Origin: Candidatus Colimorpha merdihippi
GTDB lineage: Bacteria; Bacteroidota; Bacteroidia; Bacteroidales; P3
Direction of reading: 5' to 3'
Assembly (NCBI GenBank): GCA_018066145.1
Contig: JAGHRY010000035.1
Coordinates: 1-53,691, forward strand
Length of the DNA: 53,691 nt
Within the stretch, counting starts at the first letter, position 1. Each line of letters starts with the position of its first letter. A program made the translations under genes and the position numbers. Below the pieces are notes generated by a model. That model ran no database searches. It saw nothing but the letters and a program-made list of their open reading frames with translations, and was not told where the DNA came from. Shown piece after piece: positions 1 to 53,691 of this stretch.

Positions 1-282
1 AGCAGAGGTTCCAAGTTATTGAGATTGATTGGAACGCAAGGGCTTGGAAAGATTACATGCAAGCTAAGTATCCTTGGTGCGCAATGAATCCCGAGCGCGA
101 CACGCTTAGTTACTATGTGCCTCGCATTAATCCGGAGGTTGATGGTATCAGGTGGAACCAGCTGTCCCCTCGTGATACAGAGAAAATGCTGGTCTGGGCC
201 CATGATGCGTGGGGCAAGGAAGACTACGTTAATCGTATCAACTACATTGAGCTGTTGTACGATAAGCGAACCGCCGAATCTA
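1..282. repeat. Terminal overlap copy A (pairs with 53410..53691)
   Basis: Collinear with 53410..53691 except for 9 substitutions at window positions 102, 134, 151, 167, 177, 185, 191, 200 and 215. It lies inside a CDS, so the window is one 53,409-bp genome unit plus overlap. Confidence 0.95.
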
Positions 283-521
283 TCAAGGACACCATTGAAG
301 GTCTGTACTTTCGTAAACTGTCCTCTCAGCGAGAGCAGCTTGAAAGCACCCTTAACTTCCAAGGATACGGCGACTGGGTTCAGGAACACGCATCGCTGTC
401 GGACCGCGACTTCTGCCCTGCCCTTAAGAACGAAGTGGACATATGGTCCACGCTGGAACTAGTGTTCGAGAATCTCCAGGTTACTTCCAAGGTTGAACTA
501 CACGAGATGGAACCTTACTAA
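1..521 (+). CDS. AAA+ ATPase (MoxR/AAA_5-like), 3' portion; same gene as 52950..53691
   Basis: The frame of listed ORF 57..521 is open to the window edge and is in phase, through the overlap, with the ORF opening at 52950. The joined product is 326 aa. Confidence 0.85.
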   Translation, partial: QRFQVIEIDWNARAWKDYMQAKYPWCAMNPERDTLSYYVPRINPEVDGIRWNQLSPRDTEKMLVWAHDAWGKEDYVNRINYIELLYDKRTAESIKDTIEGLYFRKLSSQREQLESTLNFQGYGDWVQEHASLSDRDFCPALKNEVDIWSTLELVFENLQVTSKVELHEMEPY

Positions 522-540
522 GTTAAGTGAAGGAGAGTAT

Positions 541-1620
541 ATGTATATATACGACTATGATGCGGAGCTTCCGCTCAACTTCAGTAAGGACGGTAATCCG
601 GTTAAGCTTGGTACCATCTGGGTAGCAGAGTCTGCTGCGGATGCTAACAAGATTAAGACAGCCGGTCGTCCTTACATTCGTTTCTCTGGTGGCAAAGACC
701 AGTTGACCAAGCTGGTCATGCTGCCCTACCTGATGGCCAAGTTCCCTTATATCAAATGGGACAAAGTCCTTGATGTAAGTAGGAGACGTCAGGTACTTGT
801 CTCTGTACCAGGTGGTGAGTGTAACTCTACCCATCCTGCTGATGCCAAAGACTCCGGTATCAGTGACATGGCAACAAGCGCCCGTGTCTTTACCAATAAG
901 GGTAAGTCGCTTACACCTGGATTCCAGCAGGTAGACATCAGTGAATACTGGGGTCAGATGGAATCCATTGTTGACGTTGTGAAACTGCAACAAATGAAAC
1001 TACTGCCTATGTTCTTGGATAAGATTGTTGAGGCAACTCTGTCCAGGGCTGATGACCTGCGTTGGCAGGAGGGTTACAACAAGAAGCGTGGCCTCTGTGT
1101 TGGTAACTATAATGACCTCATTCAGGCAGACAACCTGCTCATCATTGATGTCTCCGCATCTATTCCTCGTGGTGTGTCTAGTACCATGCTTGCCTTGGCT
1201 GACACACTAAGGGAACAAATGAAGGCTGACCTCATTATCACTGGTGGTTGCTCTAAGTTCTGGAAGTATGGCGACGAGTTGCCTAGCCCTCAGGAACTGA
1301 GGGATATGATTCCTCTTGGCAATGAGTGCTACCAGTTTAAGAGCATTCTGAAGAGGGATATCTTCGGTCGCACCTATGATAATATTGTATCCTTCGGTGA
1401 CTTCGATTGTCCCGGTATGCTGACCAATAGGGAAGTATCTGATGCTGTTGGTACCAGGGTTGGTAAGCTGTATAGCTTCCGAGTAATTGACCCCAAGTGG
1501 TCCTGGGGTACTGACCGCTGGGAAGAGCCGGTTGGCTATTGTAAGTGGGTCAGTGAAGTATGTGTCAATTATGATTACGAGTGTGACACCGAATGGATTA
1601 AGGACTTGAAGAGTAGATAG
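541..1620 (+). CDS. vWA-domain protein (partner of the AAA+ ATPase)
   Basis: ATG 541 is preceded by GAAGGAGAG (the listed ORF starts at TTG 493). It has a MIDAS-like DxSxS in LLIIDVSASIPRGVSST and directly follows a MoxR-like ATPase, the classical MoxR-vWA pairing. Confidence 0.5.
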   Translation: MYIYDYDAELPLNFSKDGNPVKLGTIWVAESAADANKIKTAGRPYIRFSGGKDQLTKLVMLPYLMAKFPYIKWDKVLDVSRRRQVLVSVPGGECNSTHPADAKDSGISDMATSARVFTNKGKSLTPGFQQVDISEYWGQMESIVDVVKLQQMKLLPMFLDKIVEATLSRADDLRWQEGYNKKRGLCVGNYNDLIQADNLLIIDVSASIPRGVSSTMLALADTLREQMKADLIITGGCSKFWKYGDELPSPQELRDMIPLGNECYQFKSILKRDIFGRTYDNIVSFGDFDCPGMLTNREVSDAVGTRVGKLYSFRVIDPKWSWGTDRWEEPVGYCKWVSEVCVNYDYECDTEWIKDLKSR

Positions 1621-1627
1621 GAGACCT

Positions 1628-2380
1628 ATGGACATCACGCAGTTCCCGCCTCCACCTGTAGAACAGAGCTGGTACTTCTGGTGTTACCAGGCTGGACTGC
1701 GTGGTGTTGCATGGGAAGACATCTATGCTTTTGCTAATTTCGAGAAAAAAATTCTCCGACCAAAGGACCATGACAATTGGTTCCGAGGTTACCACAAGAA
1801 CCAAGACCCGTTTGCTATCGAGCAGCAGCCGGTTTGGCGTCAGACAGATACGTTAACTATTAACCAATTTGCTACCAGACCAGCTGACTATCGAGAGCCC
1901 ATAGACTATTTCATTCCGTGCACAAAGGACTGCCGTCCTCTTGTCAAGTGGTCAAAGACAAGGTGTACAGAGATGCAGGCTTGGGCTTATAGAAACTGTG
2001 AGGTACTAGGTAGGAACTTAAAAGGACTCAAGCTTGTAGTCCTTGATATAGATGGCGACCATGATGGTACACCTGACTGGGAAGTAATCAACTATTGGTC
2101 TCGCTTTTTAAACTATACTTTCTCAAGAGTTAAGGTTGATGGCCAAGGCAGACCAGTCAGTTTCCATCTTGAGTTCTATACTGACCGTATCATTCCTACT
2201 ATGCACTTCTATAAGCTGGACCTGTTGGGTAACATGAATAATCAGGTTCAGTACCTGAAGCCTAATAAGATTGCCAACAATATTCCAAGGGCACCCTTGG
2301 ATGATTATGTACTAGGAGAGCTCAATGCCTACATTAAACAACATGAGTATGCTCGACTGGATCGAGCTTATGACCAGTGA
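1628..2380 (+). CDS. Archaeo-eukaryotic primase / PrimPol-like protein
   Basis: RBS TAGGAGA. AEP-like motifs occur in order: LKLVVLDIDGDHD (DxD), RPVSFHLEFYTD (sxH), KLDLLGNMNNQVQYLKP (hDhhG..P). Confidence 0.55.
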   Translation: MDITQFPPPPVEQSWYFWCYQAGLRGVAWEDIYAFANFEKKILRPKDHDNWFRGYHKNQDPFAIEQQPVWRQTDTLTINQFATRPADYREPIDYFIPCTKDCRPLVKWSKTRCTEMQAWAYRNCEVLGRNLKGLKLVVLDIDGDHDGTPDWEVINYWSRFLNYTFSRVKVDGQGRPVSFHLEFYTDRIIPTMHFYKLDLLGNMNNQVQYLKPNKIANNIPRAPLDDYVLGELNAYIKQHEYARLDRAYDQ

Positions 2381-2549
2381 GAGACTGGGCACTGATACCA
2401 AGGAAAAACTTGGTGAGCTGAAGAAACGAGCTGACATGCTGCTTCATAACTTTGGCGTCAACGATGCTGCCTACATTGAGGCAGAGGCAGAACTTGCTGC
2501 CTTCGTTGAGCGCATGAACTTGGCAGGAGGTTACGATGCCCTCGCTTAA
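2325..2549 (+). CDS. Hypothetical protein (74 aa)
   Basis: RBS TAGGAGAG lies 5 nt upstream of the ATG. The ORF overlaps the primase 3' end by 56 nt. Confidence 0.5.
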   Translation: MPTLNNMSMLDWIELMTSERLGTDTKEKLGELKKRADMLLHNFGVNDAAYIEAEAELAAFVERMNLAGGYDALA

Positions 2550-3279
2550 TAACAACAAGTATATCCAGACCATCGACATTCTCAAGAACACTGACATCTT
2601 CGGTTGCATCACCGGCTCTAGTCTCTGGGCTTACGATACTGACATCTCTAGCTGGGACTCCGACGTTGATATCTTTGTCTACACTGAGATGGCCTTCATG
2701 GATGCAGTGGCCCAGGTTAAGGCACTAGGTTGGCACCTTGCTACTGAAGGCGAGCGCTGGAAGTGGAAGCGTACCAAGGAACATGGTATGAAGAAGGTCA
2801 AGGGTGGTCAGCCTATGTGTACCTTGAAACTGAACCGAGAAGGTTGGCCTCAGATTAACATTAGTATCAAGCCTAACCAGGGTTCCGTTTGCGATGTCAT
2901 CACTGCCTTCGACCAGACTTGTATTATGGCAGGCTGGGACATCAAGAAGAAAATCATGCTTGACTTCCGTGACATGTGGACCGGTGACAAGTGGACCTCT
3001 ATGTTGAATCCTCTTCGTGACCAGGACTATGAAGCCTATACTACTAAGACCTGGTTGCGTCAGACTGATAGGTTGCAGAAGTACCACGACCGTGGCTTTG
3101 ATGTCAGTATTGCTACCAAGGGTTACATCACTATGATTGATGAGACCTTGAAGATTGGTAACCTGTTCCCTCAGTCTGAAGCAAGCGTTGTGTTCTTCGA
3201 AGAGACTACTAGCGAGTTCGCTAAGATTAGGGATAGCCTCAAGGCTTTCCTCAAAGAGGAGTATGAGATTAATGAGTGA
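2536..3279 (+). CDS. Hypothetical protein with a possible minimal nucleotidyltransferase motif
   Basis: RBS AGGAGG. The segment GCITGSSLWAYDTDISSWDSDVDIFVY fits the pol-beta-type hG[GS]x9-20DxD pattern. This is motif-level evidence only. Confidence 0.3.
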   Translation: MPSLNNNKYIQTIDILKNTDIFGCITGSSLWAYDTDISSWDSDVDIFVYTEMAFMDAVAQVKALGWHLATEGERWKWKRTKEHGMKKVKGGQPMCTLKLNREGWPQINISIKPNQGSVCDVITAFDQTCIMAGWDIKKKIMLDFRDMWTGDKWTSMLNPLRDQDYEAYTTKTWLRQTDRLQKYHDRGFDVSIATKGYITMIDETLKIGNLFPQSEASVVFFEETTSEFAKIRDSLKAFLKEEYEINE

Positions 3280-3502
3280 GCACATTATTGACACCAGTGT
3301 TGTTCCTAAGTCATGGAATGTCAAAGAGTTCGCCATTGACAAAGTGACTCGTTGTGAAGACTGCATGTTCCATGATGATGGTTGGTGTCATGTCTGGGAA
3401 GCTGAGACTATTCCGGATGGTTGGTGCTACCAAGGAGCTGAGTCTGATGAAGACTATTGTGTGAAGATTGAGGAGGTTCTGAATGTCAGAGCAGTTGCAT
3501 GA
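3272..3502 (+). CDS. Small Cys-rich protein (76 aa)
   Basis: The internal ATG of listed ORF 3155..3502 overlaps the upstream stop (ATGAGTGA), with AGAGGAG upstream. Contains CEDCMFHDDGWCH..WCYQG. Confidence 0.55.
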   Translation: MSEHIIDTSVVPKSWNVKEFAIDKVTRCEDCMFHDDGWCHVWEAETIPDGWCYQGAESDEDYCVKIEEVLNVRAVA

Positions 3503-3884
3503 GTGGTGTCTTGAGTTGTTGACCAATGCTACAGGCGAGCGCCTGCCTGATGGTCACTCAGTCAAGGAAGAAGAGTACAAGTGGCACGGCTTTGCTTCTC
3601 ATGGTTACCGCAACAATGATGTTGTCAATAGCATGATCGCCTTCTTCTATGAGCATGGCGAGATTCCAACTGACAGCAAACCTTGGTGGGCTAGTAGCCG
3701 CAACAAGGAAGCCGTCAAAGAATACATGGAGTGGGCAAGAGAACACATGGATGAGGAAGACTGGCTTGATGTAGATACGAAAGCACGCGGTGTCATTCCA
3801 TATATCGTTATCTATCGCGAACATCCTGAGTGGTATCTCATCCAGTGTGACTATCTACCTGGTAGTTTGTTGGCAACTTTCTAA
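3483..3884 (+). CDS. Hypothetical protein (133 aa)
   Basis: RBS GAGGAGG upstream of the ATG; fits tightly in the operon. Confidence 0.65.
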   Translation: MSEQLHEWCLELLTNATGERLPDGHSVKEEEYKWHGFASHGYRNNDVVNSMIAFFYEHGEIPTDSKPWWASSRNKEAVKEYMEWAREHMDEEDWLDVDTKARGVIPYIVIYREHPEWYLIQCDYLPGSLLATF

Positions 3885-3898
3885 GAGAAAGGAAAGAT

Positions 3899-4651
3899 AT
3901 GGCATACGATCCGTTTGCAATCAGGGGTGCACAGACTGACCGCATCAAGTGGAACTTCAGTAACCCCAACGAGGTGGACTACAATCCGTCCATCACTGGC
4001 GACATTGTTGAGATTCGCCAGGTCCAAGCTAAGAATCACATGACAGGCCAGCGTGAAACCTGGCCTGATGGCAACCCTAAGCTGAACATGTGCTTCGTGC
4101 TTGACGTGCCCGATCTTGGCGGCGAGGTTGGCTGGGTCTTCAGTCCCAAGTCGGCTGCCGCTGATGCAGTCAAGGCTGCCCTTGCTGCCGCTGGTCTGCC
4201 GGGTAACAGCTGGGCCAACATGGCACAGATGAATGTCACCATCAGTACTCAGGATGGTGTCTATGGCGCAGGCCATCCGCGTCCATGGCAGGTGGTTGTC
4301 AACGGCCCGGCAACCGCTGCGTTCCGTGGCCTGTTCCCATTTGAACCTAGACAGGAACAGTCTCCGCAGCAGCAGGCACAGCCTCAGGCGCAGCCTATGC
4401 AGCAGCAGTATCAGCAGCAGGCTCCGCGACAGGCGCCGCAGTTTGATAACCCGCAGTTGCAGCGTAGCTTCAATGCGGCAAGTGCTGCTGTCCGTCAGTC
4501 ACAATTCAATGTGCCTAACCCGCAGCCGCAGTACCAGAACTTCCAGCAGAATCCTCAGTATCAGCAGATGACACAGGCGTCTCAGCCGCAACCTCTGCCG
4601 TATAATGATTACGAGCAGGTACCATACGCTGACGCTGACATCCCCTTTTAG
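3899..4651 (+). CDS. ssb: Single-stranded DNA-binding protein-like (Q/P-rich linker, acidic DADIPF tip)
   Basis: RBS GAGAAAGGAAAG. The C-terminal half is a Gln/Pro-rich low-complexity linker ending ..YADADIPF, the hallmark bacterial SSB C-terminal tip (D-D-D-I-P-F type). Confidence 0.6.
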   Translation: MAYDPFAIRGAQTDRIKWNFSNPNEVDYNPSITGDIVEIRQVQAKNHMTGQRETWPDGNPKLNMCFVLDVPDLGGEVGWVFSPKSAAADAVKAALAAAGLPGNSWANMAQMNVTISTQDGVYGAGHPRPWQVVVNGPATAAFRGLFPFEPRQEQSPQQQAQPQAQPMQQQYQQQAPRQAPQFDNPQLQRSFNAASAAVRQSQFNVPNPQPQYQNFQQNPQYQQMTQASQPQPLPYNDYEQVPYADADIPF

Positions 4652-4704
4652 CCAACTCGTTGAATCACAACCCTGGTTTCAAATCCTAATGAAAGGAAAC
4701 AAAT

Positions 4705-5262
4705 ATGACTAAGCTTCTGACTATCGCCAAGGACCAGCTGCATGTAGCAGGAGGTTACCTCCTGGATGCTGAGGACAACATCATTGCTGTCCCCAACCAG
4801 CGTGAAATTATCTTCCAGTTCAACCAGCTGCTGCATGACCTGGAGCTTGCTGCTTACGTTCAGGAACAGCCTGATTACTCTCCGGCTCCCACCACTGCCG
4901 GCTTCGGTGCCAAGAAGAAGTATGTCTTCGCTGAGCCTGACGACTGGGCAAAGGAAGCATTGGCTGCCAAGGAGCTGGAGGCCAAGACTCTGGATGCTGC
5001 TCTCAAGGAAGTAGCTGATGCCCAGAAGGTTGACGAGCAGATGCACCAGGTACTTGAGCTTGTCCACTTCTGTGAGACCGAAGAGTTCACTGTGCCCGAG
5101 GATTACGAAGGCATCTGTGGTTGGGACGAGCGCGTGCTCCTGATGGATGGCTGCTTCATTATGGAAGCCTTCATCCATATCAACGAACAGAAGGCGCGCA
5201 CCCTTCAGGGCCCCAAGACTGGTAGCCCTGTCTGCAACTGCAAGCCCACTGTGGAGCTGTAG
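4705..5262 (+). CDS. Hypothetical protein (185 aa)
   Basis: RBS AAAGGAAA. It sits between the SSB-like and exonuclease genes. A recombination role is possible but unsupported. Confidence 0.6.
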   Translation: MTKLLTIAKDQLHVAGGYLLDAEDNIIAVPNQREIIFQFNQLLHDLELAAYVQEQPDYSPAPTTAGFGAKKKYVFAEPDDWAKEALAAKELEAKTLDAALKEVADAQKVDEQMHQVLELVHFCETEEFTVPEDYEGICGWDERVLLMDGCFIMEAFIHINEQKARTLQGPKTGSPVCNCKPTVEL

Positions 5263-6020
5263 TGCGTAGCTGGAACCATAAGGTTAACCCCGCTTGGCTT
5301 CTTGCCAGGCGGGGTGTGGTCACTGCCACCGAGCTACGTGACTTAAGAACCGCTTACAAGAAAGCTACGGTGGCACAAAAGAAGGGAGTATCAATTAATG
5401 AAACTGTGGCTGGCCTATGGGCTGAGAAGCACAGCCTCGAAGTTGATCCCTATTCCTCTGGAGCAGCAGCGCGCGGTCACCATCTCGAACCCTATGCTGT
5501 CCAAGAGTTTAACGAGTCTTACCCAGAGATGCATCATTGGGATGACTGTATCATCACCGATGGATTCCTTGGGTTCAGCCCTGATGCCATGGACGTTGAG
5601 CAGAATGAATCTTATGGTGTTAAGGTGCACTACTCGGAACTGGTGGGACAACCTACGTCCATCCTTGAGATTAAGAGTTACTCGGCAAAGAACCATATCA
5701 AGTCGTGCATCACGGCGAAGGAGAAGCTACCTGAAAGGTACCAACTCGCCGGGGCTATGGCTGTCTGCCCGTCCATTGAAGAGGCGTACCTCATCTTCTA
5801 CAACCCTTCACATGAGGTCGGCAAGTTCGTGGTTCACTACACCCGTGAAGAACTACAGGAGGAGATTAAGGAAGTCAGAGAACTGGCAGCCTGGGTCCGC
5901 CTTCAGTTCCAAACCTGCGACAACAAGCTGGTGTCTTGCCGCACGTCGTTTACAGAGGATGCAATCTATAAGGATTACCTCGAAACCCAACAGCTAGATA
6001 ACAACTTCACTATCAGATAG
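5262..6020 (+). CDS. YqaJ / lambda-Exo-type PD-(D/E)XK exonuclease
   Basis: GTG start with GGAG upstream. Contains WLLARRGVVTATELRDL (YqaJ N-terminal signature), GFSPDAMD and ILEIKSY (D..ExK core). Confidence 0.55.
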   Translation: MRSWNHKVNPAWLLARRGVVTATELRDLRTAYKKATVAQKKGVSINETVAGLWAEKHSLEVDPYSSGAAARGHHLEPYAVQEFNESYPEMHHWDDCIITDGFLGFSPDAMDVEQNESYGVKVHYSELVGQPTSILEIKSYSAKNHIKSCITAKEKLPERYQLAGAMAVCPSIEEAYLIFYNPSHEVGKFVVHYTREELQEEIKEVRELAAWVRLQFQTCDNKLVSCRTSFTEDAIYKDYLETQQLDNNFTIR

Positions 6021-6028
6021 GAGAAGCA

Positions 6029-6499
6029 ATGACTCTGAAAGTTGTCAACAAGATTAAGTGGAAGGTCTCCGACGAGGAATTGAAGGCAGCAGGTGTTAGC
6101 AAGGAGAAGGTCGAACACGCCATCAAAGTCCCCTTGCTGATGAGGGTCACCGAGGGTGAGCCTCCCATTATGATTGATGATCTCTATGATGGAACCAAGG
6201 TAGCCTTTGCTTACACGAATGCCGACGATTCCGAACTGCATCTGGTCTATGGTTCTGTCACCATGACTGACAATCCTGAGGAGCCCAAGTATTGGGAGCC
6301 AGATCGTAATACCCTGCACAAGATGTTCGCTAAGGACCACCCGAAGATTCGCCATCGTGTTAACCAGTGGCTCGCAGAAGCAGGCTGGCCTGTTGAAAGC
6401 TGGTCGATAAAGTGTGACTACTTTGCTGCTTGCATTGTCAATGGCGAGGGACTTGATACTCGTGTCCATCGTAACATCGAGTTCCCGGATGTACTCTAG
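6029..6499 (+). CDS. Hypothetical protein (156 aa)
   Basis: RBS TAGGAGAAG upstream of the ATG. Confidence 0.65.
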   Translation: MTLKVVNKIKWKVSDEELKAAGVSKEKVEHAIKVPLLMRVTEGEPPIMIDDLYDGTKVAFAYTNADDSELHLVYGSVTMTDNPEEPKYWEPDRNTLHKMFAKDHPKIRHRVNQWLAEAGWPVESWSIKCDYFAACIVNGEGLDTRVHRNIEFPDVL

Positions 6500-6501
6500 C
6501 T

Positions 6502-6837
6502 ATGAACGAAGCTGAGTGGGAAGTTGCTATGGATGACCTTGAGTTCTACCGTGACTGGATTGACGACCAGATTGTAGAGCAGCATTATCAGGAGGAACGT
6601 ATGGACGAGGAACTGGAAGAGCTGTACGAGAACCTCGACTTCTATTCCGACTGGATTGACGAGCTTGAAGAACTTGTTGACGAAAAGAGTCGGAAGATTT
6701 ACGAGCTTGAAGAGCAGCTTGAACATCAACGAAAGGTTATCCTCTCTTTGCGTAATAAGAACAGTCAGCTTATTGGAGACATCAATGAGCTGCTTGATGA
6801 GAAGGAGGAAATCTTACATGGCTACACTACTGCTTGA
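6502..6837 (+). CDS. Acidic coiled-coil protein (111 aa)
   Basis: The start lies 3 nt after the upstream stop. There is an internal duplication: LEFYRDWIDDQ / LDFYSDWIDEL. Confidence 0.55.
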   Translation: MNEAEWEVAMDDLEFYRDWIDDQIVEQHYQEERMDEELEELYENLDFYSDWIDELEELVDEKSRKIYELEEQLEHQRKVILSLRNKNSQLIGDINELLDEKEEILHGYTTA

Positions 6838-7123
6838 GTATGATGACTTATGCGAAACCATGTGGGGCCATTGTACTGCTTGCCGTGCTGCTATCATGGA
6901 AGCAGAAGCTGGGTACAACTTCTGTCCTTACTGTGGTGAGCCGTTCCTTCACTGTGAAACATCGACGACCTTTAAGGAGTTTGAATTGAGCAAAGAGTTC
7001 AATGAGGAACTGAATGAGTACAACTACTATGAAAAACCTGAGGGCCCATTCCTTGAGGACTATGTGGACTACGAGGATATGACGCCCGAGCAGAGGCAGG
7101 CGATTCTTAATGGGGCTAACTAA
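6818..7123 (+). CDS. Zinc-ribbon protein (101 aa)
   Basis: The internal ATG of listed ORF 6656..7123 is preceded by GAAGGAGGAA. Contains CTACRAA...CPYCGEP (CxxC..CxxC). Confidence 0.6.
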   Translation: MATLLLEYDDLCETMWGHCTACRAAIMEAEAGYNFCPYCGEPFLHCETSTTFKEFELSKEFNEELNEYNYYEKPEGPFLEDYVDYEDMTPEQRQAILNGAN

Positions 7124-7361
7124 GAGACAAAAGCTGTCTCGTCCCCGTAAGCCTAACTATGATGCCTACGTCCTATACAAAGGCGACTGGGTAGTAGGAG
7201 TGTTCGACACTCTTGATGCCATTGCTACCTTCACTGGGTTCGAGCGAGTCACTGTGGCACAGTGGTCGCAGCCCAGTTACCGTAAGGCATTTGACGAAGG
7301 CAAGCATCTTCGGAATCATTATCTGATTCAACCCGTTAAGTTTGACGGGCATGATGTATAA
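7110..7361 (+). CDS. Hypothetical protein (83 aa)
   Basis: The ATG overlaps the upstream gene end. Last gene before a long non-coding tract. Confidence 0.5.
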   Translation: MGLTKRQKLSRPRKPNYDAYVLYKGDWVVGVFDTLDAIATFTGFERVTVAQWSQPSYRKAFDEGKHLRNHYLIQPVKFDGHDV

Positions 7362-7724
7362 TATAAGTACGGGGTCAATATCGTAGTCGTGGCTAAGCCG
7401 CTACCTATGTCACGGCGTTAGGCTTAAGACCCTTCTCCCTAATGGCGCCTGGTGTGTGGACCACTGGGTGCCAACCTATCTGATATGGAGCAGAGCACGA
7501 CCAACTGAACCACTCCATAGTATCCTGGTTCTGAGTTGATTGCACCCATGTAGAAAGGACAGGAAATCCCTTTAGGTACCTGAGGCGTGTCGGGTGCCTA
7601 CTGACCCTGTTAGAATCAGGTGGAAGCATGAGGTGCCACGCGCTAAGCTGGCCTAGCAGCACGGTTGGCAAGTATCAGGAAACTTGTCCTACGGGTTAGC
7701 GACTAGGTATCGCCCCGTGGCCAT
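7362..7724 (+). ncRNA. Candidate structured non-coding RNA upstream of the tRNA
   Basis: About 360 nt with no RBS-supported ORF. Several stems are visible by eye, e.g. GATATGGAG..CTCCATAGTATC at 7481-7524 and GGCAAGT..CTTGTCC at 7667-7690. The family is unknown. Confidence 0.3.
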
Positions 7725-7798
7725 TGCGGAGTGATGTAACGGTAACATCTGGGGCTCATAATCCCAGTCTCCGGGTTCGACTCCCGGCTCCGCGACCA
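7725..7798 (+). tRNA. tRNA with anticodon CAT (Met, initiator, or Ile2 if lysidinylated)
   Basis: The cloverleaf can be drawn by hand. Acceptor TGCGGAG/CTCCGCG (U1-G72 wobble). D arm ATGT-AACGGTA-ACAT. Anticodon arm TGGGG-CTCATAA-TCCCA. T arm CCGGG-TTCGACT-CCCGG. Discriminator A and an encoded CCA. Confidence 0.85.
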
Positions 7799-7813
7799 AT
7801 GAAAGGAGCACGA

Positions 7814-7990
7814 ATGTTTCGTGTTGAATCATATTTCCAAGCTGACGAACGTTCTTCCGGAACGTGGACCTGGGAAGGAGACTTCCAGGAACTTGAGGAA
7901 GCAAAGGAGTTCGTCAAGAAACGCAAGCAGGCTGGCTCTCTTTCCGAGTTTCATATCTGGGAAAAGAAGCTAACCTGGGCTCCAACTTAG
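7814..7990 (+). CDS. Hypothetical protein (58 aa)
   Basis: Internal ATG of listed ORF 7724..7990, preceded by AAAGGAG. The listed 5' extension would run through the tRNA. Confidence 0.55.
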   Translation: MFRVESYFQADERSSGTWTWEGDFQELEEAKEFVKKRKQAGSLSEFHIWEKKLTWAPT

Positions 7991-8260
7991 GCTTAGTAAC
8001 TAGGCTTACTCATAGTATGTGTACACAACAAGTTTCCTCCTGCGAAAGCTTGAAGGAGTAAAACCGTGGTCTTGTGAGTGGCACATATAGAGGCGCTGGT
8101 GTATCGACCAGGACGGCATCAGTAAATGAAACCTATGCTACCAGGTTGCAGAGGGAGGGTACCGGAAGCCATCCCTCAGTTTGGAAGTAGCTACCCGGGG
8201 TGCCCGGAAAGAATAGGTACCACATGTAGCAGCAGGCGCAACCTGCGCTGCAACATTTAT
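7991..8260 (+). ncRNA. Candidate structured RNA ending at a strong terminator
   Basis: About 270 nt without a credible ORF. Stems include CTGGT..ACCAG (8095-8111), GAGGGA..TCCCTC (8151-8178), CCGGG-gtg-CCCGG (8196-8208) and GCAGGCGCA..TGCGCTGC (8232-8251). It is capped by the 8261 terminator. Confidence 0.3.
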
Positions 8261-8297
8261 GCAGTCCCGTCCGGGGGGCTGCCTTTTTTTTTTTTTT
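8261..8297 (+). terminator. Rho-independent terminator
   Basis: An 8-bp stem GCAGTCCC/GGGGCTGC (one G-U) with a 6-nt loop, followed by a run of 14 T (8284-8297). Confidence 0.85.
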
Positions 8298-8299
8298 AT

Positions 8300-8339
8300 T
8301 TGTTAACTTGTTGTTAACTTATTTGTTACCTTGTTTCCG
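8300..8339. repeat. Tandem 11-12-nt repeats TTGTTAACTT / TTGTTAACTT / TTGTTACCTT / TTGTTTCC
   Basis: Copies at 8300, 8311, 8323 and 8331, one per helical turn. They are followed by the 12-bp palindrome TTAACTAGTTAA (8348-8359) and a second TTAACTAG at 8386-8393. Confidence 0.8.
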
Positions 8340-8395
8340 TAAGGAACTTAACTAGTTAAATGTTTTGCGGTTAGACACATTTTTTTTAACTAGAT

Positions 8396-8500
8396 GTCAG
8401 GCGTGCTTCGCACTTTTTCCAGCGAAAGATGGTTGGGGTTTCGCACTTTTCCGGATATTGAAAACGTGGGGAATCGCATCTTTTCCAAGATTTCAGGAAC
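8396..8500. repeat. Three about 33-35-nt direct repeats with core (T/A)TCGCA(C/T)(C)TTTTCC
   Basis: Cores at 8407-8420, 8440-8452 and 8473-8486, each preceded by a G-rich patch. TATAAT at 8501-8506 lies just downstream. Confidence 0.75.
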
Positions 8501-8534
8501 TATAATACATGGTATGCTACATGAATACTCAATG

Positions 8535-8543
8535 TGGTACAAT
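8535..8543 (+). promoter_or_regulatory. Possible extended -10 promoter element (TGgTACAAT)
   Basis: TGnTACAAT sits 26 nt upstream of the 8569 ORF, with no good -35. A second -10-like TATAAT is at 8501-8506. Confidence 0.3.
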
Positions 8544-8568
8544 ATACATATAGGGAAAACCTAGTAGA

Positions 8569-9321
8569 TTGGAGTTAGCTTTGGCTGCTATCAAGAAAGA
8601 AATGTTGGAACAGATTGAAGAGGCACATGGCCTTGAGCCTGGTGGCCTAACGTACCAGGAGCGCTGCTCACGAGCAACTGCTTATCAACAGAACAAGGGA
8701 CACCTTTGGTCTAGAGAGAACTTGAATGGCTGGAAGAAACAGAGGGCGCGGGAGGAGAAACAGAAGCAAGACATCAAAGACCATCCGCTGTACGGCAAGA
8801 AGATTCTGATTACTCCCTTGGTTACACCGGATGCCAAGCGCGCACTGTACTATGAGGAAGACCTTGGCCCCCTGATTGAAGTTGCCGAGGTTGACGCAGG
8901 TGAGGAAATCCAGAACGCAGGCGATGAGACACAGCGTATGCTTAAGGACTACAAGGTAACCTCAGTACGCGACGACCGTCACACCTATGCTAAGTCCTGG
9001 GTACCTAAGATTGGCCAGGAGATTAGCTACACTGTAGGCAAGGATTTGGTCCCAGTATCCCGCGGCAACGATGGTAGCACCGGTTATATCTGGTCTTATC
9101 CTACCCGAACCATCCAAGTGGATGACACCTTGATCCAGATTTATGGACTCAAGACTTTGATCCAGACTGTGTATCCTGAGCTTCTTGAGAACTTTAAGGG
9201 CAAACCAATGATGAGTTACCAGGATGGAGTCCAGCTGATTGCCAGCATTCCGCAGACTCATGCGCTACTGAAGAAGCATAGGCGCCAGGAGTTGGCTGAC
9301 AAGAAGGCGGGTCTTATCTAA
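8569..9321 (+). CDS. Hypothetical protein (250 aa; start uncertain, TTG 8569 or ATG 8602)
   Basis: Long ORF and the first gene after the terminator/repeat region. The RBS is weak for both candidate starts. Confidence 0.6.
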   Translation: MELALAAIKKEMLEQIEEAHGLEPGGLTYQERCSRATAYQQNKGHLWSRENLNGWKKQRAREEKQKQDIKDHPLYGKKILITPLVTPDAKRALYYEEDLGPLIEVAEVDAGEEIQNAGDETQRMLKDYKVTSVRDDRHTYAKSWVPKIGQEISYTVGKDLVPVSRGNDGSTGYIWSYPTRTIQVDDTLIQIYGLKTLIQTVYPELLENFKGKPMMSYQDGVQLIASIPQTHALLKKHRRQELADKKAGLI

Positions 9322-9808
9322 TGACGACACTTGCTGGCTTTCAATACTGTAGCAAATGTGAAGTTTTGAAACCGGTCAGTGACTTCAGGTTTGACAAGAG
9401 GCGACTGCAATACAGGAAGGATTGCAAAGAATGCGAGCGTAAGGCTCGGCTCGAAAGATACCACAGAAACAAAGAACCCGAGAAGAAAGACCACACTAAG
9501 TACATGCAGGTTTATAGGCAGAAGCCTATGGTTGCATGGAAGAGCAAGTTGAGGTCAGACACGAGGACTCTTATCCTTGCTGGTATCATTCAGCATCCAG
9601 GTTGCTGTGAGGCGTGCGGCGTTGTTGCCGGCGAGACAACCATCAACTGTCACCATACAGCTACCTTGTTCCAGACAATGTTACCTTCTTGTGTGAATCG
9701 TGCCACCGTGATTGGCACAATACCCACCAGGCACCACCGGAACCCACAGCACAGTGGGTAGAGGAATGGTACCGCGATTGGAAAGAGTACCCTGATGTGG
9801 ATGGATGA
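9321..9808 (+). pseudogene. HNH endonuclease interrupted by a 1-nt frame change
   Basis: Frame 1 gives an N-terminal zinc ribbon (CSKC..CKEC) and ..CEACGVVAGETTINCHH. The rest of the HNH core (YSYLVPDNVTFLCESCHRDWHN) is in the -1 frame (listed ORF 9614..9808). The switch must lie near 9655-9675. Confidence 0.7.
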
Positions 9809-10208
9809 GACTACATTCCTTATGGAATGGACTGAGCGAAACTGCCAGCCTGTTGACCTCATCTCTTCCTGGACTGAATTGGTTTCAGTGTACAAGCATC
9901 TTGAGTTCGTTGATGACCTGAACGATGAGCAGCGTATCAAGGAGTTTAAGCACGTGGTCAGGGAAACCAATAGGTTGCTTACTCGTGTCAAGAATACCCT
10001 GGCTACTTGCCTGAGTATTAAAGATGCCATTGAGTATCTTGGCACCCAGTTCGCACCGAGTAGGAACAGTGACGTGACTGACAGGCAGGACGTAGCGTAC
10101 CAAGCGTTGAAGCAAAGATTCCTACGTCAATCAATTGCAGAGTTGACTGCTATTTATGAGAACTTGTTTGAATTAGAAGAGGAGCCCGAGGAGGAGATAG
10201 ATGACTGA
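9795..10208 (+). CDS. Hypothetical protein (137 aa)
   Basis: GGAAAGAG upstream of the ATG. Acidic C-terminus. Confidence 0.6.
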   Translation: MWMDETTFLMEWTERNCQPVDLISSWTELVSVYKHLEFVDDLNDEQRIKEFKHVVRETNRLLTRVKNTLATCLSIKDAIEYLGTQFAPSRNSDVTDRQDVAYQALKQRFLRQSIAELTAIYENLFELEEEPEEEIDD

Positions 10209-11187
10209 TGAGTTGGAAGTCGTGGAGAACCAAGAGGAAACTGACCCGTGGGCTGCGGCATTTGCAGCGTTGGAACAAGCAACTGGCGAAGGCTCTGACG
10301 CAAGCGGAGAGCAACTACCTGCCGGATCTGATGGCCGGGAAGGGCAACCATCTGACACTGAGCCGGGAGCTGTCGAGGGAACTGACCCTGCTGCTGAACG
10401 ACATGATACTGATGAACAACTACCTGATGTATCGAATCCTGGAGAACCTGGACCAGCTGCCGGTGGTGGAGACCAAGTCCCTCCCGTCCAGCAAGAGTCT
10501 CCAGAAGTAGACGAGGTTATCAAGGATTACCAAGGACAGGCACGTAAGGCTGCCATTGAGACAGTGGTTGAAGCCTACAAGAAGCAGGGCGTCCGCTGCT
10601 CTCCGGATGGTAAGCTAGGTGCTTCCCTGAACGACCCTGACATTGCAAAGAAGGATGCCGATGGTACCATCAGGTATTACAATCCTGAGACCGGCCGAGA
10701 GTTCACTGGTCCTAATCCCAGGAAGGATGCAAGGGAGTGGTGCGACGAGTACAACAAGGAACTCGCTGACCAGTTCAATGCAGCCTGCGCTAAGGTGGAG
10801 CAGCAGAAGATGAAGGAGTACGAGCCTGCCATCAATGTTCTCAAGTTTGCTCCCAAGTATGATGCACTTGATGACATGAGGCGCGGCCTGCTTGATGACA
10901 TCCTTGAGGACTATGAGATTAAGGACAAGGATGGTAACCTGATTGGTTACAGCTGTGACCTGGATGCTGCGCTGCGAGCAGTTGATCGCCAGGTTGCACG
11001 CATCAAGTCCTATGCACCGGCGGAACCTAAGCCGGCTACTGGCCCCGAGGTTGACATGAAGAAGGGTAGCGCGAAGGGGAACAGTGACCCTGAGAAGAAA
11101 CCCAAGATTGAATCCATCGCTGATGCACTAGGTTATTTGCAGGACCAAGAGATTGAAAAGGCCAAGAACAAGAAAGGACGTAAGTAA
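10201..11187 (+). CDS. Hypothetical protein with an acidic/Pro-rich N-terminal third (328 aa)
   Basis: RBS GAGGAGGAG. Its position upstream of the terminase would fit a scaffold or small terminase, but no motif supports either. Confidence 0.65.
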   Translation: MTDELEVVENQEETDPWAAAFAALEQATGEGSDASGEQLPAGSDGREGQPSDTEPGAVEGTDPAAERHDTDEQLPDVSNPGEPGPAAGGGDQVPPVQQESPEVDEVIKDYQGQARKAAIETVVEAYKKQGVRCSPDGKLGASLNDPDIAKKDADGTIRYYNPETGREFTGPNPRKDAREWCDEYNKELADQFNAACAKVEQQKMKEYEPAINVLKFAPKYDALDDMRRGLLDDILEDYEIKDKDGNLIGYSCDLDAALRAVDRQVARIKSYAPAEPKPATGPEVDMKKGSAKGNSDPEKKPKIESIADALGYLQDQEIEKAKNKKGRK

Positions 11188-11762
11188 TGGCTAACAAGTT
11201 CAAGACAGTTAAGGGCGGCAAGACTGAGGACCAGGTAACCCTGGAGGAACTGGAGCAGTCGCTTGCTAAGATGACTGAGGATCGCTTAGCTAAGATGGAC
11301 AACATCTATGAGATGATTGACATTCGCTTCGACAGCATCATCAAGCGCTATCAGGGCTGCGCCGGTATGCTGGACATCGTTGATGTCTACAAGCGTATCG
11401 AGGACAGTGCCATGGTTGACGACTGTGTGTACTGTTCCACGATGGTGTACGCTAAGGTTGTTACCATGCAGAAAGCATGGGAAAACCTGAAGGTTCTGGC
11501 TAAGGCAGACTTCGAGAAGCAGAAGGAGAACATCGAAGGCTTCCTGGACAAGTGGCTTGATCCTAACTTTGTTGCCACGCTTGATGAAGATGACCTCAGC
11601 TTCTATGAGAAGGTCCAGGCATTTGCCATTGAGACTGCAACCATGGGTGTATGCTCTGAGCTGTGGGAACTTATCCGTCGCCTGCTGGAGTTCTGGGCTG
11701 AGTCCGGCCGACAGATTGATGCAGTATGCGAGAAGATTCAGGAACTGAAGGACGCCGAGTAG
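11187..11762 (+). CDS. Hypothetical protein (191 aa)
   Basis: TAATG coupling to the upstream gene, with AAGAAAGGA upstream. Confidence 0.65.
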   Translation: MANKFKTVKGGKTEDQVTLEELEQSLAKMTEDRLAKMDNIYEMIDIRFDSIIKRYQGCAGMLDIVDVYKRIEDSAMVDDCVYCSTMVYAKVVTMQKAWENLKVLAKADFEKQKENIEGFLDKWLDPNFVATLDEDDLSFYEKVQAFAIETATMGVCSELWELIRRLLEFWAESGRQIDAVCEKIQELKDAE

Positions 11763-11861
11763 AGTGCACTTGGTATAAGCGTGACGGCTCAGTTGTAACC
11801 GGCTGGGCCGTCCGTTCTGATACCGGGTGGAACTTCGAGGTGGAGCGCGAGGAGGACACTA

Positions 11862-13391
11862 ATGGCTCAAGTCCCTCTATTTTACCAGCCCAGGTGGTAC
11901 CAGGAGGCGGCGTGGAAGCGTAGGTTCTCCGGCGACATCACCTACTACGGCAAGTGTTGGCACCGTCAGGCAGGCAAGGACTCAGATGACATCGAGTATG
12001 CGAACACCAACGCCTACATGAACCCAGGTACCCAGACAGCTTACATTGGTCTGGATAACAAGTGGGTCAAGGCGAACATCTTTGAGAAGTATATTGATGG
12101 ACGCAGCTTCTTCTCTGAGTTCCCTACTGACCTGGTGGATGTCAACTCAACTAACCAGAAAGTAATCTTCAAGAACAAGACTGAGACCAAGGACAACAGC
12201 ATTGTTCGCTATGTAGGATACAAGGAACAGGGTTCCTTGATTGGCTCATCGTATGACAAGTGGATGATTTCAGAATTGTCACTATATAAGCGTGGACAGT
12301 TTGATTTCATCTGGCCCATCTTCGACAACAAGATTGCAAACAATGAGCCACTAGAGGTTGGATTCAACTTCACGCCACGTGGTCTGACCAACGAGGCAGC
12401 TGATTGGCTTCGTGCTCTTACCGGGGAAGATGAGCCCGAGAAGTGGCCCGGGTTCCATGAAGGGCCAATGGGTAACTGCTACATTGATTTGCTGCCAGGG
12501 GACAAGTCAGGCATCTACACTGAGGCACAGTTGGATGCAATGAGGCAGCGTGACATTCTCAAGAATGGTAATGACAACTTGTTCCGTCAGGAAATCATGT
12601 GCGAGTTCATGTCGGTCAATGCTGGCCTAGTATTTCCGGCAATCGAGATGGTTCGCAAGGAAGGACGCTATTGTCCCTACAATCTGGATACAACCAAGCC
12701 GGTGTATCTAGCCTGGGACATCAGCTCCAAGGATAAGCTGACTGACTGGACCAGTTGTATCGTATTCCAGTATTATAACGGCAGGATGTTTATTTATGAT
12801 TGGTATGAGAACAATCGAATGTCCGTGGTGGAGTGTGTGCAAGAGCTATCGCAGCGGCCCTACTTCCACCTCGTTCGAGCTGCATGTCTCCCTTGGGACT
12901 CTGACCGTTCAGGTTCCTCCATGTCTCCGCTCGATGAGTGTCGCCGAATGTTTCCTAAAATCACCTGGTATAAGCTGGATAGAACCTATGTGTCTGACGG
13001 TATTAACAAGTTCAGAGGACTGATGCCTAATCTAATCATCAACAGTGACAAGTGTGACTGGTTGATGGAGTGCTTTGAGAACTGGGAGTACAAGATGATG
13101 GAGTCCATTGACGACTTCGCTAGTACCCCCAAGCATGATAGGTACAGCCACCTGATGGACTCATGTAGGTACGGCGCAGACTTCATTAGTCAGGTTCCAT
13201 ACTTGGCTGACAACAGTGGCAAGCCGCCTACTATGATTAGTCACTACGGTGAATGGGGAGTAGAGACTGATCCTGTTGGTAGCGAATGGGAAGACTTGCC
13301 ACCGGGCATGAGACCAAGCAAGTTCTCCAAGCTGCGCAATTTGTCCCCGGATAAAATTTACAAACAAAGCGACGGAGGTGTTTACTACTAA
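11862..13391 (+). CDS. terL: Terminase large subunit
   Basis: RBS GAGGAGGA. Walker A-like CWHRQAGKD and Walker B-like YDKWMISE, with a C-terminal nuclease-sized domain. The 509-aa size is typical. Confidence 0.8.
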   Translation: MAQVPLFYQPRWYQEAAWKRRFSGDITYYGKCWHRQAGKDSDDIEYANTNAYMNPGTQTAYIGLDNKWVKANIFEKYIDGRSFFSEFPTDLVDVNSTNQKVIFKNKTETKDNSIVRYVGYKEQGSLIGSSYDKWMISELSLYKRGQFDFIWPIFDNKIANNEPLEVGFNFTPRGLTNEAADWLRALTGEDEPEKWPGFHEGPMGNCYIDLLPGDKSGIYTEAQLDAMRQRDILKNGNDNLFRQEIMCEFMSVNAGLVFPAIEMVRKEGRYCPYNLDTTKPVYLAWDISSKDKLTDWTSCIVFQYYNGRMFIYDWYENNRMSVVECVQELSQRPYFHLVRAACLPWDSDRSGSSMSPLDECRRMFPKITWYKLDRTYVSDGINKFRGLMPNLIINSDKCDWLMECFENWEYKMMESIDDFASTPKHDRYSHLMDSCRYGADFISQVPYLADNSGKPPTMISHYGEWGVETDPVGSEWEDLPPGMRPSKFSKLRNLSPDKIYKQSDGGVYY

Positions 13392-13651
13392 TGGGAAACC
13401 TTGAATACATCGGACACAGCAAGCACATCGAAGATACATTGAAGTATCAGTGTGATTACTGTAAGCACTGCAAGAAGGGCAAGAAAGGTGAGTGTCCTTT
13501 GCGACAGGCTTTGCTTCGCCCTGCTACAAAGCGCACCTACCAGGAGGACAAAATCATTGAGTCAGCAATTGGTCCCGATCTGTGCAAGTGGTTTGAGAAC
13601 AAGGATGAGAACATAAAGCCTCCGCTACCTAAGGACCGGGACCGCCGATGA
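13391..13651 (+). CDS. Small Cys/Lys-rich protein (86 aa)
   Basis: TAATG coupling to terL. Contains CDYCKHCKKGKKGEC. Confidence 0.55.
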   Translation: MGNLEYIGHSKHIEDTLKYQCDYCKHCKKGKKGECPLRQALLRPATKRTYQEDKIIESAIGPDLCKWFENKDENIKPPLPKDRDRR

Positions 13652-13980
13652 CAAACAGTAGGCAGAAGGGAGCGCGAGGGGAACGTGAGCTCGCCAAGCT
13701 ACTGCGGGAACGAGGGTATGATACCCGAAGAGGTCAGCAGTATTGTGGAGCAAATGGTGACGCTGATGTTGTCGGACTTGATGGGGTGCACATTGAGTGT
13801 AAGCGAGTCGAGCGACTCAACATACATCAAGCAATGGAACAAGCAGAGTCAGACGCTAGGGAAAAAGAAAAGCCAGCCGTATTCCATCGCAAGGACAGAA
13901 CCGACTGGCTTGTAACCATGAGATTTGATGACTTCATGGAACTATATGAGGCATGGTCTAAGCCTTCTCAAGAGCCTTAA
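13648..13980 (+). CDS. Hjc-like PD-(D/E)XK Holliday-junction resolvase
   Basis: RQKGARGERELAKLLRERGY..GDADVVGLDGVHIECKRV follows the archaeal Hjc pattern KG..ER..L...G....D(I/V)(I/V)..IExK. Confidence 0.6.
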   Translation: MTNSRQKGARGERELAKLLRERGYDTRRGQQYCGANGDADVVGLDGVHIECKRVERLNIHQAMEQAESDAREKEKPAVFHRKDRTDWLVTMRFDDFMELYEAWSKPSQEP

Positions 13981-14332
13981 TACGGCGCTCGTGGTCAGCT
14001 AGAGTAGCCTCACATGTAGCCACCTTGGTTTCCAAGGTGGCTATTTTTGTATTCACTTGTGTCTTCCAGGTATCAATGGTACCCTTCCAGGTTGTCAGTC
14101 CGTTAACCGCAGTTAACAAATTGGCAACGTCTGCTTCAAGCGGAGCAACCTCGTCAATCAACTCGGTAACCACAGCTCGAAGGGCAGCAAGCTGTTCCTC
14201 GACATTACTGCCCTCAAGCTTCTGTGTTGCATTGAAGGTACGCATCAGTATCTGGTTGTTGTAGTTCTGCTTCTGGATGACTTGCATGAGGTCATCAACG
14301 GTAAGCAGGTCAACGATATGACTGACGCTCAT
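13958..14332 (-). CDS. Coiled-coil protein, last gene of the fibre module (124 aa)
   Basis: RBS AAGGAG. Heptad-like sequence. It overlaps the resolvase gene tail-to-tail by 23 nt. Confidence 0.65.
   Translation of the reverse strand: MSVSHIVDLLTVDDLMQVIQKQNYNNQILMRTFNATQKLEGSNVEEQLAALRAVVTELIDEVAPLEADVANLLTAVNGLTTWKGTIDTWKTQVNTKIATLETKVATCEATLADHERRIKALEKA
14017..14048 (+). terminator. Rho-independent terminator of the plus-strand block
   Basis: A perfect 12-bp stem TAGCCACCTTGG/CCAAGGTGGCTA with a 3-nt loop, then TTTTT. It lies inside the 3' coding part of the convergent gene 13958..14332. Confidence 0.75.
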
Positions 14333-14341
14333 GGTGTCTCC

Positions 14342-16939
14342 TTACTTCCACCATCCTTCGACCTTGACAGATGTGGTTATGTTGTTTAAAGTTGAGGTGC
14401 TTAGTGGCCTAACAAGATAGGTAGTAGGACAAACAGATTTTGACGAAGTTTGAGAAAATTCGATAAGGCCAGCATGCGAGCATCTGACTGTAACATGAGG
14501 AAGAGATGTTAGTGAAAACGGAAGATTTTTTTGATCGAAAATAACACCCTCCCACATTGTTCCCCATGCGGTAAATGCCACAACTGCTTTATCTGCTATA
14601 GCTGTCATTTCAGCCCAGCCGTTTGCCCACTTCCTCCAGTGCCAGCCGTTCGTATCACCTTCAGCGACTATCTCGTTCATGGAGGCATCGTATACAACCG
14701 GGATAACTAGGCGGTCATGCACGACGTTGCCTCTGCCATAAGAAAGACTCAGGCAAGCATCGGGATCGGTCTCGCCGTTAGAGTAGCAATAGTTGACAGG
14801 GATTGTAATTCTGTACTGTCCACTCTGGGTGTAAGTTGCCTCCATTACCTGCTGGTAAGTGGCTTTGACAGTTCGGTCAGAAGCCTTGCTCCAGGAGTTG
14901 CTATTAACAGAGAAAACGCCTCCGGCAGGAGGAGGAAGCTTTTGGCCGTCGCCCGTGCCGTAGTCGTAATAGATGTCAATATAGTAATCCTTATCCGTAA
15001 CCCATACACCATCGGTGTTCCTGACGAGACGGATTCCCTGGGTGGCAGGCGTTTTGAACTTATACATTGCCGTAAGGAAAGTGACAGCTGCATTACTGGG
15101 GAACTCCGTGTCAACGATCGGCCAACCATCAGTTGACTTTGTAATCATTGTCTCGTTCAGAATCCTCTGTACTCTGATTTCGGTCCAAGGCTCCTTTTTA
15201 CCCATTGCGTCTGTGACGTACATCCAACCATATTCATCAATACCAATGAAGGATGCTATCCATTCGGAGATACGATAAAGCTGCATGTAAACGTCGTTTG
15301 CAGAATTGTAACAAAGAACAACCTTTCCTGCCTCATGCGCTTCCAAGATTTCAGGAAGGGACTCCTGGCCTCCATGCTCAAAAATCTGCACGCCACCAGA
15401 ATGTTCGGCTACATACTGGGAAACAGCTGCTAGTGTAGGATAGTGAGTGTCATCAGTATCATGCCAAGTTTCATAGCTTCGGATAATAGAGGAAGCCTGG
15501 AGCTCTTGGTTACTGTACTTCCATTTGTTATTAGTACCAACCTCGAAGATGTGCTCAGAGGTACCCTGTACGCCGCAGAAGAAAGCTGCCTCAGACGTAA
15601 TAGTAGTGAGCTCCATAATGTAATCATGAGGACGACCAGTGGTGTACTTACAGAGAACCACCTTACCGGCATCACTCCATGCCTTAATCTGGTCGTAAGT
15701 CGTTACATCATGAATAGCCCATTCGATTTCGTTGGGAGCAAGTTCAGCAATTCTTGCATCAACAGCGGAGGTGGATGGATACAACTCATCAGAGCTGAAC
15801 CAATCAGATTCTGTGGTTTGCTTGTTGAGCACAATCTCAGTGTTACATACACCATTCTCCCAACCAAATCGGGAATTGCAGCTCAGATAATACATATCAC
15901 AAATATTCTGGCTGACAATAGAAGACGAGAAGTTAACTGTCTGGCTATCCTTCCACGTAGCGACATAGACGTGGTCTTCGTAGTTGCAAAGAACTACCTT
16001 GCCATCGTCCATCCACTCTTCAATGGTCCAGAAGTCGGTGTCGTCATAAGTAGCCCACTCAACTTCCTCGGGAGAAAGCTCAGCAATCTTGGCTTCCATC
16101 AGGGCCGTAGTAGGATAGTGAGTGTCATCTTTCACATAAGTGTCACCCTCGGCAAGCTTGTTGCTTTTCTGTTCATACCTTGCATCAGTAGCAGCAGTGG
16201 TAGGATACTTGGTATCGCCAGAGGACCAAGTAGCAGTAGAGGCAAGCTTGCGGTTAATAAGTTCTACCTCAACAGTAGCGAGTGTAGACCACCCCGTGGA
16301 AGTAACGTAAAGCTCCCTAACCGCTATGCCGTTAGGAGTTGTGCCAGTGATACCGCCATGGGGAACAGTAGTAGCGAACACAGCGGTGTTAGTAGAGCAG
16401 CTAGCCATTCGGTAAATATAGTCATTGTATTTACACAAGACAGTCTTCTCGTCTTTGTCCCATTCGCACAGCTCGTAAAGCTTTGTACTACCGTAAGTCG
16501 CCCATTCAACTTCCTTAGGGGAGAGCTCAGCGATCTTAGCTTCCATCAGGGCGGTAGTAGGATAATGAGTATCGTCTTTCACATAAGTGCCGGTAGCGGC
16601 AATTTTATTAGATAGGTTCTCTTTGGTATCCTCAACTGCCTCAGCCCTTTCCCGCTCGGCATCAATGTTTGCCTGAAGGGTCTCTTCTGCCTTCTCAGCC
16701 CTTGCCTGCTCGGCATCAATGTTAGCCTGGAGGACATCTTCTGCCCTCATAGCCCTTTCCCGCTCGTCATCAATGTTAGCCTGAAGCTGTTTGTCGGCGG
16801 CTATGCGTTCGTCACGCTCGTCCGTGATTTCATCATGAACCCAACCAATGTCAGGCAAATGGGAGTCACGTTTCTCGGTATGGTTATCCTTGAACAGATA
16901 TACATTGCGCTTAATTGCGCCGGGAATAGCAATCGGCAT
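14342..16939 (-). CDS. Tail fibre / receptor-binding protein with internal repeats (865 aa)
   Basis: TAATG coupling. N-terminal LQANIDAE(R/Q)(E/A)RAE repeats. Four about 55-aa repeats of the type DDTHYPTTALMEAKIAELSPxEVEWATY..GKVVLC. Confidence 0.7.
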   Translation of the reverse strand: MPIAIPGAIKRNVYLFKDNHTEKRDSHLPDIGWVHDEITDERDERIAADKQLQANIDDERERAMRAEDVLQANIDAEQARAEKAEETLQANIDAERERAEAVEDTKENLSNKIAATGTYVKDDTHYPTTALMEAKIAELSPKEVEWATYGSTKLYELCEWDKDEKTVLCKYNDYIYRMASCSTNTAVFATTVPHGGITGTTPNGIAVRELYVTSTGWSTLATVEVELINRKLASTATWSSGDTKYPTTAATDARYEQKSNKLAEGDTYVKDDTHYPTTALMEAKIAELSPEEVEWATYDDTDFWTIEEWMDDGKVVLCNYEDHVYVATWKDSQTVNFSSSIVSQNICDMYYLSCNSRFGWENGVCNTEIVLNKQTTESDWFSSDELYPSTSAVDARIAELAPNEIEWAIHDVTTYDQIKAWSDAGKVVLCKYTTGRPHDYIMELTTITSEAAFFCGVQGTSEHIFEVGTNNKWKYSNQELQASSIIRSYETWHDTDDTHYPTLAAVSQYVAEHSGGVQIFEHGGQESLPEILEAHEAGKVVLCYNSANDVYMQLYRISEWIASFIGIDEYGWMYVTDAMGKKEPWTEIRVQRILNETMITKSTDGWPIVDTEFPSNAAVTFLTAMYKFKTPATQGIRLVRNTDGVWVTDKDYYIDIYYDYGTGDGQKLPPPAGGVFSVNSNSWSKASDRTVKATYQQVMEATYTQSGQYRITIPVNYCYSNGETDPDACLSLSYGRGNVVHDRLVIPVVYDASMNEIVAEGDTNGWHWRKWANGWAEMTAIADKAVVAFTAWGTMWEGVIFDQKNLPFSLTSLPHVTVRCSHAGLIEFSQTSSKSVCPTTYLVRPLSTSTLNNITTSVKVEGWWK

Positions 16940-18543
16940 TAGATTGGTTCCTCCTCGTACTCATTGATTTCTTCCCAAGCTTGGAAGTAAAACTCTCCTG
17001 AAATCTGGTCAAATAACAGTGGGCCTCTCATAACCTCATCTTCAACGCCTTTGAGATGGAGCCTAAAGAATAGCGCCTTGCCAGAGTTCATCTGTTTTAT
17101 CAGCTCGTTATAGGTATGGTAGAACTCGTAGGTATCATTTTTGTCATCCCAAGTAACCTCGGTCCAGAAGAGAATATTCTCGTCATTATCGTCAATCAAG
17201 GTAGGCTTGAAGTTATGACCGCCGACGAATTCATTTTCATACCAATGGGGACGTGCCCAGATGTCAGCGTAGACTTTAACCTGAACCAAATCGGTGTCAA
17301 CCGGAATCCTATGGATAGCGGTGTTGTCAAAGGAAATCTCGAAGGCGCCATCATCCTTGGCAACCGTGAAGTCTGCAAAGGTGCTGGAGACTTCAACGTT
17401 GTACAGCTCAGCCTTCAACGGGCGACCATTGAGGGTGATGGTGTAAGCGAAGGAGCCGTCAAGCCAATCGAACAGACCTGGGTCATTCTCAACTACGCGG
17501 CACACATAGTCCATAGGAGTGACCACGTAACCCTTGCCATACCAGTCCTCGACTACAGACCAAGGGCCGCCCTCTTCTGCAATCACGGGCTCGATACCGC
17601 GAACATAAAGGTCGTTAACCGGGTCCATGCTCTCATCCCAGTCGGACACACAGAAGGCGGTGCCAATTGGGGTGTCATCAAACGGTGGCAGATCGGTAAT
17701 CTTATAGACGCCAGGCTGGAGGTCGAAGGAGAAACCGTCGCGACCAGGAGGGCCAACAGGTCCTGGATCGCCAGGGAAACCGCGAGGTCCCGGGATTCCC
17801 GGGTCACCCTTCTTACCAGGTTCGCCCTTGAGTCCTTTAGGTCCGATGGCACCATCATTAATGCGGGCAATCTGGACACCGTCTGCGTACAGTGTAGAGA
17901 CATTGCCATCCTTGTCACCAGTAATCACCGGACTGCGGCCCGGTTCACCGGGGTCACCCTTCGGTCCCTGGGCTACAACGCCGGTGTCAATGCCGTCTAC
18001 ATACCAGTGACCGTCAGTGCCCATGGTGGGGACAGGCATCGGGATAAACGTGCGTGCAGTGAAGACAACAGAGCGAACACCGCCAATGACCTCTACGGCC
18101 TCGACGGTACCAAATACCATGTAGTCAATACCGAGTTCCTGGATGTGTGTGAACACGACGTCATTCGGGCGAACAGCTGGCTTGCTAGGCCAACGGCTCT
18201 GATTATAGATACGGAGGTCAGCTTCAGGTACAACATAGGTATCATCATGGCTGCGGGTAAGAGGTGTATCCTGAAGGTAGATGCGGGAACCGGCTTCGGG
18301 CTCGCTGATAATTAGCGGGTACTCGTGCACGGAACCACCTTGGCGAACCTTAACTACATTGTCTTCAACAGAGATAACACCTGCTGAGAGGTTACTAGAC
18401 TCCCAGATAACCTTATCAGTAATGTCATCCTTGAGAGCGAACCTAAACTCACCGTTGGAATCCACCAGGGTTACTGGGTAAACACCTCGACCACGAGGCC
18501 CAGTACCAACAGTGGAGATCAAGGGAAGTTCCATTGGAATCAT
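16939..18543 (-). CDS. Tail fibre protein with collagen-like Gly-X-Y tract (534 aa)
   Basis: RBS AAAGGA. Contains GPKGDPGEPG and GPKGLKGEPGKKGDPGIPGPRGFPGDPGPVGPPGRDG, encoded at about 17745-17975. Confidence 0.7.
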   Translation of the reverse strand: MIPMELPLISTVGTGPRGRGVYPVTLVDSNGEFRFALKDDITDKVIWESSNLSAGVISVEDNVVKVRQGGSVHEYPLIISEPEAGSRIYLQDTPLTRSHDDTYVVPEADLRIYNQSRWPSKPAVRPNDVVFTHIQELGIDYMVFGTVEAVEVIGGVRSVVFTARTFIPMPVPTMGTDGHWYVDGIDTGVVAQGPKGDPGEPGRSPVITGDKDGNVSTLYADGVQIARINDGAIGPKGLKGEPGKKGDPGIPGPRGFPGDPGPVGPPGRDGFSFDLQPGVYKITDLPPFDDTPIGTAFCVSDWDESMDPVNDLYVRGIEPVIAEEGGPWSVVEDWYGKGYVVTPMDYVCRVVENDPGLFDWLDGSFAYTITLNGRPLKAELYNVEVSSTFADFTVAKDDGAFEISFDNTAIHRIPVDTDLVQVKVYADIWARPHWYENEFVGGHNFKPTLIDDNDENILFWTEVTWDDKNDTYEFYHTYNELIKQMNSGKALFFRLHLKGVEDEVMRGPLLFDQISGEFYFQAWEEINEYEEEPI

Positions 18544-18555
18544 GTGGTATCCTTT

Positions 18556-19365
18556 CTATTCAAGTCTTGGTGCAACCTTCCAGTTGCCGCTTTGGTAGTA
18601 GAAGACTGTTGAACCGGATGTGTCACCATCTCGATTCTTGTCATCACGCCATGCGCTATTGTGCATAGATTGATGTCCATGGTCTTGGGAGTTACATGCA
18701 CGCCATGTGTTACCCTTCTTGATTGCCCATGGGAAATAGTCGTGTAACGGTGCTGTTCCCCTAAAAAGAATCCTTACAGAACTAGCTGTACCAGGGTCGG
18801 TAACAGGATAGTAGGAACCGCCAAGCATATACAGGTAGCCGTCGCCGGTTGCTTCGTCCCAATTGAACATATTAATGTCACCGATACGGAACAAATTGTA
18901 ATCACGTGGATTTACGTCTGCACCAACCGGAGGCTTGCTTGCCCCACCGGGAACCCAAGTCCCAGGTGGGTAACCATGATCTGTGTCAACTACTGCGCTA
19001 GACCAGTCCCAAGAGAATGCACCAGAGCCGCCATGTTGGAACATGAAGCCAGCGAGCTTAGTTTGAGACGGAGCTGTGTCACTGGTTGTCCAAGTAAACG
19101 CATCCTTGTTGAACGCCCAGAAGGACGGGAACGTGCGGCCAATTAGCGAACTACCGGAAAGATTGAAGTCGCTTTTGAATCCTGCATAGACTCCAAGAGG
19201 CTGTCCTTCTGCTTCCTCAAAGGTAGCAAGAACTACGTTACCATGAACGTAAGCATAGTAGTGAGCCAGGGTATAACCTGGGAACACGTAACAAGACTGA
19301 GCCCCCGAGCCACCGCCCGGGGAACCACTCTCAATGTAACTTTCAACGGCGCCACAACAAATCAT
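18556..19365 (-). CDS. Tail-associated protein (269 aa)
   Basis: RBS AGGAGG; sits within the fibre module. No motif recognised. Confidence 0.6.
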   Translation of the reverse strand: MICCGAVESYIESGSPGGGSGAQSCYVFPGYTLAHYYAYVHGNVVLATFEEAEGQPLGVYAGFKSDFNLSGSSLIGRTFPSFWAFNKDAFTWTTSDTAPSQTKLAGFMFQHGGSGAFSWDWSSAVVDTDHGYPPGTWVPGGASKPPVGADVNPRDYNLFRIGDINMFNWDEATGDGYLYMLGGSYYPVTDPGTASSVRILFRGTAPLHDYFPWAIKKGNTWRACNSQDHGHQSMHNSAWRDDKNRDGDTSGSTVFYYQSGNWKVAPRLE

Positions 19366-19375
19366 AGGACACCTC

Positions 19376-20671
19376 CTAGACAGTCTTGATGTCGTTGTCG
19401 CTCAGGCTACGGCTACGCAGAGCATTGCTGTAGGTAGAGCCACTCGGGCTTGCCGTGCCACTGAAGATGTTAATGTCAGCAACAGGAATCTTGTTAGCGT
19501 TGGGCCAAGTAATGGAGCCATCAGCATTAATAGTGCCGCCGCCGAATATCTTGTTAACGATAGCTTGCAGCGTTGCGGCATCCTTGCCAAGCTGTGTCTC
19601 AATAGCATCAGCCCTTGCATCCATGTTGTTGTTAGCATTGCGCTCAGCAAGCTCGGCCTTAGCATCAATGTACTGCTGGATGTTGTAAACCTTGCGGTCC
19701 TCAGCAGGCTCGCCGGTTACTCGGTCAGCAGGAAGATTGATGGTGAAGTAGTTGTTACCGCCGGTACCAAAGGAGCCATCAGGATTCTGGTAGAAGCCAG
19801 AGTCGTCAGTGAGCTCGTCCAGCCACTTGTAGATTGTGTTCCTCGGGCCGGTACCACCGTCTCCAACAAGCTGACCAGATGGGAAACCCATGTCCCTATG
19901 GATGTGGCTGTTCAGGTCGTCAATGTAATCCTTCAGGTTGTCAGCTTGGATGCCGTCACCAACGATTACGTTGTGCACATTGTTAATGATGTCCCTGATT
20001 TGCTGCTCAGTCAGTCCTAAAACTTTAGCAAAGTCATCAATGTTGGGAGCGTCAATGTCGCCGCCGATACCATAGTCCAAGGCGACTGCATAGGGCTCAT
20101 AGGGCCCAGGAGCGTTCAGTTCGTCACGGTCCCAGTCGGATGGGTAAATTGTCTTCTCCTGGTAAGCATGGGCCTCAGCTTCGCTGTGAGCGCCCCACAG
20201 GGCCTCATCCCATTCCTCCTGCGTCTTCTTAAGGAAGAAGGTGGACAGACCTACTCCGATGATATGGTCAACGTCAGCGATGCCGTCGTCGTCTGCGTCC
20301 CAGATATAGGGAATAGCAGGGGTCGTCCACTCCCACTCAGGCTGACCCGGGCGGTCCAGAGCGAACGTAATAGTGAACGTCTGGGGAATGGTGTACGGCC
20401 TCAGGTGGTACTGGTACTTCAGCTTGCCACCAGAGATGTTCTCACTAATCCAGTCAGTAGTCCAGGTGCCATCCAGGGAGTTATACTCCTTGCCGACCAG
20501 ATGGAACTCAGACTCGGTTGACGTACCGGGCTCCACTCGGTAGCTGTTGCCCTTGACACCGATTCCAACCGGGGAAATCAGAGGCAGCTGGTCGTGGCAC
20601 ATAGGCGCCGGGGGGAACGGATTGGGATGATTATGGTCAGTTAAGGGGGTATAAGTTGCGTTTTCGTTCAT
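19376..20671 (-). CDS. Tail fibre/spike protein (431 aa)
   Basis: RBS AAGGGG. The N-terminal LPLISPVGIGVKG motif is shared with the 534-aa fibre (LPLISTVGTGPRG). Confidence 0.6.
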   Translation of the reverse strand: MNENATYTPLTDHNHPNPFPPAPMCHDQLPLISPVGIGVKGNSYRVEPGTSTESEFHLVGKEYNSLDGTWTTDWISENISGGKLKYQYHLRPYTIPQTFTITFALDRPGQPEWEWTTPAIPYIWDADDDGIADVDHIIGVGLSTFFLKKTQEEWDEALWGAHSEAEAHAYQEKTIYPSDWDRDELNAPGPYEPYAVALDYGIGGDIDAPNIDDFAKVLGLTEQQIRDIINNVHNVIVGDGIQADNLKDYIDDLNSHIHRDMGFPSGQLVGDGGTGPRNTIYKWLDELTDDSGFYQNPDGSFGTGGNNYFTINLPADRVTGEPAEDRKVYNIQQYIDAKAELAERNANNNMDARADAIETQLGKDAATLQAIVNKIFGGGTINADGSITWPNANKIPVADINIFSGTASPSGSTYSNALRSRSLSDNDIKTV

Positions 20672-20685
20672 TTTGCACCCCTTAA

Positions 20686-21240
20686 CTAGCCAATTGGCGC
20701 CGGTAGAATATTGACTTCAAAGACGCCCAAGGTGTCAGTACGGTAGGCAGAGCTGACCCTAATTGCTGCATGGCACTTAATGAGCTCATCTTCTGCGTCT
20801 GCACACTGGGCGCTAATCTGTACCCTGACAATCCAGTCATCCTTTTCGTCAATACTAGCGCTCATGGTTAAACCTTCGGGCGCATCAAGAATACTGACGG
20901 AAGCCTCAGTGTAGCCTTCCGCACGCAGCTGAATAGGCACGATCTTGATGTCCCTGATTTGCTTGGGGCCATGTTTTGGGACATAACCCTCAACAGGATA
21001 CCCGAAGAACTCTGGCTCCTGGCAGGAACCATCCGGGCGACCAGGCTGTGGCCAACCAAGATGGTCATGCATGTCCCTACAGTGTGAGCCATAGTGTGGC
21101 TTAATCGGTGTCGGGAAATAGTAACATGGGATAGCAAACGAATTCTTGTTGCCATTGGTTACGAGGAGGCGACCGGCTGTGGCCACGTCCTCAATGTCAT
21201 GCTTGTGATGACGGTGGGGTTCATGCTTGCGATAACCCAT
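20686..21240 (-). CDS. Tail-module protein (184 aa)
   Basis: RBS AAGGAGG. His-rich N-terminus. Confidence 0.6.
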   Translation of the reverse strand: MGYRKHEPHRHHKHDIEDVATAGRLLVTNGNKNSFAIPCYYFPTPIKPHYGSHCRDMHDHLGWPQPGRPDGSCQEPEFFGYPVEGYVPKHGPKQIRDIKIVPIQLRAEGYTEASVSILDAPEGLTMSASIDEKDDWIVRVQISAQCADAEDELIKCHAAIRVSSAYRTDTLGVFEVNILPAPIG

Positions 21241-21251
21241 CGGTCACCTCC

Positions 21252-23378
21252 TTAAACAAAGATTGCATCTCTAATACTATTATAATCCACGAAGTACGGA
21301 TGAATGTCATTCTGCTTCCTGTAGCTTTGACGGTCGTCGAAACCGTAAACCAAGCCCTGGCGAGAACTCATCGGGTACACCTTGGACATGAAGTGAGTCA
21401 GGCGGAAACGAGCTTTTCCCTTAAAGCGCAGCTTATAGGACTCGACCTTGGTATCCACGCGCATCCACTCGGTCAGATTATACATGGTATCCTCATGTTC
21501 GATATGCTTGTGGGTAACCAACTTGCGACCAAACTGGTCAATGCAGGTGAGGTCAATGTCCATCTCACCAATGAAGTAATCAAAGTTGAACTCAAGCTGC
21601 GTCAGGTGATGCCAATTCTGCAACGGTTGGGTCGTGCCAAGCTCACCGGACTCAATAAGGAAATCAAAGTTGGCTTCCTTCGTGGGGTCGTCATCCATCA
21701 TAGTAGGCAGCAGGTAGATGTAATTCGTGGTTACAATACCGATGCCCTCTCGATACGTGTCGGCATCAATGTGGATTAGCTTCAAGATGGGCTCGTCGAT
21801 GTCTAACGTGTACGTCCACCACGCCTTCTTGTCGATGTCGTAGCAGAATAGAACGTTATCAACTTCCGTATTCCCAGCACCAAAAGCAAGATAGATAATG
21901 CCGTCCACATCCAGGAGATGGGCGTTCCCCAGGTGATAACCAAACCTAGAAGTGAAAGCAGGTTTAATAGGATCAGATACATAATTAGTCCTAATCTGGG
22001 AGTTGTAGTCCATAGTCAACGTTGTCAATGCTAGACCATATCTACTAACCGCGTAGATGCCATCCTCGCAGACCAAGCCACCATCGTAGGACTTACAGCC
22101 TACCGCACCGGCTACCTGTTCTGCCTGCCAAGATTTCATGCTCTGCTCACTGGAAAGGGAGATAGAGTTCTCAACCAGGTTGAACCTCTGTTCCTTCCTG
22201 GAGTTTTCGCAGTCGGTCAGCATAGTGACAATGTTGTTACCAGACTGGGTCTTATACTTTGTTACTACACGTATACGTAAACCAGAGCCCGGTTCTACGT
22301 CTACGTAACCTCCACCGGTACCAGGACTGATGCTAAACAGGTTTCCGGGATTGCCGCCGATCCAGAGCCTGTCTGGTCGCTCGCCTCCCCAGAAGTAGAA
22401 CCTGCCATCAATCATGGTACAACGGGACGCCGGAACGCCCTCGGTGTAATTAGTGGTAGGCGCAGTCAGGTTAGCCATAGGCCACATGCTAACGTCCGTA
22501 AGGTAGCCTACCCAGTTGAAACGGTAAGCGCCGCCCTGTCCGGTACCAAAGTCGTACCTGGTTGCGAACTGCAATGAGCTTGCATTGTCCACAACGTAGT
22601 ACAGTTCCAAGGCAAGGATGTCGAGGTTGGTGGGCGCATTGCCGGTTAGCTGTAGGCAACAGCCCGCGTGCCATTCGGATACCGGGGTGTTTGCATAGAT
22701 TACGTACTGGTCGGAGACTGCCGTGGGACCAAACTTGTTCACATAGGTGTAAGCCAGGCCGATACGGTAGGGGCAAGCCTCGGTCAGCGTAGAGCTGATA
22801 ACCAGTGTTCCCTTTGCTATCACGTTTTCGCTGGTCAGCGGGCTGGGATTTGGGATTGCTTTAGCGTTGGATACCACATGGGAACCAATAGGTCCAGTCC
22901 ACAGGTGGCGGCTGGAGTCCAAAGCAATCAGTTGGTCATCACCGTATGCCAAGCTGGTAAACAGAGGGTTGGCGCCCAGGCTTGCCTTGTCTACGACATG
23001 CACTGCGTTCCAATGGTCGTCACCCAGGTTGGCATACAGGAGCTGGTGGTTAGCTGTGACGGCATACAATTCGTCGCCAACAAGCAAAGAGGTCCCAGTG
23101 AAGTCATCTCCAGCAGGGGCCTCGAATAAGGTTTCTATGTTGTTCCTGGTTTCAATCGTGTTGTTGCTGGTGATGGCACAGTTGTTCTGGAGAACCATGA
23201 AGTTCTGCATTAGGTCAGACTGTTCATGTTCCTCGAAGTACAAGTCTGCGAACTCACGAGGGGACAACTCGAAGTTGCAACCCTGGAACATCTTGAAGTC
23301 TTGGATGCGAGGCTCGGAGGAAGACTTGCGTCCTCCCCCGGCTGCCGGTTGCTTCTTGTTAGTTTGCTTCTGTGCCAT
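21252..23378 (-). CDS. Large tail structural protein, nozzle/tube-like (708 aa)
   Basis: The ATG at 23378 overlaps the upstream stop (TAATG), with GGAGG upstream; the listed ORF starts 13 codons earlier. The function is assigned from size and position after the adaptor-like gene only. Confidence 0.5.
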   Translation of the reverse strand: MAQKQTNKKQPAAGGGRKSSSEPRIQDFKMFQGCNFELSPREFADLYFEEHEQSDLMQNFMVLQNNCAITSNNTIETRNNIETLFEAPAGDDFTGTSLLVGDELYAVTANHQLLYANLGDDHWNAVHVVDKASLGANPLFTSLAYGDDQLIALDSSRHLWTGPIGSHVVSNAKAIPNPSPLTSENVIAKGTLVISSTLTEACPYRIGLAYTYVNKFGPTAVSDQYVIYANTPVSEWHAGCCLQLTGNAPTNLDILALELYYVVDNASSLQFATRYDFGTGQGGAYRFNWVGYLTDVSMWPMANLTAPTTNYTEGVPASRCTMIDGRFYFWGGERPDRLWIGGNPGNLFSISPGTGGGYVDVEPGSGLRIRVVTKYKTQSGNNIVTMLTDCENSRKEQRFNLVENSISLSSEQSMKSWQAEQVAGAVGCKSYDGGLVCEDGIYAVSRYGLALTTLTMDYNSQIRTNYVSDPIKPAFTSRFGYHLGNAHLLDVDGIIYLAFGAGNTEVDNVLFCYDIDKKAWWTYTLDIDEPILKLIHIDADTYREGIGIVTTNYIYLLPTMMDDDPTKEANFDFLIESGELGTTQPLQNWHHLTQLEFNFDYFIGEMDIDLTCIDQFGRKLVTHKHIEHEDTMYNLTEWMRVDTKVESYKLRFKGKARFRLTHFMSKVYPMSSRQGLVYGFDDRQSYRKQNDIHPYFVDYNSIRDAIFV

Positions 23379-24151
23379 TAGTAAACCTCCACGAATCCAA
23401 GAGGAGCGGTGTCCCAATAGTCGGGAACATTGTGGGCACTATCGTCCTCACGATAGGCGGATAGAATCTGCTTGGCTTCATCAGTCAAGGACTGAACCCG
23501 GTCCACTACCGAAGGGTCACCCTCAGCGCGCTTAGCTGCCGTCCGGGTAATCATCCAGTGAATATCGGGCAGCTCGGTCAGTACCTTCTGCTCGTAAGCC
23601 AAGGGGCAATGGTCGTCGCAGTCATCGTCACAAATGTGCAATGGTTCCATCCAGCGGATAACATCGGTCTCAAGCAGACCATGCTCCCACTTGTAGAACG
23701 GGCGCTTAAAGGCCAGCGTGTCGCCGACAACAAACGCTTGCTGCTCGGTGTTCACAGTGTTGTACTCACCGTTGGGTGCATACATCTGGCGCTGGAAGCG
23801 GTTGCCCTGGCGAGGAGATGTGAACGGAATCTGCTGCACATGGCCATGGCGATGAAGCCTAACGGCGTCACCATATCCCGTGCACAGCTTGTACACATCT
23901 TCGGGAATCCGGTACTCATGTTCGCCACCGCGAATCATGTCGATTTCCCAACGCTCACGCAACCAGTTCCAATCCTGTGCCCTCTGGAGTTCAGCCAGGC
24001 ACAGGTTGGCTTCCATTACGATTTCCTTAAACTTGTCGCTCTTGGAGTGGAAGGCACCCTCTGCGCCCTGCTCAGTATCAAGGCGAACCTTGTAGATGGA
24101 ATAGAGCACCTGCTGCACGAAGTCTGCGATTGTGATACCACGGTTCGGCAT
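23378..24151 (-). CDS. Head-tail adaptor-like protein (257 aa)
   Basis: RBS AGGAGG. The function is guessed from its position between the capsid and tail genes. Confidence 0.4.
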   Translation of the reverse strand: MPNRGITIADFVQQVLYSIYKVRLDTEQGAEGAFHSKSDKFKEIVMEANLCLAELQRAQDWNWLRERWEIDMIRGGEHEYRIPEDVYKLCTGYGDAVRLHRHGHVQQIPFTSPRQGNRFQRQMYAPNGEYNTVNTEQQAFVVGDTLAFKRPFYKWEHGLLETDVIRWMEPLHICDDDCDDHCPLAYEQKVLTELPDIHWMITRTAAKRAEGDPSVVDRVQSLTDEAKQILSAYREDDSAHNVPDYWDTAPLGFVEVY

Positions 24152-24166
24152 GGTGCACCTCCTATA

Positions 24167-24310
24167 CTAGCACTTGCCCTTTCCACACTTCTTCTTTGCG
24201 TTCTTCTGAGCTTCCTTGAAGCCGCCCTTCTTGGAGCCCTTCTCTTCGGGGGCACCCTTCTCTTCCGGAGCACCCTTCTTCTGGAACGGCTTTGCATCCT
24301 TAAATGCCAT
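24167..24310 (-). CDS. Lys-rich 47-aa protein (not in the ORF track)
   Basis: Sequence MAFKDAKPFQKKGAPEEKGAPEEKGSKKGGFKEAQKNAKKKCGKGKC. TAATG coupling to the upstream gene, with GGAAAGAGG upstream. It fills the 24152-24309 gap. Confidence 0.55.
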   Translation of the reverse strand: MAFKDAKPFQKKGAPEEKGAPEEKGSKKGGFKEAQKNAKKKCGKGKC

Positions 24311-25032
24311 TACATGTACCTCTTTCCTTGGTTGTAGGAATTAATCAATTGATTGAAGTAGCTGCTGTTGCCACGGGCTGTGTTAGCCGGTGCCTCACGG
24401 CGAGCATTGTTCCTGGAGTTCTCCGGCATGATGTAACCGGATAGCTCTGCGTAATTCTCAGGAACCCTGTTGGCTTCTGCGAAACCGTTGGAACCAAAGT
24501 TGGAATCTCCCTCGCCCGGCTTCTGGTACAGGTTCGGGTTGATGTTGTTCAAATTGGCTGCCATATCACCTTCAAGGCCACGAAGCGTGTACTCGGCGTT
24601 AATGGCTGCGTCATTCTTGTTCACGTTGTTCTGGTTCACTGACTCCTGATAGGCGTTCTCTACGGCATCCTGATTGACCTGGTGCTGAGTCCAATAGTTG
24701 ACATTGTCGTTGTCTACTCGGTCATCAAGCATGTCAATCATGTTGGTAGTACCGCTGCCGTTCATTGCCTGGCCCATGGTACCAAGGACGCCCTGTGCGG
24801 CGTTCTGAAGGGAACGCATAGCCTGGAACCTGTCGGCCTCAGTCTTGCGGGAGTTCTGCTTCTTCTCGGTGTCAGCCAGTGCACGGTTCTGCCTATTGGA
24901 GTAATCGTAGTTGCCAATGAGCTGATTGTACTGATTCTTGGTAGACTGGGCAGCATAGTTGCCTAGCTCTTTCTGATGGTCAGCGGCGAGCTGCTCTCGC
25001 GTGGTGACCTCAGCCTCATCGTAGTCAGCCAT
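24310..25032 (-). CDS. Asn/Gln-rich head-module protein (240 aa)
   Basis: RBS GGAAGGAG. First gene after the capsid-gene terminator. Confidence 0.65.
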   Translation of the reverse strand: MADYDEAEVTTREQLAADHQKELGNYAAQSTKNQYNQLIGNYDYSNRQNRALADTEKKQNSRKTEADRFQAMRSLQNAAQGVLGTMGQAMNGSGTTNMIDMLDDRVDNDNVNYWTQHQVNQDAVENAYQESVNQNNVNKNDAAINAEYTLRGLEGDMAANLNNINPNLYQKPGEGDSNFGSNGFAEANRVPENYAELSGYIMPENSRNNARREAPANTARGNSSYFNQLINSYNQGKRYM

Positions 25033-25050
25033 GTCACTCCTTCCTATAAC

Positions 25051-25083
25051 AAAAAGGGCCCAGCCTGAAGCCAGGCCAGGCCC
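25051..25083 (-). terminator. Rho-independent terminator after the capsid gene
   Basis: On the minus strand: stem GGGCC..GCCTG-loop-CAGGC..GGCCC (5+5 bp with an internal loop), followed by TTTTT. Confidence 0.65.
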
Positions 25084-25134
25084 TATTGTTTACTTCGCTA
25101 TTTCCCAAAAATGCGATTTTTGCGAAATTGGGAA

Positions 25135-26928
25135 CTAGGGGCGTGCAGTAACGGTTACTGCAACGGTGTCGGTCTTGGTCGGGTCCATAGTGGACGTGAC
25201 GGTAATCGTTGCGTCACCCTTACCAACACCAGTGATGATACCGGCGGAATCAACGGTAACAATAGAAGTGTCGCTGGAGATTGCGTTCCAACCCAGGTCG
25301 GGGTCGGTACCAGTAGCAGTGACCTGGACATTCATAATTGCCTGCTGGGAAGCAGTGATGCTCAGGGTTGCCGGGGTAACCTCAAGGCTAACAATCTCGG
25401 GAGCCTCGTACGGGGTGTTGTCAACAATCTCGACCTTCAGAGCCGGCTGGCCGACGTTCTCCTCGCCGTCAACGATAAGCAGAATACCATGAGACAGGTT
25501 CGGGATAACCCATGCGTCATGCTTCATGTCGAAGACCAGCTCGGTGAACTTACCGCGAGTCTTACCGCGATCGGTCTCCATGTAGCCGTACTCCTCACCC
25601 AGCTGAGCAGCCGGACGATAGACAGCCATACCGATGACCTGACGGCGAGTGATTGCACCCTGCGGACCAGTCGGGGTCTTGATACCCTGGCCGGGGTAGC
25701 CCTGCCACGGGAAGTCGTTAATGGAGGTAACCTCCCAGTCGCGCAGGTTCTCAGTCCACTCCTCAGCGTCACCATAGTACGGAGCGCCGGACGGCATAGA
25801 CAGCGCGTAGTTGGTAATCTCATTAACGAAGGTTGCGTTATCGGCGTCATAGTAGGTACCGATGTAGTTGGTTGCACGGACGCGACCAGCAGCTGCCAGC
25901 TCGGTCTGGAGCTTCAGGACGCCATCAGGTGCCTGGATGGAGTTCAGCATTGCGTCATAAGCACCAGTGCCAAGAGCGTCATGGACGACGTTGTTGTTAG
26001 CGTCCAGGTAAACCTTGGGATAATACTGGGACGGAATGGAGAAGTCAAAGTCCCAACCATAGAAGCGCTCGAAGCGGCCTTCACGCAGGTCGTCATAAGC
26101 CTTATCGGTTGCCGGAGCGGAGCCCGGAATACCAATCAGGTTGCTCAGCAGGTCATCCTTGTAAGCCTTGTCCAGCAGGATAACACGATTATCCTCGGGG
26201 ATGAACAGGTTGGTCCAAGCGACGTCAATAGCGTTCAGCAGCGGGCGAACATTCAGAGAATCCCACTCAACAGCCTTGATAGGCGCGAACTCAGGCTGGA
26301 AGCTCAGGCCGGCATAAGGACCGGGGGAAGCAATCCACTGGCCTTCGCAGTCAAACATGCGACCCTGGTTAGCATAGGTCTGAACGAAGCGGCCTGCGAT
26401 GTGACCATTAGCGATAGCGAAGAAGTTGTACTTGTCAATGTGGGGGCCAAGAATCTCGGCGTCCCAAATCTTCTTTGCCTTGTTGATGGTCTCGGCGGTA
26501 GACATGTAAGCCTCGCCACCAGTGTAGGCGCCAGACTTGGTTGCGGTACCGAAGTTACCAATGTCGCCTGCATACTGCTTCTCATCGAACACACGCCATG
26601 CGATGGACTTGTGCTGACCAGAAGTGAATACGCGGCGAGTGAAGCGAACGGTCTGGAACGGACCGTAAGCGGATGCACCCCAACCATCGCGGCCATCAGC
26701 GTTGAAGCCGGTGTTGGCTGCGTAGTTGTTCAGACCATTCAGACGACGGTCGTCATAGTCGAAGATGCGGTCGGAAACCAGAATGTCGTCATAAGCATAG
26801 GCTTCCTCGTTGTTAGCGATGTTGACGCCCTTGCCGGTAAAGACGCCAATGGAATAACGAGCAGGCAGGAAACGGTTGTCATTTAGTGCCGCCTTATTCC
26901 AAATCTGAGGGGAAATAGGCATTGCCAT
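25135..26928 (-). CDS. Major capsid protein with C-terminal Big_2 (Ig-like) domain
   Basis: A 597-aa ORF directly after the portal gene. The C-terminal about 80 aa (..WNAISSDTSIVTVDSAGIITGVGKGDATITVTS..) fits the bacterial Ig-like group 2 pattern. It has its own terminator. Confidence 0.65.
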   Translation of the reverse strand: MAMPISPQIWNKAALNDNRFLPARYSIGVFTGKGVNIANNEEAYAYDDILVSDRIFDYDDRRLNGLNNYAANTGFNADGRDGWGASAYGPFQTVRFTRRVFTSGQHKSIAWRVFDEKQYAGDIGNFGTATKSGAYTGGEAYMSTAETINKAKKIWDAEILGPHIDKYNFFAIANGHIAGRFVQTYANQGRMFDCEGQWIASPGPYAGLSFQPEFAPIKAVEWDSLNVRPLLNAIDVAWTNLFIPEDNRVILLDKAYKDDLLSNLIGIPGSAPATDKAYDDLREGRFERFYGWDFDFSIPSQYYPKVYLDANNNVVHDALGTGAYDAMLNSIQAPDGVLKLQTELAAAGRVRATNYIGTYYDADNATFVNEITNYALSMPSGAPYYGDAEEWTENLRDWEVTSINDFPWQGYPGQGIKTPTGPQGAITRRQVIGMAVYRPAAQLGEEYGYMETDRGKTRGKFTELVFDMKHDAWVIPNLSHGILLIVDGEENVGQPALKVEIVDNTPYEAPEIVSLEVTPATLSITASQQAIMNVQVTATGTDPDLGWNAISSDTSIVTVDSAGIITGVGKGDATITVTSTMDPTKTDTVAVTVTARP

Positions 26929-27001
26929 TTTGGATAATCCTTTCTATTAGCCTTGACTTCCGTTTCTGTTTTACGGAGTCTAAAGTTATTATAGCGGAGT
27001 A

Positions 27002-28963
27002 TTACAACTGTAGGAGCTCTTCTAGCGAACCTACTTCCTGACCTGCGGTTTCTTCAGGTACAAGTTGTTCCTCCGGGGCCATGGAGCCCATGTAATCCAC
27101 GGGTTCCTCAGGCATTGGGAGCGGCTCTGCGGGAGGAAGCTGCTCGCCGGGTGCTTGTGCTGGGGCCTGAGGGGCCGCTGCCATCTGGTCCATTTGCTCC
27201 TGCATACCAGCCATCTGCATACCCTGCTGGTCAATCTGCGCCTGCATGTCTCCCATCATAACCTTAGCCATCTGGGTGCTAAGCGAGTCTGCCAAGGTCT
27301 GCGCAATGTCAACGTCTGACAGTTCCAACAGTCGCTTTGCGATGGGCAGCAGGACTTCATTCTCGATAACCTGACGGTTACTGTCGGACCAACCATTGAG
27401 GTTCTGAATGAACGGCTGTGCCAGATCGGTGAGCGCCTGACGCTCCTGGTCTTCCTTCAGTTCCGTAAGGGAACCGACGCGAACCGTGAAGTTGACACCG
27501 GTGGAGGACAGCTCATCGAAGTCTACCTTGATATTCACTCCATCAATCATATCCTCGCAGCCAATGTCAATAAGCTTCAGCCTGGTTTCCTCGTCAACAG
27601 TGATGGTGTGCTCGCCACCCTGCGACTCAATGTACAGGCGGAGTGCCATGTTAGCCCAGTCACCCATGAAGTATTCCACGCGCTTCTGGTACTGATTGAT
27701 GTTGATGGTCTTGTTGTTCTGCTGAGCCTCAACACCGGGGGCAGTCTTGGAGTAACCAACGCCAGCGTCGGCAGCAATGGTACCATCCATGACATTTAGG
27801 TTACGAGTCATGGCGGCAGATACTGCCTCACGGGTCTGTGCCCAGCCAGATAGGATACTGTTGTCAACTTTGACGGGCTCAACCTTGACGTTGTTAGGAT
27901 TGTTACCAATATTCCAAATCTTACGAGGCTCCATCTTGTAGGAGCTAGGGTTAGTTTCCCAGCCACCAACCATAATAGGAGGCTCCATGGCGAGCAGCAG
28001 GTTCTTATAGGCGCTGGTCTGGAACAGGTCGTTGAACTGCTGGTCAGCCAACAGGAACTCAACCTGGCTCAGGCCCAGAGGCCAATCGGGGTCAGGCTCC
28101 AGGCACAGGAAAATCCAAGGGATGCCCTTGCGAGGGTCGTGGTTCTTAACGCGCCTAAACACGGAACCAGTCTTCTCGCAATAGGTGACGAACTCATTGG
28201 CGCCTCGACGATACTCAGTGATAAGTGACACGCTGTGGGTACCAGTGGAGCCCTTGAGCTGGTCGCCAAGCTTCTCGCTTTCCCATTCCTTGCCGGTCCA
28301 AAGCTTGTTCTCGATGATGTACTTGACGGTATCCTCATCGTAAGTAGCGGCTACAGTGTCGGTTTCCTTATCCAGCAGCGCCAGGATTTCATCTTGGGAC
28401 ATGTACTGGCGGAAGTAGACGACCTCAGGCTTACGAATATCGGTGCAATCTGGGTTGATGAAGATGTCTCTCCAATTCTCCAGGTTGTAGGTGATACGAT
28501 AGTCGTCGTCGTAGTCAATCTCAAAGCCCACACGGACAGGTGCAAAGCCGTAGATAAAGGACATCTTGTAGCTGTTGGTCAGATTAGACATCATATCAAT
28601 ACCCTCATACTCAGACCACATGACCTTATTGTCGAACAGGTATTGGAGAACAATGTTCTGCCAGCTATTCTTGTCGTATGGGGTACTCAGCTCGCCATCC
28701 GGGACGCGCTGAATGGTATCACTCAGGGTCTTCCTGAGGATATATTGGACGCTACCTTCGGAGAAATACTTGGTATTGCCCCTGCGGATGCTCCATTCAT
28801 GGATGCTTTTGTTCTTTGCAAGCAGACCATAGAGCTCATGGTGGTTAGTGCGAAGTTGCATTTGCACCTTAGCGGCATCAAACCGGGACTTGAGCTTAGC
28901 AAATCCCGGGTCCTTGATGCTCTCGGCGTCTATGTTCCACTTCTTCTCAGTGGTTTCAGCCAT
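27002..28963 (-). CDS. Portal protein
   Basis: A 653-aa ORF immediately upstream of the capsid gene, TAATG-coupled to the 1,528-aa ORF, with an acidic/Gln-rich C-terminal tail. Called from size and synteny. Confidence 0.55.
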   Translation of the reverse strand: MAETTEKKWNIDAESIKDPGFAKLKSRFDAAKVQMQLRTNHHELYGLLAKNKSIHEWSIRRGNTKYFSEGSVQYILRKTLSDTIQRVPDGELSTPYDKNSWQNIVLQYLFDNKVMWSEYEGIDMMSNLTNSYKMSFIYGFAPVRVGFEIDYDDDYRITYNLENWRDIFINPDCTDIRKPEVVYFRQYMSQDEILALLDKETDTVAATYDEDTVKYIIENKLWTGKEWESEKLGDQLKGSTGTHSVSLITEYRRGANEFVTYCEKTGSVFRRVKNHDPRKGIPWIFLCLEPDPDWPLGLSQVEFLLADQQFNDLFQTSAYKNLLLAMEPPIMVGGWETNPSSYKMEPRKIWNIGNNPNNVKVEPVKVDNSILSGWAQTREAVSAAMTRNLNVMDGTIAADAGVGYSKTAPGVEAQQNNKTININQYQKRVEYFMGDWANMALRLYIESQGGEHTITVDEETRLKLIDIGCEDMIDGVNIKVDFDELSSTGVNFTVRVGSLTELKEDQERQALTDLAQPFIQNLNGWSDSNRQVIENEVLLPIAKRLLELSDVDIAQTLADSLSTQMAKVMMGDMQAQIDQQGMQMAGMQEQMDQMAAAPQAPAQAPGEQLPPAEPLPMPEEPVDYMGSMAPEEQLVPEETAGQEVGSLEELLQL

Positions 28964-31900
28964 TAGTATTCACTCCTCTTGTAAGCGTTGCGGCTGCCTG
29001 CCGTCTGGAAGTCCGGACTCAAGTAGGACTTATTCGCCGAATACGGTGTCTTAGTGTACATGGTGGCCGGCTTGTTAACACTCAAGCTGCCGCCCTTCAT
29101 GTTGTAAATCTTGGGGCTGTATCCAGAGCCACCACCACTGGAGCTGTAGCTATAGGCATTGCCCCCTCCAGAGCTACTTCCATAAGAATTACCTCCAGAT
29201 GAATTATTGCTAGAAAGGTCTGCGTCATCGAGTTTCTTCTGTAGTTCTTCTTTCTTTGCCTTGTATTCATCTTGGAACTCTTTGACAAACTCGGAATCCT
29301 TGTTAGGAACATCATGTCGCTGATAAGCGGTGGTTCCATCGTCACGGAAGGACTCTGTGCGGAAGTCGCCTTCGTTACCTTCCTTGCCAGACTTGGTAGC
29401 AGAGACGTCACGGAAGTAGTCGTTATCGGTTTCAGGGCTAGTGAACCAGCCAAGCCATGTCATTTTGTCACCATAATTGTAACGTTTGGTGTTTCCGTTC
29501 TCGTCATATTGCCCAAGCATTTCAATCTGAGTGCCCTCTTCGACGTTGTATACCTTGGAATCGTAGACAACCCCATCGTATGCCAGCGTGTCAAGTGCTC
29601 TAAAGATTTCACCCTTGTCAGCCTGAACGCCAGCAAGGAGGGTCCAGTAGTCATCAGTGTGACCAGAGAATTCTCCGTTAGCCTTCATTCTACGCAGTTC
29701 AATCTCTCGGTCAGTCAATGCATCCAGTCTGTCGCCGAGCGCATCTTTAACCATGAAAGCGTCTTTAGGGGTGATGACGAACGAATCTTCGGCGGCATCA
29801 ACCTCGTCCTTGTATTGGCTTATGACGTCGAGGATATGTTCCGCGTACATTCTTTCTGCGAGTTCTCCATCTTCAAGATGGTTGCTACTTAGGTACTGCT
29901 CATACCCATTTCCATCAGCAATAGCCTTCAGCTTCTCGTCGGGGTCATGCTCGTATCCGTCATTATTGCGACCATAGCGAGCAAACCCATTGCCATGGAT
30001 CCAGCTGTCAATGTTTCCAAGCAGCGCGAGCAAATCGTTCTTGTCGGCCGCCCTTGCAAACATTCGCTCAAATTCAGAGTCGCGGTATACTTCTTTGCCG
30101 TTCTCATCGAGGCGATAGTTGGGATTACGCCTGAGCTCATCTGACATCAGGTAGTCTTGCATCTGATAGAGACCCATTGGCTTGGTAACGTAGTCAAGCG
30201 TGTATATGAGCTTATCAAGCATGATCTTTGAAGGATCATATTTGCCAATAGACTTAATAGTCTTAGGTAGGTTAATCAATGCATCAACGCATTTAATAAC
30301 CTTATTGGTACCAAATATGTCATAGAAGCCAAAGCTAAACATCTTAGCTGCTCCAGCATAATCGTGCGTTTGATTCGCAAAACATAAAGCCATAGACAAC
30401 GGCGCTGCCCACTGGAATAAGTCATCCATAAACCATGATTGGTGCAATGGAATAGGCTCGTCGCTCCAGGGTACATGAATCTTCCACTCCCATGGATAGT
30501 AATACTTTTTCGGGTCATCAGGTGGCTCAATGCCTCCACTGAGTCCGATAGCTACAGCGAACACCGCAGTCATCAGCGATGTTTGGCCGAGCTTCATCAT
30601 ATCGAAGAGAAGAGCTTTCTTCCAGCCCTTCTCGTCAATGCCGCCAATTTGCAGCTCTTTGAGGTCAGGATTCTTGCTCTTACAAGTAACAATCCATGAG
30701 ATGGTATTGCTAAAGGGTGTAAACAATTCAAAAGCACGGACGCCATAAGTAATGAAAGGTGATCCAAGAATAATGGAAATAAGAGCATTACTCATTCCGT
30801 GCGCTCTAAGCAGGTCATTAACTGTCTCTGACAACGGGCTAATACGTGCAGCGTATAGGTTATTCGTCATAACCAATGCCTGCTTTGCTTCACCATGGAG
30901 CATCAATTCAGAGAAGAACTTGTCTGGATTAACCTTGAATCCCTGTTCAAGTTGCTGAGCAGTTATACCTTTTGTGAACGCCAATTCGCCAAGTAAGGCA
31001 TCAGTGAAGGTGCTCGTCTCAAGCTTATTGAGGCCAAATGCACCTGACTGAATCTTCTCTGAGAAATCATTTACGAACTGTTGTGCCTTCTTTACCTTAG
31101 TAGACTCAACATTAATTGAACCCTCAAGAATAAACTTTTGCGCATTTTGCAGCGTCCACGGTTGACGAGTGTCAGCAAAAGCTTGTACGAAATCGAAACC
31201 AGATCCAGCGCGGAACAACAGCTGTAGCGCTTTAATTCGCTCCTGATGCTGTACGTCCTTGTCTAGCTCTCGTAGATACGGAGTCTTTGTGTATCTCGTA
31301 TCACCGTTACGAAGCAAGGCAGAAGCCATCTTTGTTTCAAGGTTTCCTACACCATGTTCCGGGGCGCCGGTAACCAGTAGTCGAATATCTCCAAGAATGT
31401 GGATAGTTGAAGCGAGAGCTACGAACGATCCAGTCCATGAGTCTATCTTACTAGCAGTAAGCTTGCCGTCTTTCATAACAGCTCCGGCTCGCTGCCTTTG
31501 CTTCAAGATACCCTGTTTAGCTCTCTCGGTGCGCTCTTTGGCACTCTCTGCTGCTTCTGGATAGCCTTCGCCCATGACGTCAGCAAACATGAGGTTAGCA
31601 AGAGCTTCTTCGCCAACACTCCCTTCTCCAACCAATGAGACGCCATATTCAACCGGGTCTGAGTCAGTTAGTCGGCACATGGCCCTAACTTGATTCTCCC
31701 AAGCATAGAGCTTCTGGATGTCGCCGGTAGTATGAACATGCTCAACAAGTGCGTCCCTGGTTGCATTATTAGTAGCAACAAGTTCGTCTTCGAGCTCAGA
31801 GATACTGATTCCTCGCTTTCGTGCAACTACTTCCTTCATCTCTTGCGTCATAACTGCGACAGGGAAACGAGGCTCCTTGTAGCCGCGATGAGCTTCCTTG

Positions 31901-33549
31901 TTCATGTCAGTCATTCCAAGAGGATGTCCCCAGGCATCAGACTGGGAAGAAGCAAGCATGCAATCAATGGCGTCAATATATGCGTTCTTAAACAGCGGAG
32001 TTTCAGGGTCCTTCTTGCCGTCATACATCTTGCCATCTGCGTCCTTCGAGAACGCTAAGGCGCAGCGAACAAACTGGTCAATCAAAGCTCGATTGGTCAT
32101 AGGGTCCAGGTCGTAGAATTCTGCAAACTGCTGTCGGGCAGCTGCTACTTCAGGGATGTCCTGCGAGTATGCAGACTTGGTTTTCTGGTCGTAATGAACC
32201 TTCTGTCCTTCTACGTTAAGGAAGCCAAAGAGGAAGTCTCGCGCAATAGCGTCTTGGTACTCAAGGTCCTTGCGTGCCTTGCGCTCACGAACGATGTCGG
32301 CCTGGCCCTCTTCAAACATTCCGGTCTGATAGTAATGAGCCATTGCTGCCCAGTATTCAGGGTCCTTTGCCTGAATCTGCTCGTCGATCGACTGCTTGTA
32401 GTCAGACTGTCCCAGCCTTGTTTCATTGAGCCATTTAGCCAGATCGAGCTCAGTCATAGAACTCTTACCTGGCAAGCTATCAAGGTAAGCAGACCTATTA
32501 TTTACAGGAATATGCTGACCCTCAAGCGCCTCGCCATCCTCGTTGTAGGCCGTGTTTGCGTCGTTGGTAGCAAAGCCTGCAACAGATGGCTTCTCAAGTC
32601 CATCGCCTTCAATGTCAGCTAGAGTAAGCGGTTGGCCCTCTTCCCCGACAACTACGGGAACCTCGTCAGCTATGAACCTGTTGAGGTCTTTAGGTCTAGG
32701 AGGCTTGTCTTTTTTGCCTTTCGCTTGGCTATGTGCTGCGTTAGTCTCAGCAATAAGGTCTCTGAATTGCTCTTCAGTCCAGCCGCCTTCTTCGTCTAGC
32801 CAGTGGGGAACCTCTCCCCTTAGCCACTTACCGGCTTGGTGCTTCATGTCCCTATCCCAGTTACCTGTAGGATGGGTGAGCCACCAGTGCGAGCCGTATT
32901 CCTTGTGTGCAAGGTTTTCCGGCCTAATCTTTGAGTTCATCTCTGGATGCTGTTTTAGGAATTCTCTCCAGTATCTCAATGAAGACTCTGGGTTTGTGTC
33001 TAAGAAATCACGGTAACCGTGCTTTGCGGCATAGTCGTAAGATGCCTTCTTGGACATCATCTTTCTGGACTTGCTTGCATTTGCTGTAGAAACTGTAGGA
33101 GCTATAGGCTCTATAAGCTCGTTGGCTGCCTTCTTCCTCTTATTGTGTTCTTCGTCATCTTCTTCATACAGCATGCCACCAGACTGGTTATCTTGTGACA
33201 ATGTACGAACCGAGGCATCAACCGGGGCTTGTTCTATTTGACTAGCGGTGTGAGGTGTTCCAGTATCAAACCCAGCTGGGGCCGGCTCGGTTGTACCCGA
33301 GTCGGCCCTCTTAAATGCTAAGTTCTTAGGTAGTGGAACAGCACTGCTTTCAGGTTCCTCGACAGCAGCAATCTCGTCTTCGTCGGCAACACCAGAGTAA
33401 TTGCCTTCGGTTAGAGAGTTCACGATACGACGACTCGTTCCCTGGGTGCGTCCCTCAAGATGCTGGTTCTCGTCTATAACAGCGCCCTCTGCCTGTTCGG
33501 TGGATGTCTTGTTTTTTCTGAATCCACCTTGCATCTGAGATAAGTTCAT
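28963..33549 (-). CDS. Giant internal virion / ejection protein candidate (1,528 aa)
   Basis: RBS AAGGTGG. Low-complexity N-terminus, hydrophobic segments (..LISIILGSPFITYG.., ..LMTAVFAVAIGLSGG..) and a Gly/Ser/Tyr-rich C-terminus. Confidence 0.5.
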   Translation of the reverse strand: MNLSQMQGGFRKNKTSTEQAEGAVIDENQHLEGRTQGTSRRIVNSLTEGNYSGVADEDEIAAVEEPESSAVPLPKNLAFKRADSGTTEPAPAGFDTGTPHTASQIEQAPVDASVRTLSQDNQSGGMLYEEDDEEHNKRKKAANELIEPIAPTVSTANASKSRKMMSKKASYDYAAKHGYRDFLDTNPESSLRYWREFLKQHPEMNSKIRPENLAHKEYGSHWWLTHPTGNWDRDMKHQAGKWLRGEVPHWLDEEGGWTEEQFRDLIAETNAAHSQAKGKKDKPPRPKDLNRFIADEVPVVVGEEGQPLTLADIEGDGLEKPSVAGFATNDANTAYNEDGEALEGQHIPVNNRSAYLDSLPGKSSMTELDLAKWLNETRLGQSDYKQSIDEQIQAKDPEYWAAMAHYYQTGMFEEGQADIVRERKARKDLEYQDAIARDFLFGFLNVEGQKVHYDQKTKSAYSQDIPEVAAARQQFAEFYDLDPMTNRALIDQFVRCALAFSKDADGKMYDGKKDPETPLFKNAYIDAIDCMLASSQSDAWGHPLGMTDMNKEAHRGYKEPRFPVAVMTQEMKEVVARKRGISISELEDELVATNNATRDALVEHVHTTGDIQKLYAWENQVRAMCRLTDSDPVEYGVSLVGEGSVGEEALANLMFADVMGEGYPEAAESAKERTERAKQGILKQRQRAGAVMKDGKLTASKIDSWTGSFVALASTIHILGDIRLLVTGAPEHGVGNLETKMASALLRNGDTRYTKTPYLRELDKDVQHQERIKALQLLFRAGSGFDFVQAFADTRQPWTLQNAQKFILEGSINVESTKVKKAQQFVNDFSEKIQSGAFGLNKLETSTFTDALLGELAFTKGITAQQLEQGFKVNPDKFFSELMLHGEAKQALVMTNNLYAARISPLSETVNDLLRAHGMSNALISIILGSPFITYGVRAFELFTPFSNTISWIVTCKSKNPDLKELQIGGIDEKGWKKALLFDMMKLGQTSLMTAVFAVAIGLSGGIEPPDDPKKYYYPWEWKIHVPWSDEPIPLHQSWFMDDLFQWAAPLSMALCFANQTHDYAGAAKMFSFGFYDIFGTNKVIKCVDALINLPKTIKSIGKYDPSKIMLDKLIYTLDYVTKPMGLYQMQDYLMSDELRRNPNYRLDENGKEVYRDSEFERMFARAADKNDLLALLGNIDSWIHGNGFARYGRNNDGYEHDPDEKLKAIADGNGYEQYLSSNHLEDGELAERMYAEHILDVISQYKDEVDAAEDSFVITPKDAFMVKDALGDRLDALTDREIELRRMKANGEFSGHTDDYWTLLAGVQADKGEIFRALDTLAYDGVVYDSKVYNVEEGTQIEMLGQYDENGNTKRYNYGDKMTWLGWFTSPETDNDYFRDVSATKSGKEGNEGDFRTESFRDDGTTAYQRHDVPNKDSEFVKEFQDEYKAKKEELQKKLDDADLSSNNSSGGNSYGSSSGGGNAYSYSSSGGGSGYSPKIYNMKGGSLSVNKPATMYTKTPYSANKSYLSPDFQTAGSRNAYKRSEY

Positions 33550-33580
33550 TTATCACCACCTTATTCCGACTATACCTCTA

Positions 33581-36500
33581 TTATACCACGGATGAGCTGC
33601 CTTTGTAAGCAGTTAAGACTCGCTCTTGAGCCGCCTGTCCAACTTGCTCGTTGAGTCCAAGCTTAGAGAATACAGCGTTTCTAACCTTACAAACGAAGTC
33701 GTCTTCCGGCGTGAACCGTCTACGAGACTTCTTCTTGTTAACTTCGTCTCGCGCCTCATTAAGCCTTCTAGCGACATACACCCTGGTTCTGTATTCGTAG
33801 TTAACCCACGGCTTCAAAGTGTATGCACCGTTAGCGAGGAAGGCGTCAAGGTCCTGAGATGGCCTAAGGAATATAGCCTCTCCATCTTCTCCATTGATCC
33901 AGTCTTTAACCATCTTGTCTACTTGTCCAAACTCAAAGCCAAGGTCGGTGGCCTCTGTAACCCTGTGCCTCGGCTCTGCCTTGGTGGTTCGCTCGGTCTT
34001 TTGGTCTGATGCACCAAAGCTTTCATCGGGTGCGTCAACCATCTCGAACTTACGAAGCAACTTGTGCCTCACTGAATCGGGAGCAGTCCCGGACACAGCA
34101 TAACGGAGAGCGGTGACGAAGTCCATTGGAGTACCCTGTCCTCCATGCAGCATCATCTGCAAGGACAAGAACTCCATCTGAGCAGCAGACAAACCGGGTC
34201 GAGTGGTCATCGAGTTATCTTCACTGAAGAAGCCCCAAGACGCATAAATATTCTCCCAGGTATAGCCAGGCTTGTTGCCTTCCTTCCATTCGACTTGCAT
34301 CTGCATAACAAGATTATTCTTGCCTGCATCTTGGCAACAACGGAACAAATGATTCATGGAACCATCGTCCGTGTTCTCGGGACAGAACTGAGGCATCATA
34401 GTATTAAAGAAGCGGAGGAATCCGTCTTGCCACTCGATACTCATTTCCATCATCATTTCCCACTCAAAGAAGTTGTTAGCCCTCTTTTGGACACCATCGA
34501 CCTCATACTTGTTAGCAAAGAAGTCACTAGGATTGACGTTAATCTTCCTAAGCCTCTTAACTACCTGCTTCATCCAAGCATCAAGATCGGGGTCTGTATG
34601 GAACTGAGTAACAGAATCAAACCTCTTTGGGTCAACTCGGCCCGCCAATAGTTCCTTCTTTAGCTCGGCATCGAGAGGAAGGAACCCTTCATGCTCTGCA
34701 ATATTGTAACGCCAGCGGTCGTTCTTAAACGTCATACCCATCATAGTTAGCATGGTGTCTCGCCTACGGTTGGAGCCAAGGCGACGACCAGATGTGGTGG
34801 CTTCAGCAACGAATACGTCAACGTTTGTACCATCAGACAGCGCGTGGTCCTTAATCCACCTAGTAAACATCATTGTCTTATTGGCCGCACAGAAGCCCTC
34901 AAAGAACTTGAAGAAGCGGTCTTTCATACTTGCTGTGTTAGACCACTCCATAGAGATGCTTGAATTAGCATCATCGAACGCCAAGTCTGTGACCTTGTAC
35001 TTAATCGGAACATCTCGGGACGTATGCTTATATTCCGGGAACGGAATAATAGGAGCATAGTAGACTTCCTTGATTGCCGAGTTGTACGGGTCGGTCAAGG
35101 TAACCTTTGCAAAACCAATACATTCACCAGGTCTACCTTCCTCTAAGAAAGCTTGGTCGGGGTTCTTTGACCACTTATCGAGGAACGCATTAATCAGCTT
35201 GGTATTCTTCTTGATAACAGCGCTCGCCAGGTTGTTGGCTTCGTTGACTCTGAAGTCAATATTGATAGTGTCGGGGTCGCCGTATGCGATGTGTTCGATG
35301 TCCTCTACGGTGCAGACCTCGTACTTAGCACGCCACATAGAGTGGTCGCTGCCATGTCCATCACTAGAATCAAGGGTGTCCATGAACATAGTCTGAACAT
35401 TGTCTGTCCAGGCAGTTCCAGCCTTCCTGGTTCCAGCGCTATTGAAGTGGACCTTATCGCCGAAGCTCTCGGTGCCAAAAGCACCTGCGTCTGCGTAAGG
35501 ATTACGACCATGAGCGTCCTCACACACAAGCGTCAGGTTGCTGGGGTCGCCATTCCAACTAGCAGAAGTGCACGTACCAAAGCCGTTTAGAATCATGTCG
35601 AAACACGGGACGCCGTTATATACGGAATTACCCATCTGCTCTACAACGTAGCCAGCGAAATCAGGATACCTCTTCATCCACACACCGAGGACGTTGTCGT
35701 CCTCGAAAAGCAGCGATGTTCCAGCCTCGAACGCTTCCTTAAACGCACGGTCTATAGACTCAGGAGACGCATCGGAGCCAATCAGAACGACGTTTGTGAT
35801 CCCGGGAACCTTATGTACCTCATAAGAATCAGCTGTCACGTATCCAACCATCTTGTAGCCAAAACCAATTCCGACATCGCTGGTGTTCTTCTTCTTATAC
35901 TCATCCTTAAGCCTGGTGCTGAGCGAGGACAACTGCTTAGGAGTCATAATCTCAAGCTCTCCATTTTGCTCGGCGAGTCTCTGGATGAGATTGTAGTTAC
36001 GCTCAAAGGAGCTTACTCGCTTATCCTTTGCTCCATACTTAGTCTGCTCACGCATTGATACGAAGCAAGGAACAGAGAGGACGATACCCCAAGCATCGGC
36101 TTCGCCGGTCATGCCTGTTGCGTCAGCCTCAGTCACCATCAGGTCCAGGACATCGTTCATCACTTCAGCGGCGTCCTTATTGTTCTTAACTTCACTCAAG
36201 TCAGGAAGCGTAGCTGCGACCGTCGTGTTCAGTCGGGAAGAAATCTGTCGCAAGGAACGGATACAGAACGACGGATACTCCTCGCCGGTTTCCTCGTCGG
36301 TTTCAATCTGAGGAACAACAATCCACCTAGCAAGGTTCATGTAGTGCTCAAGCTGCATGCTCTTGTAACCAAGCTTCTCGTTTGCTGCCATCATACGCTT
36401 AGCGTACATCGAACGAACCTTCTCGATTGCCAGCTCCGGGTCTACACCTTGGTTCAGCATGTTCCACCAGATTGTAGCAACTCCAGGATTGTTAGGGTCT

Positions 36501-39500
36501 TCGTTGAACATCCAGGACTCAAAGCTGCTTTCGTTAAGATCGAACCTACCTCGCTTAGAGATACTGTCTGTTCCATCGTCAGAGGTCTTCTTGATCTTCA
36601 GGTTGTTCTTCTCTGAAGAATCCTTACGCTTCAAGATAAAGAAGTTGGAACTACTTGTAATCATCGGCGAGGTGTCCTTACCTTTACGCATAATGCGCAG
36701 CAAGGGGTCAGTGAACTCTTCGTTAGGTGCATAAACGATAGCCTCAGACTGTCCATCATAAGATACACCTTCGGACGTCGGGCTACCAACGAGCCTTTGC
36801 CGTACCTCTTCGTCTGTGTTCGCGTCAACCTTCAGGTAACAGTCAGGACTAAACGGCATCAGCAATTGGATAAGACTAAACTGCTTAGTCATAACGCCTT
36901 CGTTACCGGTACTGATACTGGTCTTGGCGCCATTGTGGGTGTCAACACATTTCCAGAACACTGCGACGGAAGCATCGTCTACCTCAGCCCAGGACCAATC
37001 AGCCTCAGAACTGCCTCTTTTGTACACTTCTTGGACTTCTGCTGCATACTTCAGTACCAGTTCGTTTAGCTTAGACTTGGTCCTATCTGGCAGCTTGAGG
37101 TCAGGAAGTGCAGGGTTATCCAAGTCGATTGCCGCCAAAGTCTCAATAAGCTGGTCTTTAGCTTTAATAATATTAGTCTTCATGCCGCCTCGACCAATAT
37201 TGTCATGCTTGAACAATAGATGGCACATGCCGTTGAATCCAGGATGGTCGGTCATTATCTGGAAGGCTTCTTCCTGTCGCGTCCACCTCTTCTCCGTATT
37301 TGCAGCATACTTTACTCGACCCTTCTTGTCGATATACGCAGAAGTAGCAACGAATAGATTACACAGTTGAGGATACTCTTGAAGGACAGTGAATAGGTCT
37401 GCGTCAGATTCGATGCCAAGAGCTGACCTGCTTAGGATACAGGGGTTACCGTAGTCATCGTAGGTCTGAAGAACCTGGTCAAAAACAAGGACATTAATCA
37501 GGTCTCGCTTGGTGAGGCGGTCGTAACCAACCTGTTCCATAACAAAGTCGTCACCGGATTCAATCTCCTGAATGAAACCACCGATCTTGTTGTTTGCGAG
37601 TGCGGTATAGAGATGTTCCTGCTGCTCCTGCTGCTGTGACTTTTCAGACTCAGAGTAAGTAGGAAATGCTGTTGACGCTGTAGCATCTGCCCAGATGTCT
37701 TCTGATACAGCTTGCAAACGACGCGGGAACATACGAATGTTATTAAGAGCCTTTTCGAACTCGTCAAAGTCAGGTTCGCCGTCTTCATTCTTGAACACAA
37801 ATGGGTGCTCGTTGATTTCACCCTTTTTGTTCTTGTATGGAGACAAGACATCCATAGCAGACTTGAGACCTATGCCACTAGCTTCTTCCCATCCAACGAT
37901 ATTTGTTCCTGCGTAGTTACTAGCAGGGTCAAGTTCGAGCTCGTACAGGACAGAATTCTCGTGCATCTTAATCCAGCCACCATGGTCGATAACCAGGTCT
38001 TTGATGATGAGCCTCTTGGTCTTACCCGGAACGGTTACGTCCAGCATGAAATCATCCAGCGTCTCCCAGTTGCCAATCATCTCTGGAGTACAGGATGTCG
38101 CGAGCGGTTCCATACTGAGCGACATGCGGCGCAAAGTCTTTGCTCCACCCTTAATTCGATGACAAAATGCACGGAACTGTTCATCAGTAAGGCTTGCCAG
38201 AATTTCCCATGTATCACTAGAGGACTTGAGTACGGCCTGTTCGTTAGCAAGGTACTGTTCCAAGACCGCCTGCTGCTCTTCAGATTCACATTCAGCAATC
38301 TGTTGGCTTAGCTTAGCAATACGCATTGTACGCCAGTCGTAAACCATAGCCATACGAATCGAATCCAAATCGTATCCACGAAGCATCGCTTGTCCGTAGT
38401 AGGACTTCTCGAAACCAACGGGGTTGTCCATGTTGTAATAAGCAAACATGTCAGGATGGGTTCCAGCCAACACGTCTACATACTTTCGGGATAACACATG
38501 AACGTTCTGCATTGAAGTATCATCAAGGCTGTTCCTCACAGAGCGATAGCGCTCAAGGATGTTCTTCATAGACGCAAAAGCTTGCACCGAAACCTTCTCG
38601 TAATCTGCCGCAGCAGAAGTGCGGGAGTCTGCTAGAGACAAAATGAAGTCAACCCAACCATCAACGCCGTTGCCTACAATGTTGTCACGAGACTTATGCT
38701 TCCGGTTAGTTGAGAAGTTAAAGTGGTTCTTGTATGCAAACTCTCGAATAGTCTTATGCTTATAGATGTGAGCTACGTATAGCTCTGGGGTTTCGTTCTT
38801 CTTACCTTTGTTCTTAATGTAAAGAGAAGAATCGTAGGGGAGGCTATCGAACTGTTCTCCATTGCGCGTCTTCTTCTTGAGGGTAGACTCTCCTGCGAAA
38901 TGGATACCATTTATAAGCTTGTCTCCAATAATGGTACCAAAGGAATAATCGCCATAAACATCCAGGAAAGGCTTGACAAATTCATTATTCTTCGTAAGAA
39001 GCTTGCCATCCTTGCTCAAGGTAATGTTGATTTGCTTCATGTCAGTACCCTCGATGACAGACAGGTTGACGTCAAGAGACTTACTTGCCAGGTCTGCACG
39101 GGAGATGTACTCATTCCAAGCATTAGCGAAAGCCTTAAAGAACTCTGCTGGTTCTCCATTGTACTTCGGGTCGTTCGGTAGGCCGCATCCATACTTGGGG
39201 TCATGGATGATGAAATTGCGCTTCCTCTCTGACTTCTTCAATTTTGTGGTATCGAAGGTTTTAGCAGATGCAGCTTCGGCCATTAGACCGATAGTGGTCA
39301 TCGCTGCGCTCTTGTACATGCCATCTTCGCCAACAAACAGACTCGGGTTTCGCTTAATCGACTTCATAATTGAAGCAGTCTGACGGAACTGAACTGCACC
39401 CTTCGGGTCGTCTTCAAGTTCCAAAGCGTGAGACACTAGGAACTCACCCCAGTTAGCACCGAGGGTTCCGGTTGTTGCCTGGGCTGCAAGCTTCCACTGC

Positions 39501-41083
39501 GCCCTCTCGGTATCGGTAAGTTCTGCCAGCTCAGCAAAATCGTTCACGTCTTCGATGGCCTGTTGATTCTCCGGATTGTCCATAATGGTATCCATCTGAA
39601 TCTTGAAGGAAGAATCAACTCGTTCATACAGAGACTCGATACAAGTTGCTACCTTCCGTGCGCTTCTGTCGCATCCTTCATTGAGGTAATGGAGGAACAG
39701 CAGTGCAGCCTGCTCTTGCTTTTTCTTGTCGTTATTTCTCTCGCTCAAAAGGGTTTCAAAGTTCTGAGCAGCGAGGTCAACGTATTCTTCTTTTACGTCA
39801 AGCTTAACGAGCCATTTCTTGAAAGTCTTGACAGATTCTCCTACCTTGATGTTGATGGGGGCAAAGTAGTCCCAGTCAATCAAGCAGTCTCCACCGACGC
39901 CAATAAGATACTCAATAGGGTTCCTGGCTTGGTCTACGTACTTGCCATCAAGATGCACGGTTGCGTTGTCGCCGTCGAAGTCAGCATTGAAAGCCTTAAC
40001 AGCCAACGGGTGCAGACGAATACCGTCTCCGTAATGGCAACGAAGGATACGAGCCTGGAAAGACTGAGGATCAGAAGTAGGGTTCTTGGTTACGGTAGCC
40101 CACAAAGCAACAGTATCGAGTGCCTGCTTGAACTCAGTAATAGACTCCGTTGCAATCTCTTCATACGTAAACTCATCTTCCGTAAAGGTTCGCAATGGGG
40201 TTTCTGCGTTCCGGTTGTACGCTTCGATTACCTTGTTAAGACGGTACACAATCTTGTTACCAGGCTGCTGGAGTGCCATCAAGAGCCAGTTTGAACCAAT
40301 GGAAACATCCATCAGTCCAATCTTAGTGTCAGGTATTGCTACGAGCTGACCGCTAAGATTGTTGCCGTTAGGAATCGTAGACCTGTTATCGACCTCGCTC
40401 TTAATCTTTTTCATGTGCCACTTGGTTGCTCGCGACCCACGCTTGCGACCGAGAGTTTGGTCTAACGGCTTTTCTATCTTGTCATAGAGGCCCTTAGTCT
40501 TAACACTGGTAAGCTCTTCTTTTGCGCGCTTTTTTGAATCCTTAGGGTCGCTAGGACTCTGTGCAGCGGCAATCTTGTTCGGATTTCTGCGCTTAGTGGT
40601 GCTAGGTTTAGCAGACTTCTTCCCTTGAGTTTTTGCCGTTTCCGGAAGATTCGGCTTCTCGACCTCAACAATGTCGGCTCCCTTGATGGCTTCTTGGGCC
40701 GGAGCCGCCGGCGCTTCAGCAGCGGTGTCCTGCATGTCAGACAGCTTAGGTCTTACGTATCCGCTTGCGCTCTGCTGCTGCTGACCATTCTTAGATGCAG
40801 AGAAGGCCACCGTTTTGGGGGTGGCCTTCATGGTGTCAGCTGAGTCAGACAGAGACGCCAAGCTAGGCTTTTCATAGGTAGTGTCAGCAACCACAGGCGG
40901 GACTTTTTCAGTTACCACAGGTGCTTGTTCGGTCTGCTCCTGTTCGGTATTGGTAACAATAACGTCCTTAGAGTAACCGCCTGTCTTACCTTGTAGTGGT
41001 TGTTCCTCGGTTACACCATCTGCTGCTTGCCGTTGAGCCTCTAGGCTCTTTTGCTTTGCTTGAAGTTCTGCGACGTTTGGCAT
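33581..41083 (-). CDS. Giant single-chain RNA polymerase candidate with beta-prime-type DPBB (2,500 aa)
   Basis: RLHPLAVKAFNADFDGDNATVHL is encoded at 39961-40020. The upstream half-barrel SGQLVAIPDTKIGLMDVSIGSNWLLMAL is at about 40255-40375. TAATG-coupled to the 729-aa ORF. Confidence 0.7.
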   Translation of the reverse strand: MPNVAELQAKQKSLEAQRQAADGVTEEQPLQGKTGGYSKDVIVTNTEQEQTEQAPVVTEKVPPVVADTTYEKPSLASLSDSADTMKATPKTVAFSASKNGQQQQSASGYVRPKLSDMQDTAAEAPAAPAQEAIKGADIVEVEKPNLPETAKTQGKKSAKPSTTKRRNPNKIAAAQSPSDPKDSKKRAKEELTSVKTKGLYDKIEKPLDQTLGRKRGSRATKWHMKKIKSEVDNRSTIPNGNNLSGQLVAIPDTKIGLMDVSIGSNWLLMALQQPGNKIVYRLNKVIEAYNRNAETPLRTFTEDEFTYEEIATESITEFKQALDTVALWATVTKNPTSDPQSFQARILRCHYGDGIRLHPLAVKAFNADFDGDNATVHLDGKYVDQARNPIEYLIGVGGDCLIDWDYFAPINIKVGESVKTFKKWLVKLDVKEEYVDLAAQNFETLLSERNNDKKKQEQAALLFLHYLNEGCDRSARKVATCIESLYERVDSSFKIQMDTIMDNPENQQAIEDVNDFAELAELTDTERAQWKLAAQATTGTLGANWGEFLVSHALELEDDPKGAVQFRQTASIMKSIKRNPSLFVGEDGMYKSAAMTTIGLMAEAASAKTFDTTKLKKSERKRNFIIHDPKYGCGLPNDPKYNGEPAEFFKAFANAWNEYISRADLASKSLDVNLSVIEGTDMKQINITLSKDGKLLTKNNEFVKPFLDVYGDYSFGTIIGDKLINGIHFAGESTLKKKTRNGEQFDSLPYDSSLYIKNKGKKNETPELYVAHIYKHKTIREFAYKNHFNFSTNRKHKSRDNIVGNGVDGWVDFILSLADSRTSAAADYEKVSVQAFASMKNILERYRSVRNSLDDTSMQNVHVLSRKYVDVLAGTHPDMFAYYNMDNPVGFEKSYYGQAMLRGYDLDSIRMAMVYDWRTMRIAKLSQQIAECESEEQQAVLEQYLANEQAVLKSSSDTWEILASLTDEQFRAFCHRIKGGAKTLRRMSLSMEPLATSCTPEMIGNWETLDDFMLDVTVPGKTKRLIIKDLVIDHGGWIKMHENSVLYELELDPASNYAGTNIVGWEEASGIGLKSAMDVLSPYKNKKGEINEHPFVFKNEDGEPDFDEFEKALNNIRMFPRRLQAVSEDIWADATASTAFPTYSESEKSQQQEQQEHLYTALANNKIGGFIQEIESGDDFVMEQVGYDRLTKRDLINVLVFDQVLQTYDDYGNPCILSRSALGIESDADLFTVLQEYPQLCNLFVATSAYIDKKGRVKYAANTEKRWTRQEEAFQIMTDHPGFNGMCHLLFKHDNIGRGGMKTNIIKAKDQLIETLAAIDLDNPALPDLKLPDRTKSKLNELVLKYAAEVQEVYKRGSSEADWSWAEVDDASVAVFWKCVDTHNGAKTSISTGNEGVMTKQFSLIQLLMPFSPDCYLKVDANTDEEVRQRLVGSPTSEGVSYDGQSEAIVYAPNEEFTDPLLRIMRKGKDTSPMITSSSNFFILKRKDSSEKNNLKIKKTSDDGTDSISKRGRFDLNESSFESWMFNEDPNNPGVATIWWNMLNQGVDPELAIEKVRSMYAKRMMAANEKLGYKSMQLEHYMNLARWIVVPQIETDEETGEEYPSFCIRSLRQISSRLNTTVAATLPDLSEVKNNKDAAEVMNDVLDLMVTEADATGMTGEADAWGIVLSVPCFVSMREQTKYGAKDKRVSSFERNYNLIQRLAEQNGELEIMTPKQLSSLSTRLKDEYKKKNTSDVGIGFGYKMVGYVTADSYEVHKVPGITNVVLIGSDASPESIDRAFKEAFEAGTSLLFEDDNVLGVWMKRYPDFAGYVVEQMGNSVYNGVPCFDMILNGFGTCTSASWNGDPSNLTLVCEDAHGRNPYADAGAFGTESFGDKVHFNSAGTRKAGTAWTDNVQTMFMDTLDSSDGHGSDHSMWRAKYEVCTVEDIEHIAYGDPDTINIDFRVNEANNLASAVIKKNTKLINAFLDKWSKNPDQAFLEEGRPGECIGFAKVTLTDPYNSAIKEVYYAPIIPFPEYKHTSRDVPIKYKVTDLAFDDANSSISMEWSNTASMKDRFFKFFEGFCAANKTMMFTRWIKDHALSDGTNVDVFVAEATTSGRRLGSNRRRDTMLTMMGMTFKNDRWRYNIAEHEGFLPLDAELKKELLAGRVDPKRFDSVTQFHTDPDLDAWMKQVVKRLRKINVNPSDFFANKYEVDGVQKRANNFFEWEMMMEMSIEWQDGFLRFFNTMMPQFCPENTDDGSMNHLFRCCQDAGKNNLVMQMQVEWKEGNKPGYTWENIYASWGFFSEDNSMTTRPGLSAAQMEFLSLQMMLHGGQGTPMDFVTALRYAVSGTAPDSVRHKLLRKFEMVDAPDESFGASDQKTERTTKAEPRHRVTEATDLGFEFGQVDKMVKDWINGEDGEAIFLRPSQDLDAFLANGAYTLKPWVNYEYRTRVYVARRLNEARDEVNKKKSRRRFTPEDDFVCKVRNAVFSKLGLNEQVGQAAQERVLTAYKGSSSVV

Positions 41084-43272
41084 TAGATATTCGTCCTGTT
41101 CTTCTCGTGGTTTACAATCCTTTGCACGTCAGGTGAAAGCACCTTATAACTTGGTTCTGGGGTATCATACCCGAGTTCATATTCATGCTTCTGGGCGGCC
41201 CATTCTCCGTTTCTACGGGCTCTTATACCACCGATTCCACCCATCAGGCCACCAAGCAATCCGCCACCAAGCAATCCCTCAGGAACTTGGAGTGCAGCAT
41301 TTCTGAGCCTCTTGTTAACCGGAGTGTCTTCGTTGACCTCGCCGGTGTAGAATCCGTTTTCGTCGTAAACATCGTCTGCATACCAGCCTTTTGCGCCGTT
41401 TGATGCGTATTCCCAGGCTGGATTCATGGTAACTTCCTCCATTGCCTCGGATACTCCAGGCTCTACGAAGTGCTTGAACACAGGAGACTTCGACGCTTTA
41501 GGCGCCATCTTCTGCAAGAGTTTTCCATAGACACCGCCGCCATTTGCACCAACGGAACCTAACGTTGATTCTCCGACTGCGGAAGCAAGATAAGCTGCTG
41601 GTGCTGTAACATATTCACCTACGGGCTCATACTTGTCGTTAGAGCTCTGCATAGGATCGACACCGGCTCCAGACAAGACTGCTCCAGTCGCCATGTTCGC
41701 TAACTGAGTAGGCGGAGTGAACCAGCTGGCAGACTGAGTAAACAAGTCAGCAATCTGTTCCAGTCCAATGTTGACACCGCTAATGTCTCCATCGTCGTTG
41801 TACTCCACCAAACCAGGAGTAGCGTAAGAAGCTCGTCCGAATGGAGACCATCTGACATTACTGCCCGAGTTCTCTATATACTCGTTCTGCTCCTCCTTTG
41901 TTTTTTTGGGGTTGATTCTGTTGAGTAGGCTGGGGTCCTTGGTGTAATTAGCTAGTTCGTTGAAGTTAATCTTATGCCCAAGGATGTCAAGCGGTTTAAA
42001 TTTAACTTGGAACAGCTCGTCGTAGCTTCGACCGTCTTCAGTGTCGTAGCCAGCCGGTACAGAAGAACCGTCTTCCAGTTGTACATAAATCATTCCGCTG
42101 TATGGATCGGTAACAATATCCATGATAGAGTTACCGTCGAAGGTGTAGCCGGTTTCTTTACAGGTAACATCGCTCTCTTTGAGAGCGAACATGTCACCAT
42201 TGGCTTCTTTCATCATGTCGGACAGGCGATTGAGTTCCTTCTCAATAGCTTCATCAACTTCTTCTACGCTGCGCACCTCGCCATCAAGGTTAACCGTAGA
42301 AAGCTTCTCAGTTGCCTTGGAACGAATGTCGCCAATACCTCTTATAAGTTGGTTGTAGGCATCCGATGCATCGACAGCTGCTCGTCTAAACATTGTTTCT
42401 TGGTCTGGAACGTAGGACTGATAACCGTATTCGGCTTCAAGTTCTGTCTTACTTAACACGTCATCGTCGTCAACGTAAGCCAAACCCTTGACCATATCGT
42501 CCAGACCTTGCTTCTCTGCTTGCTTCTTAGCCTCAGCACCAGTGATAAACGGGCTCGTCCTGTTTGAATAGGTGTTTGTTCCGTTGTCAATGGCGTCTAA
42601 TCCGGTCTTACTAAGGTCGGGAGCAGCCGAGAAGTTCTCAACCTTACTAGCGTCGCCCATAAGATAGCCACCATCGCCCTGCCATGCCTCGGTCATAGGC
42701 TTCTTAATGTCCTCACCGAAGTATTTTCCCCAATCAAAGTCGCCATTTCCGCGTCTTCCAAGGGTAGAATTAGGTGCAATGATGTCGGTGTTAAGCTGTT
42801 CCTCTCCCTGAAGCTGTCCGAGGTCGTTAACCCAGACGTCTTCTTCCTCTTCTTCGTCGTACTGTTCAACGGGTCTGGCCTCACGCGGCGCTGGCTGAGG
42901 TGCGGGAGCCCCGTAATCTACCAAAAAACCTCCATCTCCCACCATTTGCCCTGGGGAATCGGGGTTTTCGGCTTCTGTTTCTTGCTGGAAACTGGTAGAC
43001 TCCATCTCAGATGGCTCGTTTGGGGTACCTTGTATTACATTTTGACTATAGTTTGTACCCCAATTTGGCTGATTATAGGACTGTTGACTAGGCTGAACCG
43101 GGGGTTCTTGGTTTTGCTGGTAATACAGCAGGTCAACGGCTGCCTCATTAGCTGCGACGTCGTCGGCATGACCAGAACCTTCCAGAATCTGGCGGTTGAT
43201 GTCCTTAATCTTGTCCAGGCCGTAACTCTGTTGGCCAATATCCGGAACAGAAGCGGGATCAAATCCTGCCAT
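41083..43272 (-). CDS. Large internal virion / ejection protein candidate (729 aa)
   Basis: RBS GGAAGGAG. C-terminal glycine-zipper segment LLGGGLLGGLMGGIGGI. Confidence 0.5.
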   Translation of the reverse strand: MAGFDPASVPDIGQQSYGLDKIKDINRQILEGSGHADDVAANEAAVDLLYYQQNQEPPVQPSQQSYNQPNWGTNYSQNVIQGTPNEPSEMESTSFQQETEAENPDSPGQMVGDGGFLVDYGAPAPQPAPREARPVEQYDEEEEEDVWVNDLGQLQGEEQLNTDIIAPNSTLGRRGNGDFDWGKYFGEDIKKPMTEAWQGDGGYLMGDASKVENFSAAPDLSKTGLDAIDNGTNTYSNRTSPFITGAEAKKQAEKQGLDDMVKGLAYVDDDDVLSKTELEAEYGYQSYVPDQETMFRRAAVDASDAYNQLIRGIGDIRSKATEKLSTVNLDGEVRSVEEVDEAIEKELNRLSDMMKEANGDMFALKESDVTCKETGYTFDGNSIMDIVTDPYSGMIYVQLEDGSSVPAGYDTEDGRSYDELFQVKFKPLDILGHKINFNELANYTKDPSLLNRINPKKTKEEQNEYIENSGSNVRWSPFGRASYATPGLVEYNDDGDISGVNIGLEQIADLFTQSASWFTPPTQLANMATGAVLSGAGVDPMQSSNDKYEPVGEYVTAPAAYLASAVGESTLGSVGANGGGVYGKLLQKMAPKASKSPVFKHFVEPGVSEAMEEVTMNPAWEYASNGAKGWYADDVYDENGFYTGEVNEDTPVNKRLRNAALQVPEGLLGGGLLGGLMGGIGGIRARRNGEWAAQKHEYELGYDTPEPSYKVLSPDVQRIVNHEKNRTNI

Positions 43273-43309
43273 AAGTGCTCCTTCCTACAGAGTTCCTACT
43301 TATAGTATA

Positions 43310-43984
43310 TCATTCTAATGCCTTTTGTACCCATGGAGAGAGCGTAATCTCTTCCTCCTGGACTTCAAGTTCGACCTTGGTCTTGCGACCACCGGCACGC
43401 TCCAGAATCATGCGCATAGCGTTGTCCCTGAGCTGCTTCTTGGTGTCCGAGGGCTTCTTCTTGCACCCTTCAATCTCATCCCAGTAGATGTCCTCGCAAG
43501 CAATGTCGTACAAAGCTTTCGCCAACGCCATCATTACAGAGTCATCAGGGTGGACCTTTAGCTGATCGGCTTCATTCATTTCCATCAGTTCCCCTACGGC
43601 GTCTGCAAAGCTCGTTCGGTAGAACTGTACCTCAGAGTCCTTGGGAAGCCCGCCGTCCACCCTGTTGATGATGGTCTGTATACAGCGAATATCGCTGTTA
43701 AAGATGGCGTCGGTAAACAGTCTACAGACTAAAAAGCCAGCGGCATTGTTGTATCCATGGTTGAAAGCCCAGGTGATAAACTTCCTGTTAGTACCTTCCT
43801 GGATTGCAACGACATCACCTATCGGTTGCTGGGCCATTAGTTCGATTAAGTCATCAAGACTCTCGCCCTTGAACGCCCTCGGTTCCTGATACCCTGGGGC
43901 GCCTCGGAGTAATTCCTTTTGGGTCCTCGCTGGCAAGATGGACGAAGGTACGGGCGTTTGTCGCTGATCCTGTTTTTCTTGCAT
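43310..43984 (-). CDS. Hypothetical protein (224 aa)
   Basis: RBS AAGGATGGAG. Its start lies 131 nt inside the upstream ORF. Confidence 0.6.
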   Translation of the reverse strand: MQEKQDQRQTPVPSSILPARTQKELLRGAPGYQEPRAFKGESLDDLIELMAQQPIGDVVAIQEGTNRKFITWAFNHGYNNAAGFLVCRLFTDAIFNSDIRCIQTIINRVDGGLPKDSEVQFYRTSFADAVGELMEMNEADQLKVHPDDSVMMALAKALYDIACEDIYWDEIEGCKKKPSDTKKQLRDNAMRMILERAGGRKTKVELEVQEEEITLSPWVQKALE

Positions 43985-44456
43985 TGAGCTCCATCCTTAG
44001 CTTTACTGACAAAGGACGCCTCTCAAACGTCCCATACTTAGAAATGTGGTAACATCTTGCTATCTTTTTGCCGTTTATCGTAGTGGCTCCGGTCACTTTT
44101 GCCGCATAGAAGTTCAGAAGACGATTCAATTTCTTGCACAACGCGCCATCTTTTGCCTCCGGTGGGCGCCCAAACATCCAAGTGAAAACCAAGTCGCAGG
44201 AAGTTCGGTACCCATTCTTGCTCTTAGACCTTGAACGCATAGCAAGGAAGTATTCCCTCAGCTTCTTTTCCAACAGATACAGCTCTTCGTCGCAATAGTT
44301 CTCCCAGAGTTCCGCATCTGTTAGGTCAGCAGGCAGTTGAAAGCCTGGATTTGCGTCCAAAAGCTCCTGAACACGGTTGTGATGGGTAACATATTCGTCG
44401 CGTTCCGTCTGTTTTTCCAGTGTTTCAATGGTAAGTTCTGTGAAATCTAATGCCAT
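43854..44456 (-). CDS. Hypothetical protein (200 aa)
   Basis: Internal ATG of the listed ORF, preceded by AAGGAG. The last about 43 codons overlap the next gene out of frame. Confidence 0.55.
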   Translation of the reverse strand: MALDFTELTIETLEKQTERDEYVTHHNRVQELLDANPGFQLPADLTDAELWENYCDEELYLLEKKLREYFLAMRSRSKSKNGYRTSCDLVFTWMFGRPPEAKDGALCKKLNRLLNFYAAKVTGATTINGKKIARCYHISKYGTFERRPLSVKLRMELNARKTGSATNARTFVHLASEDPKGITPRRPRVSGTEGVQGRES

Positions 44457-44582
44457 ATCAGCTCCTTGTGCTACAATAATAAGTGAGGAAGTTGATATCA
44501 CGCAGCTTCCACCGGGAACGCCCCTTCCACTGGTATCTCACGGCCTGTGGTTGGGGCTTTTTTTGTGCCTATTAACATCCAT

Positions 44583-44612
44583 AAAAAAAGAGGACCCAAA
44601 TTTAGGGCCCTC
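44583..44612 (-). terminator. Rho-independent terminator after the endolysin gene
   Basis: On the minus strand: GAGGGCCC-loop-GGGTCCTC (8 bp including one G-U), followed by TTTTTTT. Confidence 0.7.
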
Positions 44613-44629
44613 ATTGTCGCTATGTGCTA

Positions 44630-45631
44630 CTACAGCAGCTCGTTCACGCGGGCCTGCACGCGGTCATACAGGTCTCCAAGGGCGTCACGACGGGCCTGAC
44701 CGTTGCCATAGTCACCATTGATGACCTTCCAAGCGAGGGTATCAATGTCAACAGACGTGGAACCGCCGCCTCCACCGCAGCCGAGCATCTCGTTTACTCG
44801 GGCCTGAACGGCGTCGTACTTGCTTCCCAGTGCTGCCTTGCGGGCGTCGCCGTTGCCGAACTCGCCGTTGATAACTCGGCGCGCCAGGTCGTCGATGTCA
44901 GTCGCTGGTGTCGGAGAAGGTGCGTGAGAACCGCCGCCAACACCAAGCATCTCGTTCACACGAGCCTGTACTGCATCATACTTATCACCAAGCGCTGCCT
45001 TGCGGGCGTCGCCGTTACCGAACTCGCCATTGATTACTCGCTGTGCGAGGTCGTCGATAGAGCCGCTCGGAGTAGGTGCGGGAGCAGGAGTTGGTGCCGG
45101 TGCGGGAGCAGACCCGCCACCAGAGCCGATACCGAAGATAGCAAGGTAGCGGTCGGCAAGGTAACCGATGTTGGCATTGAAGGTAGCAACGTCGCCAGCA
45201 TCGGAGATAAAGCCGTTCTCAACCAGGCGGTAGTTGATACCACGCTGACGAGCAACATTCGGATTACGGAGGTCGCCACGCTCAACAATGAGGTTAGAAC
45301 GTCCCGGGAAGACCTCTCGCATAAGGTCTGCAATGGCGTTGTCATAGCCATCTGCACCTCCGCAGTTGGAAGGGATGATTACATGGCCACCTCTTGCACC
45401 AGGACTTGCGGAATCCATGTGAAGCTCAAGGACGGGGCAACCGGGGTTGATCCAGTCCATACCACCGGAGCCGTAGCAATCCTGGTCATAGGGCCAATGG
45501 TCAACCTCACCGCCACCGCGGGCAACGATTTCCTGGGCCAATGCGACTACGCGCTCATGCTCCTGGTATCCGTTACCGCAAGCTCCGGTGTCGCCTCCGC
45601 CGTGACCTGCGATTACATATAGCTTAGTCAT
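44630..45631 (-). CDS. Endolysin: N-acetylmuramoyl-L-alanine amidase plus three CW_7 repeats
   Basis: The N-terminal YVIAGHGGGDTGA..ELHMDS.. is Amidase_3-like. Then three copies of IDxLAxxVINGxxGNGxARxxALGxxYDxVQARVNEML (Cpl-7-type repeat) are separated by Gly/Pro-rich linkers. Confidence 0.8.
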   Translation of the reverse strand: MTKLYVIAGHGGGDTGACGNGYQEHERVVALAQEIVARGGGEVDHWPYDQDCYGSGGMDWINPGCPVLELHMDSASPGARGGHVIIPSNCGGADGYDNAIADLMREVFPGRSNLIVERGDLRNPNVARQRGINYRLVENGFISDAGDVATFNANIGYLADRYLAIFGIGSGGGSAPAPAPTPAPAPTPSGSIDDLAQRVINGEFGNGDARKAALGDKYDAVQARVNEMLGVGGGSHAPSPTPATDIDDLARRVINGEFGNGDARKAALGSKYDAVQARVNEMLGCGGGGGSTSVDIDTLAWKVINGDYGNGQARRDALGDLYDRVQARVNELL

Positions 45632-45890
45632 TTGCTACCTCCTCGGCGGCTTCGATCTTATCCTTCTTGTCCTCAAGCTTAACCATATCGGTTGCAAGCT
45701 GTCCGACCTGGGCTGCCTTGGTGAAATTATGGTTCTTCCAGGCTGCATACGCGGTGAAGATGGCGATGGCAACGCCACTGATGATGGTCGTCAGGACCTC
45801 GGTGTCGATGGCCGTACCGAAGAAGTACAGACCTACGTTAGCTACGATAAGAACAATCGCGCTAATACTTGCTTTCAGTGCTTCGGGCAT
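45624..45890 (-). CDS. Holin-like protein (88 aa, two TM segments, charged C-terminus)
   Basis: RBS AAAGGA. Two hydrophobic helices followed by KLEDKKDKIEAAEEVAND. Overlaps the endolysin start by 8 nt. Confidence 0.6.
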   Translation of the reverse strand: MPEALKASISAIVLIVANVGLYFFGTAIDTEVLTTIISGVAIAIFTAYAAWKNHNFTKAAQVGQLATDMVKLEDKKDKIEAAEEVAND

Positions 45891-46196
45891 TTAATTCATC
45901 CTTTCTATCAGGTATTCTTCCAGCTGTCGCTGGTCCTTCCTTAGTTGCTCGGTGTGGTTTCCGTCCAGAATATGTCCCAAGAGGTTGCCGATCGCTGCCA
46001 TCTGGTACTTATTCTGCACACCTAAGTCGTCGATTTTCCTTTCCAGGTTCTTGAATTCATTAGCGGCTTCGCACGTCGCGTATGAGTGCTCCAGCTCCTC
46101 GTTGTGTCCTAGCTTCCACCGGTCGTATGCGATGTCCACTAACTTTACCAGCAAGGAGGAGCCTAGAGCTACCGCTATCAAGGTTCCTAAATCCAT
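45891..46196 (-). CDS. Membrane-anchored coiled-coil protein (101 aa)
   Basis: Internal ATG of listed ORF 45891..46379, preceded by GAGGAGGA. N-terminal TM MDLGTLIAVALGSSLLV. Abuts the holin start. Confidence 0.5.
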   Translation of the reverse strand: MDLGTLIAVALGSSLLVKLVDIAYDRWKLGHNEELEHSYATCEAANEFKNLERKIDDLGVQNKYQMAAIGNLLGHILDGNHTEQLRKDQRQLEEYLIERMN

Positions 46197-46719
46197 CCCT
46201 TCCGTCCTCCTCTCGGGGCTTCTTGAATGGGAGAGCTGGCTGTCCGGGCTCAAGCCTGATACTAGTTGGATCAATTTGTTCAGGCTGGTACATCCATGGC
46301 AGCTTTTCTCCAGGTTCCAATAGGTCCGACAGTTGGCTTGGTTGCCAACCATGAGCAAGCGCATAGGCACATATCTCACTTAATAGTTTATCATGTTGCT
46401 TACGCTCAAGGGCCTTTTCTAGCTGCCATACTTTGTCTAGGTGCTTCTTCTTGTATGCTCGTTGACGGGCATGGAGTGCATCATCAGCACGCTTGTCATG
46501 CTCCAAATACTCTTCCTTGGTCATTGCGCACTCGCTACTGCAAGCGTAGGGTTCATTTGGCGGTCTGTAATACTCACTGAAATAGAAGTCAAAAGGCTGC
46601 ATCCCATACAGTTGTGCTCGCCAATATAGGTTTGTTAGTTTTGACTTAGGCCAGGTCCAGTTGATTTCATTCCATAGTTCCCGGCGCCAATCAGTCTTGA
46701 AGGTACGGGTATCAATCAT
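46060..46719 (-). CDS. Hypothetical protein (219 aa)
   Basis: Internal ATG (MIDTRTF..) preceded by TAGGAGA. The 3' 137 nt overlap the next gene out of frame. Confidence 0.5.
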   Translation of the reverse strand: MIDTRTFKTDWRRELWNEINWTWPKSKLTNLYWRAQLYGMQPFDFYFSEYYRPPNEPYACSSECAMTKEEYLEHDKRADDALHARQRAYKKKHLDKVWQLEKALERKQHDKLLSEICAYALAHGWQPSQLSDLLEPGEKLPWMYQPEQIDPTSIRLEPGQPALPFKKPREEDGRDGFRNLDSGSSRLLLAGKVSGHRIRPVEARTQRGAGALIRDVRSR

Positions 46720-46759
46720 AGTTCTCCTATCGAAATCTTGACAACAAGATTGTACCACA

Positions 46760-46948
46760 TTATTCCTTGAATTTAAGGTACTTAGCCTTTTTTCGGCAGC
46801 TTTTACAGTACCCGTCAAGGCCATCAACCTTAGACTTATTCTTGTAGAAGTTACTCGCGTCGAAGACATGCCTACATCTCATGCACATCTTAGTACCGTC
46901 TTCCTTCAGTTTTGTTTCAGTATTGCGAGCTGCCTTAGGGTCGTACAT
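46760..46948 (-). CDS. Stand-alone zinc-ribbon protein (62 aa), first gene of the minus-strand block
   Basis: RBS AGGAGA. CMRC..x20..CKSC, with FYKNKSKVDGLDGYCKSCRKK resembling the N-terminal module of the HNH gene at 9321. Confidence 0.6.
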   Translation of the reverse strand: MYDPKAARNTETKLKEDGTKMCMRCRHVFDASNFYKNKSKVDGLDGYCKSCRKKAKYLKFKE

Positions 46949-47002
46949 GTTTTCTCCTGTACCTTATTGATTACTGTGCCCTCCGGGTCCCTATTGTTCC
47001 CT

Positions 47003-47030
47003 ATAGTAACCAATGGTTGCCAATTACTAA
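47003..47030 (-). promoter_or_regulatory. Possible sigma-A-type promoter for the minus-strand block
   Basis: The minus strand reads TTAGTA-16 nt-TACTAT about 50 nt upstream of the 46948 start. Found by eye only. Confidence 0.3.
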
Positions 47031-47626
47031 TAGGTCCCTTCCCTCACCCGTTCACCAAAGGGCAATAATGGGGGTACCATTTTCGCTTGCCCTTGGGCCA
47101 TCTTGCCCTTTGGAGCCACGGTTTCGGTCGGTACTTATATTGTACCATATTGTTGCCCGGTTACATGGAGTTACATGATTTGACTTCCCATCTGGGAAAA
47201 CATCGGGAAAAATTTTTGGGGATAGATTTGCCCTAGCCTTCCACCCACCACATCTTGACACCAGGGTCACTAAGGTCGCCGAGCTCTGAAAGAGCGAGGC
47301 GGCCCATGTTGCGCCTAACTTGTTACATATTGTCACAAGGTTGTTACATTGTGTGCATGGGCCATTTGGCACCTATCGAGTCCCCTACTGGTCACTAGGA
47401 ATGTTACCCCAGGTAACACCGTGGTTCGAGCTTTGGAAAACACCGGGGTTACCTCGGGGGAACTTCCACCCTTCCATTATTACCACCTATACCTAATATA
47501 TACCTACCCCCCCACTTAGTAACATGATTGTCACCATTCGGCAACCATACTGGTTGCCTCAGGTGCCAATTTGTGACCATACTCGTGACATCGCGGGGAA
47601 CGACGGGTGCGTGCAGGGCCGAACGT

Positions 47627-47744
47627 GCGACCTCTAGGGAGCACCGGCTTGTCCGTTGTGAGGCAACTCGCTGCACCCCAAAGTTCCTTTGTGGGCCCCA
47701 CCGAGTTACCTCCCAGCCGTCAAGCCTGGTGCCCTAGAGGTCGC
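47627..47744 (+). other. Long-stem structured element (about 23-bp closing helix)
   Basis: GCGACCTCTAGGG(ag)CACC+GGCTTG pairs with CAAGCC(t)GGTG+CCCTAGAGGTCGC. Inside are GTGAG-GCAA-CTCGC (GNRA loop) and CCCAAAG-ttc-CTTTG(t)GGG. Confidence 0.6.
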
Positions 47745-47758
47745 CAGTCTGGGTCTAA

Positions 47759-47813
47759 GGCTGGGAACCTAGCTTACCTTTAGCTCCGCTAAAAGTAACC
47801 AATGTTCCCAGCC
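47759..47813 (+). other. Second long-stem element
   Basis: A perfect 10-bp GGCTGGGAAC / GTTCCCAGCC enclosing CTTTAGC-tcc-GCTAAAG. Confidence 0.55.
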
Positions 47814-47815
47814 TT

Positions 47816-47877
47816 GGCGCCCCTTGGGCGCCTTAGCGCTGCACCCTTCGGGTAGCAGCTTAGCTACCTATGGTAGC
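47816..47877 (+). promoter_or_regulatory. Hairpin cassette R1 upstream of early gene 1
   Basis: GGCGCCC-ctt-GGGCGCC (47816-47832), TTAG, GCTGCaCCC-ttc-GGGtaGCAGC (47838-47859), GCTACC-tat-GGTAGC (47863-47877). Confidence 0.5.
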
Positions 47878-47903
47878 ATATAGTATGTAGAAAGGAGCCT
47901 ACC

Positions 47904-48182
47904 ATGGCAGCAGCAGAGAAGAAGCTCTTTAGGGGTCGCAAGGTCGAAATCGAGTATGTCGAGAACGCCATCCTCAAGTCCGCCCGCGATGTCACCCGCA
48001 AGAGCGACGGTGAAACCTTCCAGGTTGTCACCTTCGTTCTTGAGACCGGCGAGACCGCAGACATCGTCTTCCCCAATGGGTGGGCACCCATCGGGTTCGA
48101 CATGTACTACGGTGACGCCTACACCGGTGGCTGGGTCGAAACCGACGAGGGCAAGCATCTGTTCCAGATGCAGCCCGCCTAG
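47904..48182 (+). CDS. Early protein 1 (92 aa)
   Basis: RBS AAAGGAG. Followed by its own terminator. Confidence 0.7.
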   Translation: MAAAEKKLFRGRKVEIEYVENAILKSARDVTRKSDGETFQVVTFVLETGETADIVFPNGWAPIGFDMYYGDAYTGGWVETDEGKHLFQMQPA

Positions 48183-48190
48183 ACTCCCAT

Positions 48191-48218
48191 GAGTGCACCC
48201 AAGTGGTGCACTCTTTTT
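48191..48218 (+). terminator. Rho-independent terminator after early gene 1
   Basis: A perfect 9-bp stem GAGTGCACC/GGTGCACTC with a 5-nt loop, then TTTTT. It is nested in an outer 8-bp pairing AGACTCCC/GGGAGTCT (48181-48228). Confidence 0.75.
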
Positions 48219-48306
48219 GGGGGAGTCTGATTCTAAAAACAAGGAAGACCTACGACCTATCATGTGACTTCCTTGTGCAAACTAGTGACAATCATGTTAC
48301 CAAGAA

Positions 48307-48353
48307 GGCGCCTTCCCAGGCGCCTTAGGGCTGCTCCCTTTGGGCGCCAGCCC
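48307..48353 (+). promoter_or_regulatory. Hairpin cassette R2 upstream of early gene 2
   Basis: GGCGCCt-tccc-aGGCGCC, TTAG, GGGCTGcTCCC-ttt-GGGcgcCAGCCC. The leader down to the RBS is similar to that of R3. Confidence 0.5.
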
Positions 48354-48381
48354 TCGAAACAATTAGTCAAAGGAGTTTACC

Positions 48382-48639
48382 ATGTCTAACCGTAAAGACC
48401 TCTTCAAGTCTTTTACTTCCACTAGCTTCATTGACGGTGTCAAGTGGCAGATTATTGGTGACAGCGTCTTCGCCTTCATACATCCCGTCTTCGAATACAC
48501 CGAGGACATTGAAGCCGAGGTTGCCAAAGTATACGAACAGTTCCCTACAGTCATCAACGAAAGGTACTTTGACGTTTGCGCCAACCTGTTCATCGTTGAT
48601 GTCTTCAGTAACAGGGTTGTCGTAACTGACACCTTTTAG
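48382..48639 (+). CDS. Early protein 2 (85 aa)
   Basis: RBS AAAGGAG. The stop codon sits inside a 9-bp hairpin GTTACTCAG-cgcaa-CTGAGTAAC (48639-48661). Confidence 0.7.
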   Translation: MSNRKDLFKSFTSTSFIDGVKWQIIGDSVFAFIHPVFEYTEDIEAEVAKVYEQFPTVINERYFDVCANLFIVDVFSNRVVVTDTF

Positions 48640-48677
48640 TTACTCAGCGCAACTGAGTAACCGTAAGCAACCAACAG

Positions 48678-48724
48678 GGCGCCCTCCCGGGCGCCTTAGG
48701 GCTGCCCCCTTCGGGGTCTAGCCC
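48678..48724 (+). promoter_or_regulatory. Hairpin cassette R3 upstream of early gene 3
   Basis: GGCGCCC-tccc-GGGCGCC, TTAG, GGGCTGCCCC-cttc-GGGGtctAGCCC. Confidence 0.5.
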
Positions 48725-48752
48725 TTGGAACAACTAGTTAAAAGGAGTTATC

Positions 48753-48914
48753 ATGAATCGCTCTCTCTCTGCCCTTGTCTATGCAGATCCGAAGCATGTT
48801 GAGAAGCCCGCGAAGCAACACCGCAAGAGCGGTGGCGGAGCTCATCAGCTGCCCCGTACATCTAATAAGCACGTTGACAAGATGTATCCCAAGAGGAACA
48901 GGATAACGCAATAA
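48753..48914 (+). CDS. Early protein 3, basic 53-aa peptide (not in the ORF track)
   Basis: RBS AAAAGGAG. Sequence MNRSLSALVYADPKHVEKPAKQHRKSGGGAHQLPRTSNKHVDKMYPKRNRITQ. Confidence 0.55.
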   Translation: MNRSLSALVYADPKHVEKPAKQHRKSGGGAHQLPRTSNKHVDKMYPKRNRITQ

Positions 48915-48944
48915 GCTCCTGTTAGCCTCTGACTTCCTGAGGTT

Positions 48945-49007
48945 GTAGCAGCCATAAGCCACCAGTAGGTTCCTTCCTTGCCTACTGGTTGGCTGCTACA
49001 TATTTTG
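48945..49007 (+). terminator. Strong hairpin, terminator- or attenuator-like
   Basis: GTAGCAGCCA/TGGCTGCTAC (10 bp) plus ACCAGTAGG/CCTACTGGT (9 bp), followed by ATATTTTG. The U-tract is short. Confidence 0.5.
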
Positions 49008-49019
49008 ATAGGAGTAACC

Positions 49020-49085
49020 ATGTTTGAATGGCTGTTCTTGATTGGCATAGTGACTGCCTGTTACCTGTATGTTTGGTCCGAGTAA
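49020..49085 (+). CDS. Micro-ORF, 21-aa hydrophobic peptide
   Basis: TAGGAGTAACC-ATG. Sequence MFEWLFLIGIVTACYLYVWSE. Confidence 0.45.
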   Translation: MFEWLFLIGIVTACYLYVWSE

Positions 49086-49094
49086 GGAGTAACC

Positions 49095-49169
49095 ATGTGG
49101 CTTTACTTTGTTATCTCTATGTTAATCGCGGGTACCTTGGTAGGTACCTATATGCTATCCGATAGTTAG
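49095..49169 (+). CDS. Micro-ORF, 24-aa hydrophobic peptide
   Basis: AGGAGTAACC-ATG. Sequence MWLYFVISMLIAGTLVGTYMLSDS. Confidence 0.45.
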   Translation: MWLYFVISMLIAGTLVGTYMLSDS

Positions 49170-49177
49170 GAGTAACC

Positions 49178-49342
49178 ATGAAGCTTCACCCACGTACCTA
49201 TGTTCCCAGGTGCCAGGTCTGCGGTGACCGCATGGCACCTCGTAAGCAAACCCCATTCCTGTGTCCCGACTGTAAGAGAAGGGAGCAGTCATGCAAACCA
49301 ACTGGGAAGCTTGGCTCTTCGCAGCCGTCGCTGTTCTACTAA
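49178..49342 (+). CDS. Zinc-ribbon mini-protein (54 aa)
   Basis: TAGGAGTAACC-ATG. Contains CQVCGDR..x11..CPDCKRR. The 3' 52 nt overlap the next ORF. Confidence 0.5.
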   Translation: MKLHPRTYVPRCQVCGDRMAPRKQTPFLCPDCKRREQSCKPTGKLGSSQPSLFY

Positions 49343-49413
49343 TCATCATCCTCAATACTATCACCATCAACACGATTGATAGCTTGCTGCAACTACTCAG
49401 CTGCTATCACTAG
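49291..49413 (+). CDS. 40-aa single-TM peptide
   Basis: GGGAGCAGTC-ATG. Begins MQTNWEAWLFAAVAVLLIIIL.., and its N-terminus is paralogous to the next gene. Confidence 0.5.
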   Translation: MQTNWEAWLFAAVAVLLIIILNTITINTIDSLLQLLSCYH

Positions 49414-49425
49414 AAGGGAGCAATC

Positions 49426-49782
49426 ATGCAAGCCAACTGGAAAGCTTGGCTCACAGCCTTCGTTGTCCTACTAACCATCTTCTTTGGTCTCATCGCTGTC
49501 ACTTATGTTGGCGAGTGGATGCAACCTCAAGTTCCTAAGTGGACTGCAACCTATCCTGATACACAGCAGCCTGCTTGGTGTGCACATGGTTACATCAATG
49601 ATGACCAATGTGACATCGTTGAAGCACCATATAAGGATGGATACTTGTATCAAATTTGGTATGATAATACAGTATTCTGGCACTACGAAACAGAATACAA
49701 GCTGCCTCGCCTTGCTGTGTTCACCAATGGAGACTGGACTCTCATGGTGGAGTCTAAAGATTTCAAAGGAGGTTACCGATGA
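49426..49782 (+). CDS. Membrane-anchored early protein (118 aa)
   Basis: GGGAGCAATC-ATG. Begins MQANWKAWLTAFVVLLTIFFGLIAV.. Confidence 0.7.
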   Translation: MQANWKAWLTAFVVLLTIFFGLIAVTYVGEWMQPQVPKWTATYPDTQQPAWCAHGYINDDQCDIVEAPYKDGYLYQIWYDNTVFWHYETEYKLPRLAVFTNGDWTLMVESKDFKGGYR

Positions 49783-50300
49783 GTGACGTATCTGATTCCA
49801 TTAATGTGATTCTCAGGCAACGAGGAGGAACAATGATTGACCACAAGCTAGAACTCTTTGAAGACCTTGACCAGTTGCGTGACTACGCAATGACTGTCAA
49901 GCGTGCTGCCACTGACATGCTAGACTGGTGTCATGTAATTGAGACCGACATGCAGGCGTTCATTGAATACTATACTGGGCCTGCGTTCATGCCTCCTAAG
50001 CCTGGAGCTGTGCAGGAGTTTGAACCAGGCTCACCTTGCATTGACCCCGATGGTGAAGGCTGTCGTTGTTACGAAGGCTGTACAGCAGACTGCCCGCCAT
50101 CTGAGTACCAAGCCTGCAAGTGTCCCCGTAGGGTGAGCCCTCCTCTGGTACCTCAGTCTGACCCTACTGAGTTTGACGTCGAGGATGACGGATTGTATAC
50201 TTTGACGGACAAGGGCAAGCTCATTGTCAAACTGGTTAACGAAGGCTACAAGTATCTTGAAGCTTGCCGCATTGCTGAGACTGTGTACGAGAAAGGGTAG
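49779..50300 (+). CDS. Hypothetical Cys-rich protein (173 aa)
   Basis: RBS AAAGGAGG; ATGA overlap with the upstream gene. Confidence 0.7.
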   Translation: MSDVSDSINVILRQRGGTMIDHKLELFEDLDQLRDYAMTVKRAATDMLDWCHVIETDMQAFIEYYTGPAFMPPKPGAVQEFEPGSPCIDPDGEGCRCYEGCTADCPPSEYQACKCPRRVSPPLVPQSDPTEFDVEDDGLYTLTDKGKLIVKLVNEGYKYLEACRIAETVYEKG

Positions 50301-50302
50301 AC

Positions 50303-50563
50303 ATGAGCATCCAACAAAAGAACTTGTGGTGTGTTACTTGTGACAACTGTGGGGCAGAGACTACCATCGAAACACTTATGGACTTTAGCCCCACTAAGAC
50401 TGACTTGATTAATCAGGGCTTTGTTTGTATCGTTGACGTAATGCCTATTAGTTATGGACAGCGCGTTGAGAAACACTACTGTAAACAGTGCGCTAACAAT
50501 CTAATGGCTGACAAGTATTGTGAAGAATACTCACATGAACTGATGACTGATAAGGAAGGTTAA
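50303..50563 (+). CDS. Zinc-ribbon protein (86 aa)
   Basis: CVTCDNCG ... CKQCANN. Confidence 0.65.
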   Translation: MSIQQKNLWCVTCDNCGAETTIETLMDFSPTKTDLINQGFVCIVDVMPISYGQRVEKHYCKQCANNLMADKYCEEYSHELMTDKEG

Positions 50564-50565
50564 AC

Positions 50566-50937
50566 ATGGAAGATGTAAACATGGAAAATGCTGTCAACAA
50601 CACTCTCGACGAACTGCTGGATGGCATCACTCATGAGCAGGCTGGCATCATGGCAGCCAAGCTTGCTGTTAGTCTCGTCGGAGAACATACCGAGGGATTG
50701 GCAGAGATTGCTCACTGCCTGTACAATCCGCAGCCTGATGCTGACATGGACTACATGGATATGGCTGGTCTTGACCTCGTCAAGATTGTCAACTGCCTTA
50801 TCAAGTGGACCATGGATACCATCTGTCACTTCGACAAGGAAGCAGAAGCTAAGCTGCGTGAAGAGTATGATGCCGTGATGAACAAGTGGCATGAGGAGCA
50901 GGGTGAAGTAAGTCCCTTCATTGCATACAAGGAGTAG
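50566..50937 (+). CDS. Hypothetical protein (123 aa), paralog of the next gene
   Basis: RBS AAGGAAGG. The C-terminal half aligns with 50940..51341 (..LDLVKIVNCLIKWTMDTI..KLREEYDAVMNKWHEEQGEVSPFI). Confidence 0.7.
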   Translation: MEDVNMENAVNNTLDELLDGITHEQAGIMAAKLAVSLVGEHTEGLAEIAHCLYNPQPDADMDYMDMAGLDLVKIVNCLIKWTMDTICHFDKEAEAKLREEYDAVMNKWHEEQGEVSPFIAYKE

Positions 50938-50939
50938 CT

Positions 50940-51341
50940 ATGCCTTGGACTAAGTGTGAAAACTGCACCTATCAGTCTGAATGTGATTGGCCTGACCAGC
51001 TGTATGGTGCCTGTGAATGTGGCAATCCTAAACCCAAAGAGGAAACGAAGGGAGAAAGCATGGATGAAATCGACAAGGTTCTGTGTGGATTGATTGTTCC
51101 CGTAGTTGGTGACCATGGTTATGACCTGGTTAAGCTTGGCAAATCTATGGTCAATGGCAGTGATGACGAGATGGATAAGTTTGGCATCGAGCTTCTCCAG
51201 ATTGCTAACCACATTGCAGACTGGAGTAACAGGATGGTCACCGCCTCTGACCCTGAAGGTGCCAAGGAGTTGCAGGTTAAGTTTGACAACCTCAAGTCCA
51301 AGTGGGAAGAAGCGAATCCCGGTGTTCCCTTCTTGCGTTAA
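50940..51341 (+). CDS. Hypothetical protein (133 aa), Cys-rich N-terminus plus the paralogous domain
   Basis: RBS AAGGAG. Contains ..IELLQIANHIADWSNRMV..ELQVKFDNLKSKWEEANPGVPFL. Confidence 0.7.
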   Translation: MPWTKCENCTYQSECDWPDQLYGACECGNPKPKEETKGESMDEIDKVLCGLIVPVVGDHGYDLVKLGKSMVNGSDDEMDKFGIELLQIANHIADWSNRMVTASDPEGAKELQVKFDNLKSKWEEANPGVPFLR

Positions 51342-51369
51342 GATAGAACATGTCTGTCGAGGAGGACCA

Positions 51370-51663
51370 ATGCATGAAGACTACTGGGTGCCTGATTATA
51401 CAGACACCACCATCATCAATGAGGATGGCTCAAGCTTTGACCCAATGATTGACGTCTGGAGTCGTGGCTCCGAGTGTCCTCCTACTCGTGATGAGTACGA
51501 TGAGTTGAACCCACGTTCAGCGTGGCGTGCACCAACTCTGGCTGAAGTTAAGTTCGGCCGCGTTCATAACCTGTTTAATTTGGATATAGGTTGGGGCTGG
51601 CGAAAGATTCCAACGTTGCATAACGTATGCACGCGCTACTACAAACGTGTAGGAAAAGCTTAA
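51370..51663 (+). CDS. Hypothetical protein (97 aa)
   Basis: Internal ATG of listed ORF 51106..51663, preceded by GAGGAGGA. The listed 5' part overlaps 50940..51341 out of frame. Confidence 0.6.
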   Translation: MHEDYWVPDYTDTTIINEDGSSFDPMIDVWSRGSECPPTRDEYDELNPRSAWRAPTLAEVKFGRVHNLFNLDIGWGWRKIPTLHNVCTRYYKRVGKA

Positions 51664-51712
51664 ACCTGCTATACTATAAACAGGTAAGTGTTGCCTAAAG
51701 AAAGGATTAGAT

Positions 51713-51814
51713 ATGGATAAGCAAACTCTTCCCTTCAAGCTAGACAGAAGTTCCTTTGGCAAACTGGACAGAGGTACTTGGTCAGTTGCATCTGTTGATG
51801 TCACTGTGTTCTAG
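51713..51814 (+). CDS. Micro-ORF (33 aa)
   Basis: AAAGAAAGGA upstream. Sequence MDKQTLPFKLDRSSFGKLDRGTWSVASVDVTVF. Confidence 0.4.
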   Translation: MDKQTLPFKLDRSSFGKLDRGTWSVASVDVTVF

Positions 51815-51859
51815 CTAGGAGGTGATCCATATCTAGGTGAGTCTAATCCGCTCACGCTC

Positions 51860-51900
51860 AGAGCCCTCATGAAAACATGGGGGCTCTTCTTGTATGCTGT
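51860..51900 (+). terminator. Rho-independent terminator-like hairpin
   Basis: About 12-bp stem AGAGCCCTCATG-aaaa-CATGGGGGCTCT, followed by a T-rich tail TCTTGTATGCTGTTTCTGTT. Confidence 0.55.
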
Positions 51901-51927
51901 TTCTGTTACTAAAGAGAGGAGAGTATT

Positions 51928-52032
51928 TTGACTACCCTTGTAAGCACCGCGCTCATTATCATTCTGGCAGGTTTGCTTGTGTTGGCCCTTGCTACTCCTT
52001 TGATTTGCAGGGATAAAGACAAGGAGGACTAA
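51928..52032 (+). CDS. Micro-ORF, 34-aa TM peptide (TTG start)
   Basis: GAGAGGAGAG lies 6 nt upstream of the TTG. Hydrophobic core LVSTALIIILAGLLVLALATPLI. TAATG-coupled to the next ORF. Confidence 0.4.
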   Translation: MTTLVSTALIIILAGLLVLALATPLICRDKDKED

Positions 52033-52211
52033 TGATTAAGGTACTTTGCGGTTTCGTAATTGCAGCATTTTCAATTCCGCTGCTGATTGTAGCCGGGTCA
52101 GAAAGTCTGAACCGACCACATATAGCAAGGGAATACAACATGAATCCTATGACTTGGTTTGTTGTAGCCTTGCTGTGTCTATTCGTCGGACTCGGACTTA
52201 TATTCTTCTAG
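52032..52211 (+). CDS. 59-aa two-TM peptide (not in the ORF track)
   Basis: AAGGAGGAC upstream. Sequence MIKVLCGFVIAAFSIPLLIVAG...MTWFVVALLCLFVGLGLIFF. Confidence 0.5.
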   Translation: MIKVLCGFVIAAFSIPLLIVAGSESLNRPHIAREYNMNPMTWFVVALLCLFVGLGLIFF

Positions 52212-52212
52212 G

Positions 52213-52341
52213 CATAGGTGACCTCCTATGATATGGTGCCCCACTACGAGCGCAAGCTTGGGGCACCAGCCAGGTGCCAACTGTATCCTCCTTTCTCTGC
52301 TGCAACTAGTATCCTTGTTGACAGTTGGCACCCAGCTGGTG
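52213..52341 (+). other. Intergenic cluster of three hairpins
   Basis: CATAGG-6 nt-CCTATG (52213-52230). GGTGCCCCA-15 nt-TGGGGCACC (52235-52267). CACCAGC(ca)GGTGCCAACTGT-36 nt-ACAGTTGGCACC(ca)GCTGGTG (52264-52341), whose base shares 4 nt with the previous stem. Confidence 0.6.
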
Positions 52342-52371
52342 AGCCCACCAGTATCTAGAGATAGGAGACAT

Positions 52372-52539
52372 ATGAACTACAACCCCAGCTTTATGTACAA
52401 GATGGTTGCACTGGTTGCCGGTGCAGTCGCAATTGGAGCAGGCGCAGTCTACATGATTGCAGAGAATGGTGCCCTGCTCCAGTTCATTACTGACCTCCAA
52501 GAAGGAGGCTCAGGTCCCGTCGGTTTTGTTAAGGACTAA
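52372..52539 (+). CDS. 55-aa TM peptide
   Basis: Internal ATG of listed ORF 52228..52539, preceded by TAGGAGA. Begins MNYNPSFMYKMVALVAGAVAIGAGAVYMI.. Confidence 0.55.
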   Translation: MNYNPSFMYKMVALVAGAVAIGAGAVYMIAENGALLQFITDLQEGGSGPVGFVKD

Positions 52540-52553
52540 GGTAAGGAGATGCC

Positions 52554-52757
52554 ATGTCTAACGACCAGTACAAGAACCTCAAGAAGCAGCGTCAGGGCTA
52601 CGCTCGCATCTTGCGTGCAGCACTGAACCAAGTTGAAGGTGGCTTCACTGTTGGTAATTATAGCCAGGTGCGCCATGGTCTTGCCAACATGAAGGCTGCT
52701 GCTGATAAGATTGATTTGGTCTCTCGTTTGTATATGGGAGATGAGCTCGATGCCTAA
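52554..52757 (+). CDS. Hypothetical protein (67 aa)
   Basis: RBS AAGGAG. Confidence 0.65.
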   Translation: MSNDQYKNLKKQRQGYARILRAALNQVEGGFTVGNYSQVRHGLANMKAAADKIDLVSRLYMGDELDA

Positions 52758-52929
52758 GATGATTAGCACTGATGAAGGTCAGCCTATTTGGTTGGACGTC
52801 TGCTTCTGCAAGAATTGTAAACGCAGTAAGCATTGGGCTCATAATCTCGAAGGCAAGCCTTACTTCTGCCTGCTGTGGAACGAGTGGATGTGCGCTAATG
52901 ACTACTGCTCCAAGGGTAAGGAGGACTAG
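52750..52929 (+). CDS. Cys-rich mini-protein (59 aa)
   Basis: Internal ATG of listed ORF 52711..52929, overlapping the upstream stop by 8 nt. Contains CFCKNCKRSKHW..CLLWNEWMCANDYC. Confidence 0.55.
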   Translation: MPKMISTDEGQPIWLDVCFCKNCKRSKHWAHNLEGKPYFCLLWNEWMCANDYCSKGKED

Positions 52930-52949
52930 TGGGTAATTTGAGAGGAAGC

Positions 52950-53691
52950 ATGGGAGGATTGCTCGACATCCGAGAGCTCGCTGAGTTCTTGGAGTCTTGG
53001 TACGACTTGAGCATGAGCGTACCAGAGCAAGCCTTTTGTCCCATGCTTGTCAGCCCGCCGGGCATCGGCAAGACATCCTTTGTCAAGCAGCTTGCTGACA
53101 AGAAGGGTGCCCATGTATTCAGCCTGATTCTATCACAGGCTAATCCATCTGAGGTAGCAGGCATGGTTATGCCTGACCCCAGTGGTGCACATAGGACTAT
53201 CATCTATGACCCGCAGTGGGCAGCTGAGTTGCAGGACGGAGACATCCTGTTTCTTGATGAAGTCCTCAAGGCACCGCAGGCTACCCTTAATAGTTGCCTG
53301 ACTATGATTCAAGAGAGGCGCCTTGCCAGTGGCACTAAGCTACCCAAGGTAGCCATCATCTCTGCTGCTAACTACACACCTCAGGCTCGCACCTATGCAC
53401 CTGAGTTGAAGCAGAGGTTCCAAGTTATTGAGATTGATTGGAACGCAAGGGCTTGGAAAGATTACATGCAAGCTAAGTATCCTTGGTGCGCAATGAATCC
53501 CGAGCGCGACCCGCTTAGTTACTATGTGCCTCGCATTAATCCAGAGGTTGATGGTATCAAGTGGAACCAGCTGTCTCCTCGTGATGCAGAGAAGATGCTA
53601 GTCTGGGCACATGATGCGTGGGGTAAGGAAGACTACGTTAATCGTATCAACTACATTGAGCTGTTGTACGATAAGCGAACCGCCGAATCTA
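52950..53691 (+). CDS. AAA+ ATPase (MoxR/AAA_5-like), 5' portion running off the window end
   Basis: It is not in the ORF track because no stop is reached. GAGAGGAAG upstream. Walker A VSPPGIGKTS, Walker B DILFLDEV, sensor-1 region IISAAN, and ELKQRF (the MoxR-type R). It continues in phase into 1..521. Confidence 0.85.
   Translation, partial: MGGLLDIRELAEFLESWYDLSMSVPEQAFCPMLVSPPGIGKTSFVKQLADKKGAHVFSLILSQANPSEVAGMVMPDPSGAHRTIIYDPQWAAELQDGDILFLDEVLKAPQATLNSCLTMIQERRLASGTKLPKVAIISAANYTPQARTYAPELKQRFQVIEIDWNARAWKDYMQAKYPWCAMNPERDPLSYYVPRINPEVDGIKWNQLSPRDAEKMLVWAHDAWGKEDYVNRINYIELLYDKRTAES
53410..53691. repeat. Terminal overlap copy B (pairs with 1..282)
   Basis: See copy A: 273 of 282 positions are identical. 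Confidence 0.95.

Follow-up and report, generated by a model that had tools for sequence, protein, structure and literature searches.

The injected giant RNA polymerases known so far are those of N4-like phages (T7-like fold), those of crAss-like phages and P23-45 (divergent two-barrel enzymes) and those of jumbo phages (split multisubunit enzymes). The N4 virion RNA polymerase (vRNAP) is a single-subunit enzyme of T7-like fold, with no relation to the two-barrel enzymes, and the promoters that it recognises are hairpins in front of a small number of early genes. Polymerases of the N4 gp50 type are carried inside the podovirus capsid and leave it along with two further ejection proteins (PMC13434306). 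Among the two-barrel enzymes, gp66 (2,180 aa, PDB 6VR4) of phi14:2, a crAss-like phage, is packaged and injected and transcribes the early genes. Its residues are mostly of unknown fold, and it is closest to QDE-1, in which the two barrels are joined by a short connector. YonO of SPbeta and gp96 and gp64 of P23-45 have been placed in a divergent clade of phage, plasmid and QDE-1 sequences whose similarity to multisubunit RNA polymerases (msRNAPs) is limited to a few residues. YonO is made after infection and transcribes middle or late genes. The same role, a post-infection polymerase for middle or late genes, has been reported for gp64 of P23-45, while gp96 is virion-borne and fused to the tape measure protein.

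The cultured phages nearest to the one analysed here, by portal and terminase, are those of Microbacterium cluster EK and Burro. They carry a 13-kb gene that makes up 25% of the EK/Burro genome and whose function has been called "unclear" since 2020. Its product is not annotated as a polymerase, and in Arthrobacter phage MissAmericana it is named "tape measure protein". Burro virions contain a protein of about 250 kDa attributed to this gene (gp27), as well as gp29, an abundant virion protein of about 57 kDa; no similarity to the N4 vRNAP was noted for the EK giants (Jacobs-Sera et al.). None of the papers that came up in our literature searches connects the EK giant gene with RNA polymerase, and the supplementary data of PMC10770324 list no Microbacterium or Arthrobacter phages.

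Gene order around the giant ORF

The window, that is, the whole 53,691-nt stretch of DNA analysed, holds the genome unit of an uncultured phage. Its length is 53,409 bp, since each end carries one copy of a 282-nt repeat (the copies are 97% identical), in agreement with the 53.4 kb given in a preliminary description of this DNA. The gene order is lysis cassette, 729-aa ORF (41083..43272), giant 2,500-aa ORF (33581..41083), 1,528-aa ORF (28963..33549), portal and capsid, the genes from the 729-aa ORF to the capsid gene lying on the minus strand. The giant ORF starts with ATG and encodes a protein of 281.6 kDa, a putative single-chain two-barrel RNA polymerase. The portal protein (653 aa, 27002..28963) was recognised by tblastn to annotated portal proteins and corresponds to phrog_332. 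The following 597-aa protein (25135..26928), with a C-terminal Big_2 domain, is probably the major capsid protein, as judged from Pfam and PHROG scans and from its location at the position of Burro gp29. We read TAATG at both the 729/2,500 and the 1,528/portal junctions. The neighbours, the overlaps and the position ahead of portal and capsid first described for the giant ORF all hold.

The order from lysis cassette to capsid gene was conserved at the loci of four relatives (L001-L004), in which the 729-aa ORF has a counterpart at the same position; the position of the 1,528-aa ORF was also supported by synteny. Both ORFs probably encode co-packaged or ejection proteins. Neither had a Pfam or PHROG match, and phmmer comparison of the two with all members of the giant-protein family and with the EK-type giants gave no match. 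The endolysin combines an Amidase_3 domain with three CW_7 repeats, and the relatives carry GH25, PG_binding_1 or CW_7 domains together with an SPP1-type holin. Judging from these lysis genes, the phage host is Gram-positive, as previously suggested and as for YonO, whereas the phages encoding gp66 have Bacteroidota hosts. When the larger ORFs of the window were scanned with PHROGs and Pfam, no gene for a sigma-like protein or another RNA polymerase subunit came up, which supports the initial impression of their absence. Nor could we recognise a DNA polymerase or a primase there.

Our preferred reading, to which we give a probability of roughly 60%, is that the 2,500-aa ORF encodes an injected single-chain two-barrel DNA-dependent RNA polymerase with a beta'-type barrel first and a beta-type barrel last. 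The giant polymerase would be built into the capsid of a short-tailed phage with a genome of about 53.4 kb and a Gram-positive host, ejected with the DNA, probably alongside the 729-aa and 1,528-aa products, and would transcribe the first (early) genes independently of the host RNA polymerase. Catalysis would be performed by the Mg-binding loop of the N-terminal beta'-type barrel (D368/D370/D372), facing a beta-type barrel formed by the C-terminal region of this chain, whose K2059, K2069 and R2100 would keep the NTP and the 3' end of the RNA in place. The chain order would thus be beta' then beta, with about 1,700 residues between. Both the polymerase activity and the set of genes that it would transcribe are predictions.

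The beta'-type barrel

Residues 228-402 of the giant protein (39878..40402, minus strand) form a complete beta'-type double-psi beta-barrel (DPBB-A), and the match to beta' lies far beyond chance. The family N-terminus aligned with residues 330-500 of E. coli beta' (339-500 for the barrel itself) over 154 columns (hhalign, probability 97%, E=8e-11), the family profile retrieved only beta'/Rpb1 chains from the PDB (best E=8e-9), and the Pfam family RNA_pol_Rpb1_2 (PF00623) reached 29 bits, its gathering cut-off being 25.3. The AlphaFold pLDDT was 85-97 across the barrel. When the model of aa 228-700 (a 473-aa query) was compared with the PDB by Foldseek, we obtained 575 matches at E<=1e-3 (best E=2.3e-7), and the alignments to largest subunits spanned 400-550 columns. 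The top 50 matches were all largest RNA polymerase subunits (beta'/Rpb1), with none of QDE-1 (2J7N), gp66 (6VR4) or PolD among them. The near-cellular beta' barrel proposed in the preliminary description is recovered well beyond a short motif, by Pfam, by profile search of the PDB, by hhalign and by Foldseek, the structural similarity to beta'/Rpb1 extending over aa 228-700.

The segment previously read as the first half of the barrel, LSGQLVAIPDTKIGLMDVSIGSNWLLMAL, corresponds to aa 243-271 (nt ~40271-40357), and its register was confirmed within the hhalign match to E. coli beta'. The second segment, ARILRCHYGDGIRLHPLAVKAFNADFDGDNATVHLDG (aa 344-380), includes the catalytic metal-binding loop NADFDGD at aa 366-372 (39968..39988, minus strand) with its conserved Asp triad, D368, D370 and D372. 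A K333-x-P335 motif lies 32 residues upstream of this loop, and the two together match the pattern "[RK]xPx{20,100}DxDxD" that was used as a filter in PMC10770324. The full NADFDGD, which had been set against a degenerate motif in crAss-like phages, does differ from the DFD[IV]D of gp66 and its orthologues.

With respect to its complete DPBB-A, its K/R-x-P motif, its NADFDGD loop and a structural match of 400-550 columns, the giant protein resembles the largest subunit of cellular RNA polymerases (beta', A', Rpb1). Unlike these, it is one chain encoded in a phage structural operon devoid of partner subunit genes. It shares with gp66 the format of a giant single-chain two-barrel enzyme (the second barrel being a candidate here) encoded in a podovirus structural block; neither tblastn against 50,697 phage records nor the Foldseek top 50 revealed a sequence or structural relation to gp66 or QDE-1. 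YonO and the P23-45 enzymes are likewise single-polypeptide phage homologues of the multisubunit polymerases, but have much smaller cores (about 100 kDa for YonO), and YonO is not a virion protein. We detected no T7-like polymerase fold in the giant protein with Pfam, PHROG or the PDB, all matches being of the beta' type, and the N4 virion RNA polymerase (gp50, about 3,500 aa; Schitoviridae) is a functional analogue only. These affinities also bear on whether a two-barrel core could serve in DNA-replication priming, in RNA-dependent RNA synthesis as in QDE-1 or in DNA synthesis as in PolD. Two-barrel enzymes do include RNA-dependent RNA polymerases and PolD, and the window lacks a recognisable DNA polymerase or primase. 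Nevertheless, the barrel resembles DNA-dependent cellular beta'/Rpb1 most closely, with QDE-1, gp66 and PolD outside the best 50 Foldseek matches, and the flanks of NADFDGD are of the transcriptase type, which makes any of these other functions very unlikely.

The family of the giant protein comprises no fewer than 157 clusters at 50% identity, all of them unnamed metagenomic proteins, mostly 2,200-3,000 aa long and encoded on contigs of 51-55 kb. We found no paper describing this family or linking it to RNA polymerase. The giant protein and members P0085 and P0025 gave no family match by tblastn against the 50,697 phage records, in which P0025 matched solely via an inserted DprA-like domain. 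Identity between the members and the window protein is about 15-40%, and conservation spans aa ~230-2340. K333 and P335 are present in 126/126 members, and the family motif is NAD[F/Y/A/T/N/H..]DGD; almost every member has Gly at position 4.

The helical region that follows the barrel (aa 403-700; 38984..39877, minus strand) co-aligned with the largest RNA polymerase subunit in Foldseek. It contains an invariant G-K-N-x-x-F-R motif at aa ~561-567, F566 being found in 114/129 and R567 in 127/129 members. At the sequence level, however, hhalign detected no similarity to beta' outside the barrel region, including the bridge helix and the trigger loop. Further downstream, the block GAKTxxSTG(V/I)EGxET (aa 1376-1402; 36878..36958, minus strand) has a mean conservation of 0.56, with G1396 at 95%. 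One could speculate that it is a bridge-helix-like element; hhalign found no match to beta' there. The N-terminal ~225 aa (40409..41083, minus strand) are variable, of low complexity and rich in Q/A/P/K/T (conservation 0.18-0.26 in the family alignment), and our guesses for them are a propeptide, a linker or a nucleic-acid-binding tail.

In total, some 1,900 of the 2,500 residues lack recognisable polymerase homology. This, together with the location of the gene in the structural block and the loss of the Asp triad in three members (P0127, P0146 and P0148), would suit a protein that mainly acts inside the virion or as a DNA conduit during ejection and whose beta'-like domain is a dead relic. 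Yet the triad is retained in 125/128 members despite their low identity to the window protein, and K333 and P335, as well as K2059, K2069, R2100 and N2127 in the C-terminal part, are essentially invariant. Such conservation of catalytic-type residues at 15-40% identity is not expected of a catalytically dead relic, and we regard this explanation as quite improbable.

A candidate for the beta-type barrel

If the giant protein is a two-barrel polymerase, a beta-type barrel should face the Asp loop. Its best candidate (DPBB-B) covers aa ~1985-2131 (34691..35131, minus strand) and includes K2059, K2069, G2085, D2089, R2100 and N2127. Four of these residues are virtually invariant in the family (K2059 in 141/142, K2069 in 140/142, R2100 in 142/142 and N2127 in 146/146 members). 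In the hhalign alignment K2059, K2069 and R2100 fall on K1065, K1073 and R1106 of E. coli beta, and the Gly-to-Arg spacing is 15 in both proteins. The comparison of the C-terminal block with RpoB gave P=0.035 with one sequence and P=0.0025 with an 81-sequence profile, at a probability of just 12%; the beta profile was shallow because the RpoB search of genome contigs gave gammaproteobacteria only. When the whole giant protein was compared with RpoB, the two best matches both fell within the candidate barrel.

The AlphaFold model of the C-terminal part was confident (pLDDT 86), and R2100 caps in it a helix that follows beta strands, consistent with the arrangement in beta. Foldseek of this model against the PDB retrieved no RNA polymerase beta/Rpb2 (best E=1.3), and its top match in BFVD was RPO132, the poxvirus Rpb2 homologue, with a non-significant E-value of 0.22. 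A 4-sequence profile of aa 1900-2360 recovered nothing relevant from the PDB and Pfam, and among 46 C-terminal members Pfam detected no family of the Rpb2 kind. We infer the fold and the role of the Lys/Lys/Arg block from the invariant residues and their alignment with beta.

Two other stretches were considered and rejected. The weak second-barrel candidate initially put forward at 37770..37840 (minus strand; aa ~1082-1106) did not survive the family alignment, in which it is gapped, with a mean column conservation of 0.26, and is the least conserved stretch that we examined. A beta-like stretch at aa 1201-1238 (YD..G....LSR) gave P=0.34-0.49 and has no upstream lysines. On sequence grounds, aa ~2055-2131 thus represent a better candidate for the second barrel than aa ~1082-1106. 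This candidate lies about 1,000 residues beyond the earlier one and implies a beta'-then-beta order, and the barrel arrangement of phi14:2 gp66 and QDE-1, initially taken as a model, is not matched. In gp66, the beta-like barrel comes first and is separated by a connector of about 140 aa from the beta'-like barrel, whereas the giant protein has its beta'-like barrel at the N-terminal end, behind the non-conserved tail, and its beta-like candidate 1,700 residues downstream. We know of no precedent for such a chain, with beta' first and the barrels so far apart.

This unusual order, and the fact that neither Foldseek nor the Pfam and PDB searches picked up a beta-type barrel in the C-terminal part, are what one would expect if the giant protein provided only a beta'-like half-site, completed by another phage gene or by the host beta, the Lys/Lys/Arg block being something else. 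The virion RNA polymerases of jumbo phages offer a parallel, being multisubunit. On the other hand, the coupled 729-aa and 1,528-aa neighbours contain no RpoB-like stretch according to hhalign and have no domain match, the scans of the larger ORFs brought up no other polymerase subunit, and the sole RpoB-like signal of the locus comes from the giant protein, at aa 2067-2131, and involves residues with 99-100% invariance. We thus consider a half-site of this kind unlikely, and favour a single chain carrying both barrels.

Cultured relatives, proposed packaging and early transcription

The portal tblastn recovered the portals of Microbacterium EK and Burro and of Arthrobacter MissAmericana at 27-28% identity (E down to 9e-43). 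These phages, which were absent from the preliminary description, resemble the window phage in being podoviruses of about 54 kb with two divergent gene arms and with portal and terminase 27-28% identical to its own. Their single 13-kb gene (4,434-4,491 aa) lies directly upstream of the portal gene and matches the giant ORF in position, but it is one fused ORF, whereas the window phage has it split into 729, 2,500 and 1,528 aa.

The EK, Burro and MissAmericana giants exhibit a DxDGD motif at aa 800-871, and hhalign of this region of the EK/Burro giants with the family barrel gave E=0.002. The family HMM matched nothing in the Burro, ArMaWen and MissAmericana giants at default settings (E~0.05-3 with filters off), and a regular-expression search for the K..K..G..D..R block found none in the EK giants. 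The flanking ORFs gave weak colinear matches to Burro gp27, the 729-aa ORF to its N-terminal 600 aa and the 1,528-aa ORF to its aa 3336-3863 (hhalign, best P=0.0015). These weak, short matches suggest, tentatively, that the giant protein is homologous to the EK/Burro giants.

The window giant protein has a mass of 282 kDa, or 257 kDa minus its variable N-terminus. By analogy with Burro gp27, and considering the conserved gene order, it would be packaged in virions and ejected. Its polymerase features would equally fit an active enzyme that is not packaged but made after infection for middle or late transcription, and non-virion two-barrel phage polymerases do exist. However, in every relative examined the gene belongs to the late/structural operon, TAATG-coupled and two genes upstream of the portal gene, and a polymerase expressed only with the late genes could not start its own programme. 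Moreover, 282 kDa with 1,900 non-polymerase residues is reminiscent of the N4 and crAss virion enzymes, and the positional counterpart in Burro is virion-associated. Synthesis after infection is thus improbable, and we retain the packaged and injected polymerase as the better explanation.

More broadly, the family could be a large undescribed group of virion RNA polymerases of Gram-positive podoviruses of about 51-55 kb, with a cellular-type beta'/beta core fused in reverse order and with the 13-kb gene of EK, Burro and MissAmericana encoding distant fused relatives, a proposal that we make tentatively and at somewhat less than even odds. If true, it would add a fourth solution to the known injected polymerases, one polypeptide whose beta' active site is nearly cellular and whose barrel order is apparently permuted, in small podoviruses of Gram-positive hosts and in no fewer than 157 sequence clusters that all lack a name. 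Rifampicin-independent early transcription by an injected polymerase would then be widespread in the podoviruses of Gram-positive hosts and open to a direct test in phages already in culture, and the 13-kb gene of Microbacterium cluster EK and Burro, which are in culture, would gain a testable function. A beta'-first fusion closest to the cellular enzymes would also bear on whether the single-chain polymerases of phages were captured from cells or have an earlier origin.

A pattern search revealed a two-hairpin element in three copies on the plus strand (47808..48755; 47816-47836, 48307-48328 and 48678-48699, each with the following bases), against 0 expected. Each copy lies upstream of one of the first three genes of the early arm, at a distance of 30-45 nt. 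The three elements are candidates for promoters or leaders used by the phage polymerase and would be its best promoter candidates ahead of the first early genes; they could instead be RNA leaders or terminators. Related hairpin elements, with some covariation, were present in the relatives.

The giant ORF and its beta'-type barrel

The giant ORF (33581..41083, minus strand) begins with ATG and encodes 2,500 aa. Both peptide stretches quoted in the preliminary description were found in its translation, at aa 243-271, which read LSGQLVAIPDTKIGLMDVSIGSNWLLMAL, and at aa 344-380, within which the catalytic NADFDGD occupies aa 366-372 (nt 39968-39988). The beta'-type double-psi beta-barrel to which they belong (DPBB-A, aa 228-402) is real. 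Pfam RNA_pol_Rpb1_2 was matched on aa 331-381 with 29 bits, for a gathering cut-off of 25.3. Searches of the PDB recovered beta' chains only with the giant protein as single sequence (E from 6e-4) and largest subunits only with a 42-member family profile (best E=8e-9). The hhalign comparison of the family N-terminus with E. coli beta' residues 330-500 (from NC_000913) reached E=8e-11 (97% probability) in an alignment of 154 columns that pairs aa 228-402 with beta' 339-500; the first barrel half previously proposed upstream of NADFDGD falls there in the register proposed for it.

Structural comparison of this N-terminal barrel, a check proposed with the preliminary description, agreed with these searches. 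The AlphaFold2 model of aa 228-700 (42 sequences) had a mean pLDDT of 79, with values of 85-97 in its first 270 residues, and Foldseek retrieved 575 PDB matches at E<=1e-3 (best E 2.3e-7, probability 1.00) with alignments of 400-550 columns. The best 50 of these 575 were all bacterial beta', archaeal A' or eukaryotic Rpb1-type subunits, and neither crAss gp66 nor QDE-1 was among them; the label "near-cellular" given earlier to the barrel is thus fair.

On the strength of DPBB-A, the giant protein belongs to the two-barrel superfamily, in which the cellular largest subunits were the closest to it among the structures searched. It differs from crAss gp66, having neither the DFD[IV]D motif, nor the beta-then-beta' order with a short connector, nor the QDE-1-like structure, and it shows nothing of the T7-like fold of the N4 vRNAP. 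Chaban et al. (PMC10770324) described 23 families in two clades, and the present family may or may not be one of the 23. Our literature search found no paper linking this family, or the giant gene of the Microbacterium cluster EK phages, to RNA polymerase.

An invariant G-K-N-x-x-F-R-x-x-A-x-x-A-K at aa 558-577 (39353-39412) resembles beta' 'KGKQGRFRQNLLGKR' (hhalign P=0.05). This stretch directly precedes the barrel in beta', whereas it lies ~190 residues past the catalytic loop in the giant protein, and the displaced likeness could be due to chance or to rearrangement. Neither a bridge helix nor a trigger loop emerged from the hhalign comparison with beta', and the conservation at aa 1376-1402 provides no more than a lead.

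Family conservation and a probable second barrel

A word-indexed search yielded just three relatives of the giant protein (27-41% identity). An exhaustive HMMER search with a profile of aa 1300-2360, a region picked to leave out the barrel, recovered 157 cluster representatives (50% identity), 131 of them with E<1e-30. Those looked up were all unnamed metagenomic proteins, and the complete-looking contigs measured 51-55 kb. Most members are 2,200-3,000 aa long, with two at 4,538 (P0107) and 4,850 aa (P0112); the family is conserved between aa ~230 and ~2340 and variable in its first ~225 and last ~150 residues. The catalytic loop has the form NAD-x-DGD in the family HMM alignment, where the Asp triad is complete in 125/128 sequences and K333 and P335 are kept in 126/126, a combination that passes the '[RK]xPx{20,100}DxDxD' filter of Chaban et al. 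(PMC10770324). Since identity to the giant protein is only ~15-40%, the near-invariance of the catalytic residues points to selection for catalysis in the family. The three members that have lost the triad, P0127, P0146 and P0148 (DFGGD, SISDNTG and NVSGSNG), kept the remainder of the protein, which hints at a second, non-catalytic role. Additional domains were present in three members: YpsA/SLOG (PF06908) fused at the C-terminus of P0003 (10001-17626 of the relative's locus L003), NADAR (PF08719) plus YpsA/SLOG at that of P0004 (L002, another such locus, 10001-18124), and a DprA-like domain inserted at aa 943-1150 of P0025. These enzyme-like domains may be injected effector modules.

The second barrel had been placed at aa ~1082-1106, a stretch that turned out to be poorly conserved (mean 0.26) and gapped in the family alignment, and this location was abandoned. 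The best-conserved positions outside DPBB-A lie in the C-terminal region: K2059 (141/142 members), K2069 (140/142), G2085 (137/143), R2100 (142/142) and N2127 (146/146). The family consensus there, K-x9-NK-x14-NGTPID-x10-SR, resembles E. coli beta GDK(1065)MAGRHGNK(1073)...NGTPVD...PSR(1106), with a Gly-to-Arg spacing of 15 in both. When aa 1930-2345 (46 members) were compared with E. coli RpoB by hhalign, the sole match was in the K1065/K1073/R1106 register (P=0.035), and the same register reached P=0.0025 (probability 12%) against a profile of 81 RpoB fragments. Scanning the whole 2,500-aa family profile against RpoB placed the two best stretches at aa 2067-2131, and the same scan gave no RpoB-like stretch in the families of the 729-aa and 1,528-aa neighbours. 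In the AlphaFold2 model of aa 1930-2345 (pLDDT 86, pTM 0.73), beta strands bear both lysines and are followed by a long helix beginning just past R2100, a layout like that of the corresponding region in beta. However, Foldseek with this model found nothing significant in the PDB (best E=1.3), and the Pfam Rpb2 domain was absent from all 46 members scanned. In BFVD, the top match was the poxvirus Rpb2 homologue RPO132 (E=0.22) and the fourth another viral RNAP fragment (E=0.93), neither being significant. Setting the invariant residues and the weak profile and structure signals against the null Foldseek and Pfam results, we consider a beta-type barrel in the C-terminus probable, at about two chances in three.

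The consensus GYNFAE at aa ~2122-2131 (34691-34720), which includes N2127, resembles GYNFED of beta (aa 809-814; hhalign P=0.019), but follows the K/K/R block whereas GYNFED precedes it in beta, and the family shows no conservation of its acidic residues.

Gene order and cultured phages with a 13-kb gene

The giant ORF is flanked by a 729-aa ORF (41083..43272) and a 1,528-aa ORF (28963..33549), both on the minus strand, with an endolysin (Amidase_3 and three CW_7 repeats) upstream, and a portal homologue (27002..28963, minus strand) and a 597-aa protein with a Big_2 domain downstream. The 729/2,500 and 1,528/portal junctions are indeed TAATG overlaps, as reported before. Four relatives' loci share the order SPP1-type holin, endolysin (GH25, Amidase_3, PG_binding_1 or CW_7 domains), two small genes, ~730-765-aa gene, giant gene, ~1,500-aa gene, portal (653 aa) and 593-597-aa capsid candidate. 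A direct repeat of 282 nt at the window ends (1-282 and 53410-53691, 97% identical) defines a genome unit of 53,409 bp, in line with the 53.4 kb first proposed; the repeat may be genuinely terminal, or else an assembly overlap in a genome that is circularly permuted and varies within the population. Sequence evidence places the host among Gram-positive bacteria, with no narrower assignment. Repeats also occur in the 865-aa ORF 14342-16939, which probably encodes a tail protein (three 54-nt units in tandem and one pair of 116 nt; 16625-16786 and 16047-16609, minus strand), and an adjoining 534-aa ORF has collagen-like repeats.

No match to the giant protein was obtained by tblastn against 50,697 phage records, unlike the portal and terminase, whose best matches (27-28% identity) were to Microbacterium cluster EK phages (Eekayvirinae), the singleton Burro and Arthrobacter phage MissAmericana. 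Both the EK phages and Burro are podoviruses whose ~54-kb, circularly permuted genomes have two divergent gene arms; their "most striking feature" is a gene >13 kb (>4,400 aa) directly upstream of the portal, of a role called unclear and without similarity to the N4 vRNAP; Burro virions contain a ~250 kDa protein assigned to gp27 or a processed portion of it (Jacobs-Sera et al. 2020, PMC7302621).

All three cultured giant proteins retrieved have a DxDGD at aa 800-871 (GGDFDGD, TQDNDGD, DGDWDGD). Comparing the family with them by hhalign gave one notable match, family aa 324-409 on Burro 820-915 (E=0.002). The families of the 729-aa and 1,528-aa neighbours had weak matches to Burro gp27 in colinear order, within its N-terminal 600 and its C-terminal 1,200 residues, respectively (best P=0.0015). 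Homology to the cultured giants is marginal. The three coupled ORFs of the window (729 + 2,500 + 1,528 = 4,757 aa) are plausibly the counterpart of the single fused ORF of 4,434-4,491 aa in cultured phages. The mass of the giant protein, 282 kDa, or 257 kDa minus the variable N-terminus, is about that of the virion band in Burro, and this correspondence is the main, indirect argument that it would be virion-packaged.

P0107 and P0112 carry ~2,000 extra C-terminal residues. The ~1,500-aa gene that follows the giant gene may have been fused to it in these two, a state between the three-ORF and the single-ORF arrangements; phmmer with the 1,528-aa protein of the window did not match either. MissAmericana gp30 (2616-15920 of its locus, 4,434 aa), upstream of a podovirus portal, is annotated as "tape measure protein" and has GDWDGD at aa ~800; it is more likely the counterpart of the EK/Burro giant protein.

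Proposed early transcription and elements of the early arm

Precedents for an injected polymerase are N4, crAss-like phi14:2 and P23-45. The giant protein would act like the crAss-like and N4 virion RNA polymerases, while being a member of neither family. Its polymerase activity, packaging and target genes are our proposal. By analogy with the three precedents, it would be packed into the capsid together with the 729-aa and 1,528-aa products, be ejected via the short tail and then transcribe the first genes, the host RNA polymerase taking over for later ones. Scanning the larger ORFs of the window with PHROGs and Pfam revealed neither a sigma-like gene, in agreement with the initial description, nor a second polymerase gene.

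Between 47.9 and 49.4 kb, plus-strand ORFs (47904-48182, 48382-48639, 48753-48914) look genuine, with SD sequences, and the minus-strand ORFs that overlap them, which are longer, appear spurious; the switch between late (minus) and early (plus) strands therefore lies near 47.4-47.9 kb, not at 49.4 kb. A two-hairpin element precedes each of the first three early-arm genes (47808-47906, 48299-48384 and 48670-48755, plus strand), 30-45 nt 5' of the ATG. Its first hairpin is GGCGCC-N(3-8)-GGCGCC-TTAG (3 pattern matches, 0 expected) and its second GCTGC...TTCG...GCAGC. Two relatives' loci, L001 (1780-1890, 2232-2342) and L003 (2815-2925, 3150-3260), have related elements on the minus strand of their early arms, with an invariant GCTGC.C..T.GGG core and some compensatory change in the first stem. 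The N4 vRNAP uses hairpin promoters, and we hypothesize only that these elements are candidate promoters or 5' RNA leaders for the phage polymerase. The early/middle arm also contains a single tRNA-Met (CAT) gene (7725-7798, plus strand).
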